Assembly: GCA_964035575.1 (NCBI GenBank)
Contig: OZ037837.1
Span: forward strand, 1,364,001-1,428,000
Source of the DNA: Rhynchopus sp. YZ270_cl-10
Taxonomy: Eukaryota
DNA length: 64,000 bases
Direction of reading: 5' to 3'
The notes under the pieces were generated by a model. The model searched no databases, was not told where the DNA came from, and saw only the letters and a list, made by a program, of their open reading frames with translations. Every line of letters begins with the position of its first letter. The first letter of the stretch is position 1. A program made the translations under genes and the position numbers. Below, piece after piece: positions 1 through 64,000 of this stretch.

Positions 1-456
1 TTTCACAGCTGATTGCGAAGAACTGTACACGAAGGCACTTACCATATTGCTCGGTTAGCAAGAAGACTACAACGGGGGAGGAGCTGAGACAACTTCGATC
101 TGTACCCACACAACAGTGAGTGATGTGTCCACCAGGGGAGGGAGGGAGGGTGGTGATGAATATAACCCAAGTTCCCAGCGACAAAACCCAAGACCCTCAA
201 AACACCCCCAAGAAACCCCCCTTTCAGCCCTGTTGCTGATTTTCTCTTGTTTGCCTGCATGTCGCCCACCTCACACGCTGCCCATGCGGCGCTCTTGTGT
301 GGGTGACAGATCTCGCTCAGAGTCGTCTTATTTTCATCACTTCTCACAACGAGGAACAACATTCAACACCTCTCCCCCACCCACCTCATCACTCCCTCCG
401 CTTGTGGTGGAGCAAACGTGCTGATTTGCACCTTGTCACGGAAGTAGCGCCAAACA

Positions 457-1575
457 ATGGATGTGACCTTTGTGCTGGAAGAGTCAGGCGTGACTGCGAC
501 AGTGGAGGTGCCGTGCGAGGCGAACGTTGCAGCGGCAAAGGAGGTTGCGTGCAGGGCGCTTGCTGTCTCGCCTGCGTCTGTCGAGATGCGCATCGGCACT
601 GAGGTGCTGGAGGGGACGTCCCGTCTGCAGGACACTGCGTTTGATGCAGGGGTGCAGGTTGTGCTTGCCCGCTGCTGTGCCGACATCAAGTGTCCTGCTG
701 AGCACAGTGTCGAGGCGCCACCTGGTAGGCGGGATATGAAGGTAGATTGCTTCTCGCTGTCTTCTTGTGGAGCACTCTGCCTCTTTACACAGGACGCGGG
801 CTATGTCACCGGCCTCGATACAGAAACCTTCAGCCCTGCCTTCAAGTTCAAAATAGACATTGAGGTGGACGGTGCGCCTGCCATCTCACGGTGCAAGACA
901 CGCTGCTACCTGGCGCACGACGAAGGCATACAGGAGATTGCGCTTCCGGGAGGGGAGGTGCTCCGCAATGTTGACGGCACCTTTGAACTGTGTGGTGGTG
1001 TTGTTATCTCGCGGTGTGAAGACGGCGTCTCTGTGTATGACGAAGACCTGATGTTGCTCCGCTCTCTATCACACGCAGGGTGCAAGCAGGTGGCTGTGTC
1101 GCACTGTGGTGGGTGGGTCATCACCTCTTCTCGTAGGGAGCCGAACGTACGTCTGTGGGATGTGAGCACAGGCGAAGCTGTTGCATGCGTAGCTGTGGAG
1201 TTTCCTCGCGCAGTGGCGGTCTCACGGTCTGCCTCTGTCTTTGCTGTGGCATCGTCTGCACCTGGCGTTCACCCTACCGAAATGCAACTCTATGATTGGA
1301 GTGGTGAGGCTCTGGGCAGCTTTGCCAACGCAGGGTATTTTCATGTCTCTGCCATGCAGTTCACACTGTGTGGGAAGTATCTCGTTATTGAGTCAGACGA
1401 TGAAGAAGATTATACCGACCTGCATCAGTACGATGTGGCGACCATGTCCTGTGTGCGTGTGTTCTCCGACGTCGCTTTCTACTCTTCATTTGCGCTCTCG
1501 CCGTGTTCACGTGTGTTACTCTTTTCAAACTCAGGGCAAGACACTATTGTGACGAGACATCTGTACCCCTACTGA
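457..1575 (+). CDS. UBL-WD40-like beta-propeller protein (family copy 1)
   Basis: 372-aa ORF. The N-terminal ~72 aa have a ubiquitin-fold pattern (MDVTFVL..TATVEV..AAAKEVACRAL..VEMRIG..RLQD..VQVVLAR), followed by WD-like blades (VRLWDVSTGE, LYDWSG, QYDVAT). Paralogous to 8 other copies in the window. Confidence 0.8.
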   Translation: MDVTFVLEESGVTATVEVPCEANVAAAKEVACRALAVSPASVEMRIGTEVLEGTSRLQDTAFDAGVQVVLARCCADIKCPAEHSVEAPPGRRDMKVDCFSLSSCGALCLFTQDAGYVTGLDTETFSPAFKFKIDIEVDGAPAISRCKTRCYLAHDEGIQEIALPGGEVLRNVDGTFELCGGVVISRCEDGVSVYDEDLMLLRSLSHAGCKQVAVSHCGGWVITSSRREPNVRLWDVSTGEAVACVAVEFPRAVAVSRSASVFAVASSAPGVHPTEMQLYDWSGEALGSFANAGYFHVSAMQFTLCGKYLVIESDDEEDYTDLHQYDVATMSCVRVFSDVAFYSSFALSPCSRVLLFSNSGQDTIVTRHLYPY

Positions 1576-1953
1576 GTGATGTTTTGCGAGAGGTTGTGTT
1601 TGTATGCAGCTTCTCGCAGGCAGTCCACCCCAGAAGCACCTCCTCGCTGTCGCTGAGTGTTGCCATTATTGTCTTCGTTTCGCTGTGCCCCTGAATGCGT
1701 ATCTTTCTTTACTGTCAGGGGAGGGAGGACAAATGCTTTGTGAAGGGGAAGGGCATGGGGGGAAGGTGCGGGGCTTTTTTTTTTAGTAAACACGTAATAT
1801 TTGGCAAAATGCTCGAGACCCTCGTGAAAAGTCGCGCGTCTGAGTATCCCGCTCCCCGCTTGTTTCCCCCCTCCTTTCCCCCCTGTGCTCCACGACACTT
1901 TCTGTACTTCAGGCAAACACAACCACACCGTAAATCAAGTCGAGGAAAAAGAA

Positions 1954-2603
1954 CAGGGTATAAGCTTGGTACTCAGAATTAGGTTCAAAAACCTAATTCT
2001 GAAATTTTTCGGGAAAAAAAAAAAAAAAAAGTTCTGTTGAGTGGTTCAGACCCGTTCTACTTGTCAAAAAATCTCAGGAGAAGAAGATATGGAGAGGTGA
2101 GTGCTCAAACGTCCCAAAAAAGTCAAAATCGGGTGTTGGAAAAAAAAAAAGTTGCGTACCGTGCGCCTGCGGCGCAAGCAGCTCCCACCAACGCAGTTCC
2201 ATTTTATGGGAACATTTTTTAAAAATGTTGCGTACCGTGGCTTCGCCAGGAATCTGTGGGTACCATGACCGCTGCTTACTGATAAGAAGGCTGACACCCA
2301 CTACGGCTTGTGGACGGCCACCGTAGAGTACAATGTACAGCATGGTGAGAGGAAAGAGCAAATGTCGCTGATTCGGAGGAACTCTGACCGGGCTTGGGGA
2401 ACATGCATCTCTCCGCCGGAGGCCACGACGAAGGAGCTTTGCAGGGGTTTTCGCGCGAAGCGCAAAAATTTTTTTTTGGACCATCAACAGAACTTTTTCA
2501 AAACCCAAAATCCTGGCGGCGGGGCTGGTCTATAACCCCACCAAAAAAAAAATTTCAAAAAACCTAATTCTGGAAAAAATCCAAAATCCAAGCTTATACC
2601 CTG
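1954..2603. mobile_element. Non-autonomous hAT-like MITE
   Basis: Perfect 16-bp TIRs CAGGGTATAAGCTTGG (1954-1969) and CCAAGCTTATACCCTG (2588-2603), flanked by 8-bp TSD AAAAAGAA (1946-1953, 2604-2611). No credible ORF. Confidence 0.85.
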
Positions 2604-3049
2604 AAAAAGAAGGGAAAAAAAAAAAAAAAAAAGTCCACACCCACGAGGCGTGTTTTGGCAGGCGCTTGTAAGGACAGCCAAAAGACTTGAATCTGAGTGC
2701 AGAAGTGGTGTGGAAGCGAACAACAAAACAACCTTTACTTCCCCCCCCCCCCCCCCCCCCGTTTATAGTCTTTTGAGCAACAAGCAAAGAGGAACGAGTC
2801 TCTCAAGCATTTTTTGTAGTCGTCTGCCCACAGACCTCCCCTCTTAGTCAATCCCAGCGAAATAATTCACAGCCCGCCACTTCCTCCCTTCCCCAGCTTT
2901 TGTGACACATGTGTAATATGATTACTCATTGTCATCACTATTCAAAAGGGTTTTGAAACTTACCCCTTTTCTGATGAAGATCTTTGAAGTGCTGGACACT
3001 GTCGCAAATGTTCTTTGTGAACGTTCTTACGTAGAATAGGGTGGAGTAG

Positions 3050-3430
3050 GTGGAGGTGCCGTGCGAGGCGGACGTTGCAGCGGCAAAGGAGGTTGCGTGC
3101 ACGGCGCTTGCTGTCTCGCCTGCGTCTGTCGAGATGCGCATCGGCACTGAGGTGCTGGAGGGGACGTGCCGTTTGCAGGACACTGCGTTGGATGCAGGGG
3201 TGCAGGTCGTGCTTGCCCGCTGCTGTGCCGACATCAAGTGTCCTACAGAAAAACGAGTTAGGGCGGTGGTGGGTTCTTGACGCTGTCGCGTTGTGGAGCG
3301 CTCAGTCTCTTTCTGGCGTCCCCTCGGACAATCGTTGGCTTCGACACAGAAGCCTGCGACACTGAATTCTCCTTTGGACTCTGGGGTGACCGGCCCGTTT
3401 GCCATCTCGCAAGGCAAGACACGCTGCTTA
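3050..3430 (+). pseudogene. Truncated and degenerate UBL-WD40 fragment
   Basis: 3050-3245 is near-identical to the UBL-coding part of the family but lacks the start. It then degenerates with frameshifts through the first propeller blade. Confidence 0.8.
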
Positions 3431-3528
3431 CATGGTCCTCCCGAGGTCACAAAAAAAAATTGCCTGACCCCGTGTTTTTGTTGAGATTGCTCATCCTCAC
3501 CACACGACCACACCACCCAGGTACCACA

Positions 3529-6500
3529 ATGTCAACAACATGTCAGCGGGGGAAGCACACCACAGCCTTTGTGCTGCTGTCTCTTCTTGCGGGGTCTTCA
3601 CTGGCCATCAGCCTGCCGTGTGAGGATCCAGTCCTCATCACACAGTTCACCGACGCGTCTGAGTTTGTCAGCAACGCACCACTCACGCTGGGAGGGGACG
3701 GCTTCATCATGGAGGCAGACGTGCGGGTGGACGGTGTGAATTATATGGGACGTGTCTTCGAGTTCTCGAATGGGATGGAGAAGAACAACGTGATCCTCGC
3801 CATCAACAGCAAGGGCCAGTGGGAGTACCACGTGTGGCAGGGTGCACAGCACATCATCTTGATCGACCCTGTGCCGGGACCGTGCTGCGGTGTCTTCATG
3901 CATGTGGCGCTTGTCGTGACGGCGACGTCACAACACGCAGGCTTTGCAAGACTCTTCTTCGATGGTATTGAACGTGTCTCTGCCTCAGGTCCGCTCCCAG
4001 TACTTGACACACGCACCGACAACCACATCTACACGAGCACGTTCCCTGGGGATGTGCCCCTCAATGGAGTGGTGGCGAACTTCAGGTTCAGCACATGTAG
4101 GGCTAAGACACAGGTACCACCAACAGCGGTACCGGTAGCCCTGCCGTGTGAGGATCCAGTCCTCATCACACAGTTCACTGACTCGTCTGAGTTTGTCAGC
4201 AACGCACCACTCACGTTGGGAGGGGACGGCTTCATCATGGAGGCAGACGTGCGGGTGGACGGTGTGAATTATATGGGACGTGTCTTCGAGTTCTCGAATG
4301 GGATGGAGAAGAACAACGTGATCCTCGCCATCAACAGCAAGGGCCAGTGGGAGTACCACGTGTGGCAGGGTGCACAGCACATCATCTTGATCGACCCTGT
4401 GCCTGGACCGTGTTGCGGTGTCTTCATGCATGTGGCGCTTGTCGTGACGGCGACGTCACACGACCGAGGCTCTGCGAAACTCTTCTTCGATGGTGTTGAA
4501 CGTGTCTCTGCCTCAGGTCCGCTCCCAGTACTTGACACACGCACCGACAACCACATCTACACGAGCACGTTCCCTGGGGATGTGCCCCTCAATGGAGTGG
4601 TGGCGAACTTCAGGTTCAGCACATGTAGGGCTAAGACACAGGTACCACCAACAGCGGTACCGGTAGCCCTGCCGTGTGAGGATCCAGTCCTCATCACACA
4701 GTTCACTGACTCGTCTGAGTTTGTCAGCAACGCACCACTCACGTTGGGAGGGGACGGCTTCATCATGGAGGCAGACGTGCGGGTGGACGGTGTGAATTAT
4801 ATGGGACGTGTCTTCGAGTTCTCGAATGGGATGGAGAAGAACAACGTGATCCTCGCCATCAACAGCAAGGGCCAGTGGGAGTACCACGTGTGGCAGGGTG
4901 CACAGCACATCATCTTGATCGACCCTGTGCCTGGACCGTGTTGCGGTGTCTTCATGCATGTGGCGCTTGTCGTGACGGCGACGTCACACGACCGAGGCTC
5001 TGCGAAACTCTTCTTCGATGGTGTTGAACGTGTCTCTGCCTCAGGTCCGCTCCCAGTACTTGACACACGCACCGACAACCACATCTACACGAGCACGTTC
5101 CCTGGGGATGTGCCCCTCAATGGTGTGGTGGCGAACTTCAGGTTCAGCACATGCAGGGCCAAGACACAGGTACCACCAACAGCCGTTCCTCCTTTCACAG
5201 TTGCAATAGCTGTGCCGACAGTTCCCCTGACACTTGCACCACCAACTGCAGTACCAGTTGTCCGCCCGGTGCACGAGATGCACAGGGTAGTGGCGTTCGT
5301 TACCGACGGGTATGTGACCCTCTCCCACTTCAGAACAATGTCAAGATGCAAAACACAGATCTGTGCGCTTTGACATCTTTTGTAGTAAAACACATCATGT
5401 CGTGGAAGAGGAAATACAGCAACCAGAGTTGTGAACCTTTTACTATATACACAGGGGTCTAACAAACACAGCAAATCACAACATTGCACAGTGCACAATG
5501 TGTGTTGTTGATGTCGGAATAAGAAATATCCACACACAACACCACCACAGGTCTGGAGGTCTTTCTGCTGGTGTAGGCTCTGCCATCAGCCTGCTTGAGG
5601 GTGATGTGATGGACAACTACGTTGTGTATATCGCCAGTCTGCAGATCGGTACTGTAGTAGCTACCACTCTAGAACATGTATTTGTGTCGACGCTCAACAT
5701 CACACAGGGGTGTGGGTCGAACGCACCAACACTGTTCTCAAAGGCTGTGAACAAAAACATACAGGCACGGGACTTCCTGCGTGAGGAGATAACGGGTGTG
5801 CCGTTTGACCGTGCTGCGTGGGCGCGTGGTGACGACCTGTGCGTGAAGGTGGCAATGAGCGCTAAGTCTCTGAGCTTCTTCTCCATGTCCGTGGGAGTAA
5901 CGTTTGTTCCGAACAATGGCGTGCCCGAACTGCTGACACCTGCACTGTCGCCTGACGCAGTCACACAGCACATCGCTGCAGGCAGCTACGATGATGTCAA
6001 CACGACGTGGGGCATGAACGGTGAGCTCTCATCCAGTGCACAGACATACGCAGGTGTTATCACATGCACAGAGTACGGGAAGTTAAGGTTCTCATTGGAG
6101 TCCCGGAAGCAGGGATTTGTTACGATACACGACCACACAGGTGCTGTGACTGAGTTTTTCGTGTGGGGAAGCCTCGACAGCGGCAGCCTCTGGATGGATG
6201 TCCCCTGTGTGAAGCACAAGCTGATCTTCGTCGTGTCTGAGCAACTCTCACACTTCTCCTGGGCCTTCTTGGATGTAACAGCGGCACCACCAACAGACGT
6301 TCCAACAGTTACACCGAATCTGGCCGGTATCCCCACCTACGTTTGGCTGGCTGGTTCTGGTGCACTTCTGGTTGTGGTGCTGGCAGGAGTGCTGTTTGCG
6401 TGCAGACGCAGGTCTGCGGAGAAGCCTGCAGTGGCGTACAACGGACAACAGCACTGCCAGCAGGATGCAGCTCTGATTGAATGCGACGAAAGAGAGCTTT

Positions 6501-6532
6501 GCAGCTACCCCGACGAGGTCGTGGCTCTCTAG
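3529..6532 (+). CDS. Type I membrane protein with 3 LamG/concanavalin-like repeats; exons 3529-5309 and 5551-6532
   Basis: ATG at 3529 then a signal peptide (AFVLLSLLAGSSLA) and three 176-aa beta-rich repeats (GRVFEFSNG..MHVALVV..LFFDG). A GTATGT..CACAG intron (5310-5550) joins the two ORFs in frame. C-terminal TM helix (YVWLAGSGALLVVVLAGVLFAC-RRR). Confidence 0.8.
3613..5190 (+). repeat. Three tandem 528-bp coding repeats
   Basis: Units start at 3613, 4141 and 4669 (CTGCCGTGTGAGGATCCAGT) and are nearly identical at the DNA level. Confidence 0.95.
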
Positions 6533-7203
6533 GCATCGTGGCAGGAGACGTAGTACGACCTGCCACGTCTTCGTCCGAATACAACCCATCTGTGCTCTTC
6601 ACTTGCGCAGAAATGTTGCATACAGAAGGGCCCCTCCTCCTGCGGTGTGTGCTGCAATATCTTTTCTTTTTCTGTTTTTCGCGAAGCAAGCACAGACGTG
6701 TTTGCTGTGAAAGAGCACACCGACGCAGGAGCTTTTTTATCGGAAACTGTTTTCTTCTCCGCCAACGCACAAAAAACAGTTGCCAGGAAAAAACTTTTTC
6801 AGACAACGCTTATTGTTGTTGTTCTTTTTTTTTAACTCTCTGCTTCTATTTTACTTTTGATCAAACATCAATGTGGCACACTGCCTTGACAACGTCAGCT
6901 ATATGCGCTGCTGAATGCATATGAATACGTTCAGCCACATAAGTGTCAGATCAAAGCGAACTTTGACCCTGCCCAGACAACCACCGTGTTCAAAGCAATC
7001 TAGACCAATGCGACAGCAGAAACGTCTGACCAGAGTTCCGTGTATCTCTTACTTTAGTTCACGCGGCATTCACAATGCTGTGCAGAACAACAAAGACACT
7101 TCAAAAGGCTGTCAGCTGTTTTGTGCGTATTGCATACGTTGTCACCCCTCAGTGATGTTTGCTCCATCCCCCTCCCTCCCTCTCTCTCCCTCTCCCCGCT
7201 TGG

Positions 7204-7600
7204 GTATCGATTGGTGGACAAGTCTGGTGCCAGCACCCGCGGTAATTCCAGCACCAATAGCGTATATTAATGCTGCTGCTGTTAAAAAGCTCGTAGTTGG
7301 ATCCAGAGCTCAGGTTGTAAGGTACCACGGTTTTTCGTGATGGCGTAATGTCATAGAGTGGTACAAATTTCCCAACGTTATCTCTCAACACAGCAACAAG
7401 CACACTCTTCGCTTCCCCCGAAGACTGTTGTGTGCTTTCTGTGTGCGGTGTGTGTTGTGCGTGTCTATTGTGTCTTTGTTTGTCGTCATTTCGGTTCCTG
7501 CAAGCACAGTCGTGTTTGCAGGGCGCTCAATGTTGATTCTTCAGGCCGGCATTGAGTGCTGATGTTTGTACCAGTGATAGTGATGGAGACAGCATAACAT
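7204..7600 (+). rRNA. Isolated 18S rRNA fragment (530-loop region, probably extending into V4); pseudogenic
   Basis: CAAGTCTGGTGCCAGCACCCGCGGTAATTCCAGCACCAATAGCGTATATTAATGCTGCTGCTGTTAAAAAGCTCGTAGTTGGAT at ~7219-7302, followed by hairpin-rich sequence. No flanking rDNA. The 3' limit is approximate. Confidence 0.85.
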
Positions 7601-9445
7601 ACCGTCTTGTTCAGATGGATGCAGTCACACTGTGATGTGCACCTTTTTCTCAACCCCCTTTCTTATTCAAAGGTGACTGCGTACGAAGGTGTTGAGCATT
7701 GATCTTGCGAAGACAGGATCTGGCATTAATTTGCTCTTCTAAGATTCCTCAGGGGGACTCGAGGGACCGCCTGGAGGACTCAGGAAAAGTTTTGCCGAAA
7801 ATGGGCTCCACCTATTTTTTTTTTTTTTTCAATAGCAATTCCTTGGTTTTTTGGGGGGTTTTTTACTCTCGCCAACCAGTAAAGTGAGAATTTTTTTCGA
7901 CTTTTTGATCGCACCTGGCCGCAATTGAAAGATTTGATCAAATATTTCAATTTACGCCATCGATTTGTAGTGATCAAGTCAAAGGAAAGAGTTCAACTCG
8001 AATAATTTCGAGAGTTTTTATTTTAAAAAGTGTGATCTGTGAGTGGAGGAAGCGTTCGCCATTTCAACCTCTCCCCCGTTTTCCATCTGCGATGTTTTTG
8101 CCCATTTTTAGAATCAACTGAGTGTGTAAACCGTCTGAGTGTGGATGCTTCAATGCAACACGAAACTCTGAGACACAAGTAACTAGTTGGGAATAGCTGG
8201 GAAACCGACAAGACAGCGAATGACGTGGGTAGCGTACCAACTAAACAACAAGACGAACGGGGTTTTTATTATTTTGGACCGGCTGTGTAATACCTGCCTG
8301 CAACTGAGAGTTTACCCACCTCACCCTAGTTTCGAGTGCAAAACGTTTCATCATGTATTGCACGGGAATCAACATGATGTTCCGTGCATATCATAGAACC
8401 TGGCACCTTGTGTGTCTCCCAAAAACCAAAAGCGTTGTGTGTGAAGTTTTGAAGGAAGGAAAAATACACTCCACATTCTTTTTTTCATATTTACGAAAAC
8501 GATTGCGTCCACGAGAGTAAAGTCACTGCAAAGATCTTAGAGTACTTTTACCAAATTGTCTCTCTTTTTTTCATGTGAGAAAGCAAAATGGTAAAGAAAA
8601 GCTCTTTTTTTTGCTGTTATGCTGCTGACGTGACACAATTGTTGCAAATATGCAGTTTTCTTTTCTTTCGGAAAAAGGAAAGCAAACTCACTCCCCTCCC
8701 CCATCTTTAATGCCTCCCCAATTTTGATGACAATGCAAGAAGCATAATGAAGCATCAAAAATGTGTTTTGAGTTTCCCAATCCCACTCTCCCAAATGCAT
8801 TTTTTCTGTCTGTTCGCCGATACACGATGACCTAGTTACACCCCACAATACTGTAAGAACAGAAAGGCAGTAAGCTCTTAGTTATGTAACAAGCTTCAGA
8901 ATGCAGGATGGTCACCACGAGGCGGGCCTCCTTTCTTGAAGTCTACTTTCACCTTTTCCTCCCACTTCAGCTGCAAACTCTCCACGATTGCGCAATCGTT
9001 GCCACTGACTTCTCCCCCCCTCTAGGTAACAGAACTCGTATGGTGTGTCCTTGCCAGACACGACGCTGCACTTCAACAACGTCATGCGTTCCTTTTGTGA
9101 GAGGGAGTCCGCCCCCCCACAGACACCGTACTCACAGTGCCTCCTCCCCTCTTCCTTCTTTGCCTTCACGTAGAGTAGGGCTGAACACTACGATGGAGTC
9201 AGTGTCTGCAAGGATGCAAACGATTTTTTGTCCAATAATAATACGTCAGCAGGCAATGACGAGGTAGAATCGTTCTTGTTCTCTTCTGCGTGTATCTTTT
9301 CTTTCAACACCCTGGCTGTTGAACAGCGGTGGTCTTGCTGTTTGTGAAACAGCAAGATGCGGAACAGCTCCTCCTTCCTGTCCTCTTCCAAGCGTCATAC
9401 AAGACAACGAGATCATCGGCTTTGTTGCGGATTTTTCAGCGTGCC

Positions 9446-9740
9446 GAACAATAAAAGCTTGGCCCACAATTTGCTTATTTCTTTGCACTCTTGCGCATTC
9501 GGTATAGAGACTGCGCCAAGTTGTGATCTGATTGAAGTCCTGGCCTTCGCGGGGGGCTGTTCTGATGCGGGTTTTGTCATCCGCCTGGTGTTGCTGCTCT
9601 TGCTTTTCCTTCAAACCCGTCCGTTCCTTCATCTCCTCTGACGTCTTCTCGCACTTCGCGAGGTGTCCCCTCAGCCTGGTGCCTGTCACCTTCGCCACCG
9701 CCGTTTCGCAACATTTGCGCGTAAAGTGTGAAACGCCCTC
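9446..9740 (-). pseudogene. Duplicated coding remnant, possibly a BED-finger N-terminus of a hAT-type transposase (second copy 13774-14069)
   Basis: Minus-strand translation VSHFTRKCCETAVAKVTGTRLRGHLAKC resembles the BED motif HF..C..C..T..L..HL..C. The block is duplicated upstream of B-box genes 1 and 2. Confidence 0.35.
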
Positions 9741-10027
9741 CCCACCTATTGTATCCCTTTTTGCAATGTGTTTTTTCATTGAAGACGTAGCTCGATGTTG
9801 TATCGGAAACGATTCGTATTCTTGCACAAAATGTTTTTGATGCATAAATCTTGTAAAAATGCTCGCATGTGGTCTGCACGATTCCTGCATGCGAGATTGC
9901 ATGTGGGCATGATGCTCAAGTGATTGACGTGTGTGAATCATTTCCGATGTCTGCAGCTTACACCCCTCATCAATAAGTCACACCCAGCCCCTTCCAGACA
10001 CCCCTGCACCCTCCCACCTCTATAAAA

Positions 10028-11818
10028 ATGAAGCGTTCCTCCGTGACTGAGTCCCCCACCACAAAGAAGGCCCGGGTGGACGGCCCTGCACCCGCCTACC
10101 TCTTCGAAACACACACTGTGTCTGACACGCAGCCCACCGCACCACAGATGCCGAACTGTGAGAACTGTGGCGTGCCTGCACAGCTGCAGTGCGGGATCTG
10201 CAAGGAGCTGTTCCTCTGCCACACACCTGCGTGCTTCGAAGTGTTCCACTCATCCTTGAGGCCACGTGACCGTGAGGCACATCGCGCTTCTGTGACTCCG
10301 TACGGGACGTCGTCGAAGTGTGCACAGCACCCAGGACAAGAGCTGTGCGTCGTCTGTGAAGACCCTGCGTGTGGAGACGCGTTGATCTGCATGCGCTGTG
10401 CTTACTTCGGACACACGGGACACAAGACAGTTGACATCACGGGCTACATGAAACGCCAGCGTGACACCCTCTGCTCACACGTGTCAGACCTGACAACACA
10501 GCGGACTGCTGCAGAGGAGAAGTACAGTGTGCTTGAGGCACTCCCACCCACAGAGGACAGGTACAAAGACCTTCTCCTGCAGACACACGTCGGGCACCTC
10601 GTGATGCGTGAGGATGTGTCGCGCAGCGAAGTCGCGTGTGAGGAGGAGGTGGCACGGAGCTTCCTCACACAGGCACTCAGTCGTGAAGGGGAGGTGTGTG
10701 TGCTGAAGATGTTTGTTGCGAAGGCAGGACACATGATTGCTGAGTGTGAGGCGGTGTGCCAGCTTGGGGACGACCAGGTGCTGCGTGCGGTCACAGAGTC
10801 GCAGGCCGTTGTGCGGAGCATCAACAGCATGGCAGCGAGTGGAGACCGCCACCGCCTTGTGGGTGCTGCAGACCCACACACAACGTTTTCCCTGAAGTTG
10901 CCTGTTTCGAACGTGCACGACGCCCTTGCCCAGATGTCTGCGATTTTTGTGCCTGTCCTTGTGCAGGGGTTGGATGGAGTGGAACACGAGATTGAGGTGA
11001 GTGTGGATGACACGGGCAGAGACTTGCTTCGGAAGGTGGCGTCTGCAGTGGGGTTGCCTGAAGGCTGCTTCGACATGACTTTCAGAGATGAAGTGATTGC
11101 AGAAGGAGAGGACGTGGTGCAGCTGAGGGGTCACAGGGTTGTTGTGACGCAGACCAACACACAGAGGAGGAAGCAGGATGCCATTGCAGCACTTCGTGCG
11201 TTGGGTGAGACAACAATTACAGAAGAACGGTTGGAGCAGGTGACTGATCCGAAGGTGGCTTGCTTGCTCCTGCAGGCACAAGTTGTGACTGCGATTCCAG
11301 ACAACCTCTTTTCGAGAACTGCAGTGTCGTACGTTGATCTCAGTCATGCGTCTGCTGTGACTGCGATTGGGAGATCAGTTCTTCAAGACTGCACAGCTTT
11401 GACCGACGTTGATCTGAGTGGATTGCAAGCTGTCACCTCGATTGGTGACCATTTCTTATGCCAGTGCACATCATTGTCGACACTTGATTTGAGTGGATTA
11501 CAAGCTGTCACCTCGATTGGGACCTGCTTCTTGTACGGGTGTTTTTCATTGTCAATGGTTGATCTGGGTGGATTCAAAGCTGTCACTGCCATTGGGATGC
11601 ACTTCCTCCAGCGTTGCACATATTTATCAACAGTTGATTTGAGTGCATTGCAAGCTGTCACCTCGATTGGGCAGTACTTCCTCCACGACTGCCCATCGTT
11701 GGAGACCTTGCATGGGAAGGACAAGTGCAGCAGTGTTGTACTCAGGAGTCTCCCAGAACAGAGAAGTTTCAGGGGTCTCCTATATCATTTTAGGGAGGGT
11801 TTGGGTGAGAAAAGGTAA
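10028..11818 (+). CDS. B-box zinc finger / coiled-coil / UBL / LRR protein (copy 1)
   Basis: N-terminal KR..KKAR NLS-like motif, then CENC..CGIC..C..CFEVFH finger, B-box2 (CAQH..C..C..CMRC..H..H), helical region and UBL (VLVQGLDG..EIEVSVDDT..LRKVA). C-terminal 25-aa BspA-like LRRs (C.SL..VDLSGLQAVTSIG..FL). Confidence 0.85.
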   Translation: MKRSSVTESPTTKKARVDGPAPAYLFETHTVSDTQPTAPQMPNCENCGVPAQLQCGICKELFLCHTPACFEVFHSSLRPRDREAHRASVTPYGTSSKCAQHPGQELCVVCEDPACGDALICMRCAYFGHTGHKTVDITGYMKRQRDTLCSHVSDLTTQRTAAEEKYSVLEALPPTEDRYKDLLLQTHVGHLVMREDVSRSEVACEEEVARSFLTQALSREGEVCVLKMFVAKAGHMIAECEAVCQLGDDQVLRAVTESQAVVRSINSMAASGDRHRLVGAADPHTTFSLKLPVSNVHDALAQMSAIFVPVLVQGLDGVEHEIEVSVDDTGRDLLRKVASAVGLPEGCFDMTFRDEVIAEGEDVVQLRGHRVVVTQTNTQRRKQDAIAALRALGETTITEERLEQVTDPKVACLLLQAQVVTAIPDNLFSRTAVSYVDLSHASAVTAIGRSVLQDCTALTDVDLSGLQAVTSIGDHFLCQCTSLSTLDLSGLQAVTSIGTCFLYGCFSLSMVDLGGFKAVTAIGMHFLQRCTYLSTVDLSALQAVTSIGQYFLHDCPSLETLHGKDKCSSVVLRSLPEQRSFRGLLYHFREGLGEKR

Positions 11819-12873
11819 GGGTGGTTGGTACTTGGGATGAGAAGTGTGTGCACTGAATGTTGCTGTTCTTTTCTTACTAAACGTGAGCTGACTTTGCTTC
11901 GTTGTGAGGTTTATTGTACCAACATTTCATGGATGAGAGGAGCGGGGGGTGGGGGAGGGGTGTTTGTGTGTGTGTCTAGTTTTAGGATCAAGAAAGGGAA
12001 GTCAGGCCACAGGTCTGCTCTTTCAGCAAAGGGACTCTAACCTACCCTGGTGAAAGGTGTGCTGTGTGTACCCCCATGTGTGGCTGTGCTTTAACGTAAA
12101 AGGTACGTGCCACTTAGCACAAGATGCTATGCTTCGTCTCTGACCACTAGTTGTTTTGTTCTTTTTTTCACCAATTTCGGTTTTGGGATAACTTGGGCCA
12201 AGAGCACCCTGTACATTGTCTCAGAGGCAGTGAGGTAGAACGTTTTCTTGGGTTTTTCTGTTATCGGGTTTGGGCTACCTTCGGGTGTCAGTGGCAGTGC
12301 CGAAATATCGGCAGGGACCGAACGCTCGGTCGCGCACGCCTAAGGGGAAAGGCCGCGCTGGTGGGGGAGTCGACCGTAAGGGTTGAAAGAAAGGGGGTTA
12401 TGAAATCATCAGCAAAGCTGAGGTGGCCAAGATAGTGGTCTTGTTTTTGGGTGTGTGCGTTTCACCACAACCTCTCCCTTTTGTCTTTATTGTTTTTATT
12501 GCTTTATTGTTTTTTGGGGGTGGGAGAAAACATAAAAGGAAAAGTAGGGTGCGGTTTCAATTTTTCACAATTTCATGCGATGTGAAGTTTGTTGGAGTGT
12601 GTCAATGAGCCTCATCGTTGGGCGCAATGACGCGTGTGTAAGCAATATGCTCGCGTTTTCTCAGGCTTTTTTGTCAATAATATAAGGGGCGAGTTCATCG
12701 TGTTTATTACTCAACAGCGTGTTTTTGGGAGTTTTCCGGGTCATTTGGGGTTTGAAAAAAAAGAACGGGATGAAGTGATGAAGTGATGGGGGTCTCTAGA
12801 TCTCTAGAAGAGACAAAAGCAAGAAAACAATCTTCCAAACCTGCCGCCCCATTCTTAAAATTTTTCGCAAAAC

Positions 12874-13231
12874 TGTGGCTGAAGGGGGGTAATTCGCACT
12901 TTTCCCGCACTTTTTCGCACTTTTACCATGTTGGCTTGCTGACTGTGTGTACCAGGTACACAGGTACACAGGTACACAGGTACACAGGTACACAGGTACA
13001 CAGGTACACAGGTACACAGGTACACAGGTACACAGGTACACAGGTACACAGGTACACAGGTACACAGGTACACAGGTACACAGGTACACAGGTACACAGG
13101 TACACAGGTACACAGGTACACAGGTACACAGGTACACAGGTACACAGGTACACAGTGTTCAACTTTTACAAGGCGGGGAAAACTTTTTTAGGGGCTGATT
13201 CGCACTTTTTCCGCCCCCCCTTTCAGCCACA
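12874..13231. mobile_element. Putative MITE carrying a satellite
   Basis: Imperfect inverted ends TGTGGCTGAAGGGGGG and CCCCCCCTTTCAGCCACA, subterminal TTCGCACTTTT repeats, and a degenerate 8-bp flank (CGCAAAAC/CCAAAAAC). Confidence 0.5.
12953..13154. repeat. (CAGGTACA)n satellite, ~25 units
   Basis: Perfect 8-bp tandem repeat. Confidence 0.97.
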
Positions 13232-14312
13232 CCAAAAACACTATGCGAAGGTAACGTACGGAGGGTGAGACCGGGGAAACACCTATCGTGTCCTGCCCGA
13301 CTCAACTGCCCTTTTTCGCTGAAAAACCTCTCTCTGTAACACCCCCACTAGCTTAGCATCCACCACTTTGGTGCCCCACACCTTCATCCCCGGCCAGTAG
13401 TCATCCGGCATCTCGTCGCACCCCACACTGCACCTCCAGGGTAGCGTTGCACCCCTTCAGCCTGGCCAATATCTCCTCAGTCAAACGCAGTTCCCCACCT
13501 ATAGTAGCGCAGAACTAAGCAACTCTGCCTTTGGTTTCCCGTTTTCCTGTGTGGGTGAAGAACGAGCTTACACCCCTCATCAATAAGTCACACAAGCATT
13601 CTCACCCCCCCAAAAAACTCAAAAATCCCAAAAACCACCCAAAATTTTTGCTCACCCCCCCTAAACTCAAAAAAAAATCGTGAGAGGCGTGAAACCCCCC
13701 CTCACCCCCCCTAAAGAAAAAACTCAAGGGGGGGACCTTGAAGGGGGGGTTGCTCACTGTGAACGGAGAGGCAGAACAATAAAAGCTTGGCCCACAATTT
13801 GCTTATTTCTTTGCACTCTTGCGCATTCGGTATAGAGACTGCGCCAAGTTGTGATCTGATTGAAGTCCTGGCCTTCGCGGGGGGCTGTTCTGATGCGGGT
13901 TTTGTCATCCGCCTGGTGTTGCTGCTCTTGCTTTTCCTTCAAACCCGTCCGTTCCTTCATCTCCTCTGACGTCTTCTCGCACTTCGCGAGGTGTCCCCTC
14001 AGCCTGGTGCCTGTCACCTTCTCCACCGCCGTTTCGCAAAATTTGCGCGTAAAGTGTGAAACACCCTCCTTCTTCCCACGAAGTGCATATCAGACCAGCA
14101 CTCAGGGCGTCCTGCCCTGTTCCCTTTGTTATTTTATGTAGGAACCCTTTCAAAATGATGTTCCCCACCTATTGTATCCCTTTTTGCAATGTGTTGTTCA
14201 TTGAAAACGAGCTTCCGTTTTCCTGTGTGGGTGAAGAACGAGCGTACACCCCCATCAATAAGTCACACCTAACCCCTTCCAGACACCCCTGCACCCTCCC
14301 ACCTCTATAAAA

Positions 14313-15983
14313 ATGAAGCGTTCCTCCGTGACTGAGTCCCCCACCACAAAGAAGGCCCGGGTGGACGGCCCTGCACCCTCCCACCTCTCCGAAACACACA
14401 CTGTGTCTGACACGCAGCCCACCGCACCACAGATGCCGAGCTGTGAGAACTGTGGCGTGCCTGCACAGCTGCAGTGCGGGATCTGCACGGAGCTGTTCTT
14501 CTGCGACACACCTGCGTGCTTCGAAGTGTTCCACTCATCCTTGAGGGCACGTGACCGTGAGACACATCGCGCTTCTGTGACTGCGCGCGGGACGTCGTCG
14601 AAGTGTGCACATCACCCAGACCAAGTGTTGTGCGTCGTCTGTGAAGACCCTGCGTGTGGAGACGCGTTGATCTGCATGCGTTGTGCTTACTTCGGACACA
14701 CGGGACACAAGACAGTTGACATCACGGACTACATGAAACGCCAGCGTGACACCCTTTGCTCACACGTGGAAGACCTGACAACACAGCGGACTGCTGCAGA
14801 GGAGAAGTGCCGTGTGCTTGAGGCACTCCCACCCACAGAGGACAGGTACAAAGACCTTCTCCTGCAGACACACGTCGGGCACCTCGTGATGCGTGAGGAT
14901 GTGTCGCGCAGCGAAGTCGCGTGTGAGGAGGAGGTGGCACGGAGCTTCCTCACACAGGCACTCAGTCGTGAAGGGGAGGTGTGTGTGCTGAAGATGTTTG
15001 TTGCGAAGGCAGGACACATGATTGCTGAGTGTGAGGCGGTGTGCCAGCTTGGGGACGACCAGGTGCTGCGTGCGGTCACAGAGTCGCAGGCCGTTGTGCG
15101 GAGCATCAACAGCATGGCAGCGAGTGGAGACCGCCACCGCCTTGTGGGTGCTGCAGACCCACACACAACGTTTTCCCTGAAGCTGCCTGTTTCGAACGTG
15201 CACGACGCCCTTGCCCAGATGTCTGCGATTGTTGTGCCTGTCCTTGTGCAGGGGTTGGATGGAGTGGAACACGAGATTGAGGTGAGTGTGGATGACACAG
15301 GCAGGGACTTGCTTCGGAAGGTGGCGTCTGCAGTGGGGTTGCGTGAAGGCTGCTTCGACATGACTTTCAGAGATGAAGTGATTGCAGAAGGAGAGGACGT
15401 GGTGCGGCTGAGGGGTCACAGGGTTGTTGTAACGCAGACCAACACAGAGAGGAGGAAGCAGGATGCCATTGCAGCACTTCGTGCGTTGGGTGAGACAACA
15501 CTTACATCAGAAAGGTTGGAGCAGGTGACTGATCCGAAGGTGGCTTGCTTGCTCCTGCAGGCACAAGTTGTGACTGCGATTCCAGACAAGTTCTTCTCGG
15601 AAACTAGAGTGACGTGCATTGATCTCAGTCATGCGTCTGCTGTGACTGTGATTGGACACGGATTTCTTCGTGACTGCACATCTTTGACCAACGTTGACCT
15701 TAGTGCATTGCAAGCTGTCACCTCGATTGGGAGCTACTTCCTTTGCGGGTGCACATCATTATTGTCCGTTGATCTGAGTGGATTGAGACGTGTCACCTGG
15801 ATTTGGTCCTCGTTCCTCTCCGGGTGCACATCTCTGTCGACTGTGGATCTGAGTGGATTACAAGCTGCCACCTCGATTGGGAAATGGTTCCTCACAAGTT
15901 GCCCTTCGTTGAAGACCTTGCATGGAAAGGACAAGTGCAGCGATGTTGTACTCAGGAGTCTCCCACCACACCTACACCAGTAA
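14313..15983 (+). CDS. B-box / coiled-coil / UBL / LRR protein (copy 2)
   Basis: 556-aa paralog of 10028-11818 with one fewer LRR. Confidence 0.85.
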   Translation: MKRSSVTESPTTKKARVDGPAPSHLSETHTVSDTQPTAPQMPSCENCGVPAQLQCGICTELFFCDTPACFEVFHSSLRARDRETHRASVTARGTSSKCAHHPDQVLCVVCEDPACGDALICMRCAYFGHTGHKTVDITDYMKRQRDTLCSHVEDLTTQRTAAEEKCRVLEALPPTEDRYKDLLLQTHVGHLVMREDVSRSEVACEEEVARSFLTQALSREGEVCVLKMFVAKAGHMIAECEAVCQLGDDQVLRAVTESQAVVRSINSMAASGDRHRLVGAADPHTTFSLKLPVSNVHDALAQMSAIVVPVLVQGLDGVEHEIEVSVDDTGRDLLRKVASAVGLREGCFDMTFRDEVIAEGEDVVRLRGHRVVVTQTNTERRKQDAIAALRALGETTLTSERLEQVTDPKVACLLLQAQVVTAIPDKFFSETRVTCIDLSHASAVTVIGHGFLRDCTSLTNVDLSALQAVTSIGSYFLCGCTSLLSVDLSGLRRVTWIWSSFLSGCTSLSTVDLSGLQAATSIGKWFLTSCPSLKTLHGKDKCSDVVLRSLPPHLHQ

Positions 15984-16832
15984 TGCTCACGAGAGCGTTC
16001 ATTTTTCAGCAGCTGTTGTTGTGCATCTTCACCCCTCGCACTGTGTGGCCTGCTGCACCACGGCTGCTCTGCACTGTGCTGAGGTGTGCCTCAAGAGGCA
16101 GAGGGTAGTGGTGCAGAGTTCGACGACGATACTGGCGAGAATGGGTGGGAAGGGACAAAAGAAGGGGTGGGTCACAAAAGGGGTTTGTTTCATTTTGGGG
16201 AGGGTTTGGGTGAAAAGGTAAGGGTGGTTGGTACTGGGGATGTGAAGTGTGCACTGAATTGGTTCTCATTTGTGTATTGTCTGGAGTGATGCGGTTCATT
16301 GAAGCGTTCAATTGATGCAAACATAGTAACGAGCTAAGTTTTGTTACGTGTATGCCACATCACGAACGACTTCTATTCTTCTTTTGCTTGCAATGCCAGC
16401 AGGTAATTGAACACCACACCCAACCTCTTTTCTTTGTTCTATTTTAGGGGTCGCGCCGACCTTGTGGCTTTGGGCGAGAGGTAGTAGGGACTGGCGCCTT
16501 CCTCAGCGTATTCGCCGAGTGTTCCCCCTCCTGCTTCGTCTCGCGTGAGGACCTTTGACGTCTTGTTGTTCGAGGCTTCTTCCTTTGCTCTGCTCTGACA
16601 ACCTCTACTGCTCCTGTCGATCCGTTGCTCTGCAAGGAAGTGACGAATCACGTAAATGCTCGCATGTGGTTTGCACGATTCCTGCATGCGAGATTGCATG
16701 TGGGCATGATGCTCAAGTGATTGACGTGTGTGAATCATTTCCGATGTATGCAGCTTACACCCCTCATCAATAAGTCACACCCAACCCCTTCCAGACACCC
16801 CTGCACCCTCCCACCTCTCCGAAACACACAAC

Positions 16833-18551
16833 ATGGTGTCTGACACGCAGCCCACCGCACCACAGATGCCGAGCTGTGAGAACTGTGGCGTGCCTGCACA
16901 GCTGCAGTGCGGGATCTGCAAGGAGTTGTTCTTCTGCGACACACCTGCGTGCTTCGAAGTGTTCCACCCAAGGGCACGTGACCGTGAGACACATCGCGCT
17001 TCTGTGACTCCGTTCGGGACTTCGTCGATGTGTGCACAGCACCCAGGCCAAGTGCTGTCCCTCGTCTGTGAAGACCCTGCGTGTGGAGACGCGTTGATCT
17101 GCATGCGTTGTGCTTACTTCGGACATGCGGGACACAAGAGAGTTGACATCACGGACTACATGAAACGCCAGCGTGACACCCTCTGCTCACACGTGGCAGG
17201 CCTGACAACTCAGCGGACTGCTGCAGAGGAGAAGTGCCGTGTGCTTGAGGCACTCCCACCCACGGAGGACAGGTGCAAAGACCTTCTCCTGCAGACACAC
17301 GTTGGGCACCTCGTGATGCGTGAGGATGTGTCGCGCAGCGAAGTCGTGTGTGAGGAGGAGTTGGCACGGAGCTTCCTCACACAGGCACTCAGTCGTGAAG
17401 GGGAGGTGTGTGCACTGAAGATGTTTGTTGCGAAGGCAGGACACATGATTGCTGAGTGTGAGGCGGTGTGTCAGCTTGGGGACGACCAGGTGCTGCGTGC
17501 GGTGACAGAGTCGCAGGCCGTTGTGCGGAGCATCAACAGCATGGCAGCGAGTGGAGACCGCCACCGCCTTGTGGGTGCTGCAGACCCACACACAACGTTT
17601 TCCCTGAAGCTGCCTGTTTCGAACGTGCACGACGCCCTTGCCCAGATGTCTGCGGTTGTTGTGCCTGTTCTTGTGCAGGGGTTGGATGGAGTGGAACACG
17701 AGATTGAGGTGAGTGTGGATGACACAGGCAGGGACTTGCTTCGGAAGGTGGCGTCTGCAGTGGGGTTGCGTAAAGGCTGCTTCGACATGACTTTCAGAGA
17801 TGGGGTGATTGCAGAAGGAGAGGACGTGGTGCGGCTGAGGGGTCACAGGGTTGTTGTAACGCAGGTCAACACACAGAGGAGGAAGCAGGATGCCATTGCA
17901 GCACTTCGTATGTTGGGTGAGACGACACTTACATCAGAAAGGTTGGAGCAGGTGACTGATCCGAAGGTGGCTTGCTTGCTTCTCCAGGCACAAGTTGTGA
18001 CTGCGATTCCAGACAACTTCTTCTGGAAAACTGCAGTGACGTGCATTGATCTCAGTCATGCGTCTGCTGTGACTGTGATTGGCAGCGATTTTCTTCATTA
18101 CTGCACCGCTTTGACCAAAGTTGATCTGAGTGGATTCCAAGCTGTCACCTCGATTGGGTCCTGGTTCCTCGGTGGGTGTACATCGTTGTCGACAGTGGAT
18201 ATGAGTGGATTACAAGCTGTCACCTCGATTGGGCACTCGTTCCTCTGGGGGTGCACATCTTTGTCGGCAGTTGATTTGAGCGGACTGCAACGTGTTACCA
18301 CGATAGAGGCCTGCTTCCTGTACGGTTGCACATCATTATCTCTAGTCGATATGTGTGGATTACAAGCTGTCACCTCGATTGGGAACCATTTCCTCTGCGG
18401 GTGCACATCGTTGTCGACAGTTGATCTGAGTGGATTGCAAGGTGTGAGCTCGATTGGGGGGTGGTTCTTCGACGAGTGCACTGCTCTGAAGACCTTGCAT
18501 GGAAAGGACAAATGCAGCAGTGTTGTACTCACGAAGCTAGGCATACAATAA
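16833..18551 (+). CDS. B-box / coiled-coil / UBL / LRR protein (copy 3, lacks the N-terminal NLS segment)
   Basis: 572-aa paralog starting at a new ATG (AACATGGTG), with more LRRs than copies 1 and 2. Confidence 0.8.
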   Translation: MVSDTQPTAPQMPSCENCGVPAQLQCGICKELFFCDTPACFEVFHPRARDRETHRASVTPFGTSSMCAQHPGQVLSLVCEDPACGDALICMRCAYFGHAGHKRVDITDYMKRQRDTLCSHVAGLTTQRTAAEEKCRVLEALPPTEDRCKDLLLQTHVGHLVMREDVSRSEVVCEEELARSFLTQALSREGEVCALKMFVAKAGHMIAECEAVCQLGDDQVLRAVTESQAVVRSINSMAASGDRHRLVGAADPHTTFSLKLPVSNVHDALAQMSAVVVPVLVQGLDGVEHEIEVSVDDTGRDLLRKVASAVGLRKGCFDMTFRDGVIAEGEDVVRLRGHRVVVTQVNTQRRKQDAIAALRMLGETTLTSERLEQVTDPKVACLLLQAQVVTAIPDNFFWKTAVTCIDLSHASAVTVIGSDFLHYCTALTKVDLSGFQAVTSIGSWFLGGCTSLSTVDMSGLQAVTSIGHSFLWGCTSLSAVDLSGLQRVTTIEACFLYGCTSLSLVDMCGLQAVTSIGNHFLCGCTSLSTVDLSGLQGVSSIGGWFFDECTALKTLHGKDKCSSVVLTKLGIQ

Positions 18552-20377
18552 GTGGGAAAATGGGTGGGAAGGGACAAAAGAAGGGGTGGGTCACCAAAGG
18601 GGTTTGGCGTTTTGGGGAGGGTTTGGGTGAAAAGGTAAGGGTGGTTGGTACTTGGGATGTGAAGTGTGCACTGAATTGGTTCTCATTTGTGCATTGTATG
18701 GAGTGATCTGGGTCATTGTAGCGTTCAATTGATTCAAACATAGTAAAGGCCTCAGTTTTGTTACGTGTATGCCACATCACGAACGACCTCTATTCTTCTA
18801 TTGCTTTCTATGCTAGCAGGTAATTGAACACCACACCCCACCCTCTTTTCTTTGTTCTATTTTAGGGGTCGCGCCGACCTTGTGGCTTTGGGCGAGAGGT
18901 AGTAGGGACTGGCGCCTGCCTCAGCGTATTCGCCGAGTGTTCCCCCTCCTGCTTCGTCTCGCGTGAGGACCTTTGACGTCTTGTTGTTCGAGGCTTCTTC
19001 CTTTGCTCTGCTCTGACAACCTCTACTGTTCCCTGTCGCTCCGTTGCTCTCCAAGGAAGTGACGAATCATGTAAATGCTCGCATGTGGTCTGCACGATTC
19101 CTGCATGCGAGATTGCATGTGGGCATGATGCTCAAGTGATTGACGTGTGTGAATGATTTCCGATGTATGCAGCTCACACCCCTCATCAATAAGTCACACC
19201 CAACCCCTTCCAGACACCCCTGCACCCTCCCACCTCTTCGAAACACACAACATGGTGTCTGACACGCAGCCCACCGCACCACAGATACCGAGCTGTGAGA
19301 ACTGTGACGAGCCCGCACAGCTGCAGTGCGATCTGCACGGAGTTGTTCTTCTGCGACACGCCTGCGTGCTTCGAAGTGTTCCACTCATCCTTGAGGCCAC
19401 GTGACCGTGAGACACATCACGCTTCTGTGACTCCGTACGGGACGTCGTCGATGTGTGCACAGCACCCAGGCCAAGAGCTGTGCGTCGTCTGTGAAGACCC
19501 TGCGTGCGTGTGGAGACGCGTTGATCTGCTTGCGTTGTGCTTACTTCGGACACACGGGACACAAGACAGTTGACATCACGGACTACATGAAACGCCATCG
19601 TGACACCCTCTGCTCACACGTGGCAGACCTGACAGCACAGCGGACTGCTGCAGAGGAGAAGTGCCGTGTGCTTGAGGCACTCCCACCCACAGAGGACAAG
19701 TACAAAGACCTTCTCCTGCAGACACGCGTCGGGCACCTCGTGATGCGTGAGGATGTGTCACGCAGCGAAGTCGTGTGTGAGGAGGAGGTGGCACGGAGCT
19801 TCCTCACACAGGCACTCAGTCGTGAAGGGGAGGTGTGTGCGCTGAAGACGTTTGTTGCGAAGGCAGGACACATGATTGCTGAGTGTGAGGCGGTGTGCCA
19901 GCTTGGGGACGACCAGGTGCTGCGTGCGGTGACAGAGTCGCAGGCCGTTGTGCGGAGCATCAACAGCATGGCAGCGAGTGGAGACCGCCACCGCCTTGTG
20001 GGTGCTGCAGACCCACACACAACGTTTTTCCTGAAGCTGCCTGTTTCGAACGTGCACGACGCCCTTGCCCAGATGTCAGCGCTTTTTGTGCCTGTCCTTG
20101 TGCAGGGGTTGGATGGAGTGGAACACGAGATTGAGGTGAGTGTGGATGACACGGGCAGGGACTTGCGTCGGAAGGTGGCGTCTGCAGTGGGGTTGCGTGA
20201 AGGCTGCTTCGACATGACTTTCAGAGATGAAGTGATTGCAGAAGGAGAGGACGTGGTGCAGCTGAGGGGTCACAGGGTTGTTGTGACGCAAACCAGCACA
20301 GAGGGAAGGAAGCAGGATGCCATTGCAGCACTTCATGCGTTGGGTGAGACGACACTTACAGAAGAAAGGTTGAAGCA

Positions 20378-20444
20378 GGGGTTTTTACCGAGCACCTCCA
20401 CGAGGTGACCCCGGGCAACGCAGTGGACTGCGGCAAAGACTCGG
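20378..20444 (+). ncRNA. HDV-like self-cleaving ribozyme at the LINE 5' end
   Basis: P1 GGGGTT(20378-83)/GACCCC(20407-12); P2 CCGAG(20388-92)/CTCGG(20440-44); P3 ACC/GGT with loop TCCACGA; P1.1 GG(20413-14) then GCAA; P4 CGCAG/CTGCG; J4/2 GCAAA with candidate catalytic C20434. Confidence 0.85.
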
Positions 20445-21874
20445 AAGAAGAAGAAGAAGAAAACGACGAAGAAAAAAGACAGATTTTTGTGCGAACGCTT
20501 ACTGGAAAGACAGTGACAGTGGACGTCAGCGACGCGGACTCGGTGGCTGACCTGAAGGCGGCAGTGCGAGCGAAGACAGGTGGACGCAGAGACGTGCAAC
20601 GCCTTACCATCAACGGAAGGGACATGAGCGACAAGGAGTCGCTCCGGATGTGCAGGACGCACTGCAACGTGTGGGAGCTGGGTAGGCTAAGGGGAGGAAG
20701 CAGCGGCGACACCCCGGAGGCTATGGACGACACCCCCCCATTCACACTCGAGATACCCGACAGCAAGGCAACGAACTCCGCCGCCCGGGTATACGACCTC
20801 AGACCTGTCCCACCCCAGGCAACCAGAGCGGACTGCGTCACCGCATTGAAGGCGATGCAGTGGGAGGGGGCGCGGGTGGTGACGCTGCTCAACAAGGGCA
20901 GAACGGGGGAGAAGACCCTCGTGGTGCGTGCGGAGTCCCAGCCCCCACACCGCAGCATCAAGTGGCAAAACGTTGTGGTGTCAATCTTCCCCGCAGAAGC
21001 AAAGGATACTAGTACCACCACCACCACCAACCACAACCACGCCCCCAAGAGAGTCCCCGACCCCACGGTGAGGAACCGCAAGGATAAGTATACCATTGCA
21101 GAGTTCAGGCAGGAGTACGGGGCAGCCAGAGGCAAACTTCTCTTCGAGGAAGGCACACAGCTGGAGCTGGCATGGCTGCAGCGCAAGGAGCAAAGATCCC
21201 ATCACCAACAGACCTTCACCACACCTCAGAACCTCGACCCGCTGCTCTCGGTGGTGCAGCAGAACGCGGCCGCGCTGACACAGCTATCACGCACAGGCCA
21301 GGAGACCACGGCTGCCCTTCTGCACATGGGCAGGGGACTCGAGGCCATGAGCATCGGGGTGGAAGGGATGGGCAAGGGCATCGAAGCCCTGCTGGAACGA
21401 CAGGCGTCGCAGCACGCCGAAACGACGGCCGTGCTACACGGCATGGATGGGCGTCTGCAGAGCATCGAGGCTCGGCAGATCTCGACGGAGGAGTGCCTGC
21501 AGCACATCCTGAGGGTGGTATCCGCCAACACCAGCACCAACACCAACGCCAACGCCACCACCGCCTCACAGCCCAGCTCCCCACGACCCCCATCACCACT
21601 CCCTGACGCAGAGTCGCTGAAGACTCCGCCGCAGGCACCCACGCCGTCTCCCGCGGAGACAAACAAGGGGGCAAAGACCCCACTTGCAAAGGGGAAGGCG
21701 GGAAAGGGGAAAGGGGGAACCACCGCCCCGCCATCCGCGGCCGCCTCCCTCGACGACATCTTCTCCGCGTCGCCGCTGGCGGGGAAGAAGGGAAAGGGAA
21801 AGGGAAAGGGAAAAGACGACCCAGGGAAAAGCCAAGGACAAGCGAACCTGCTCGACTTCAACCTCGATCTCTGA
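20405..21874 (+). CDS. LINE ORF1: acidic leader, ubiquitin-like domain ending LRGG, possible RRM-like region, coiled coil, Pro/GKG-rich tail (true start unknown; frame open from the element 5' end)
   Basis: QIFVRTLTGKTVTVDV..QRL..RLRGG at 20480-20698. Heptad-rich segment at ~21240-21510. No ATG upstream of the ubiquitin moiety. Confidence 0.85.
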   Translation: MTPGNAVDCGKDSEEEEEENDEEKRQIFVRTLTGKTVTVDVSDADSVADLKAAVRAKTGGRRDVQRLTINGRDMSDKESLRMCRTHCNVWELGRLRGGSSGDTPEAMDDTPPFTLEIPDSKATNSAARVYDLRPVPPQATRADCVTALKAMQWEGARVVTLLNKGRTGEKTLVVRAESQPPHRSIKWQNVVVSIFPAEAKDTSTTTTTNHNHAPKRVPDPTVRNRKDKYTIAEFRQEYGAARGKLLFEEGTQLELAWLQRKEQRSHHQQTFTTPQNLDPLLSVVQQNAAALTQLSRTGQETTAALLHMGRGLEAMSIGVEGMGKGIEALLERQASQHAETTAVLHGMDGRLQSIEARQISTEECLQHILRVVSANTSTNTNANATTASQPSSPRPPSPLPDAESLKTPPQAPTPSPAETNKGAKTPLAKGKAGKGKGGTTAPPSAAASLDDIFSASPLAGKKGKGKGKGKDDPGKSQGQANLLDFNLDL

Positions 21875-24800
21875 ACTCTCCTCCTTCCCCTATCCCCTGT
21901 AAATCAACTCCCGACCCCCTCTTAGAATTAGAACAAACTAGAAACTGGCTGGACGCAAAGGCAGACCCCACTAGATTAGATACGTACTTAGAATCGCACA
22001 TAGAACCGGGGATAGGTAGGAGCGCCTACCCCAAAAACAACGACAATCCCGTGAACCCACTGAGGGCCATCACCGACCACAAGGAGTGGTTGGACGCAAC
22101 AGCCCGCAGTATCAACTCTACAAGGATAGCAGTAGCGCCAGACGGGGACTGCCTATTCACTGCCATAGCTGAGCAGAGCGAGGGGTGGACAACGAACTCA
22201 CTGCGACAACGGGTGGTGGACGTACTGCAAAACGACGACAGTGACCTCTATGCTGACAGCTACTCTCCTGAGGCAAACGAACCTCCCACCTACACGCAAC
22301 ACCTAGCCAAAATGAGAATGCAAGGAACGTACGGTGGAGAACGTGAGCTACAGACTGCGGCAAGCATACTCGACAGGGCCATCTGGGTACTGGATGCCAG
22401 AGCGAAACGGTTTAGCCACGTCGGCGGACCACCTACATCGAACCCAGTTGTGCTCACGTACAGGCCCGAGCACTTCGACCGCCTCAAAGCAACCGAGGGG
22501 CTGCTGTCGCTGATTGCAACGACGCAGGCAGAAGGCAACCGCTGTGTCATGCTGGAGAACCTGGACACGAATATCGCAGTGTCTCGCTCACGGAAACGTA
22601 CCAAGACGGAGAGAAAGCGACGCCGCGCTGCCCGGGCCACTCCAAACCTGTCCATACGTACTGCCAACATCACCTCAATGAATGCTCACCAGGAGGAGGT
22701 GTGGAGTTGGGACAACGACATAGTCGCACTGCAGGAGACCCGGCTCACACAGAAGAAACAGGCCCAAGCTTCCCGAACGCTGTATGAACAAGGCTGGACA
22801 GGTCTCTGGGGGTGCCCAGTAAAGTTACTTCCAAATGCAATACAACAGAGCTACGGAGAGCACAAGGGGGTGGGCCTAATGGTGAAACGAGGCATACCAG
22901 CAAGTGTGGTCAGGAGAGATACTGAACGAGCAAAGAGACTCTGGGACTCAAAGCGTTACCTGCACGCAAAGGTGGCACATGGGGCAGGGAACCATTTTCT
23001 ACACCTATTCGTGATATACGCGAAAGTCGGCAACTCCCCGCAAGCAAAGCAAGAGCGCGAGAGCTTCCTATCGGATGTATTTGCAGAAGCAGAGATAGGG
23101 GACGTACCAGCGATTATCCTCGGGGATTGCAACAGCCACCCAGAACCCAGCTCAAGCGAAGCAATATCCCTAGCCATCAGCTCAGAACGATGGACGGACT
23201 GTGCCGAACGAGCCGCGGGCTGGGCCAACCAAGAGCCAGAGCACACCCACATCGGTAAGAGCACAAAGTCTGAAGCCAAAAGTGTGTGCTCACGAATTGA
23301 CATCATACTGGCCAACCAAATCGCGGTGCTTGCGCTGGCAGGGTGCAAAACGGGGACGGCCGGAATACCTTCACACATCCCCCTGGACGCGACATTTAAA
23401 AATATGACGTACCGGCAGCGTGTGCTCAAGCAGGAAAGGCCCCCTATGCTACAACAGGATGAACTGAGCAGGAAGAAAACGAAGGCAGACCTTGAAAAGG
23501 AGGCTGAAGAGATCTGCGATGGTTCCAAAGCACAATGGCACGCAAGCACATTGGTAGAGGACAAGTGGAAAGCATGGAATGAGGATGCGACCAACTTCTG
23601 GGCACGGCAGGGAGACGACAACTCAGCAGCATGTTTCCGCAAAGGCCGACCACCCAAACTGCGACGCACCTGGCTGTGCAGCAGACAGTCTCGCGAAGGC
23701 GACGCAGGAGAGACCCTCAAGATGACGCGCATCCGGAAGACGATCCGCAGACTAACTGAGGTCGGCAACACTCTACGCACCAAAGGAGCCCTCACACCCA
23801 GCGCACGCAAGGCGTGGGACAAAGCGAAGGCAGGGCTGGTGAGCATTCTCGACGCTACCCCAGAGGAGGAGCCGCAGGCCAGCACGACACTGGAGCTGAT
23901 ACAGCGCCTGCACCAGAGACTCGAAACTGCCAGAAAGAACCTGGAGAGGGACAGGGCCACGCAAAGGTACCGCATGATACGCACGCAATGGCACACCACA
24001 CCAGGGCTCATCTACAAGCGCCTCAACGGAGCCAAAATGCGGTGCAACACGATGAAGCGCGGGACGGAAGAGACCGCGAATGTGGAGGACATGGACACGT
24101 GGTTGCGTGAGGCATGGCTTCCCATACTTCAAAAGCACAACACCCTGAGTGACACACCCACGTGGGAAGCGTTCGAGGAAAGGTTTGGCACACACATACC
24201 TCAACGGCCGATGCACGTAGAACCCCTAACCGGAAGGATGCTGAAAGCCGTGGCCGAGAGCATGCCGAAGGGGAAGGCCCCCAGCACAGACGGATGGCAC
24301 CCAGAAGAACTTGCGCTTCTCCCAACGGGGATCTTCGACAGGCTGGCATCAATCCTCAACCAAGTAGAAGAGACGGGCGTATGGCCAGAAGCTCTCCTCC
24401 ACGCGACCGTGAGCATGATCGCCAAGGTGGAGGACCCACAACCACTCGACCACCGACCAATTTCCGTGATGTCGGCGGTATATCGGCTATGGGCAAAGAC
24501 AAGGTTGACGAGCCTAATGGTGTGGCAAGAGACATGGGCACCGGAATCCATGCACGGCTTCAGGACTGGGCACGGAACACGTGACGCTTTTTACCTCACC
24601 GCACTCCTGGTCGAAAAAGCAATGGTGTCGGGGAACACGCTGCGAGGAGTATTTCTGGACATTAAGAAATGCTTCGACACCATACCGTGGGACATAACCT
24701 TCAGTCTTGTGGAGAAAATGGGGATCGACATGAAGATCACGCGGCCCCTCAAGAGCATGTACAGGGACCTGAAGAGGCGGTTCAAACTGTACGGTACGGT

Positions 24801-27312
24801 CGGTGAGGAGTTCAAAGCGAACAATGGCATTCTGCAGGGATGTGCGCTGAGCATTATCCTGCTGAACGCCCTCCTAGCAGTGTGGGAGGCGGCGGTTCGG
24901 ACGGAAACCAGATGTCGGACAAGCCTGTACGCGGACGACACCACCATGACCTCGAACAACACCGCACAATTGAGGAAAGGCCTCACAGTGTCCCACGACT
25001 TCGCCACCAAGACCGACCTCACGTACGGAAGTAGTTTCTCCTTCTCGACAGCCAAGACCGAAAAGCTGGAGCTCATGCTCGGAGACACCCAGCTGAGACA
25101 GGAGAAGAAGGAACTGGACAATCTCGGCGCAGTGATCAGACTGGCCGTAGCCAAGAAAAAGGAAGCAGCGACAAAGCTGGACAAGCGAGTGCGCAAAGCT
25201 GAGACATGTGCGCGACGTATCCCTCACCTCAACGTCCCCTTTGAAGGCAGAGCCGAACTGGTGGCGACAAAAATAATGCCCATGGCACTCTACGGCTGCG
25301 AGACGTACGAGCCGCTGTCCACCACCGCTGGAAGGCTCACCAAAGCAGTGACGGCGGCGATTTGGAGGGGCCTACCTAGCAGATGCAGTGAAATAGTGAG
25401 GGGAGTGCTGAACCCGCTACACCGGACAGACCCAACATCTTACCTCAAGTACCAACGCCTGCTCGCGCTCTACACCATGGGGAAGAACCAGGAGATTAGA
25501 ACCCTAATAGACGAGATCCGTATCCTGAAGCGGACGTCGAGAGTAAAATACTGTGGACCGGTAGACATCCTCCTCCGCACCACCCAATCCATGAACTGGC
25601 GCTGGGAGAACAACACCCTATTGCCCCCGCACACAACACAGATGAACCTCGACGAACCCGAGGGTGACCTTCTTCGACACCAACTCCGAGACGGTATCAG
25701 GGACGATTTCTGCCGTAGACTCGAGACAAGGAGGGAGGACATGCAAGGGGTTAAAGATGGCATCGATTATCGCACGATCAACGCCGTGTGGAACAGCTAC
25801 AAGAACACAGATCCACTGCGTGCAGGGTACATGAGGAACATTCTTGCAGGAGCGGAGCTCACACAGGACAGGCGCAAAAGAATGAAGATGAGCACCAGTG
25901 ACACGTGCGAGCACTGCGGCACAGGTGTGGAGGACTTTGAACACATGTGGGAACAATGCAGCCACACCGCACACATACGCGAACAGCACAAATACGCAGG
26001 AGTGTCCGATCCAGCAGTAAGAGAAAGCTGGCCGAAATGCCTGCGCCTCAACGCCATTCTCCCCGCCGGCTTCCAGATGATTCCGGAAGTGCCGAACAGA
26101 GAAGCCCTAGAGCTGCTGCTTCTCATGTACTCAGACATCGCCCTAGAGAGGGAGGACAAGAGAAAACGCGGTACCACTACAACGAAGACGAGCCAAATGG
26201 ACAATTTTCCCTGGACATGGGAACCAGAAGGCCCATACGAGACCTACATAGGAGTACTTCCTGACGAGGTGCCAGACGCGTGGCCGTACAAAGCGGAAGG
26301 ATACCTCGCACTCAAGGAGTGGCTGGAAAGCCTAAAGTGGCCGACGGTGTCCAATGGGAAATCACAGCACGTCTCGCACCTGGAGCTGGCGCTGGACTTC
26401 GAAGCGCACACAGGAGCAAAGCTCACCACAGAGGAACCCAATTCCCGAGAGAGCTCCATGATCACCGACAAAATCACCTGGTTCAGCAACTGGATGGCTA
26501 AGGCAAAGATAGTGGCAGCAAACGCGTACCTCTTCTCGGGCACCATCTACCCCAAGAGCAAAGTGTTCGCCCCATTAGACCTAGGCATCAAGTGGGGAAC
26601 CCTAGCGATCACGAGACAACCCATCCTCACCGAACCAGCTGAGGTGCTCAAGACGATCCGGTCCCTGCCAACCCTCTGCAAAGGGAACAAATCCTGGACG
26701 AACACAGAGCTCCCACCCCTAGAAGAGGACTGCAAACAGGAGAGAGCAGACAGAATTGCGAAGCACATCCGCTTGGCTGCTGAGCAGAAGCAGCAGAAGC
26801 AGGCTCGACGAAAACCAAAGAAACCCACCGGACACACTCGCATCTTCTTCGGCGGATACTGCAACGTGAGGCAGCCGGGGGCGAGGGTGAAGAAAAACAC
26901 TTGCCAGGGATCGGGCGCAGGTGCACGCCTCGAGATAGATGGCGAGGTGCGGTGGACAGCCAGCAGTCGCCTGGCGGACACAACCCTGAACGTCGCGGAG
27001 TATGAAGGACTGCTGATGTGCCTCGAATACCTGAAGAGCGACACAGACACCACACCACTGAACATCTACGGATCCAGTAGAACCGTGGTTGACCAGGTGA
27101 ACGAGCACTGCAGACCATACGCGGCAGTCGCCCACCTCCAGAAAGAGGCGCGGGGTGAGCTTGACAAGCTGAGAGCGACCCGAAGCATCACGTTGGTGCA
27201 CATCGACAGCAGTAACAACGTGAACGCCACAAAGCTCGCCTGCACGGCCGTTGAGAAGCTTAGTGTGGGCGAGACAACGAAAGAGGACAAGCTAGGACAG
27301 CACCCTCTGTAG
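21607..27312 (+). CDS. LINE ORF2: OTU cysteine protease, APE endonuclease, reverse transcriptase, zf-RVT-like finger, degenerate RNase H (stop-to-stop frame 21607-27312)
   Basis: OTU: VAPDGDCLF..YGGEREL..EHFD (~22120-22485). APE: TANI, ALQET, LGDCN, RIDIIL, SHIPL (~22650-23400). RT: KAPSTDG, HRPIS, FLDIKKCFD, GILQGCALS, LYADD (~24210-25140). Finger: CEHC..H..C (~25906-25960). RNase H fold: NVAEYEGL (~26839-27250). Confidence 0.93.
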   Translation, partial: RRVAEDSAAGTHAVSRGDKQGGKDPTCKGEGGKGERGNHRPAIRGRLPRRHLLRVAAGGEEGKGKGKGKRRPREKPRTSEPARLQPRSLNSPPSPIPCKSTPDPLLELEQTRNWLDAKADPTRLDTYLESHIEPGIGRSAYPKNNDNPVNPLRAITDHKEWLDATARSINSTRIAVAPDGDCLFTAIAEQSEGWTTNSLRQRVVDVLQNDDSDLYADSYSPEANEPPTYTQHLAKMRMQGTYGGERELQTAASILDRAIWVLDARAKRFSHVGGPPTSNPVVLTYRPEHFDRLKATEGLLSLIATTQAEGNRCVMLENLDTNIAVSRSRKRTKTERKRRRAARATPNLSIRTANITSMNAHQEEVWSWDNDIVALQETRLTQKKQAQASRTLYEQGWTGLWGCPVKLLPNAIQQSYGEHKGVGLMVKRGIPASVVRRDTERAKRLWDSKRYLHAKVAHGAGNHFLHLFVIYAKVGNSPQAKQERESFLSDVFAEAEIGDVPAIILGDCNSHPEPSSSEAISLAISSERWTDCAERAAGWANQEPEHTHIGKSTKSEAKSVCSRIDIILANQIAVLALAGCKTGTAGIPSHIPLDATFKNMTYRQRVLKQERPPMLQQDELSRKKTKADLEKEAEEICDGSKAQWHASTLVEDKWKAWNEDATNFWARQGDDNSAACFRKGRPPKLRRTWLCSRQSREGDAGETLKMTRIRKTIRRLTEVGNTLRTKGALTPSARKAWDKAKAGLVSILDATPEEEPQASTTLELIQRLHQRLETARKNLERDRATQRYRMIRTQWHTTPGLIYKRLNGAKMRCNTMKRGTEETANVEDMDTWLREAWLPILQKHNTLSDTPTWEAFEERFGTHIPQRPMHVEPLTGRMLKAVAESMPKGKAPSTDGWHPEELALLPTGIFDRLASILNQVEETGVWPEALLHATVSMIAKVEDPQPLDHRPISVMSAVYRLWAKTRLTSLMVWQETWAPESMHGFRTGHGTRDAFYLTALLVEKAMVSGNTLRGVFLDIKKCFDTIPWDITFSLVEKMGIDMKITRPLKSMYRDLKRRFKLYGTVGEEFKANNGILQGCALSIILLNALLAVWEAAVRTETRCRTSLYADDTTMTSNNTAQLRKGLTVSHDFATKTDLTYGSSFSFSTAKTEKLELMLGDTQLRQEKKELDNLGAVIRLAVAKKKEAATKLDKRVRKAETCARRIPHLNVPFEGRAELVATKIMPMALYGCETYEPLSTTAGRLTKAVTAAIWRGLPSRCSEIVRGVLNPLHRTDPTSYLKYQRLLALYTMGKNQEIRTLIDEIRILKRTSRVKYCGPVDILLRTTQSMNWRWENNTLLPPHTTQMNLDEPEGDLLRHQLRDGIRDDFCRRLETRREDMQGVKDGIDYRTINAVWNSYKNTDPLRAGYMRNILAGAELTQDRRKRMKMSTSDTCEHCGTGVEDFEHMWEQCSHTAHIREQHKYAGVSDPAVRESWPKCLRLNAILPAGFQMIPEVPNREALELLLLMYSDIALEREDKRKRGTTTTKTSQMDNFPWTWEPEGPYETYIGVLPDEVPDAWPYKAEGYLALKEWLESLKWPTVSNGKSQHVSHLELALDFEAHTGAKLTTEEPNSRESSMITDKITWFSNWMAKAKIVAANAYLFSGTIYPKSKVFAPLDLGIKWGTLAITRQPILTEPAEVLKTIRSLPTLCKGNKSWTNTELPPLEEDCKQERADRIAKHIRLAAEQKQQKQARRKPKKPTGHTRIFFGGYCNVRQPGARVKKNTCQGSGAGARLEIDGEVRWTASSRLADTTLNVAEYEGLLMCLEYLKSDTDTTPLNIYGSSRTVVDQVNEHCRPYAAVAHLQKEARGELDKLRATRSITLVHIDSSNNVNATKLACTAVEKLSVGETTKEDKLGQHPL
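21790..21814 (+). promoter_or_regulatory. Candidate -1 ribosomal frameshift site: four tandem slippery heptamers
   Basis: G_GGA_AAG x3 and G_GGA_AAA in the ORF1 phase, inside the 268-nt ORF1/ORF2 overlap. ORF2 is the -1 frame. Confidence 0.6.
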
Positions 27313-28794
27313 ATATTTTACCTTGTTCTTCTTGTTTTTCATGCATTTCAATCTTCCTCAACGACATTCTTGTTTTTCATTGTTTACAGTTGACACAGCG
27401 ACGCATAAGTCCATTTGGCACTGTTGTTGAACCCCAAGTTCAAACCGGACGGCTATCCCAGCGTAGATGGCAGCAGACGTGTACGCCACGCCTGAAACCG
27501 GTAATTTTAATATTCATTGCTTTTCTTTACAAGTTGACACAAGATTCTAGATTTTAAGTTGGTTCAACGTCGCATGAGACCAGTTGGCGCAGTCGTTGAA
27601 CCCTCAATTTTTCATTTTTTTTTTTTTTTTCTGGTTTTGGCCCGTGAAACCCTGTGTTACATCAACGCTGGGTTCGCGAGCCTGAAGCCAGGGGTGGCTG
27701 CATTCCTTTTCGGACCGGGGTGCTCCATCCTATTTTTTAAAAACGTTTATCCAGAAGAAAGGTTGGAGCAGGTGACTGATCCGAAGGTGGCTTGCTTGCT
27801 CCTGCAGGCACAAGTTGTGACTGCGATTCCAGACAGCTTCTTCTCGAGAACTGCAGTGACGTGCATTGATCTCAGTCATGCGTCTGCTGTGACTGCGATT
27901 GGGAGATCAGTTCTTAGTAACTGCACAGCTTTGACCAATGTTGATCTGAGTGGATTGCAAGCTGTTACCTCGATTGGTGAAAATTTCTTATGCCAGTGCA
28001 CATCGTTGTCAAAAATTGACTTGAGTGGATTACAAGCTGTCACCTCGATTGGGAAATGCTTCTTGTACGAGTGCACATCATTGTCGACGGTTGATTTGAG
28101 TGGATTGCAAGGTGTGGACTCGATTGGGGGGTGGTTCTTAGGCCAGTGCACTGCTCTGGAGACCTTCCATGGAAAGGAGAGCTGCAGCGATATTGTACTC
28201 ATGTGTCTGGATCCGTACGGCGGGAGAATGCGTGGGAAGGGACAAAAGAAGGGAGGAAAGGCAGGAATGAAGGGAAATAATAAAGGACAAACGATTGATC
28301 GCAAAGTCAAAGGCAGGTGGTAAAGGTGATGGTGGCAAAAGGTGGGAAAAATGGGGATAGGGGGTCTGAGGGAGGGAAGAAGGGGTTGAAGAGAGGGCGG
28401 GGTGGTGGGGCGGTGCAGACGGCCCCCTACACGGCTGCTCCACTTAGAGTAGTCCTCCTGCTGAGGTAAAGGGAACAGAAAAATAGAAGAAAAAAGAGAA
28501 AAACGAAAAGAAGAAAGAAAATAAAAAGGGAGAAAAAGAAGAACTGAGAGACCATATATTGTACCGTTTTTTCACCCACCCAACCGGACCCAACACAGCC
28601 CATCTGGACCCACTTGGGGTCAATTCCACCCAATTATACCCAATTATACCCAAGTACAGCCCAATTTTTCCCAATTACGCCCAATTACAGCCCACCGACA
28701 CCCGGAAAAAACGGTACCATAATAATATGCCATCCTTCCCTTTTGCTGGTTTTTCTTTTTGCGAGGGTGGATCACGTTTTTCAAGTTTAATAAT

Positions 28795-29005
28795 CATTGT
28801 CGACAGTTGATCTGAGTGGATTGCAAGGTGTGGGCTCGATTGGGGGGTGGTTCTTCGACGAGTGCACTGCTCTGAAGACCTTACATGGAAAGGACAAATG
28901 CAGCAGTGTTGTACTCACGAAGCTAGGCATACAATAAGTCGGAAAATGGGTGGGAAGGGACGAAAGAAGGGGTGGGTCACAAAAGGGGTTTTGGCGTTTT
29001 GGGGA
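28795..29005 (+). pseudogene. Orphan duplicate of the 3' end of LRR copy 3
   Basis: Near-identical to ~18407-18620 (last LRR, ..VVLTKLGIQ*, start of the 3' UTR). Confidence 0.9.
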
Positions 29006-29368
29006 GGGTATAGGGTGGGTCATCACAACAGGGGTTTGGTGTTTTAGTCACCCACAATTTAGGTTTGGGACGGTGCGATCAACAAACAAGAAACGACGAA
29101 TATAGTAGGGAAGTGAGGTGTTTCATTTCCCCAACCAGACCCTGCATCACGCAGACTTACTGAACCTGCGTCCTCCAATCAATACCGATCCTCTTTCCGA
29201 TGGGTGGATGCAGGAGTAAGGCATATCAGATGTAAACCACGAAATGGTCCACAATAATTTCCTCAACTCCACCCCACACCCCTTCTCATCCTCCATCTTT
29301 TGCGCAAGAATTACCCCCATCAGTTATCAAACAACCCACACCACAGACAGAACACAACAGACTACACG

Positions 29369-32300
29369 ATGGGTCCGAAGAAGGCGAATGCGGACGGTGT
29401 GTACGATGACGAATATGACAAGCTAGAGCTGCGGGAGCAGATCATGTTACGACCCGACACGTACGTAGGATCGCTCGAGAAGACGACGGAACGTCTCTGG
29501 GTGTACAACGAAGATGCGGGCGAGATGGAGCAGCGCAACATCGAGTTCGCACCAGGGCTGTTCAAGATCTTCGACGAGATCCTCGTGAACGCTGCAGACA
29601 ACAGACAGCGCGATGCCGCGATGTCACAGATCAAAGTTGTCATCAACAAAGAGAAAGGCTTTATCCAGGTATGCAATTTAGTGAATATGACATCATGCAA
29701 AAGCATGATGTCATAAAAGGCCGACTTTTGAGAAGGGGAGGGGGAAACATGCAGCCGTGTTTTTTTGTTTTGAAGCAGTAACCTAGACCACGAACGTTTT
29801 ATTCTCTTACGGTACGGCCACTCATGGATACGATGAGCAAGAGACCCATCTTCTTCGAAAACCTTTATTTCCCTATCACGCGGGGAAGCACCTAGGTTTG
29901 CGTCCACCCGCTTAACGGGGGTATTTTTAAAACTGTACATCACCCTCCACCTCCCACAGGTGTACAACAACGGCGAGGGCATTCCCGTCCACATCCACAA
30001 GAAGCACAACCTGTACATCCCGGACATGATCTTCGGCCACCTGCTCACCTCGCGTAACTACCAGGCCGACGTCAAGCGCATGACCGGCGGGCGCAACGGC
30101 TACGGTGCTAAGCTTGCGAACATCTTCTCCACGAAGTTCACTGTTGAGACGAGCCACGCTGCGACTGGCAAATGCTTCAAAAAGACGTGGACGAAGAACA
30201 TGACCAAGGAAGGTGAGATCAGCTTGACCGACGCGAAGCCGAAGGACTTCACTTCGGTCACTTTCTATCCGGATTTTGCGCGCTTTGGGATGGACAGCTT
30301 TGAGGACGACACGGTAGCGCTGTTCGAAAAACGTGTCATCGACATTGCAGGGATCACAGACAAAAGCTTGAAGGTCTACCTCAACGGCAGCCCCGCACCG
30401 GTGCAGGCCTTCGAAGCCTACGTGAATCTGTACCCCGGCATGGGCGAGGATGCAAACAAGGCGTACCACCACGCAACCGACAGATGGCAAATCTCGATCC
30501 GTCCATCCAACATCGACTTCCAGCAGGTCTCCTTCGTGAACTCCATCTGTACGACCCGTGGAGGGAAGCATGTTGACCATCTTGTCCAGGAAACGGTCAA
30601 AAAAATTACGGATCAACTCAAAAAGAAGAACAAAAAAGTGGGGGATGTGCAGATGCGCAACGTCAAGCCGTTTCTCTGGGTCTTTGTCAACGCGCAGATT
30701 GAGAACCCTTCGTTCGACAGTCAGACGAAGGAGACGCTGAACACGAGCAAGGCGAAGTTTGGCTCGCTCCCTGAGATCCCTCCGAAGATGGTGGACGCGC
30801 TGTGCAAGATTGTCAACGAACGCATTCTGGATCGCATCAACAACCGCATCGAAAAAATCATGAAAGACAAAGTCGCTGGCGCAGGCAAAGCCCGCAACGT
30901 CAACGTCCCCAAGCTCGACGACGCAAACGACGCCGGCGGCAAAAAGGGACATCTCTGTACCCTCATCCTTACTGAGGGCGACTCCGCAAAATCGATGGTA
31001 ACGTCCGGTCTGGGAAAGCTTGGACGTGACAGATTTGGATGCTTTCCCCTACGCGGAAAACCACTCAACGTCCGCGAAGCAACCAAATCGCAGATCGCTA
31101 ACTGCAAAGAGGTGCAAAACATCATGAAGATCGTGGGACTCAAACCGGGTGTCAAATACACCGGGAAAAACATGAACCAGCTCCGCTACGGCTCGATCAT
31201 GATTATGACCGATCAGGACCACGACGGCTCCCACATCAAAGGTCTCCTTGTCAACCTCTTCCACTTCCTCTGGCCAGAACTTCTCTCCGAACCCGGATTT
31301 CTGGTCCAATTTATTACCCCTATTGTGAAGGCCTTCCCTGCTGGAGTAAAGGATGCGGACGACAAAAGCATTTCGTTCTTTACGATTCCAGACTTTATCG
31401 AATTCAAGGAAAAGCAGGCAGCCTTGAAGAAGAAGTGGACCTACAAATACTACAAGGGGCTGGGGACGTCCTCCACGAAGGAAGCCAAGGAGTACTTCGA
31501 GAATATGGAGGATCACCGCATCGATTTTGTGTACGAAGGCGCGGAGGACGATAAGAACATTAAGCTTGCCTTCTCAAAATCCGAGATCGAAGGAAGAAAA
31601 CGGTGGATCACGCAATACGATACTGCCAACTGGGTCAACTACAATGTGAAGTCGCTTAGCTACTCCGAATTTATCAACAAAGAGCTGATTCTCTTCTCCA
31701 TTGCAGACTGCGACCGTTCCATCCCCTCTGTCGTCGACGGCCTCAAACCTGGACAGCGCAAAATTCTTTTCTGCTGCTTCAAAAGAAACCTTACCAAAGA
31801 AATTAAGGTTGCGCAGTTTTCTGGTTACATCTCCGAGCACGCAGCATACCATCACGGTGAGGTCTCCCTGCAGGGAACGATCGTTGGGATGGCGCAGAAC
31901 TTCACGGGGGGGAACAACCTCCCATATCTTGCACCGTGCGGTCAGTTTGGTTCGAGGGCGACCGGAGGGAAGGATGCTTCGTCTGCGAGGTACATCTTCA
32001 CGAAGCTCGACCCCGTCACACGATGCATTTTCCCCAAGGTGGATGACCAGCTTCTCACCTACAAAGACGACGATGGCCTTTCCGTTGAACCAGAGTACTA
32101 CCTTCCGATCATCCCCACCGTGCTTCTCAACGGCACCTCAGGGATTGGAACCGGCTTTTCCACCTCAATCCCGAATCACTCCCCTCTTCACCTCATCGAC
32201 TGTGCTCGCGCTTTGATGAGCGATTCAGAACTCCCCGAGATCTCCCCTTGGTACAGAGGGTTTAAGGGGCCGATCAAATCGAAGGGTGAAGGGAAGTTTA

Positions 32301-34274
32301 CGACCGAGGGGGTCGTGGTGGCGGTGGATTCGACGGTGGTGCGGATCACGGAGCTTCCGGTGCGGATGTGGACAGACAGCTTCAAGGATGAGTTGTTGAA
32401 GAAGCAGGAGCGTGGAACCATCATCGAGTTTAGAAACCACACCACCGGGGATGATGTCGATGTTGACGTGGCGATCAGCCCTGCCGCGTTGACACAGCTT
32501 GGAAACACTCCTGGCGCGCTTCTCGAATTCTTCGGGTTGACCAACTCGCTTGCGTACACGAACCTCATCTGTTTCGACAAAACCGGGATTCTGCATAAGT
32601 ACCATTCCCCAAAAGACATTGTCAAGGAGTGGTACACTTTGCGTCTCAACGGCTATGTTGCGAGAAAGAAGTATTTAATTGCGGAGCTCAAACTGACCTG
32701 CAAAAAGCTTGAAAACAAAGTGCGCTTCATCAAGGAGGTGAACGAAGGGACCATGAGCATTCGGAACAGAAAGCGTGGCGAGGTGTTGGCGGCGTTGAAG
32801 AAGGGGGGGTACGATACCTTCGCTGCGGAGACGAAGCGGCAGGTGGCGAAGACTGCGATCTTGGAAACCGAGCAGCAGGCCAACGACGATGCCATGGAGG
32901 ATGAAGCCGAGAACACAGACACAAAGTCCGCAGTCTTTTCGACCCTCCCATCTGACAAATACAGCGATGCGAAGACCAAGGCACGCCAGAATGACGACGC
33001 AGAAGGCTATGAATACCTTCTCAACATGCACATCTGGTCCCTCACCTACGAGCGTGCGAGGCAGCTCGAGGAACAGCTCAAACGCGCCAAAGAAGACCTC
33101 ATCCTCCTCGAGAAGACAACCGAGAAGGAAATGTGGTCTGCAGACCTTGACGTTCTCAAAACCGCTGTCGAGCGCGCGAACCGCATCTGGGAAGAAGACA
33201 TGAAGGATGTGGCCAAGAAGGGCGGAGGTGGAGGAGGAGGAGCAGGAGGTAAACGGAAGGGCAAAGCTGTGAAGAAGATGCAAACCCGCCTCACGGATGC
33301 GGACGTCAAGGCGGCGAAGGAGACGGATGTTTCTAGAAAGGCGCTGCAGCAGGATCTGGACAAGGCTTTCAAAAAATCCGTCACGACCACGCGAGGCACT
33401 GAAAGCGGGAAACGCAAACGCAAAACGGATGAGGAAAATGAAGATGAAGATGATGACAACGATGACGACGACGACGACGAAGGCCAGACCCGCAAGCGCA
33501 TTAAAACAAACTCCGGATCGGCAGCAACAGCGCCAAAAAAGAAGGCGGCAAAGAAGGCCCCTGCCAAACGCTCCCGCAAGGCAAAGCGCGACAGCGACTC
33601 CCTGTGCGCCACGACGGAGGACACATCTGATGACAGTGACGACGATGATGACAGCGACGACGACGATGACGACTCCTCCGGCAGTGGTGACGACAGCTCT
33701 GACAGCGACGACGCAATCCGCAAGAAGCCCGCTAAGAAGGTCGCAAAGAAGGCACCCACAAAGAAGGGCGCCACCAAGGAGGAGGCGATGTCTGTGGATG
33801 ACAGCGACAGCGACGACGACCTTGACCTTCGCAAGAAGCCCGCCAAGAAGGCTCCCGTCAAGAAGGCGCCTGTCAAAAAGGCACCTGCCAAGAAGGCGGC
33901 CGCAATGCAGATCGATGACGACTCTGACGACGATGAGTATGTTATAAAAAGATTAGTGGAGCACACTCTAGGGTGGCTACACTAATACAACCAAGTTTTC
34001 AAAAAAAAGCGTTATCCCTTGAAAATAGTGAGCAAATTAGAGTTTTTTTTTCCCCATAAAATCCCCATAAATCAGTGTAGGGATCTGGAACTCCAAAAGA
34101 AAGAATTTTTGTTTAATACATTGCAATTCTGTGAACTGAAAGTATATGAATCTAACTTAATACATCTAACCATTTTCCCCTTACAGCATCCTCAACTTTG
34201 ATGTCGGCAAGAACCTTGGTGTGAGTGTCGGCAAGAAGAGGAAGACCATGGTGCTCGACGACGACTCGGACTAG
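29369..34274 (+). CDS. TOP2: DNA topoisomerase II; exons 29369-29668, 29960-33936 and 34187-34274
   Basis: Motifs RPDTYVGS, FDEILVNAADN, GGRNGYGAK, LTEGDSAK, PLRGK, DQDHDGSHIKGL, YYKGLGTS, YHHGE and catalytic SARYIF. GT-AG introns 29669-29959 and 33937-34186 (CTAAC branch points in intron 2) preserve the frame. The protein ends ..KKRKTMVLDDDSD*. Confidence 0.97.
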
Positions 34275-36423
34275 GCAACGAGGAGTGGTAGCGTATAAGG
34301 GGAGGCGAGCGCACTGTCTCAAAGGGGGGAAAATGATGCAGATTGTTGAGAAGAAAAAAACACACAAAAAAAGAACAAAAAAAACAAAATAAAAAAAACA
34401 AGTGTCTTTGAGAACTCTGGGTTGAAAAATTCCCAAAAGAAAAATAAAAGTTGTTTTTTTGTGCGGTGGGGGCTGACAAGATAGCGTAACTTTAATACAA
34501 CGAAACAAAACAGAGCAAAACAAACAGACAAAAAAGACTATAGTGGAACTCGTCCTGGGGTGTCTGCACTAATACAACTAAGATTTCAAAAATGAAACAA
34601 AAAAAAAAATGAAATACCATCGTCGTGTGGGTAACAAAGTGGCTAAGCACGAGAGGCTTAGGGTCATCTGAAAAACTTTTTCATTTGTGCTTTCATCCTG
34701 GGGCTGGCATACCTGGGTCAGTCGGAGGTGCCTGTATCAGCAACTACCATTTTTACGCACACTCCTTTGAGCGGAAAGTGTCACGTCCTTCACTCACCCA
34801 AGTGTGGAAGCGCCAACGCATCAAACAACTACAAGAAGGGGGGTGAGGGAACGACACATCACACGTGACACTTTTTTAATTATTACCACGAAGCTTACTT
34901 TGAGAAATACCGGGTACGTGGTCGTACGTTGAAATACTCTTTTGTCTTTCATATCCTCCAAATGCACTTGCGTTTATAGATGCAAGTGAACGAGAACGTC
35001 TCCACTGTTCTCCGTCCCCCACTCCCTCCCCGTCCATTTAGGTTTAAACGTAATTTTATTTTTTTGATTCAAAAAACCTAATACACCCTCTACCCCCTCT
35101 CCACTCCCCTGCCAATTAGATAGAGAAACAGAAACATAAAGAGCACATAAAAAAAGAAGCTGTGGAGTTCATCTTCGGGTGTCTACACTAAAACAAACCA
35201 AGTTTTCAAAAAAAAAGCTAAAGCAACGCAAACAATACCGTTTGTGTGAGCCTAAGCCTGGACCCATCGCTTGAGATGGTAAATGTTTTTTTTTCAAACA
35301 TTACTGGGGGGGAGGGGCGAATAAGAGATGATGGGAGTGGATAGGAGATAACGGTTGAGATTTGAGGTTGTTTTTTTTAGCCTGTTTTCTTTGCAGGGAA
35401 AAGGAGATACTGTAACCGTATCACTAGTGGACTGTAATGATATTCTATGCTCCCCAAAAACGGCAAAATATTCCACGTTTTTTTACTAAGGTGACTATTC
35501 ACGAGAGGATTAGGGTTACAGTTGGACAAGAAACTTGGCGGCCAAAAAAATTGGCGACCAAATAATATTGGCGGATTTTGGGGGTTTTCTTGCAATTGGC
35601 GACTTTTTTGGTCGCCACTTGTCCAACTGTATCATTATAAAACTTTTATTTTTTACGGTCCACTATTGTTACTGTTACGGTACGGGTTTTCCTATATCCC
35701 CTACCCCAACCTATAGCTCTTATTTCCATGCTAAACAAAGCGAAGCAAAAAAAAATAAAAATGGGGGGAAAACGACTGATGATGAGGAATACACACTGTC
35801 ATTGGATATTAGTAGAGTTGCATGTGAAAGATGGCATGCAATGATAAAAAGGAAATTGAACACCGTATCCCAAACTCCCTTTTTTTTTCTGTTGTGGGGG
35901 CGGGTTGGAGCAGAGTCACGCTGCACCGACAGGTCGAGGCGTGTGCGTTTCACAACCTTCCCCTTTTGTCTTTATTGTCTTTATTGTTTTATTGTTTGCG
36001 GGGGTGGGGGAAAAGTAGGACGGGTTTCAATTTTTATTTTTATTTTGAATGAACCAACAAAGGGGTACCAAGGCATGTCACTTAAAAGAATCACTTGCCG
36101 ACAGTCACTGTTGTGGATGGAAGCAACTAGGTGGAGCGCGCACACAGCGTAATGTTTCTTTCACACCAGACCTACCCAAGCCACGTTTTGCTTTTCAAAA
36201 CACACACAACCGTGTCTTGTCTCTCACTCAAAAATAAAATTTCAAAAAAAGAAGAAAAAAGAAAAATGACAACAAAAAGATATTCCTAAAAACAGAGCTT
36301 CTATCGTTTCCCTCTTCATTTTTTAATCTAGTAAGACACCAGAGCCACGAAACCCATCCTATCAGTACGTACCATCATTGGTATTCCTTCCCACACACCT
36401 TCCCCCACAGAAACACACAACAC

Positions 36424-37236
36424 ATGGAGGTGCGGGTCAAGGGTTTCGGCAACGAGATATACGTGGTCGAGGTGGGGGTGGACGACACGGCAGCACACAT
36501 GCGGCAGAAGGTGGCGTCTGCAGTGGGGTTGCCTGAAGACGGCTTTGGCATGAGCTGCGGGGGCGAGGTGGTGGACGAAGGAGACGTCGCGTACCTGAGC
36601 GAGATGGTGGTGCTGACGATGTCTGCTAAGCAAGAAGCGATGGCGTCGCTTCGTGCCTTGGGCGAGGTGGACATTACCGCAGAACGGTTGTGGGGTGCGA
36701 AAGATCCGAAGGTGGCGTGTTTGCTTCTGCAGGCGGAGGTTGCGACGGCGATTCCCCATCAGTTCTTGGCAACCTCATCGTTAACGACACTTGATCTCAG
36801 TGCTGTATCCATTGTGACTCACGTTGGCGACAGCTTCTTGGAACGCTGCACCTCACTGACAAGCATCGACCTCTCTGGGTTGCGCAGTGTGACGCACATT
36901 GGTGACGACTTTCTTTCCGGCTGCAACAGCTTAGCAACGCTCGATCTGTCACCTCTGAGCACGCTTACGCATCTGGGTCGCTTCAGTCTTGGTAGGTGCC
37001 ACAGCTTAACCACGCTAGACCTTTCGTCGCTCAGCAGTCTCACGCAGATGGGGGACAACTTTGCCACACATTGCACCTCGTTGCGTACCATCTACCTATG
37101 GAACTGCAGCAGTGTTGTGTCCAGCACAGTCATGAACGCCAGACAGTTAGGCTGCATGCTTGAGACCCGCCCGAAACGAAGCAGAGAAGAAGACTCGCCA
37201 GAGCACTCCCACAAACGGCAGAGGCTCTCACAATGA
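36424..37236 (+). CDS. UBL-LRR protein with C-terminal bipartite NLS-like motif
   Basis: UBL and DPKVACLLLQA linker homologous to the B-box family, LRRs, and the tail KRSREEDSPEHSHKRQR. Confidence 0.8.
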   Translation: MEVRVKGFGNEIYVVEVGVDDTAAHMRQKVASAVGLPEDGFGMSCGGEVVDEGDVAYLSEMVVLTMSAKQEAMASLRALGEVDITAERLWGAKDPKVACLLLQAEVATAIPHQFLATSSLTTLDLSAVSIVTHVGDSFLERCTSLTSIDLSGLRSVTHIGDDFLSGCNSLATLDLSPLSTLTHLGRFSLGRCHSLTTLDLSSLSSLTQMGDNFATHCTSLRTIYLWNCSSVVSSTVMNARQLGCMLETRPKRSREEDSPEHSHKRQRLSQ

Positions 37237-38356
37237 TGCCCAGCACTGCGAGTGAGGGGTATAGGGGTATAGGTAGGGGAGAACAGGGGATATGGGGAGG
37301 GTCACTCAATTATTCATATTTTTATAGACGACGTAGGAGTCCACTTTGTTATCATAACCACAACAAACATAAAAAAAGCAAGGATACTTTTTTAGCACCC
37401 TCTGTACCTTCTTTTTATTAGAAAAAGAATGTATATGAAACAAATATTTGTATAGACGAGTCCCGACTCAGATGGAGTTATTCGGCTGCTTCTTGAGTCC
37501 GGGAATAAATCCGAGAGTTTTTTTGTCATCCCTTTTTACATAGTGTTGAGAAAGAAAGGTGCCCCACACACCCCCCCTTCCACTATTAATGGATGCATTG
37601 GTCAGGTGCCGCTGCAGTGGCATACCTTGCCATTCTAGTATTATGGCTTGTTAAATCAAAGGTGAAGAACGTTACTGAACTTTTTGGGTTCATGATGGTG
37701 GTCCAAAGGAGTCGAAAGGATTACCTAAGCCGTACAGCCCCTTATTGTGTTCAGGGTCTGCCCCGCCCTCATGCTCAAAGGACGCATTAGTTTTGTCCGC
37801 CTGTGTTCGTACTTACCTTATGAACACCTCCTGGTGGGGGTTTCCTCACATTGTGAAAAAAACCTTGTATTTTGACGGCGTGACAGTTTCAGAGCAAAGG
37901 GTACGCTTTCAGAGCAGTGCGCTTGCCTGGTCTGTTGGTCGGGAGGGTCAGGGAACTTCATCCCTCCCCTCCCGATAGCAGTGAGCAAACGTGCTGAGTT
38001 TCCTCCTCACGTTAACCTGTTTTATATTTTGACGGCGTGACAGTTTCAGAGCAAGGTGCGCTTGCCTGGTCTGTTGGTCGGGAGGGTAAGGAACCTAGGT
38101 GTATATAGGTTGCTTTGTTAGGGTCTCTTGGTAGCTTCCGGATCAATGTGAGCACTGTACAACGTCACGAAGTGTGAGCAAGCAAAAGAGTAAGAAGTCT
38201 CGCGTATTTTCTGTTCTGTTCACGTTTTCACATCTTTTGCATTTCAACAATGTGAGCACAGTATCCCCTTCCCATTCTTTGAATGTCATTGACCTGAACA
38301 CTCGAGTTACGAAGTCATACAATACATCACAAACACAACAGACCCTGAAGAAAACA

Positions 38357-39472
38357 ATGGATGTGACCTTTGTGCTGGAAGAGTCAGGCGTGACTGCGAC
38401 AGTGGAGGTGCCGTGCGAGGCGGACGCTGCAGCGGCAAAGGAGGTTGCGTGCACGGCGCTTGCTGTCTCGCCTGCGTCTGTCGAGATGCGCATCGGCACG
38501 CAGGTGCTGGAGGGGACGTCCCGTCTGCAGGACACTGCGTTTGATTCAGGGGTGCAGGTTGTGCTTGCCCGCCGCTTTGCCGACATCAAGTGTCCTGCTG
38601 AGTGCAGTGTGGAGGCGCTAACTGGCCTGAAGATGAAGAATCTCAATCATAAGGTAAGTGGAGTATCGCTGTCACCTTGTGGAGCACTCTGCCTCTTTAC
38701 ACAGAAGGGAGGCTATGTCACCGGCCTCGATACAGACACCTTCATCCCTGCCTTCAAGTTCAAACTAGACATTAAGGTGTGCGGTGCACCTGCCATCTCA
38801 CGGTGCAAGACACGCTGCTACCTGGCGCGCAAAGACGGCCTACACGAGGTTGCACTTCCGGGAGGGGAGGTGCTCCGCAAAGTCGAAGGACCCTCGTACG
38901 ATGTGTTCGCGTGTGGCGGTGTTGTTGTCTCCCAAGGCAAAGACGGCGTCTCTGTGTACGACGAAGACCTGACGTTGCTCCGCACTCTCTCGCACGAAGT
39001 GTGCTGGGACGTGGCAGGGTCGCACTGTGGTGGGTGGGTCATCACCTCCTCCTGTAAGGAGCACAACGCCCGTCTGTGGAATGTGAACACAGGTGAAGCT
39101 GTGGCATGTGTGCCAACGCAGCATGGAACGAGCAAAGTGGCGCTGTCACGGTCTGCCTCTATCTTTGCTGTGGGGAGCTTTGAAGACGTGCACCTCTGTG
39201 ATTGGAGTGGTGCGGCACTGAGCAGCTTCAAGGAGGTGGGTGCCACTGCCCGCACCATGCAGTTCACTCCGTGTGGGAAGTATCTCCTTGTTGATTTTGC
39301 GAATCATTATGCTGAAGACTATTCACTGCACCAGTACGATGTGGCGACCATGTCTTGTGTGCGTGTACTCCCAGTGGCCTCTGCATTTTCATTTGCGATA
39401 TCGCCGTGTTCACGTGTGGTGGTTGCGAACTCTGGACAACACATTGTGACGAAACATCTGTACCCCTACTGA
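38357..39472 (+). CDS. UBL-WD40-like protein (copy 2)
   Basis: Starts at the family-conserved MDVTFVLEESG and ends HLYPY*. Confidence 0.85.
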   Translation: MDVTFVLEESGVTATVEVPCEADAAAAKEVACTALAVSPASVEMRIGTQVLEGTSRLQDTAFDSGVQVVLARRFADIKCPAECSVEALTGLKMKNLNHKVSGVSLSPCGALCLFTQKGGYVTGLDTDTFIPAFKFKLDIKVCGAPAISRCKTRCYLARKDGLHEVALPGGEVLRKVEGPSYDVFACGGVVVSQGKDGVSVYDEDLTLLRTLSHEVCWDVAGSHCGGWVITSSCKEHNARLWNVNTGEAVACVPTQHGTSKVALSRSASIFAVGSFEDVHLCDWSGAALSSFKEVGATARTMQFTPCGKYLLVDFANHYAEDYSLHQYDVATMSCVRVLPVASAFSFAISPCSRVVVANSGQHIVTKHLYPY

Positions 39473-39534
39473 GTGATGTTTTGCGAGAGGTTGTGTTTGT
39501 ATGCAGCTTCTCGCAGGCAGTCCACCCCAGAAGC

Positions 39535-40500
39535 AGTTGCAGCGTCTGTTTTGTTCAGGTGCGCGACTCTGTTCCCCTCTATTGGTACCAACCCCGCCTC
39601 GTGGAGCCTACCAAGCTGCGTCCACCCATCAAGCTCGGCAGGGGTGACACCTGGAATTCCGCAACAAAGCTGCACTTTGCACAGCTCTTCGCGTCGTACG
39701 GCGCACCCTTGATCTGCCTCGACCTGCTGAAGCAAAAGGAGAAGATCCCACGCGAGGCACAGCTCGGACGTGAGTACAGCTCCGTCATCGAAGGGATGAA
39801 CGACCGCCTCCCCCTTGAAGACAAGATCCGCTACATCGGGTGGGACTTCCGCAAGGCCAGCCGCGAGCAGGAAAAGGTCAACAACGAGATGGCAAGCATC
39901 GCAGAAGAAACCTTTGCGGTAACAGGTATGTTGACTTTGAGACCACTTTATCTCTCTCATCTTACGGTACATATCACCCACACCCCACCCCACCCCACCC
40001 TTTTGCATTCGACTGAAATGCGTTTACGCATTTCAGTCGAAAACTACTATTTCTCTTCAAAAAAAATTCCCATACCCCACACAGGGATGTTCACCACCGG
40101 CGGCAACGGCGGCAGCACCACCGAACAGACTGGCGTGGTCCGCATGAACTGCGTCGACTGCCTCGACCGCACGAACCTCGCACAGTTCTTCATCGGCAAA
40201 CACGCTCTCTTCAAACAGCTGGAGTACCTTGGTGTACTCTCTGACGAGGAGACCATTGTACACACACTTCTCGAGGTGTACCTGAAGATGGGCGACCAGA
40301 TCGCGATGCAATACGGCGGGAGCAAGGCGGTCACGCTGGGGCTCTTCAACCGCGGCGGGTGGGGCGACATCGCGACCTCTGTGGTGCGGTACTGCAACAA
40401 CCGCTTCTGGGACAACCGCAAACAGGAGTCGCTCAACATCTTCCTCGGCAACTACACGACCTTCGTGGGCGCCCACCACCACCTCAGACGACTCCAACGA
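39535..40500 (+). pseudogene. Internal fragment of a SAC-domain phosphoinositide phosphatase (FIG4/SAC-like) with intron 39926-40084
   Basis: FVQVRDSVPLYW, GVVRMNCVDCLDRTN (CX5R motif) and GDQIAMQYGGS. No own start codon; abuts a WD40 3' UTR on the left and an LRR tail on the right. Confidence 0.85.
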
Positions 40501-40512
40501 AGACGACCCCTA

Positions 40513-40820
40513 GACCACACTCGACATTTCTGGGTGGAGCAATGTGACACATGTTGGGCAAGATTTTCTCGCCTACTGCTCCTCATTGTCGAAGCTTAAC
40601 TTGTCTGGGTGGTCGAGTGTGACGCGGATTGAGACAGGATTCCTAAGGGGATGCAAAATACCCACAAGCAGCATCAACGTCACCGGATCGAGCAGTGTTG
40701 TGTCAGAATATGTGAACAACAGTCGTACCAAGTGCCAATGTGTGTGCATGTGAGACACGTGCATCTTTCGAGAAGCTATCTGCTCATTACCCTGTTCAAA
40801 CAACAATTTTTTTGCTGTTT
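40513..40820 (+). pseudogene. Orphan duplicate of the 3' end of the CaaX-terminated UBL-LRR gene
   Basis: Matches 42829-43135 and ends ..TKCQCVCM* at 40753. Confidence 0.9.
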
Positions 40821-41956
40821 CATTTTACCACAAAAGATATCTGTGTACTCTGTGGTGGGGAAGCATTCCAACTTTTTCAGTATCTGCCCGATTATCCTGT
40901 TTTTTACCCCCCGTTTAGAACAACAGAGTGCGTCTGTTGAGATTTGAATGCAACTTTGTGTCATTACTTACGGGGGGATTGGAAGGGAGGCGGAAAGGCG
41001 TTTTCAAAAAAAAATGTTCTGTTGATGATCAGCAGAACTTTGTCAGGTGGCGGCCCACCTGAGTTACACTGTCACCGACAAACTCTGACAGTCTTTTTGT
41101 GTACTTTTTTGAACTATTTTCACTGAACAAGATAAAGGAATGCGTTTCTTGTATCGAACAGATTTTATTCGTATCGTAAACACCTTCTTCCTCACGCGCT
41201 GGTTTTTGTGTTCGCTAAGTTTTATCAAAAAGCTTTCCCTACTTTGCAACGAATGGTTTCCCCATGTATTGCAAGGGAAACAATATGACAAAGAGGTGCA
41301 GGGTGGTTCGCACATCAGAGAACCTGGCACCTTGTGTCTCCTATAAACCAAAAGCGTTGTGTGTGAAGTTTTGAAGGAAGGAAACATGAAGCAATGTATT
41401 TTTGTGCTTTTTTGCACGACCATTCTGTGCTAAGACATAAGCCTGCTCAGTACCCCCTGCACAACTTGATGTTTGTGCCCATTCATCGTTCAAGATTTCG
41501 TTCTTTGTTTCCAAAGTGGAAACAAAACAACATCATTTCCCTTTCTTTGTTTGTGTGAATATTTTTTGTGTTGTGCAAGAAATGTGCAGGTTGAATTCCT
41601 TTAGTCATGAGAAAAGCCATGCCGCCATTGAGCGACTCATAGGCGCATGAGTGAGAGACGTTGTCGATGTGGGACCCCGCCTCGCAGAGGAAAGGTGTTT
41701 TTGGCACAGCAACTTTCGTGAAGTCAGTATCGGTCTGCGAATCAAATTGAAAACGGCGTGTTTGCGCGTCATATCGCAGAGGATAGAGAAACTGAAAAGT
41801 CATGACAATGAAATACCCCCGAGCGTGTGCTCCGCTAATTTGTTGATCGCATCCATTCAAGATCAAAGCAACGACCTCCCCCCTTGTAACTGTTTGTTGC
41901 CTCTTACTCTGACCCCAATTGAAAACACCTGCAACAAAACAGAGAGACACAAAACC

Positions 41957-43066
41957 ATGGAAATATGCATCGAGTGCTTAGACGGAGAGAAGTACACAGT
42001 CGAGGTGGGTGCGGATGACACAATTACGGACATACGGCGGAAGGCGGCGGCTGCAGCAGCGTTGTGCGAAGACGGCTTTGACATGCGCTTCGGAGGGAAG
42101 GTCATGGCAGAAGGAGACTTCACGACGCAGCTGAGTGCTGGGGACACAGTTGTGCTGACGAAGAAGACGATGTCGCAGAAGGAGCACGCCATTGCAGCTC
42201 TTCGTGACTTGGGTTGGGAGACAAGGCTGACGGCAGAGAGCTTAGTGAGTCTGACAGATCCCAAGCTGGTTCATTTGTTTCTGCAGGCGGAAGTTGTTAC
42301 TGAGATCCCTGATAACGTCTTGTCAGGTGGCACGTTCAGAGAACTTGATCTCAGTGGTGTGTCAGCTGTGACTAAAGTAGGCGCAGACTTCCTCTACGAC
42401 TGCGAGGGGTTGACCACAATCGACATTTCTGGGTGGAGCAATGTGACGCACATTGGCAGCCGCTTCCTCCAGAACTGCGGCAGATATGGTGTACACTGGA
42501 CACCAGGCGTTAGCGCACCGAGGAGGGCAGAAGTGAGACTTGACATATCTGGGTGGAACAATGTGACGCGTATCGGGTACAACTTCCTGGAGAACAGCGG
42601 AGTGCGCACACTTGACATTTCTGGGTGGAATAAGGTGACGGAGATAGAACACGCTTTCTTAAACAGGTGCTACAAGTTGTACTTACTTGACTTGTCTGGG
42701 TGGAGCAATGTGACGCACATTGGCGGCTGCTTTCTCCACCTCTGCAAAAGGTTGACCACACTCGACATTTCTGGGTGGAACAACGTTACGGTGATTGAAA
42801 GTCGCTTCCTCTCCAACTGCAGATCGTTGACCACACTCGACATTTCTGGGTGGAACAATGTGACACATGTTGGGAAAGATTTTCTCGCCAACTGCACCTC
42901 ATTGTCGACGCTTGATCTGTCTGGGTGGTCGAGTGTGACACGGATTGAGGATGCCTTCCTAAAAGGATGCAAAATACGTGCAAGCAGCATCAACGTCACC
43001 GGATCGAGCAGTGTTGTGTCAGAATATGTGAACAACAGTACCAAGTGCCATTGTCTGTGCATGTGA
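41957..43066 (+). CDS. UBL-LRR protein with C-terminal CaaX motif
   Basis: ATG at 41957 (AAAACCATGG), UBL (MEICIECLDGEKYTVEVGADDT..), LRRs (LTTLDISGWNNVT.IG..FL), ending TKCHCLCM*. Confidence 0.85.
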   Translation: MEICIECLDGEKYTVEVGADDTITDIRRKAAAAAALCEDGFDMRFGGKVMAEGDFTTQLSAGDTVVLTKKTMSQKEHAIAALRDLGWETRLTAESLVSLTDPKLVHLFLQAEVVTEIPDNVLSGGTFRELDLSGVSAVTKVGADFLYDCEGLTTIDISGWSNVTHIGSRFLQNCGRYGVHWTPGVSAPRRAEVRLDISGWNNVTRIGYNFLENSGVRTLDISGWNKVTEIEHAFLNRCYKLYLLDLSGWSNVTHIGGCFLHLCKRLTTLDISGWNNVTVIESRFLSNCRSLTTLDISGWNNVTHVGKDFLANCTSLSTLDLSGWSSVTRIEDAFLKGCKIRASSINVTGSSSVVSEYVNNSTKCHCLCM

Positions 43067-43471
43067 GACACGTGCATCTTTCGAGAAGCTATCTGCTCAT
43101 TATCCTGTTCAAACAACAATTTTTTTGATGTTTTCATTGATATTTTGGATGTCCCGGCGGTACCACACTAACACCACTTACACACACTTTCACCCCATTT
43201 CACCGAATTGCACCCAATTTCACCCCATTACACATGAATTACAACGCCTTGATGTTTTGGTCTTTACTAAAGGGATGTGCGGACGACACCAAAGAAATTG
43301 AAATTTTTCGCGATATTTGGTCCTCCAAAAATTTTCCGGAACCGAAAATCGTGTAGTTTGGGGGTACTGAGGCCAGAAAAAATTTGTGTGAATACATGAA
43401 AATATTCCTGATAGGATGGCATGCGGCCAAAACATCAGCTGTTTTGGTTATTTTTGCCTTGTGCTGTGTGC

Positions 43472-44041
43472 TGTGTACTGTGTACTGTGTACTGTGTACT
43501 GTGTACTGTGTACTGTGTACTGTGTACTGTGTACTGTGTACTGTGTACTGTGTACTGTGTACTGTGTACTGTGTACTGTGTACTGTGTACTGTGTACTGT
43601 GTACTGTGTACTGTGTACTGTGTACTGTGTACTGTGTACTGTGTACTGTGTACTGTGTACTGTGTACTGTGTACTGTGTACTGTGTACTGTGTACTGTGT
43701 ACTGTGTACTGTGTACTGTGTACTGTGTACTGTGTACTGTGTACTGTGTACTGTGTACTGTGTACTGTGTACTGTGTACTGTGTACTGTGTACTGTGTAC
43801 TGTGTACTGTGTACTGTGTACTGTGTACTGTGTACTGTGTACTGTGTACTGTGTACTGTGTACTGTGTACTGTGTACTGTGTACTGTGTACTGTGTACTG
43901 TGTACTGTGTACTGTGTACTGTGTACTGTGTACTGTGTACTGTGTACTGTGTACTGTGTACTGTGTACTGTGTACTGTGTACTGTGTACTGTGTACTGTG
44001 TACTGTGTACTGTGTACTGTGTACTGTGTACTGTGTACTGT
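43472..44041. repeat. (TGTGTAC)n satellite, ~80 units
   Basis: Perfect 7-bp tandem repeat. Confidence 0.97.
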
Positions 44042-44120
44042 CGGCAATGGTCAGCCAGGCAAATTTTTTTTGCTCCACTCGAGAAAAAAAAAATTGTTGT
44101 CACCCTTTTTGCATGGATGT

Positions 44121-46835
44121 CCAAAGTACTTGAAGTATATCAAGTACTTGATCCCCCAAAAAAACCAATACTTGATACTTGAAGTACTTGACACCCTATT
44201 TTTTTTTTCTCGTACTTTTTTACTTGGTCTCCCTCTGTCAAGTACTTTTTTCACAAAAAAAACGTCAAGTACTTGATCAAGTACAAAAAAAAGTGGGTAC
44301 TTGATCAAGTACTTGACGTTTTTTTGCGAAAACAAGTACTTGACAGACTCTGTCAGAGGGTAAAAAAGTAAAAAAGTACGAGAGAAAAAAATAGGGTGTC
44401 AAGCACGCGTGAGCCTAAAAGCTATTTACTATTTAGGTTTTCAGAATAATATATATTATTGACGTGTAATATTTTTGCCTTTATTTCACGCACAGCCCCA
44501 AAAACCCCCGAGGAGTGGTTTTTTTCCCCGAGGGCGCAGCCCGAGGGGAAAAAATACCACTCCGAGGGGTTTTGGGGCTGTAAGTGAACAAGATAAAACA
44601 ATAAGCTCGCGTTTCTTTTATCGAACAGATTTTATTCTCCGCCCCGTACCCAAAACGTAAACACCACTTTGAATCAGAAAAAATATTTTCCTCTCCTTTT
44701 TTCTTCCACACGCGCTGGTTTTTGTATTTCGCTAATTTTTATCAAAAAGCTTTCCCTTGTTTCGAGTGCGAAACGTTTCTCCATGTATTGCACGGGAAAC
44801 AATATGACAAACAGGTGCAGGGTGGTTCCGTGCTTATCATAGAACCTGGCACCTTGTGTGTCTCCCAAAAACCAAAAAAGCGTTGTGTGTGTAGTTTTGA
44901 AGGAAGGAAAAATAAAATGAAATTAAGGCAAAATATTACACCAACAATACATTTTTTTATTGCACAACGGGGCACTTTAATTTCACAACCCGGGGGTCTG
45001 CTAAACGCTTAGTTCTCAAGGCTTACGTTCATCGTATCAACTTCCCTTTGGTCTTGGGGTTATCTTCATTCAAATTTTTCTCTTTTTCGAAATATCTTTA
45101 TCTCCTGTATCACAACCTTGCAGAGTTGCTGATGTCCGACCTAAACACCATTGAGGCAGATGGAGTGGCCACTCCACAGGCAGCACTGTTCCCGTAGGTG
45201 GGCACACCCCACCCCCACCAGCCACATCCGCTTCCATCTAAGGTGAAACAGGTGAAAAAATCCCTCAGATGCTCAAAATACCCAAATTTTGCGTTTTTTT
45301 TGCATTTTTCGGTACCCCAAGACCCCACCCAGGAGTCGAAATTTTCCGGGGAAAAAATTTTTTTTTCCCCGATTTTTCGGATTTTTGCTAAGGCGTTGCC
45401 CATACAAACCGATTTTTTGTACAGAAAATGACCGGGGAATAAATATGCGATGCTCAAAACATCAAAATTCTTGCTTTATTTGCATTTTTGGGTCCATCTG
45501 AGCCCAAAAAAAAATTTTTTTTTCGGCTGAAAATTTTGTCTTTGCGAAAAAAAAAAAAAAATCGAGCAGTGAAATAAAGAGTGAAATAAAGAAATAAAGC
45601 CTTTTTTATTTCACTGCCGTTTTTATTTTTCTACAGGAATTTGTTAGGGGAGTGAAATTAAAGTGCCCCGACGTGCAATAAAAAAAGAATTTACCTGTTT
45701 TTATAAAGGGGGAAGGTAAAATAAATTTACCTGTTTTTATATACGGGAAAAATAGGGGGAGGGGAAAAAATACCTGCTTTTTTATGAGGAGAATTTCAAT
45801 TTTTGAGTGGCTCTGTGGTGTAAAAGCTGCATTTTTACACTGTTGGGGTGATCCGGGGTACTTTTCTGGAACAAAAATCAAAAAAAGAGAGAGGTTACAG
45901 AATACAGATTATAAAAAAAAAAAAAACAAAAATCGCAAAACCCGAAATGAGAATCGCAAATCTTCGCAAACAATCGCAAACATTCGCACATATTCGCAAA
46001 AAAGTCATAAAAAATCGCGAAGAATCGCAAAACCCGAAATGCGAATCGCAAAAAATCGCAAACATTCGCAAAAAATCGCAAAATTTCGCAAACATTCGCA
46101 AAAAGGTCGCGAAAAATCGCAAAACCCGGTCTGTACCCTAATTTTTTTTTTCGCCTGCGGCGCCATCAATGTTATTTTTTTGCTCCGCAAAAAAATAGAG
46201 TTCCGAATATCGTCGCCTGCATTTTGCAGCCGAAAAATACAACTTTGACCAAAGCTGCAAAAAGGTCGGCGCACGTAGCGCGTCCGGGTTTGGAACTTTT
46301 TGCATTTCGAGGGGGCAGTGGCCCAGAATCATAGTTACATTTTACCCTGTGAAGCAACTCACTGGTGGGAATGGCCAAAAATTGTATCAACCAAGAACTT
46401 GTCCATTTTTTTTCGAAATAGCCCCGCTACAGCGAGGTTGAAAGCTCGGAAAACCCTATACAACCCGTCGGTAGCTATACAACCCCTACCCCCGCCAGAG
46501 GACAAATCCCCACAAAAAAAATAATGCCAAAAGATACTGCAAACCAGATACTTGGCACTTCCCAAAAATTTAAGTGATGAAAATTTTGGCCATTTTTTTA
46601 AAGTGACCCCAACACAGGCTGGGATTGGCCCAAAAATGCAAGAAACAGCGCTATTGGGTGGTGCCCTGCCTCGAAAATGTGAAAAATGGGAAAACCACAA
46701 GGTAATAAAAACAGGTAAATTTGTCTATTTAGGATAAGGAAATTCTGGAAAACAGGTACTATTTAGCCGCATGCGTGGTGTCAAGTACTTGATTTTTGTC
46801 AAGTACTTGATCAATCTTCAAGTACTTGACTGTCA
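44121..46835. mobile_element. Foldback/palindromic element rich in TCAAGTACTTGA, split by a 2.4-kb insertion
   Basis: AAGTACTTGACACCCTATTTT..CTCGTACTTTT (~44182-44220) is mirrored by AAAAGTACGAG..AAATAGGGTGTCAAG (~44372-44403), continuing at 46786 TACTTGA. Outer limits are approximate. Confidence 0.65.
44404..46777. mobile_element. Non-autonomous hAT-like element
   Basis: 8-bp TSD GTGTCAAG (44396-44403, 46778-46785) and imperfect TIRs CACGCGTGAGCCTAAA / TTTAGCCGCATGCGTG (13/16). Internal TCGCAAAA repeats at ~45930-46125 and a long hairpin at ~44491-44581. Confidence 0.75.
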
Positions 46836-47204
46836 TTTTTGTTCAGACCTGCACAGGAGAACACTACAACCTTAGCGTTCGTCACAAAGCGTGCCGTACG
46901 CAACACACCCACCCACCCACGGAGCACCTGACAGATCAGTTTGTTCTGTTCTCGCGGTTTGTTTTTTTTCTGTGGAAGCGAACAGCAACCTTACTTTCCT
47001 CTCCCCGTTTACAGTCATTTGATAAACAAGCAAAAGAGTAAGAAGTCTCGCGCATTTTCTGTTCTGTTCACGTTTTCGCATCTTTCGCATTTCAACAATG
47101 TGAGCACAGTATCCCCTTCCCATTCTTTGAATGTCGTTGACCTGAACACTCGAGTTGCGAAGTCATACAATACATCACAAACGCAACAGACCCTGAAGAA
47201 AACA

Positions 47205-48323
47205 ATGGATGTGACCTTTGTGCTGGAAGAGTCAGGCGTGACTGCGACAGTGGAGGTGCCGTGCGAGGCGGACGTTGCAGCGGCAAAGGAGGTTGCGTGC
47301 ACGGCGCTTGCTGTCTCGCCTGCGTCTGTCGAGATGCGCATCGGCACGCAGGCGCTGGAGGGGACGTGCCGTCTGCAGGACACTGCGTTTGATGCAGGGG
47401 TGCAGGTTGTGCTTGCCCGCCCTCATTTTGCCGACATCAAGTGTCCTGCTGAGTACAGTGTAGAGGCGCCAACTGGTGGGATCGTGCCGATAAGTGGCTT
47501 ATCAATGTCACCTTGTGGAGCACTCTGCCTGTTTACGAAGGGAGGCTATGTCACCGGCCTCGATACAGAAACCTTCAGCACTGCCTTCAGGTTCAAAGTA
47601 GACGTTACAATGTTCGGTGCACCTGCCATCTCACGATGCAAGACACGCTGCTACCTGGCGCGCAAAGACGGCCTACACGAGGTTGCACTTCCGGGAGGGG
47701 AGGAGCTCCGCAAAGTCAAAGGACCCTCGTACGATGTGTTCGCGTGTGGTGATGGGGTTATCTCCCTGGGTAAAGACGGTGTCTCTGTGTACGACGAAGA
47801 CCTGACGTTGCTCCGCACTCTCTCGCACGAAGGGTGTGAGAAAGTGACAGTGTCGGACTGTGGTGGGTGGGTCATCACATCCTCCTGGGAGGAGGACACC
47901 TCACGTCTGTGGAATGTGAACACAGGTGAAGCTGTGACTGTACCGGCTGGGGGGGCGAGCCAAATGGCGCTTTCACGGTCTGACACCGCCTTCGTTGCGG
48001 TGTACTCATACAGTAACCGTAGCAACCGTTACGAAGTGCAGCTCTACGACTGGAGTGGTGCGGCTCTTCGCAGCTTTTCAAGGGAGGAGGATGGTGCCGC
48101 TTACTGCACCATGCAGTTCACTCCGTGTGGGAAGTATCTCCTTGTTGAGTTTGCGAATCATTATGCTGAAGACTATTCACTGCACCAGTATGATGTGGCG
48201 ACCATGTCCTGTGTGCGTGTATTCTCAGAGGCCTCTGCATTTTCATTTGCGATATCGCCGTGTTCACGTGTGGTGGTGGTTGCGAACTCCGTCATTGCGA
48301 CGAAACATCTGTACCCCTACTGA
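47205..48323 (+). CDS. UBL-WD40-like protein (array copy 3)
   Basis: Family start MDVTFVLEESG; ends HLYPY*. Confidence 0.85.
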   Translation: MDVTFVLEESGVTATVEVPCEADVAAAKEVACTALAVSPASVEMRIGTQALEGTCRLQDTAFDAGVQVVLARPHFADIKCPAEYSVEAPTGGIVPISGLSMSPCGALCLFTKGGYVTGLDTETFSTAFRFKVDVTMFGAPAISRCKTRCYLARKDGLHEVALPGGEELRKVKGPSYDVFACGDGVISLGKDGVSVYDEDLTLLRTLSHEGCEKVTVSDCGGWVITSSWEEDTSRLWNVNTGEAVTVPAGGASQMALSRSDTAFVAVYSYSNRSNRYEVQLYDWSGAALRSFSREEDGAAYCTMQFTPCGKYLLVEFANHYAEDYSLHQYDVATMSCVRVFSEASAFSFAISPCSRVVVVANSVIATKHLYPY

Positions 48324-48632
48324 GTGATGTACCGCGTAACACACCCACCCAGCCACGGAGATCAGTTTGTTCTGTTCTCGCGGTTTGTTTTTTTCTGTGG
48401 AAGCGAACAGCAACCTTACTTTCCTCTCCCCGTTTACAGTCTTTTGATAAACAAGCAAAGAGTAAGAAGTCTCAAGCATTTTTTTTTGTTCTGTTTACGT
48501 TTTCACATCTTTTGCATTTCAACAATGTGAGCACAGTATCCCCTTCCCATTCTTTGAATGTCATTGACCTGAACACCCGAGTTGCGAAGTCATACAAATA
48601 CATCACAAACACAACAGACCCTGAAGAAAACA

Positions 48633-49741
48633 ATGGATGTGACCTTTGTCTGGAAGAGTCAGGCGTGACTGCGACAGTGGAGGTGCCGTGCGAGGCGGAC
48701 GTTGCAGCGGCAAAGGAGGTTGCGTGCACGGCGCTTGCTGTCTCGCCTGCGTCTGTCAAGATGCGCATCGGCACGCAGGTGCTGGAGGGGACGTGCCGTC
48801 TGCAGGACACTGCGTTTGATTCAGGGGTGCAGGTTGTCCTTGCCTGCTGCTTTGCCGACACCAAGTGTCCTGCTGAGTACAGTGTCGAGGCGCCAACTGG
48901 AACGCAGTGGATGAATATGAATCGTTTATCGCTGTCACCTTGTGGAGCACTCTGCCTCTTTACACAGGAGGATGGCTATGTCACCGGCTTCGATACAGAC
49001 ACCTTCAGCCCTGCCTTCAAGTTCAAAGTGGACAGCGTAGGCAGTTCGGTGTACGGTGCACCTGCCATCTCACGATGCAAGACACGCTGCTACCTGGCGT
49101 GCAGGGAAGAAGGTATGCACGAGGTTGCACTTCCGGGTGGGGAGGTGCTCCGCAAAGTCGAGGGACGCTCGGTCAAAGCGTTCGTGTGTGGCGGTGTTGT
49201 TGTCTCCCAAGGAAAACACGATGTCTCTGTGTACGACGAAGACCTGACGTTGCTCCGCTCTCTCTCGCACGAAGGGTGCATGGAAGTGGCTGTGTCGGAC
49301 TGTGGTGGGTGGGTCATCACCTCCTCCGTCAGTGAGAAGAAGGCACGTCTGTGGGATGTGAACACAGGTGAAGGTGTGGCATGTGTGCCTGCGGATGGGG
49401 GTATCGTGTCGCTTTCACGGTCTGCCTCTGTCTTTGCTGTGGAGTGCGATGGCGAAGTGCACCTCTATGACTGGAGTGGTGCGGCTCTTGGCAGCTTTGA
49501 AAAGCAGCAGTACGTATTAGCCGTGCAGTTCACTCCATGTGGGAAGTACGTCGTTGTTGCGTTCGGTGATCTATTTAGTGAAGAGTACACTCTGCACCAG
49601 TATGATGTGGTGACCATGTCCTGTGTGCGTGTGATACAGGACTGCGGAAGTGTATTTGTGATATCGCCGTGTTCACGTGTGGTTGTGTTCAAGGCAGCAG
49701 GAGGTGACGTCGTTGTGACACAACATCTGCACCCCTACTGA
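48633..49741 (+). pseudogene. UBL-WD40-like copy 4 with a 1-nt deletion near 48650 (frameshift or sequencing error)
   Basis: TTTGTCTGGAAG here versus TTTGTGCTGGAAG in paralogs; the rest of the frame is intact. Confidence 0.75.
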
Positions 49742-50049
49742 GTGTTGCAGTCCACCCTGCGTGGGAAGTACCTCCTCGCTGTCGCTGAGTACTGCGGTGT
49801 GTTGCTATTGTGCGTTGCATCAGTATTTGCGTTGCACCCTCGACCACCTAGCCTGTGAGGAAATACATTTCAGATATTTTGAGGATAACAAGCACACCAC
49901 CCTTTACCCTTCTTTTTCACTTTTGCTTTGGTAAAACCCTCTCCTGTTGGTGGAAACTACAGACAACGAAAACATCACAAACACACAAAACAAAACAACC
50001 CACACCTCATCTCCTCCCAACAGAGGTGGAACAAGAAGAAGACAAAACA

Positions 50050-51159
50050 ATGGATGTGACCTTTGTGCTGGAAGAGTCAGGCGTGACTGCGACAGTGGAG
50101 GTGCCGTGCGAGGCGGACGTTGCAGCGGCAAAGGAGGTTGCGTGCACGGCGCTTGCTGTCTCGCCTGCGTCTGTCGAGATGCGCATCGGCACGCAGGTGC
50201 TGGAGGGGACGTGCCGTCTGCAGGACACTGCGTTTGATTCAGGGGTGCAGGTTGTGCTTGCCCGCTGCTTTGCCGACATCAAGTGTCCTGCTGAGTACAG
50301 TGTAGAGGCGCCAACTGGAACGCAGTGGATGAATATGAATCGTTTATCGCTGTCACCTTGTGGAGCACTCTGCCTCTTTACACAGGAAGATGGCTATGTC
50401 ACCGGCTTCGATACAGACACCTTCAGCCCTGCCTTCAGGTTCAAAGTGGACATTGTAGACATTTCGGCGCCTGCCATCTCACGGTGCAAGACACGCTGCT
50501 ACGTGGCGTGCAAGGAAGAAGGTATGCACGAGGTTGCACTTCCGGGTGGGGAGGTGCTCCGCAAAGTCGAAGGACCCTCGTTCAAAGCGTTCGTGTGTGG
50601 CGGTGTTGTTGTCTCCCAAGGCAAACACGGTGTCTCTGTGTATGACGAAGACCTGACGTTGCTCCGCTCTCTCTCGCACGAAGGGTGTAATGGAGTGGCT
50701 GTGTCGCACTGTGGTGGGTGGGTGATCACCTCCTCCTTCAGCCATCAGAAGGCACGTCTGTGGGATGTGGACACAGGTGAAGGTGTGGCATGTGTGCCTG
50801 CGGATGGGGGTATCGTGTCGCTTTCACGGTCTGCCTGTGTCTTTGCTGTGGAGTGCGATGACGAAGTGCACCTCTATGACTGGAGTGGTGCGGCTCTTGG
50901 CAGCTTTGAAAAGCAGCAGTACGTATTAGCCGTGCAGTTCACTCCATGTGGGAAGTACGTCGTTGTTGCGTTTGATAACAGTGGTGATCTATTTAGTGAA
51001 GAGTACACTCTGCACCAGTATGATGTGGTGACCATGTCCTGTGTGCGTGTGATACAGGACTGCGGAAGTATATTTGTGATATCGCCGTGTTCACGTGTGG
51101 TTGTGTTCAAGGCAGCAGGAGGTGACGTCGTTGTGACACAACATCTGCACCCCTACTGA
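50050..51159 (+). CDS. UBL-WD40-like protein (array copy 5)
   Basis: Family start; ends HLHPY*. Confidence 0.85.
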   Translation: MDVTFVLEESGVTATVEVPCEADVAAAKEVACTALAVSPASVEMRIGTQVLEGTCRLQDTAFDSGVQVVLARCFADIKCPAEYSVEAPTGTQWMNMNRLSLSPCGALCLFTQEDGYVTGFDTDTFSPAFRFKVDIVDISAPAISRCKTRCYVACKEEGMHEVALPGGEVLRKVEGPSFKAFVCGGVVVSQGKHGVSVYDEDLTLLRSLSHEGCNGVAVSHCGGWVITSSFSHQKARLWDVDTGEGVACVPADGGIVSLSRSACVFAVECDDEVHLYDWSGAALGSFEKQQYVLAVQFTPCGKYVVVAFDNSGDLFSEEYTLHQYDVVTMSCVRVIQDCGSIFVISPCSRVVVFKAAGGDVVVTQHLHPY

Positions 51160-51468
51160 GTGTTGCAGTCCACCCTGTGTGGGAAGTACCTCCTCGCTGT
51201 CGCTGAGTACTGCGGTGTGTTGCTATTGTGCGTTGCATCAGTATTTGCGTTGCACCCTCGACCTACTAGCCTGTGAGGAAATACATTTTCAGATATTTTG
51301 AGGATACCAAGCACACCACTCTTTACCCTTCTTTTTCACTTTTCCTTTGTTAAAACCCTCTCCTGTTTGTGGAAACTACAGACAACGAAAACATCACAAA
51401 CACACAAAACAAAACAACCCACACCTCATCTCCTCCCAACAGAGGTGGAACAAGAAGAAGACAAAACA

Positions 51469-52572
51469 ATGGATGTGACCTTTGTGCTGGAAGAGTCAGG
51501 CGTGACTGCTACAGTGGAGGTGCCGTGCGAGGCGGACGCTGCAGCGGCAAAGGAGGTTGCGTGCACGGCGCTTGCTGTCTCGCCTGCGTCTGTCGAGATG
51601 CGCATCGGCACTGAGGTGGTGGAGGGGACGTGCCGTCTGCAGGACACTGCGTTTGATTCAGGGGTGCAGGTTGTCCTTGCTCGCTGCTTTGCCGACATCA
51701 AGTGTCCTGCTGCTAGCAAGCAGGAGAGGACAATGTCTAGTTTGACGCTGTCACCTTGTGGAGCACTCTGCCTCTTTCGACAGGAGAATGCCTATTTCGC
51801 CGGCCTCGATACAGAAACCTTCATCCCTGCCTTCAGGTTCAAAGTAGACTTTCCGGTGTGCGGTGCGTCTGCCATCTCACGGTGCAAGACACGCTGCTAC
51901 CTGCCGTGCTGGAAAGGTATGCACGAGGTTGCACTTCCGGGTGGGGAAGTGCTCCGCAAAGTCGAAGGACCCTCGTATTGCGGTACCTCGAAGTCAGTGT
52001 TGGCGTGTGGCAGTGTTGTTGTCTCCCAAGGCAAAGACGGTGCCTCTGTGTACGACGAAGAACTGACGTTGCTCCGCACTCTCTCGCACGAAGGGTGCAT
52101 GGAAGTGGCTGTGTCGCACTGTGGTGGGTGGGTCATCACCTCCTCCTACATCGATCAGAAGGCACGTCTGTGGGATGTGAGCACAGGTGAAGCTGTGGCA
52201 TGTGCACCCACGTATAGAACGAACAAAGTGTCGCTTTCACGGTCTGCCTCTGTCTTTGCTGTGTTGGGCGATGACGAAGTGAAGCTCTACGACTGGAGTG
52301 GTGCGGCTCTTGGCAGATTCGTTAAAGCGGGTCATATATTTGCTGGTCTGCAGTTCACTCCCTCCGGGAAGTATCTCGTAGTACGGTTGCTGGATACGGG
52401 TGCTGAAGAATATTTACTGCACCAGTATGATGTGGCGACCATGTCCTGTGTACGTGAGATACCGGACTACTACGACTGCGGTCAGTTTGCGATATCGCCG
52501 TGTTCACGTGTGGTAGTATTTACGAACTCGGGACGAGACACTATTGTGACGAAACATCTGTACCCCTACTGA
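51469..52572 (+). CDS. UBL-WD40-like protein (array copy 6)
   Basis: Family start; ends HLYPY*. Confidence 0.85.
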   Translation: MDVTFVLEESGVTATVEVPCEADAAAAKEVACTALAVSPASVEMRIGTEVVEGTCRLQDTAFDSGVQVVLARCFADIKCPAASKQERTMSSLTLSPCGALCLFRQENAYFAGLDTETFIPAFRFKVDFPVCGASAISRCKTRCYLPCWKGMHEVALPGGEVLRKVEGPSYCGTSKSVLACGSVVVSQGKDGASVYDEELTLLRTLSHEGCMEVAVSHCGGWVITSSYIDQKARLWDVSTGEAVACAPTYRTNKVSLSRSASVFAVLGDDEVKLYDWSGAALGRFVKAGHIFAGLQFTPSGKYLVVRLLDTGAEEYLLHQYDVATMSCVREIPDYYDCGQFAISPCSRVVVFTNSGRDTIVTKHLYPY

Positions 52573-52888
52573 GTGATGTACCGCGTAACACACCCACCCA
52601 GCCACGGAGCACCTGACAGATCAGTTTGTTCTGTTCTTGCGGTTTGTTTTTTTTCTGTGGAAGCGAACAGCAACCTTACTTTCCTCTCCCCGTTTACAGT
52701 CTTTTGATAAACAAGCAAAGAGTAAGAAGTCTCGCGCATTTTCTGTTCTGTTCACGTTTTCGCATCTTTTGCATTTCAACAATGTGAGCACAGTATCCCC
52801 TTCCCATTCTTTGAATGTCATTGACCTGAACACTCGAGTTGCGAAGTCATACAATACATCACAAACACAACAGACCCTGAAGAAAACA

Positions 52889-53986
52889 ATGGATGTGACC
52901 TTTGTGCTGGAAGAGTCAGGCGTGACTGCGACAGTGGAGGTGCCGTGCGAGGCGGACGCTGCAGCGGCAAAGGAGGTTGCGTGCACGGCGCTTGCTGTCT
53001 CGCCTGCGTCTGTCGAGATGCGCATCGGCACGCAGGTGCTGGAGGGTACGTGCCGTTTGCAGGACACTGCGTTTGATTCAGGGGTGCAGGTTGTGCTTGC
53101 TCGCTGCTTTGCCGACATCAGGTGTCCTGCTGAGTACAGTGTAGAGGTGCCTCCTGGTAGGCAGGGCATGAGTACATATGACTTTTCGCTGACACCTTGT
53201 GGAGCACTCTGCCTCTTTACACAGGATGGCTATGTCACCGGCCTCGATACAGAAACCTTCAGCCCTGCCTTCAGGTTCAAAGTAGACTTTCCGGTGTGCG
53301 GTGCACCTGCCATCTCACGGTGCAAGACACGCTGCTACCTGCCGTGCAAGGACGGCCTACACGAGGTTGCGCTTCCGGGTGGGGAGGTGCTCCGCAAAGT
53401 CGAAGGACCCTCGTTCAAAACGTTCGTGTGTGGCGGTGTTGTTGTCTCCCAGGGCAACGACGGCATCTCTGTGTACGACGAAGACCTGACGTTGCTCCGC
53501 TCTCTCTCGCACGAAGGGTGTATGGGAGTGGCTGTGTCGCACTGTGGTGGGTGGGTGATCACCTCCTCCTTCAGCCATCAGAAGGCACGTCTGTGGGATG
53601 TGGACACAGGTGAAGGTGTGGCATGTGTGCCTGCGGATGGGGGTATTGTGTCGCTTTCACGGTGTGCCTCTGTCTTTGCTGTGGAGTGCGATGGCGAAGT
53701 GCACCTCTATGACTGGAGTGGTGCAGCTCTTGGCAGCTTTGAAGAAGAGCAGTATGCAGTCAGTTGGGTGCAGTTCACTCCATGTGGGAAGTACGTCGTT
53801 GTTGCGTTCGGTGATCTATTTAGTGAAGAGTACACTCTGCACCAGTATGATGTGGTGACCATGTCCTGTGTGCGTGTGATACAGGACTGCGGAAGTATAT
53901 TTGTGATATCGCCGTGTTCACGTGTGGTTGTGTTCAAGGCAGCAGGAGGTGACGTCGTTGTGACACAACATCTGTACCCCTACTGA
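52889..53986 (+). CDS. UBL-WD40-like protein (array copy 7)
   Basis: Family start; ends HLYPY*. Confidence 0.85.
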   Translation: MDVTFVLEESGVTATVEVPCEADAAAAKEVACTALAVSPASVEMRIGTQVLEGTCRLQDTAFDSGVQVVLARCFADIRCPAEYSVEVPPGRQGMSTYDFSLTPCGALCLFTQDGYVTGLDTETFSPAFRFKVDFPVCGAPAISRCKTRCYLPCKDGLHEVALPGGEVLRKVEGPSFKTFVCGGVVVSQGNDGISVYDEDLTLLRSLSHEGCMGVAVSHCGGWVITSSFSHQKARLWDVDTGEGVACVPADGGIVSLSRCASVFAVECDGEVHLYDWSGAALGSFEEEQYAVSWVQFTPCGKYVVVAFGDLFSEEYTLHQYDVVTMSCVRVIQDCGSIFVISPCSRVVVFKAAGGDVVVTQHLYPY

Positions 53987-54295
53987 GTGTTGCAGTCCAC
54001 CCTGTGTGGGAAGTACCTCCTCGCTGTCGCTGAGTACTGCGGTGTGTTGCTATTGTGCGTTGCATCAGTATTTGCGTTGTACCCTCGACCTACTAGCCTG
54101 TGAGGAAATACATTTCAGATATTTTGAGGAGAACGACCACACCACCCTTTACCCTTCTTTTTCACTTTTCCTTTGTTAAAACCCTCTCCTGTTTGTGGAA
54201 ACTACAGACAACGAAAACATCACAAACACACAAAACAAAACAACCCACACCTCATCTCCTCCCAACAGAGGTGGAACAAGAAGAAGACAAAACAA

Positions 54296-55390
54296 ATGAT
54301 GGATGTGACCTTTGTGCTGGAAGAGTCAGGCTTGACTGCGACAGTGGAGGTGCCGTGCGAGGCGGACGCTGCAGCGGCAAAGGAGGTTGCGTGCACGGCG
54401 CTTGCTGTCTCGCCTGCGTCTGTCGAGATGCGCATCGGCACGCAGGTGCTGGAGGGGACGTGCCGTCTGCAGGACACTGCGTTTGATTCAGGGGTGCAGG
54501 TTGTGCTTGCCCGCTGCTTTGCCGACATCAAGTGTCCTGCTGATAGCAAGCAGGAGGGGAGAGTAAGTGGCGTATCACTGTCACCTTGTGGAGCACTCTG
54601 CATCTTTACACAGCAGGGTGCCTATTACGACGTCCTCGATACAGAAACCTTCAGCCCTGCCTTCAGGTTCAAAGTAAACTTTCCGGTGTACGGTGCACCT
54701 GCCATCTCACGATGCAAGACACGCTGCTACCTGGCGTGCATGGAAGAAGGTATGCACGAGGTTGCACTTCCGGGTGGGGAGGAGCTCCGCAAAGTCGAAG
54801 AACCCTCGTTCAAAGCGTTCGTGTGTGGCAGTGTTGTTGTCTCCCAAGGCAAAGACGGTGTCTCTGTGTACGACGAAGAACTGACGTTGCTCCGCACTCT
54901 CTCGCACGAAGGCTGTAAAGGAGTGGCTGTGTCGCACTGTGGTGGGTGGGTCATCACCTCCTCCCACATCGATCAGAAGGCACGTCTGTGGGATGTGGAC
55001 ACAGGTGAAGGTGTGGCATGTGTGCCTGCGGGTGGGCGGAACTCGGGGTGGCATGCGGCTCTTTCGCGGTCTGCTTCTGTCTTTGCTGTGGAGTGCGATG
55101 ACGAAGTGAAGCTCTACGACTGGAGTGGTGCGGCTCTTGGCACCTTTGAAACGCAGGGGTATCACGTCTGGGGCGTGCAGTTCACTCCCTCCGGGAAGTA
55201 TCTCGTAGTACGGTTGCTGGGTACGGGTCCTGGTTCACTGCACCAGTATGATGTGGTGACCATGTCCTGTGTACGTGAGATACCGGACTACTACGACTGC
55301 GGTCAGTTTGCGATATCGCCGTGTTCACGTGTGGTGGTGTTTGACTCAGGACAAGAGACTATTGTGACGAAACATCTGTACCCCTACTGA
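54296..55390 (+). CDS. UBL-WD40-like protein (array copy 8)
   Basis: MMDVTFVLEESG start; ends HLYPY*. Confidence 0.85.
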   Translation: MMDVTFVLEESGLTATVEVPCEADAAAAKEVACTALAVSPASVEMRIGTQVLEGTCRLQDTAFDSGVQVVLARCFADIKCPADSKQEGRVSGVSLSPCGALCIFTQQGAYYDVLDTETFSPAFRFKVNFPVYGAPAISRCKTRCYLACMEEGMHEVALPGGEELRKVEEPSFKAFVCGSVVVSQGKDGVSVYDEELTLLRTLSHEGCKGVAVSHCGGWVITSSHIDQKARLWDVDTGEGVACVPAGGRNSGWHAALSRSASVFAVECDDEVKLYDWSGAALGTFETQGYHVWGVQFTPSGKYLVVRLLGTGPGSLHQYDVVTMSCVREIPDYYDCGQFAISPCSRVVVFDSGQETIVTKHLYPY

Positions 55391-55779
55391 GTGATGTTGT
55401 GCGAGAGGTTGTGTTTGTGCAGCTTCTCGCAGGCAGTCCACCCCAGAAGCACCTCCTCGCTGTCGCTGAGCAGTTGCATCAGTGTTCGTTTCGCTGTCCC
55501 CTGAATGTATCGCAGCACTCTGCCTCGCTACTACTTTCATGTAAGAAGGGGATTGGTCTGGAGGGTGCTTTCCACATAGCTGCTCTTGGGTCTACGTGAG
55601 TCTTGAGATTTTTTGTTTATTCCTGTGAAAAAGAAAACCGACGCAGGAGTCTTTTATTGGAAACTGTTTTCTTCTCCGCTAACACACAAAAACACTTGAC
55701 AGGAAAAAAATTTTTCACACAAACGTCTTTTTCTGTCTACTCTCTGTTTTTTGTTCATCTTTTTTCAATCAAAATTTTG

Positions 55780-55893
55780 TGTGATCTGGGGTGAGGAAGC
55801 GTTCCAACTTTTCAACCTCTTCCCCAATTTACCTTTCACGCCTTTTTTACCCTCCCCCGTTTTAGAATCAACAGAGAGTGTACGTTAAGATTT
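55780..55893 (+). repeat. Dispersed ~110-bp repeat (also 62452-62567; diverged copies ~8030-8140 and ~40838-40945)
   Basis: GTGTGATCTGGGGTGAGGAAGCGTTCCAACTTTTCAACCTC..TTTAGAATCAACAGAGAGTGTACGTTAAGATTT is nearly identical at 55780 and 62452. Confidence 0.85.
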
Positions 55894-56672
55894 TTTGTTG
55901 TTTTTGCTTTTTACCTCGTAGCGCTTTTCGTGCATTGTTTGTTTTTTGTTGTGTGTTAAGTCACATCGTGGTAGTAGTGCGACTCGGGTCGACTACGGGA
56001 GTTGGGCAGTGTGCAGGAGCGATCCGACACGCAACTCTTGATGTGCCTCATCGGTAGTAGTGCAACTGTGGTTCGACTACGCGAGATGATGATGGCAGTG
56101 GGCCTCGTGCTTGACACTCCATTCTCGCCGATGTGTACCTGCCTCCTTAAAAGCCAAAGGGGGTGTAGTGCGTCACGGGTACGACTACAATAGGTTGTGG
56201 AAATCTGCAGAGTAGGGTTTACTATCTGGCAGGCAACCTTACGGTGGCATACTTTAGCTGTATGTCAAGCAATCTTCAGTTTCTTTTTCTTCTTTGTTGC
56301 ATGGGTCTGTTTTTTCATTAAAAAAGCTGCAACGGGAGCAATCTGGTTCAGGTCAATGTTTTATATCATCTAACTTTTGTTTCTACCCATGTGACCCCGG
56401 AGTGTCTTTTAACTCGTGTGTTATGTCGCCAGTGCGTGTGCGGGCAGCTGACGCGCAATTTTTTCTGTTAGGACCGGGCGCATGGGTTAGCGTATTATTG
56501 TCATGCTTTTAGCTTTGTATATTTTCCTGCGCGCTGTTTTTGCCGCCAATGTGTGGGTCAACTGCGAGAAGTTGTTGATTATGTGCGGGCACAGCCGACA
56601 CTCAACTTTGTTAGGACTGCGCGCAGGGTTTTTTAGCGTATTATTGTCTCGCTCGTAGCGTTATATATAGCG

Positions 56673-58570
56673 ATATATCAGCCAAAATCTGCTTAGCCGT
56701 ATACTTCTGGGCCTCGTTCACTTAATAAACCACAGATGCAAATTTTTGAGCCTACGACCCCGCATTTAACTCATTTCGATCCCCTGATTTCAATCCCAAA
56801 ATAATTTCAAAAAAATAAAAAAAAAATTATTTTCTGAAATGACGTCGGCAGTTTTTTCACTTTTGCTCTCCGCCGCCTCAGGTGAGAACTTATTTTCCAA
56901 ACACCCCGAAAATGGGCGTATATGGATTTCCGAGCCCCCCGCGTTTCATAGAAAAAAAAATCGACCATTTTAGGGGTGGCATCAAAACAAAAAACGCGGA
57001 CAATGTCCGCGTTTTTGGGGGGGGAGGGGGGGGGGTCTGAAATTCCAGAAAACGCGGACATTTTGGGGGGTTTTTTTCCTCGAAAATTTTTTTCTTCACT
57101 GGGGTCGTACACGATTTTGACCAAAATTTATAAAAACTCGTCCATTTCGGCAAATTGACCCCACCACAGAACCGGCGGATTCAGGAAATGCAAATGTCGG
57201 TGTTTTCGGGCAAAATAAAAAATACAAGATGCCCGCGTTTTTTTGCAAAATGTACACGAATGGGGGGCCCTTAAACCCCTGCTACCATGTGCTTCTACAG
57301 GCAAACACTTGGACCCCTTTACCTTACACTATAATACACTGACGGGTTTTGACCAAAATCAAGAACTTGTCCATTTTGGCAAATTGACCCCACCACAGAA
57401 CGGACGGATTCCGGAAATGCAAATGCCGGTGTTTTTGCACATTTTCATGGTTTCAGCATCAGAGAGAGAAAATCTGGGTTGTGGGATTTACCTTGGCCCC
57501 TTTACCTTACACTCATTTTGACCAAAACCAAGAACTTGGCCATTTCGGCAAATTGACCCCACCACAGCGCGGACAGATCCCGGAAATGCCAATCGCGGCA
57601 TGTTTTGGGGCTGAAAAATTTTCACCTGAAAATTTTTTTCAGCAGCATTTTTTGGCCGAAAATGGGCCCCACGTATTAGTGACCGGGCTCATATTTTCAA
57701 AAATTTAAGTGGTCAAAAAATTGTCCAATTTTCGAGATTGACCCCACCACTTTCTGGACGGATTCCGGAAATGCCAAAAAACTGTGTTTTGGGTCACGAA
57801 TTTGCACCCCGTCACCCAAAAACCAGCAAAAAATAGGGGGAAAAAAAACAAAAAATGTCCGCGTTTTGGGGGGGGGGGGAGGGGGGGGTCTGAAATTCCC
57901 CAAAAACGCGGACATTGTCCGCGTTTTTTGTTTTGATGCCACCCCTTAGTGGAGTAGAAGTCAAAAAAAAGTGGCTCCAATGCTTTGTGCATGTAATACA
58001 GGGGATTTTCAGTGCAGAAAGAGTGGTCGGCTCCACCAAAAGTTGCGTACCGTGGAGTGTGTTTCCAGTTGACAAAAATGGTCGCAATTGAAAGATTTGT
58101 CAAAAATAAATCCAAAGAAAAAAAAATCGACAACTTTTGACAAAAAAAATCTAATTTAGAGACATCACTGTGTTGGACTCAAAGAGGCGATTTCCTCACC
58201 GTACAAAGTACACTGTATAGTACCCAGTACATAGTACCCATTCTCCCGCCGCCCACTCGCTCGCCCCAGATGCATATTTTTGACCGTCCGACCCCGGAAT
58301 TGAACGTTTTCGCACCCTATCTTTCCAAGAATATTTTTTTTCAGAATGTGCCCGGGCCATAAAATCGATAAAATCCACCTGTCCACGGTCAAGTACGTTT
58401 GAGAGGCCGGGGGTGTAATATTTTCACCCGAAAAGGCGCGTATATGAATTTCCGGATCGATCTGAAAAAATTCCGGGGTCGCAACATTTTTTTGGCGGAT
58501 TATTTATCACTTTAAAGTGGCTCCAAAAACAGGCCTTTATATACGGCTAAGCAGATTTTGGCTGATATAT
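56673..58570. mobile_element. Non-autonomous TIR element (possibly Tc1/mariner-type, TA-rich target)
   Basis: Perfect 31-bp inverted repeat ATATATCAGCCAAAATCTGCTTAGCCGTATA (56673-56703) and its reverse complement at 58540-58570. The TIR/TSD boundary is ambiguous. Confidence 0.8.
56973..57945. mobile_element. Nested PIF/Harbinger-like MITE
   Basis: ~47-bp perfect TIR starting GGGGTGGCATCAAAACAAAAAACGCGGACAATGTCCGCG, with TTA on both sides (56970-72, 57946-48). Four internal repeats containing ATTGACCCCACCAC. Confidence 0.8.
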
Positions 58571-59233
58571 GTTTTGGCGTTCTAAGGGTTAAAAAAATAC
58601 CCAGTTATGCAGCGTTTTCAGGCTCGGTTATCGTGCTAAATCGTGTGTCATCGTGCGTCATCGTGTGTTATCGTGCGTCATCGCTCTGGTGCATTTTTTA
58701 AGGGGGCAATTGGGGGGTTTCGCAGCCAATCACCCTGCACCTTTCTCAGCTTGTCTCGTCGATGACGCACGACGACAACACGACAGACTTCAACCATGAC
58801 GATCCTATTTTCCGGGGTTTTTCGGCTGGGGACCGGTTTTTTCCCCGCCCTTTTCGCGTCTTTTTTGTGTGACTTGTATGCCCTTTTTCCGGTAACCCTC
58901 TCACGGAGACGAGAGGGAGGTCGATGTCGCCATACGTCGGGGCGCCACGGTCTCACCACACAAAGTATTATTTTCGGGCTCCTCTGAGCCGCTGTGGACA
59001 CCAAACGCAGTGGAGAAGGCGGGGAAAAAATCGAGTTCGCCCGAATCTGGGGACGGGGACGCATTTAGAGAAAGGCATGTGAACACGATTTCACTTTATT
59101 TTAATCAGTGGTTGTTTCACGGGGTTGCACCACTAGGGCTGGGAGGGGGATGGTGGAATCCGTGCGCACATGTTGGAGGAAAAGTTACTTGTGTCTCTTT
59201 GTATCAAAGTTTAGTGTTGCATTGAAGCATCCA

Positions 59234-59340
59234 CACCATAGTACCATAGTACCATAGTACCATAGTACCATAGTACCATAGTACCATAGTACCATAGTAC
59301 CATAGTACCATAGTACCATAGTACCATAGTACCATAGTAC
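59234..59340. repeat. (ACCATAGT)n satellite, ~13 units
   Basis: Perfect 8-bp tandem repeat. Confidence 0.97.
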
Positions 59341-59593
59341 ATGACAAGGTCGTTGTGTATGAAGTGTGGGACATAAAAACGTCTACGTGGGGACGGTACG
59401 TGGCCAATAGCTCACCTGTCACATCAGCAGCGATGCGACGTACGATTCTGTAACGAAGGAGCACTTTGATTGCGTGATTACGCTGGCCAGCAACAGGCGG
59501 ACGCAGGACAGGATCCGAGCGTTCTGCTTGCAGGACAAAGAGCTGCGCGAGGAGTTCGACACAGCGCCAACGTAGGGCGTTGACCTCTTCCTT

Positions 59594-59758
59594 ACACAGT
59601 ACACAGTACACAGTACACAGTACACAGTACACAGTACACAGTACACAGTACACAGTACACAGTACACAGTACACAGTACACAGTACACAGTACACAGTAC
59701 ACAGTACACAGTACACAGTACACAGTACACAGTACACAGTACACAGTACACAGTACAC
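59594..59758. repeat. (ACACAGT)n satellite, ~23 units (reverse complement of the 43472 array)
   Basis: Perfect 7-bp tandem repeat. Confidence 0.97.
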
Positions 59759-60579
59759 AAACCACCACTAAAAAAACAAAAAAAGTGAAATCGTGTTGTC
59801 ATCGTGCGTCATCGTGCACAATCATGTGTCATCGCCCCCTACCCCGTAGCCCAGGAAACGCTGCACAGTTTGGACAAAAACTCAGGACCAAGTGTAAAAA
59901 AAGAGAGAGTTTTTGAAGTAAGGAAAGAAAACCTCCCTTTCTATTGTGCACTCACCTCATTTCTGCACTTCAGGCTAAGGGCTTTTTCCTTTTTGGCATC
60001 CATTTCTGGACGTTTTTGGGGGTAGAAATAGCGTATTACGTGGGTAGCGCACCAACTAAAACAAAAGATGAACGGGGTTTTTACTACTTCTTTAGAGTTT
60101 GCACCCCTCTTATCTGTGACAGAAAATGTACGTACTATCTACGTATTATCACCTGCGCCGGCTTGGGTACGTCCATCTCACAAGCTTTCTTTGGTATAGT
60201 GTGGTAGTGGTGTTCAATATTTCAATGTGGGACGTTTTGCGACGGCAGTCACGTGGGCTAGTCACAGCTTGGTCGGGGCCAATTAGGAGCCAAATGCCCT
60301 TATCACCTCACCATCCACTGTGTTTAGAGGAGCTCTGTGCATTTGCTCACATCACACAGCATTGCCTAATGTATTAGCGCTTGCGCGGCAAGATGCGTAT
60401 TCGCCTCTGCTAGAACTGCTTCAGCATGCCTACGCCTGCTTGGACTCTCTCCCGTTTTTTCTCTTTGTCCTTGCAAAGAAAGAAGCGCCCTGTCTTGACC
60501 TTCAGGACAACACAACATCTCTGTCAGCTCCCATCCCACCCCCTTTGGTTCATCCAAGCTCACAGCGATACACAACACA

Positions 60580-61722
60580 ATGGATGTGACGGTGCAGTTC
60601 GATGTGACAGGCGCCACGGTGACTGTGGAGGTGTCATGCGAGGCGCGGGTGCACGAAGTGGTGGCTGCTGCGTGCACGGCGTTGGGCATCCCTGGAAGTG
60701 CTGTGGAGCTGTGTGTCGAGGGGACAGCCCTGGAGCGCACGACACGCCTGCAGGACTCTTCGTATGCAGGAGGGCTGCTTCTTCTTCGACGTCTACGTAA
60801 CACAAACATCCGCGTTGCCTCACACGACTACAGTGACAGCCTCTGTGGGCTTGCGCTGTCACCCTGCGGCCAGCACTGCGCGCTGCTCACACGAGACGGA
60901 TCACTCAGAATTTTTAACACCGGCGACTGGTGCGAACTCACTCACACCCAGCTTGCACCGCTGCCCAAGGATGTGCCCCTCGCCTTCTCACGCTGCGGGC
61001 TCTCTCTTTTCACCGGCAGCAAAGACATCGTGCACATTGACGTCCCCACAGGCAACATCGTGACACGCACTGCATTGGTTCTCCCTCCCTTGGAGTGGCT
61101 GTGCACCACCGAAAGCTACGTGGTACACCTAGAGGGGGGGGCCATGCAGGTGCGTGACGTGGCAGATGTGCAGCACTGCGTGCGCGAGGTGCGTACGGAC
61201 CTTGAGGGGACGTCGTTCCGCTGTGTCGCTGTGTCCGCAGCAAACGATCACGCTGTTACTTCTGATGCTGCAGCCACCACCGTCTGTGTATGGGATCTGC
61301 ACACAGGAGCAGAGGTGTGGAAGCTCTCTGTCGAGGCATTCCGTGTAGCGATGTCGCCCTGCGCGCAGTACATTGCCGTCGAGAGCCATGGGACAGAGGA
61401 GGTGCGTGTACACCGTGTGGGACGTGACGAAGCGGTGCTTGGGGACGTGGGTGGCGGGCTGCACGCATGCTCGTTTACGCCGTGTGGGGGGTACCTGCTC
61501 CTGGAGAAAGACGATGACACCGCAGTGCGCAACGTGCTGCGCCAGGTCAGACTTGATACAGGAGAGTGTGTTGCGCTGATTGGAGACTTCTTTGCACGCT
61601 TCACCGTCACACCCTGTTCGCGGATCGTTCTGTACGAGTGCAACGTCTCCAACAAGATAGTTGCCGAAGCCCTACACCCATACATAGAGTGCGTCTCTGA
61701 TGACGGTCTCGTGGTTGCATGA
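60580..61722 (+). CDS. Divergent UBL-WD40-like protein (copy 9)
   Basis: MDVTVQFDVTGATVTVEVSCEA..ACTALG..RLQD UBL. Shares LSPCG, VWDLHTG, FTPCG, PCSR and LHPY motifs with the family. Confidence 0.8.
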   Translation: MDVTVQFDVTGATVTVEVSCEARVHEVVAAACTALGIPGSAVELCVEGTALERTTRLQDSSYAGGLLLLRRLRNTNIRVASHDYSDSLCGLALSPCGQHCALLTRDGSLRIFNTGDWCELTHTQLAPLPKDVPLAFSRCGLSLFTGSKDIVHIDVPTGNIVTRTALVLPPLEWLCTTESYVVHLEGGAMQVRDVADVQHCVREVRTDLEGTSFRCVAVSAANDHAVTSDAAATTVCVWDLHTGAEVWKLSVEAFRVAMSPCAQYIAVESHGTEEVRVHRVGRDEAVLGDVGGGLHACSFTPCGGYLLLEKDDDTAVRNVLRQVRLDTGECVALIGDFFARFTVTPCSRIVLYECNVSNKIVAEALHPYIECVSDDGLVVA

Positions 61723-64000
61723 GGCATGGTGAAGTGTGTGAGAGGGGATGGGGGGTGGGGGGTGGGGGGTGGGGGGTGGGGGGATGGGGTATAACGTCTG
61801 CACGAGGGTGAAGTGAATGAATTGACTTGTAGTTGTTCAATGTTGTAAGCCAACGGTGAAATCAGAAGTAAAAACCGCAAGTCAAGTCATTTGCTTCACC
61901 GCAGTGTGCTCAAAGGATTTGAGAGATATTTGGTTTGTACACGCCACGTCCAACCCCCTTTGCATGAGCTCGACTGAGATGCGTTTGAGCACGTTTCAAC
62001 TACTCTTTTTTTCGGACAGTGTTACTGTATTTCTTAGAGGTGGTTGTCGGGTGGAACAAAAACCACAACAGATTTGCGGAGCGAACGAAGCCTTCGTTTT
62101 TCTTTTGATGATATTTCTTGAGGTGAGGAAGCGGCTCAATGGTTTTCAATATCTCCCCCATTTTTTTTTTCGGTGACATGACACTTGTGACATATCGTAG
62201 GAAATCTTTTAGTATGCGCGAAGACGATTCTTGTGCTCCTCATTCTCCCCCACACTATGTCAATACAACAGGTTAGACCGTTTGGTCTGGGAGGGTTTGG
62301 GGTTTCTTCTTTCTCTCAGTTCAATCTTGAACAATTTCGAGAGGAGTTTTATTTATTTTTCAAAAAAAAAAAAAAAAAAAAAAGTTTAGAAGGGAGTAGG
62401 TTTCATCGTCAGAAGAACCCACCCTATTCAAACCCAAACCTTTGTATTGTAGTGTGATCTGGGGTGAGGAAGCGTTCCAACTTTTCAACCTCTTCCCCAA
62501 TTTACCTTTCACGCCTTTTTTACCCTCCCCCGTTTTAGAATCAACAGAGAGTGTACGTTAAGATTTTCCCCCTATCTTTTGAGATTTTTCATCCCCCTCT
62601 CCCTCTCCCGTTTTTCAGAATCAACAACGTGTGTCCGTTACTCCCCCCACAAAAGGCTCTGGACAAAGACATAGAGCCTTTATCAGAGGGGTGAGCAATT
62701 TGCGGAATAAGTGACAAGATTTTGTCTTTCGTATTCACTTACCAACGTATGAAGTTACGTTCTATTTTTGTTTTGTTATTTTTTTTGTTTTGCGCTGAAG
62801 CCACCGGTCCAACCACGGACCACCCTCTATCCCATGAATGCTTCGTGCGTGAACCACTTTCCCTACTATTTTCAGTTGGCATTCTAGTTTCACCCTTTGT
62901 GCATATGCCGCTTTTGTACGAATATGCAATACACCAGGACATACCATTACGCGATTCTTCGGACGTTGTGCGTCTTACCCTTTCCCCTTTTCCTCTTTTC
63001 CTCCCCCGTGTTTCACCTCTCCACGGTGCTCTTTGGGAATTGAGTTTTCGGGAATTTTTCGGGTCTTTTGTGATTTGAAAAGTGATGTGACGTAGACACA
63101 ATCTTGTCTGAGGATGCTGGCTACATAGAGAATAAGAAGAGAAAAACAAATTTAAACGCGTTCTTGGAGCTTTCGGATAGCTTTCTTTGGAACTCGGTCA
63201 ACGACTGTCAATATGGGAGCGTCCGCGAAAGACCCCCCCCCCCCCCCTAAAGCTAACATCCATGCTTATTGGTATTTCACTAATTAAAATTTTGGTATTT
63301 TATAAGATTTTTTTTTACAATGAACTCAGAGTTAAGTTTCTGAGTTCATTAAAAAAAAATCGGTGAAAAATTCCGAGTAGGTATTAATTTAGATAGGAAA
63401 AGCTATGTCAGCAGCTATGTGTCCCCTTATTTTACCTGTAAATACTAAGGATATAGGAAGGAATTCACTAATATCTGTCTCTAAACCCATTATCAAAAAG
63501 GGGGGGAGGAAAGGGGGGTGGAGGCTTGTCGCCCCCTCCGAACACTCTAAATAGAGCGCGAAAGAGCTTCACGCTCCGGGTCGTCTGCGGCGATGTCGAC
63601 TTTCTCGCAGAAAACCCCCTTTTTTGAGTGACCCTATTGACCTCCGTGATGAGTCTCTCCAAGAGTTGCAGACAATTGTCCGCCTGTTCCTCCTCTTCCT
63701 CCTCCGTCTCGCTGTCACTGTCCTGAGGGTGTCGCTGATGCAACTACAGGAGTAGTAAACGGCGGACACCCCTTTTCTCCTGGTGGTTGTCTTCTGCATA
63801 TGGAGGGACATATGCTTCGAGCTACACACCTCGCGCATCCAGCTCCTCGCGCCCCACCCTTTGCCCCCCTGCCAGTGGACCCCTGCATACACCTGCAGCT
63901 CGGCGAAGTTTTTTAGGCCTCGGAAAGGCCGGGTTTTCAGCTCCTGAGCGAATGCTTTGGCTGGTGATTACATTTCCCCCTGTTGTGTTGTTCTATGGGT

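Follow-up and report, generated by a model that had tools for sequence, protein, structure and literature searches.

Does a LINE that encodes a ubiquitin-like leader on its first protein and an OTU protease on its second one mature its own product? The question is raised by an intact APE-type element located at positions 20378–27751 (+) of a 64,000-nt stretch of Rhynchopus sp. YZ270_cl-10 DNA (hereinafter, the window). The original prediction proposed that the OTU domain of ORF2 clips a ubiquitin moiety from the ORF1 protein. Its coordinates and target site duplication (TSD) were confirmed, the element being intact at 20378–27751 and flanked by a 19-bp duplication with one mismatch. Its claim of two unbroken ORFs holds as regards the open frames, with the correction that no ATG is present ahead of either the ubiquitin-like (UBL) domain or the OTU domain. 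APE and reverse transcriptase (RT) domains in one ORF, no LTRs, a TSD, and an empty site identify an APE-type non-LTR retrotransposon. The insertion site is organized as follows.

20359..20377 (+): left TSD, 19 bp with one mismatch between the copies, up to 21 bp via G microhomology
27752..27770 (+): right TSD, which keeps the G changed in the left copy, as in the empty sites
19431..20377 (+): 5′ portion of the host gene split by the insertion, with a B-box-like region and a host UBL domain without GG
27752..28323 (+): 3′ portion of the host gene split by the insertion, with BspA-type LRR

Compared with the empty sites, which are represented by three paralogues of the host gene within the window, the left TSD has a single G>A change. 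Copies of the LINE show an insertion preference, occupying one site of the host UBL-LRR gene family. The insertion is in frame with the host gene in P0013, P0016, and P0021; a rule that it is always in frame is ruled out by the out-of-frame window copy and one X3 contig.

The layout of the 5′ part of the element is given below.

20378..20446 (+): predicted HDV-like ribozyme, matching the full length of the Rfam model RF02682 from the very first base of the element
20378..20479 (+): in-frame leader lacking an ATG; ORF1 stays open all the way from the 5′ end of the element through the ribozyme and an acidic run
20480..20698 (+): UBL of 73 aa ending in RLRGG; Pfam ubiquitin
20699..21874 (+): ORF1 body of 391 aa; its N-terminal domain is conserved, its middle looks helical, and its tail is basic and of low complexity

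The ribozyme scores 37.8 bits (E 2.9e-4) against RF02682, below the Rfam gathering score of 44, and its match starts at the first base after the TSD. By inspection, the HDV-like hallmarks are present, namely, P1–P4 pairings, a 7-nt L3, and a catalytic C in J4/2, predicted at 20434. Visual reading of the Rfam alignment and of the sequence numbered from 20378 gives the pairings P1 1–6/30–35 (6 bp), P2 11–15/63–67 (5 bp), P3 17–19/27–29, and P4 42–46/51–55. A search for the ribozyme in seven related loci gave no match. The ATG-less leader frame is likewise open in subfamilies A, B, and C. The first ATG in the ORF1 frame (20624) falls inside the UBL and the first one in the ORF2 frame (22312) after the OTU catalytic Cys, while GTG at 20405 is a candidate start of ORF1. 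Taken together with the 5′ ribozyme and the target preference, the lack of ATGs explains why such an element would benefit from a clip-off leader.

The part of ORF1 originally described as a ubiquitin fusion is indeed a 73-aa domain at 20480–20698 that ends in RLRGG and continues in frame into SSGDTPE. Judged from its sequence, however, it is a diverged ubiquitin-like protein, not ubiquitin proper. It matches Pfam ubiquitin with 37.6 bits (cut-off 25.4; E 1.8e-9), and its AlphaFold model (pLDDT 75.6, with a low-confidence tail) is matched by Foldseek to ubiquitin at a TM of about 0.8. Identity to ubiquitin is about 35–41%; the domain lacks Met1, has T instead of I44 and an altered last strand, and is 73 rather than 76 aa long. 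A beta-grasp fold and a C-terminal di-Gly with an extension after it place the domain among type I (processed) UBLs, with the predicted cleavage between 20698 and 20699 (GG|S). Capture of the UBL from the target gene is ruled out, as it shares 11–17 of 73 residues with host UBLs compared with 26–30 of 73 for ubiquitin-like units. The ORF1 body is likely an RNA-binding ORF1p, a function suggested by its position; it has no named homologue, and none was found outside the LINE's own family. A likeness to L023 ORF1 noticed by eye was not borne out by BLASTP (E 4.9). A single-sequence fold of the UBL with ORF1 had a pLDDT of 42.

The remainder of the element comprises ORF2 and the 3′ UTR.

21607..27312 (+): ORF2 frame, 1901 codons between stops, shifted by −1 from ORF1, whose last 268 nt it overlaps; no ATG before 22312
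21808..21814 (+): slippery-type heptamer, a candidate only: G GGA AAA, read in the ORF1 frame; four G GGA AAG lie close by
22060..22490 (+): OTU cysteine protease domain with D-G-D-C (Cys 22150) and H-F-D (His 22471)
22660..23385 (+): APE endonuclease
24448..25119 (+): reverse transcriptase, with YADD at 24928
25780..25974 (+): zinc-binding domain zf-RVT, below the Pfam cut-off
26887..27240 (+): RNase H-like domain, scoring as RVT_3, with three of four catalytic acidic residues replaced
27313..27751 (+): 3′ UTR without poly(A), with two strong terminal hairpins at 27631–27730

As had been predicted, an OTU domain with intact D-G-D-C and H-F-D motifs precedes APE and RT; it scores 32.4 bits against PF02338 (cut-off 23.3), contains the Cys-His-Asp triad, and has OTUD3 and OTU1 as its nearest solved relatives. 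The RNase H domain listed in the same prediction is present, but the acidic replacements depart from it: the three substituted motifs are identical in 6/6 copies checked, and the domain is predicted to be inactive. A word-indexed search with ORF2 1–700 returned only the window's own protein. The terminal hairpins fold with z −5.78 (0/200 shuffles fold as well), whereas the paired 52-nt repeats in the 3′ UTR show no notable folding (z 0.54 and −1.86).

Both halves of the putative pair are conserved in sister copies. RLRGG is kept in all seven ORF1 copies, belonging to three subfamilies, with one synonymous change in the last Gly codon. The D-G-D-C motif is kept in 7/7 copies containing the region (two of nine copies are 5′-truncated), and H-F-D in 9/9. 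Loss of LRGG or of the OTU catalytic residues in sisters, which had been named beforehand as evidence against the prediction, is thus not observed (7/7 and 7/7 kept). Between subfamilies A and B, the UBL is identical at 71 of 73 positions, compared with 100/143 and 77/226 for the rest of ORF1. The five synonymous and two non-synonymous changes in the UBL codons (P=0.012) show, at the level of codon comparison, purifying selection; the low divergence may in part come from recombination, given the far greater difference just downstream (34 changes in 221 nt).

Relatives of the element were taken as the best 150 of a protein search, and the slot before APE was scored for OTU or a 2A-like peptide. 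A 2A-like peptide was found in 55 proteins and OTU in 18 (13 with APE), never both. With related proteins treated as independent, 2A-like peptides precede APE in 0/13 OTU+APE proteins vs. 55/91 others (Fisher 2e-5). The two modules coexist in one element, L023, in different ORFs. A quick APE tree (62 rows), which left out proteins with neither label or with incomplete APE, requires eight label changes, at least four of them forced by strong branches; hence, OTU and 2A modules were swapped repeatedly.

A second regularity concerns the sequence just upstream of the OTU domain. In the region 20–80 aa before the OTU Cys, GG was observed in 10 of 15 frames, at distances of 30–61 aa (expected 3.1–3.7, P 1e-4 to 5e-4), and hydrophobic-x-GG in eight of 15 (expected about 1), these counts again treating related proteins as independent and using a motif defined after inspection of the data. 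The GG-bearing frames of P0186 (PLRGG|G) and L023 (MSGG|A) were found after the pattern had first been noticed, and P0136 was counted as GG-negative, its GG being within the OTU, at distance 10. GG is followed by Gly or Ala in 9 of the 10 frames and, in the Rhynchopus element, by Ser. The five frames without GG are those of the Rhynchopus family, a frame starting 39 aa before the Cys, and three APE-less proteins. The Rhynchopus family has no pre-OTU GG site, and RLRGG is the only hydrophobic-x-GG upstream of its OTU; thus, the UBL tail is its only conserved candidate cleavage site. No UBL was detected in the same protein in 150 relatives or at 87 loci, and so it is known from one family only. 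A first metagenome scan found nothing, and a scan of viral contigs yielded weak RT matches only.

The architecture, the TSD, the target preference, the missing ATGs, and the conservation of both halves are direct observations. As a tentative explanation, to which we give slightly less than an even chance, we suggest that the OTU serves as a processing protease in place of 2A and clips the UBL leader after RLRGG. Host transcription would enter the element, and the ribozyme would cleave at 20378. ORF1 would be translated from a non-AUG codon in the leader or, in uncut in-frame copies, from a host AUG, and its precursors would have variable N-termini because of these non-AUG or host-gene starts and the lack of an AUG of its own. 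A cut at GG|S would strip everything upstream, which is the job of 2A in L1Tc and ingi, and ORF1p would always begin at the same Ser. The cutter would be the element's own OTU, as the OTUs of relatives pair with hydrophobic-x-G-G just upstream and sit in the 2A slot. ORF2 would be made by non-AUG reinitiation or −1 frameshifting, and the OTU may additionally strip host ubiquitin.

The GG sites before related OTUs and the OTU/2A exclusivity support, at the level of sequence comparison, a processing role for the OTU. Precedents come from RNA viruses, unlike the LINE: according to the available part of PMC3968130, viral OTU-like proteases process their own polyproteins, and the OTU fold of arterivirus PLP2 and tymovirus PRO serves both as polyprotein protease and as DUB. 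The same source counts against self-clipping, in that linear polyubiquitin is left uncut by most human OTUs and TYMV PRO. The originally claimed self-maturation is strengthened by sister-copy conservation and the family-level GG and 2A evidence, and weakened since most OTUs spare linear ubiquitin bonds and host DUBs could do the work. A bolder version, which we consider doubtful, is that an OTU autoprotease with a hydrophobic-x-GG site, resembling a ubiquitin tail, repeatedly replaces 2A in a widespread protist LINE family, and that here the substrate would be a whole private UBL, which has diverged from the ubiquitin of the host and fits the OTU of the same element; the two would make up an orthogonal UBL/DUB pair on a site-targeting retrotransposon with a 5′ ribozyme and no AUG.

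Two points count against the OTU as the cutter: host USP/UCH enzymes efficiently process ubiquitin fusions, and LINEs usually have far less ORF2p than ORF1p. In cytopathic BVDV, a pestivirus, a ubiquitin insertion serves as a processing signal, but there the ubiquitin resembles that of the host, whose enzymes cut it. The main alternative to self-clipping is cleavage by host DUBs: those of the USP/UCH type would clip the UBL, whose RLRGG tail and beta-grasp fold are intact, and the OTU would separately remove host ubiquitin from the RNP, stalled ribosomes, or target chromatin. We regard this as possible, if unlikely. It agrees with the failure of most OTUs to cut linear fusions (PMC3968130), with the occurrence of OTU and Ulp1 on DNA transposases and the proposal that they act there in DNA repair signalling (PMC2836005), and with the link between ORF2p DUBs and ribosome stalling suggested in PMC13405545, as far as the available parts of these papers go. 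The OTU-bearing relatives examined contain no UBL in the same protein, and some relatives without OTU have LRGG-like motifs before APE, 7 in 8,642 aa compared with 2 in 43,794 aa downstream of it, which might hint at host enzymes. On the other hand, the divergence of the UBL from ubiquitin, T in place of I44, and the altered last strand should weaken host recognition, and the fixed-distance GG sites before OTUs and the exclusion of 2A from the slot are left unexplained.

A −1 frameshift could join the leader, UBL, ORF1, OTU, APE, and RT into a polyprotein whose OTU would trim its own precursor in cis; we find this rather unlikely. Such a reading agrees with OTU clipping and departs from it only in the way ORF2 is produced. 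Ahead of the OTU region, the ORF2 frame runs without a stop for 148 codons, which would happen by chance with a probability of about 0.11 across the overlap and 0.09 across the spacer, and it seems, by eye, open over the unrelated B-type ORF1 tail as well (P0022). The G GGA AAA and G GGA AAG heptamers fall within the ORF1/ORF2 overlap, but no stimulatory structure was found downstream of G GGA AAA (folding z −0.29), and G GGA AAG is plain coding of a Lys-Gly-Lys repeat. The P0016 copy is a single 2449-aa frame; however, its ORFs are joined in a purine run, and the fusion may stem from an indel in the assembly. In B copies, a start, shown as M, is called within the overlap, and non-AUG reinitiation, known for LINEs, also counts against a frameshift.

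It is improbable that the UBL is kept as a folded domain or decoy of ORF1p (for stability, interaction, or mimicry of the host target UBL), or that ORF1p starts at Met 20723 (EAMDD) and the UBL frame has little weight: this Met is kept in subfamilies A, B, and C, no ATG precedes the UBL, its last strand is odd and its modelled tail of low confidence, and the target genes also carry UBL domains, but the UBL codons are under apparent purifying selection, RLRGG is invariant, and the host target UBLs lack GG and are too dissimilar to have been its source.

Among known systems, the closest in layout are the L1Tc/ingi LINEs of trypanosomatids, described in the available parts of PMC5814959, PMC12278014, PMC3708506, and PMC4035085 as having a 5′ HDV-like ribozyme cleaving at +1, the order APE-RT-RNase H, TSDs, and 2A after the leader. 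The Rhynchopus LINE shares the ribozyme match (RF02682 class) at +1, the domain order, the TSDs, and an N-terminal signal for processing that directly follows the leader, 2A there and candidate UBL-RLRGG here. This likeness is one of architecture and ribozyme match. Whereas L1Tc/ingi have a single ORF with 2A before APE (PMC3708506), the Rhynchopus LINE has a separate ORF1, no 2A in ORF1 or before APE, the UBL-RLRGG leader and OTU, a predicted inactive RNase H, no poly(A), and a UBL-LRR target. Like ingi in RHS, where insertions are often in tandem (PMC7563717, available part), it uses a hot spot in a protein-coding multigene family, making this a second case of RHS-like targeting by an APE-type LINE.

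DUB-type proteases at the N-terminus of LINE ORF2p are known from Symbiodinium necroappetens (OTU) and Dualen/RandI (Josephin) (PMC13405545). The suggested novelty therefore does not extend to the N-terminal OTU; for the UBL on such a LINE, the UBL/OTU pairing, and the mechanism, no report was found in the literature searched. The available part of PMC13405545 mentions the S. necroappetens OTU in passing among 2A-bearing proteins, with no UBL, GG site, or processing role. NeSL/Utopia (Ulp1), Ginger1, and Helitron (OTU) likewise carry ubiquitin/SUMO-type proteases of untested function (PMC4640811, PMC2836005), but these are RLE-type LINEs or DNA transposons, and the accessible portions of both papers describe no encoded substrate.

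Ulp1, Josephin, and OTU have been catalogued on many mobile elements, their function being untested in the literature examined, so far as it was available. The family described here allows a direct test: it encodes a candidate substrate, its relatives have a predicted cut site, and the swap with 2A occurs in nature. If OTU clipping of the UBL leader is true, the ubiquitin/SUMO-type proteases of mobile elements would gain a job, a route from AUG-less, ribozyme-released LINE RNAs to uniform proteins would be revealed, and the UBL and OTU might form a compact orthogonal tag/protease pair.

The element at 20378–27751 of the window has the two-frame layout described in the original prediction, and the sequence bears this layout out.

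Open frames of the element (window coordinates)
20348–21874: ORF1, a 73-aa ubiquitin-like domain (UBL) ending RLRGG, then 391 aa
21607–27312: ORF2, with OTU, APE and RT followed by a zinc-binding domain and, last, an RNase H-like domain

The ubiquitin domain of ORF1 (37.6 bits; Pfam cut-off, 25.4) and the OTU domain of ORF2 (32.4; cut-off, 23.3) were both recognized, as were APE and RT above their cut-offs, and zf-RVT below its own. The predicted UBL structure resembles ubiquitin, with a fold biased that way by ubiquitin-like rows in the input alignment. The element is bordered by a 19-bp duplication, and this site is single in three uninterrupted host-gene paralogues in the window; this fixes its boundaries exactly and places the UBL within them. 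The RNase H reported earlier is present as an RNase H-like domain (RVT_3), minus three of the four acidic residues that four relatives retain; the three substituted motifs are identical in 6/6 sister copies compared. Poly(A) is absent from the 3' end, where two hairpins fold strongly (z −5.78). Two 52-nt repeats in the 3' UTR (27383–27434 and 27552–27603) are 75% alike, fold weakly and have no Rfam match.

The ORF2 cluster comprises 19 members (15 listed) and the second ORF1 cluster three. Subfamily B, a sister variant, is 99% identical to the window type (A) in ORF2 and only 52% in ORF1, where the identities are 71/73 in the UBL, 100/143 in the residues that follow and 77/226 in the remainder. 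Among those listed, seven UBL DNA differences between A and B include five synonymous and two non-synonymous ones (P = 0.012), the latter agreeing exactly with the subfamily B protein. RLRGG is also retained in a third variant, P0206. The element is present in several public runs, the contigs of 6 of the 12 listed containing at least half of its words. Between the subfamilies represented by P0008, P0010, P0015 and by P0001, P0020, P0021, the ribozyme, UBL and ORF2 are nearly unchanged, while ORF1 bodies and spacers are very different, reflecting either ORF1 swapping or rapid diversification. Copies P0007 and P0012, on different contigs, share a 5' truncation inside OTU and a C-terminal frameshifted ending, and possibly stem from duplication of one locus or form a subfamily that is non-autonomous.

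Nine 5' junctions were readable (P0020 yielded no flank), the protein-based ones being ascertained through open frames. Six (the window, P0013, P0016, P0021, P0012 and one contig of public run X3) share one insertion position in a host UBL-domain family, with all flanks different, and that of P0206 lies in this family approximately 48 codons upstream. Two (P0001, P0007) adjoin the 3' end of another copy across a target-like spacer and are thus tandem insertions; P0012, P0007 and P0001 have one spacer peptide in common, so that their junctions may not be independent. This targeting parallels that of ingi and RIME, which insert in RHS genes (PMC7563717). The host genes in the window are of the B-box/UBL/BspA-LRR type, the tandem family occupying 10028–18551, 36424–37236 and 41957–43066; compared with its paralogues, the interrupted copy is also broken in frame towards its 5' end, around 19430–19570. 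The window also holds repeated ORFs of ~370 aa (457–1575, 38357–39472, 47205–55390, 60580–61722), with weak WD40/beta-propeller Pfam matches in six scanned, all below cut-off, and an intronless type II topoisomerase gene (30026–33985).

From its first base, the element matches the full Rfam model of an HDV-type ribozyme over 69 bases (37.8 bits, E 2.9e-4, below the gathering score of 44), and P1–P4 and the catalytic C are recognizable by eye; such ribozymes are treated in PMC4035085. The ribozyme lies within the open ORF1 frame. No ATG occurs upstream of the UBL or of the OTU cysteine in their frames, and the UBL starts with KRQIF in 7/7 ORF1 copies. The ORF2 frame is open over the end of ORF1, but a search for a frameshift stimulator found none. 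In X3, contigs in the ribozyme region (20378–20461) are about ten times as deep as those over the UBL; in X4, another public run, a contig of depth 1345 departs from the element at 20461, compared with 324–333 for contigs running on into the UBL. This excess hints at a commoner short element with the same ribozyme (RIME/NARTc-like), contig depth not being equal to copy number.

A HMMER search with the OTU+APE query gave 561 matches, of which the best 150 were analyzed. Those with a species name belong to Diplonema papillatum, D. japonicum and Eupelagonema oceanica, which makes a diplonemid the probable host. Among the 150, OTU was found in 18 and a motif like the ribosome-skipping peptide 2A, within 70 aa of APE, in 55. 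The latter occurs in 0/13 OTU+APE proteins vs. 55/91 others, relatedness being ignored; a quick tree built on APE, with 62 labelled rows, shows eight shifts of the OTU/2A label, at least four of them forced. The exclusion is limited to the slot before APE, as one element at locus L023 combines 2A, in its ORF1, with OTU, in its ORF2. There (4226–14364), two OTU-bearing LINEs stand head to tail, the second carrying MSGG 36 aa upstream of the OTU cysteine and, in its broken ORF1, a 2A-like motif. A second OTU-APE-RT-RNase H family (P0025 cluster; 17 members, 1991 aa), with intact RNase H acids and MVGG|G upstream of OTU, is probably in the same genome as some copies of the element's family. OTUs like the element's (E 1e-18 to 1e-20) also occur in APE-less proteins (P0136, P0142/P0223, P0158), one resembling a DNA transposase, which suggests that OTUs are exchanged between transposon classes in these genomes.

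A GG ends 30–61 residues ahead of the catalytic Cys in 10/15 OTU frames having upstream sequence (at 30–37 residues in seven), against 3.1–3.7 expected (P 1e-4 to 5e-4, with a motif defined post hoc and relatedness again ignored); P4 is hydrophobic in 8/15, with ~1 expected. Two cases turned up after the motif was defined, and the positives spread over several tree lineages. The five negatives are the element's own family, one short frame and three APE-less proteins. The UBL was not found in the best 150 relatives, 34 further cluster members and 87 loci, a separate-frame ORF1 being invisible in proteins. By this family pattern, these OTUs would recognize ubiquitin-tail-like peptide sites, and the UBL tail is the element's only such site upstream of OTU.

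L1Tc frees its RNA by an HDV ribozyme, and a 2A that directly follows the leader trims its protein (PMC5814959, PMC3708506). The element resembles L1Tc in its ribozyme but has no 2A. Its insertions interrupt coding sequence, some copies matching the reading frame of the host gene and others not; a cleavable UBL at the place of 2A would give ORF1p a single N-terminus irrespective of the start. The leader is probably clipped off, and the element's own OTU is a plausible, if tentative, candidate for the cut. Host DUBs are abundant and could do the same, a somewhat less likely alternative. Most OTUs spare linear ubiquitin (PMC3968130), which counts against the element's OTU and in favor of a host enzyme. 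That the UBL stays uncut or is bypassed appears improbable.

An OTU on a LINE is not new: a Symbiodinium ORF2p with N-terminal OTU is on record, as is Josephin in Dualen/RandI (PMC13405545). NeSL and Utopia carry Ulp1 (PMC4640811), and Ginger1 and Helitrons an OTU (PMC2836005). As far as their available text goes, diplonemid and trypanosomatid repeats were described without OTU proteases or ubiquitin (PMC10161547, PMC12278014) and PMC5718144 holds nothing relevant. The literature covered (few subscription papers, neither Repbase nor Dfam) has no LINE with a ubiquitin fusion, LINE-OTU GG site or OTU/2A exchange, whose novelty is, given that coverage, provisional. In its workings the element is like ingi/L1Tc; it departs from two of their defining features (a 2A and no ORF1; a poly(A) tail), and is therefore not classed with them. 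The pairing of UBL and OTU is genuine and conserved, with a design that goes beyond the first description, and the UBL clipping that we propose from sequence would be directly testable.
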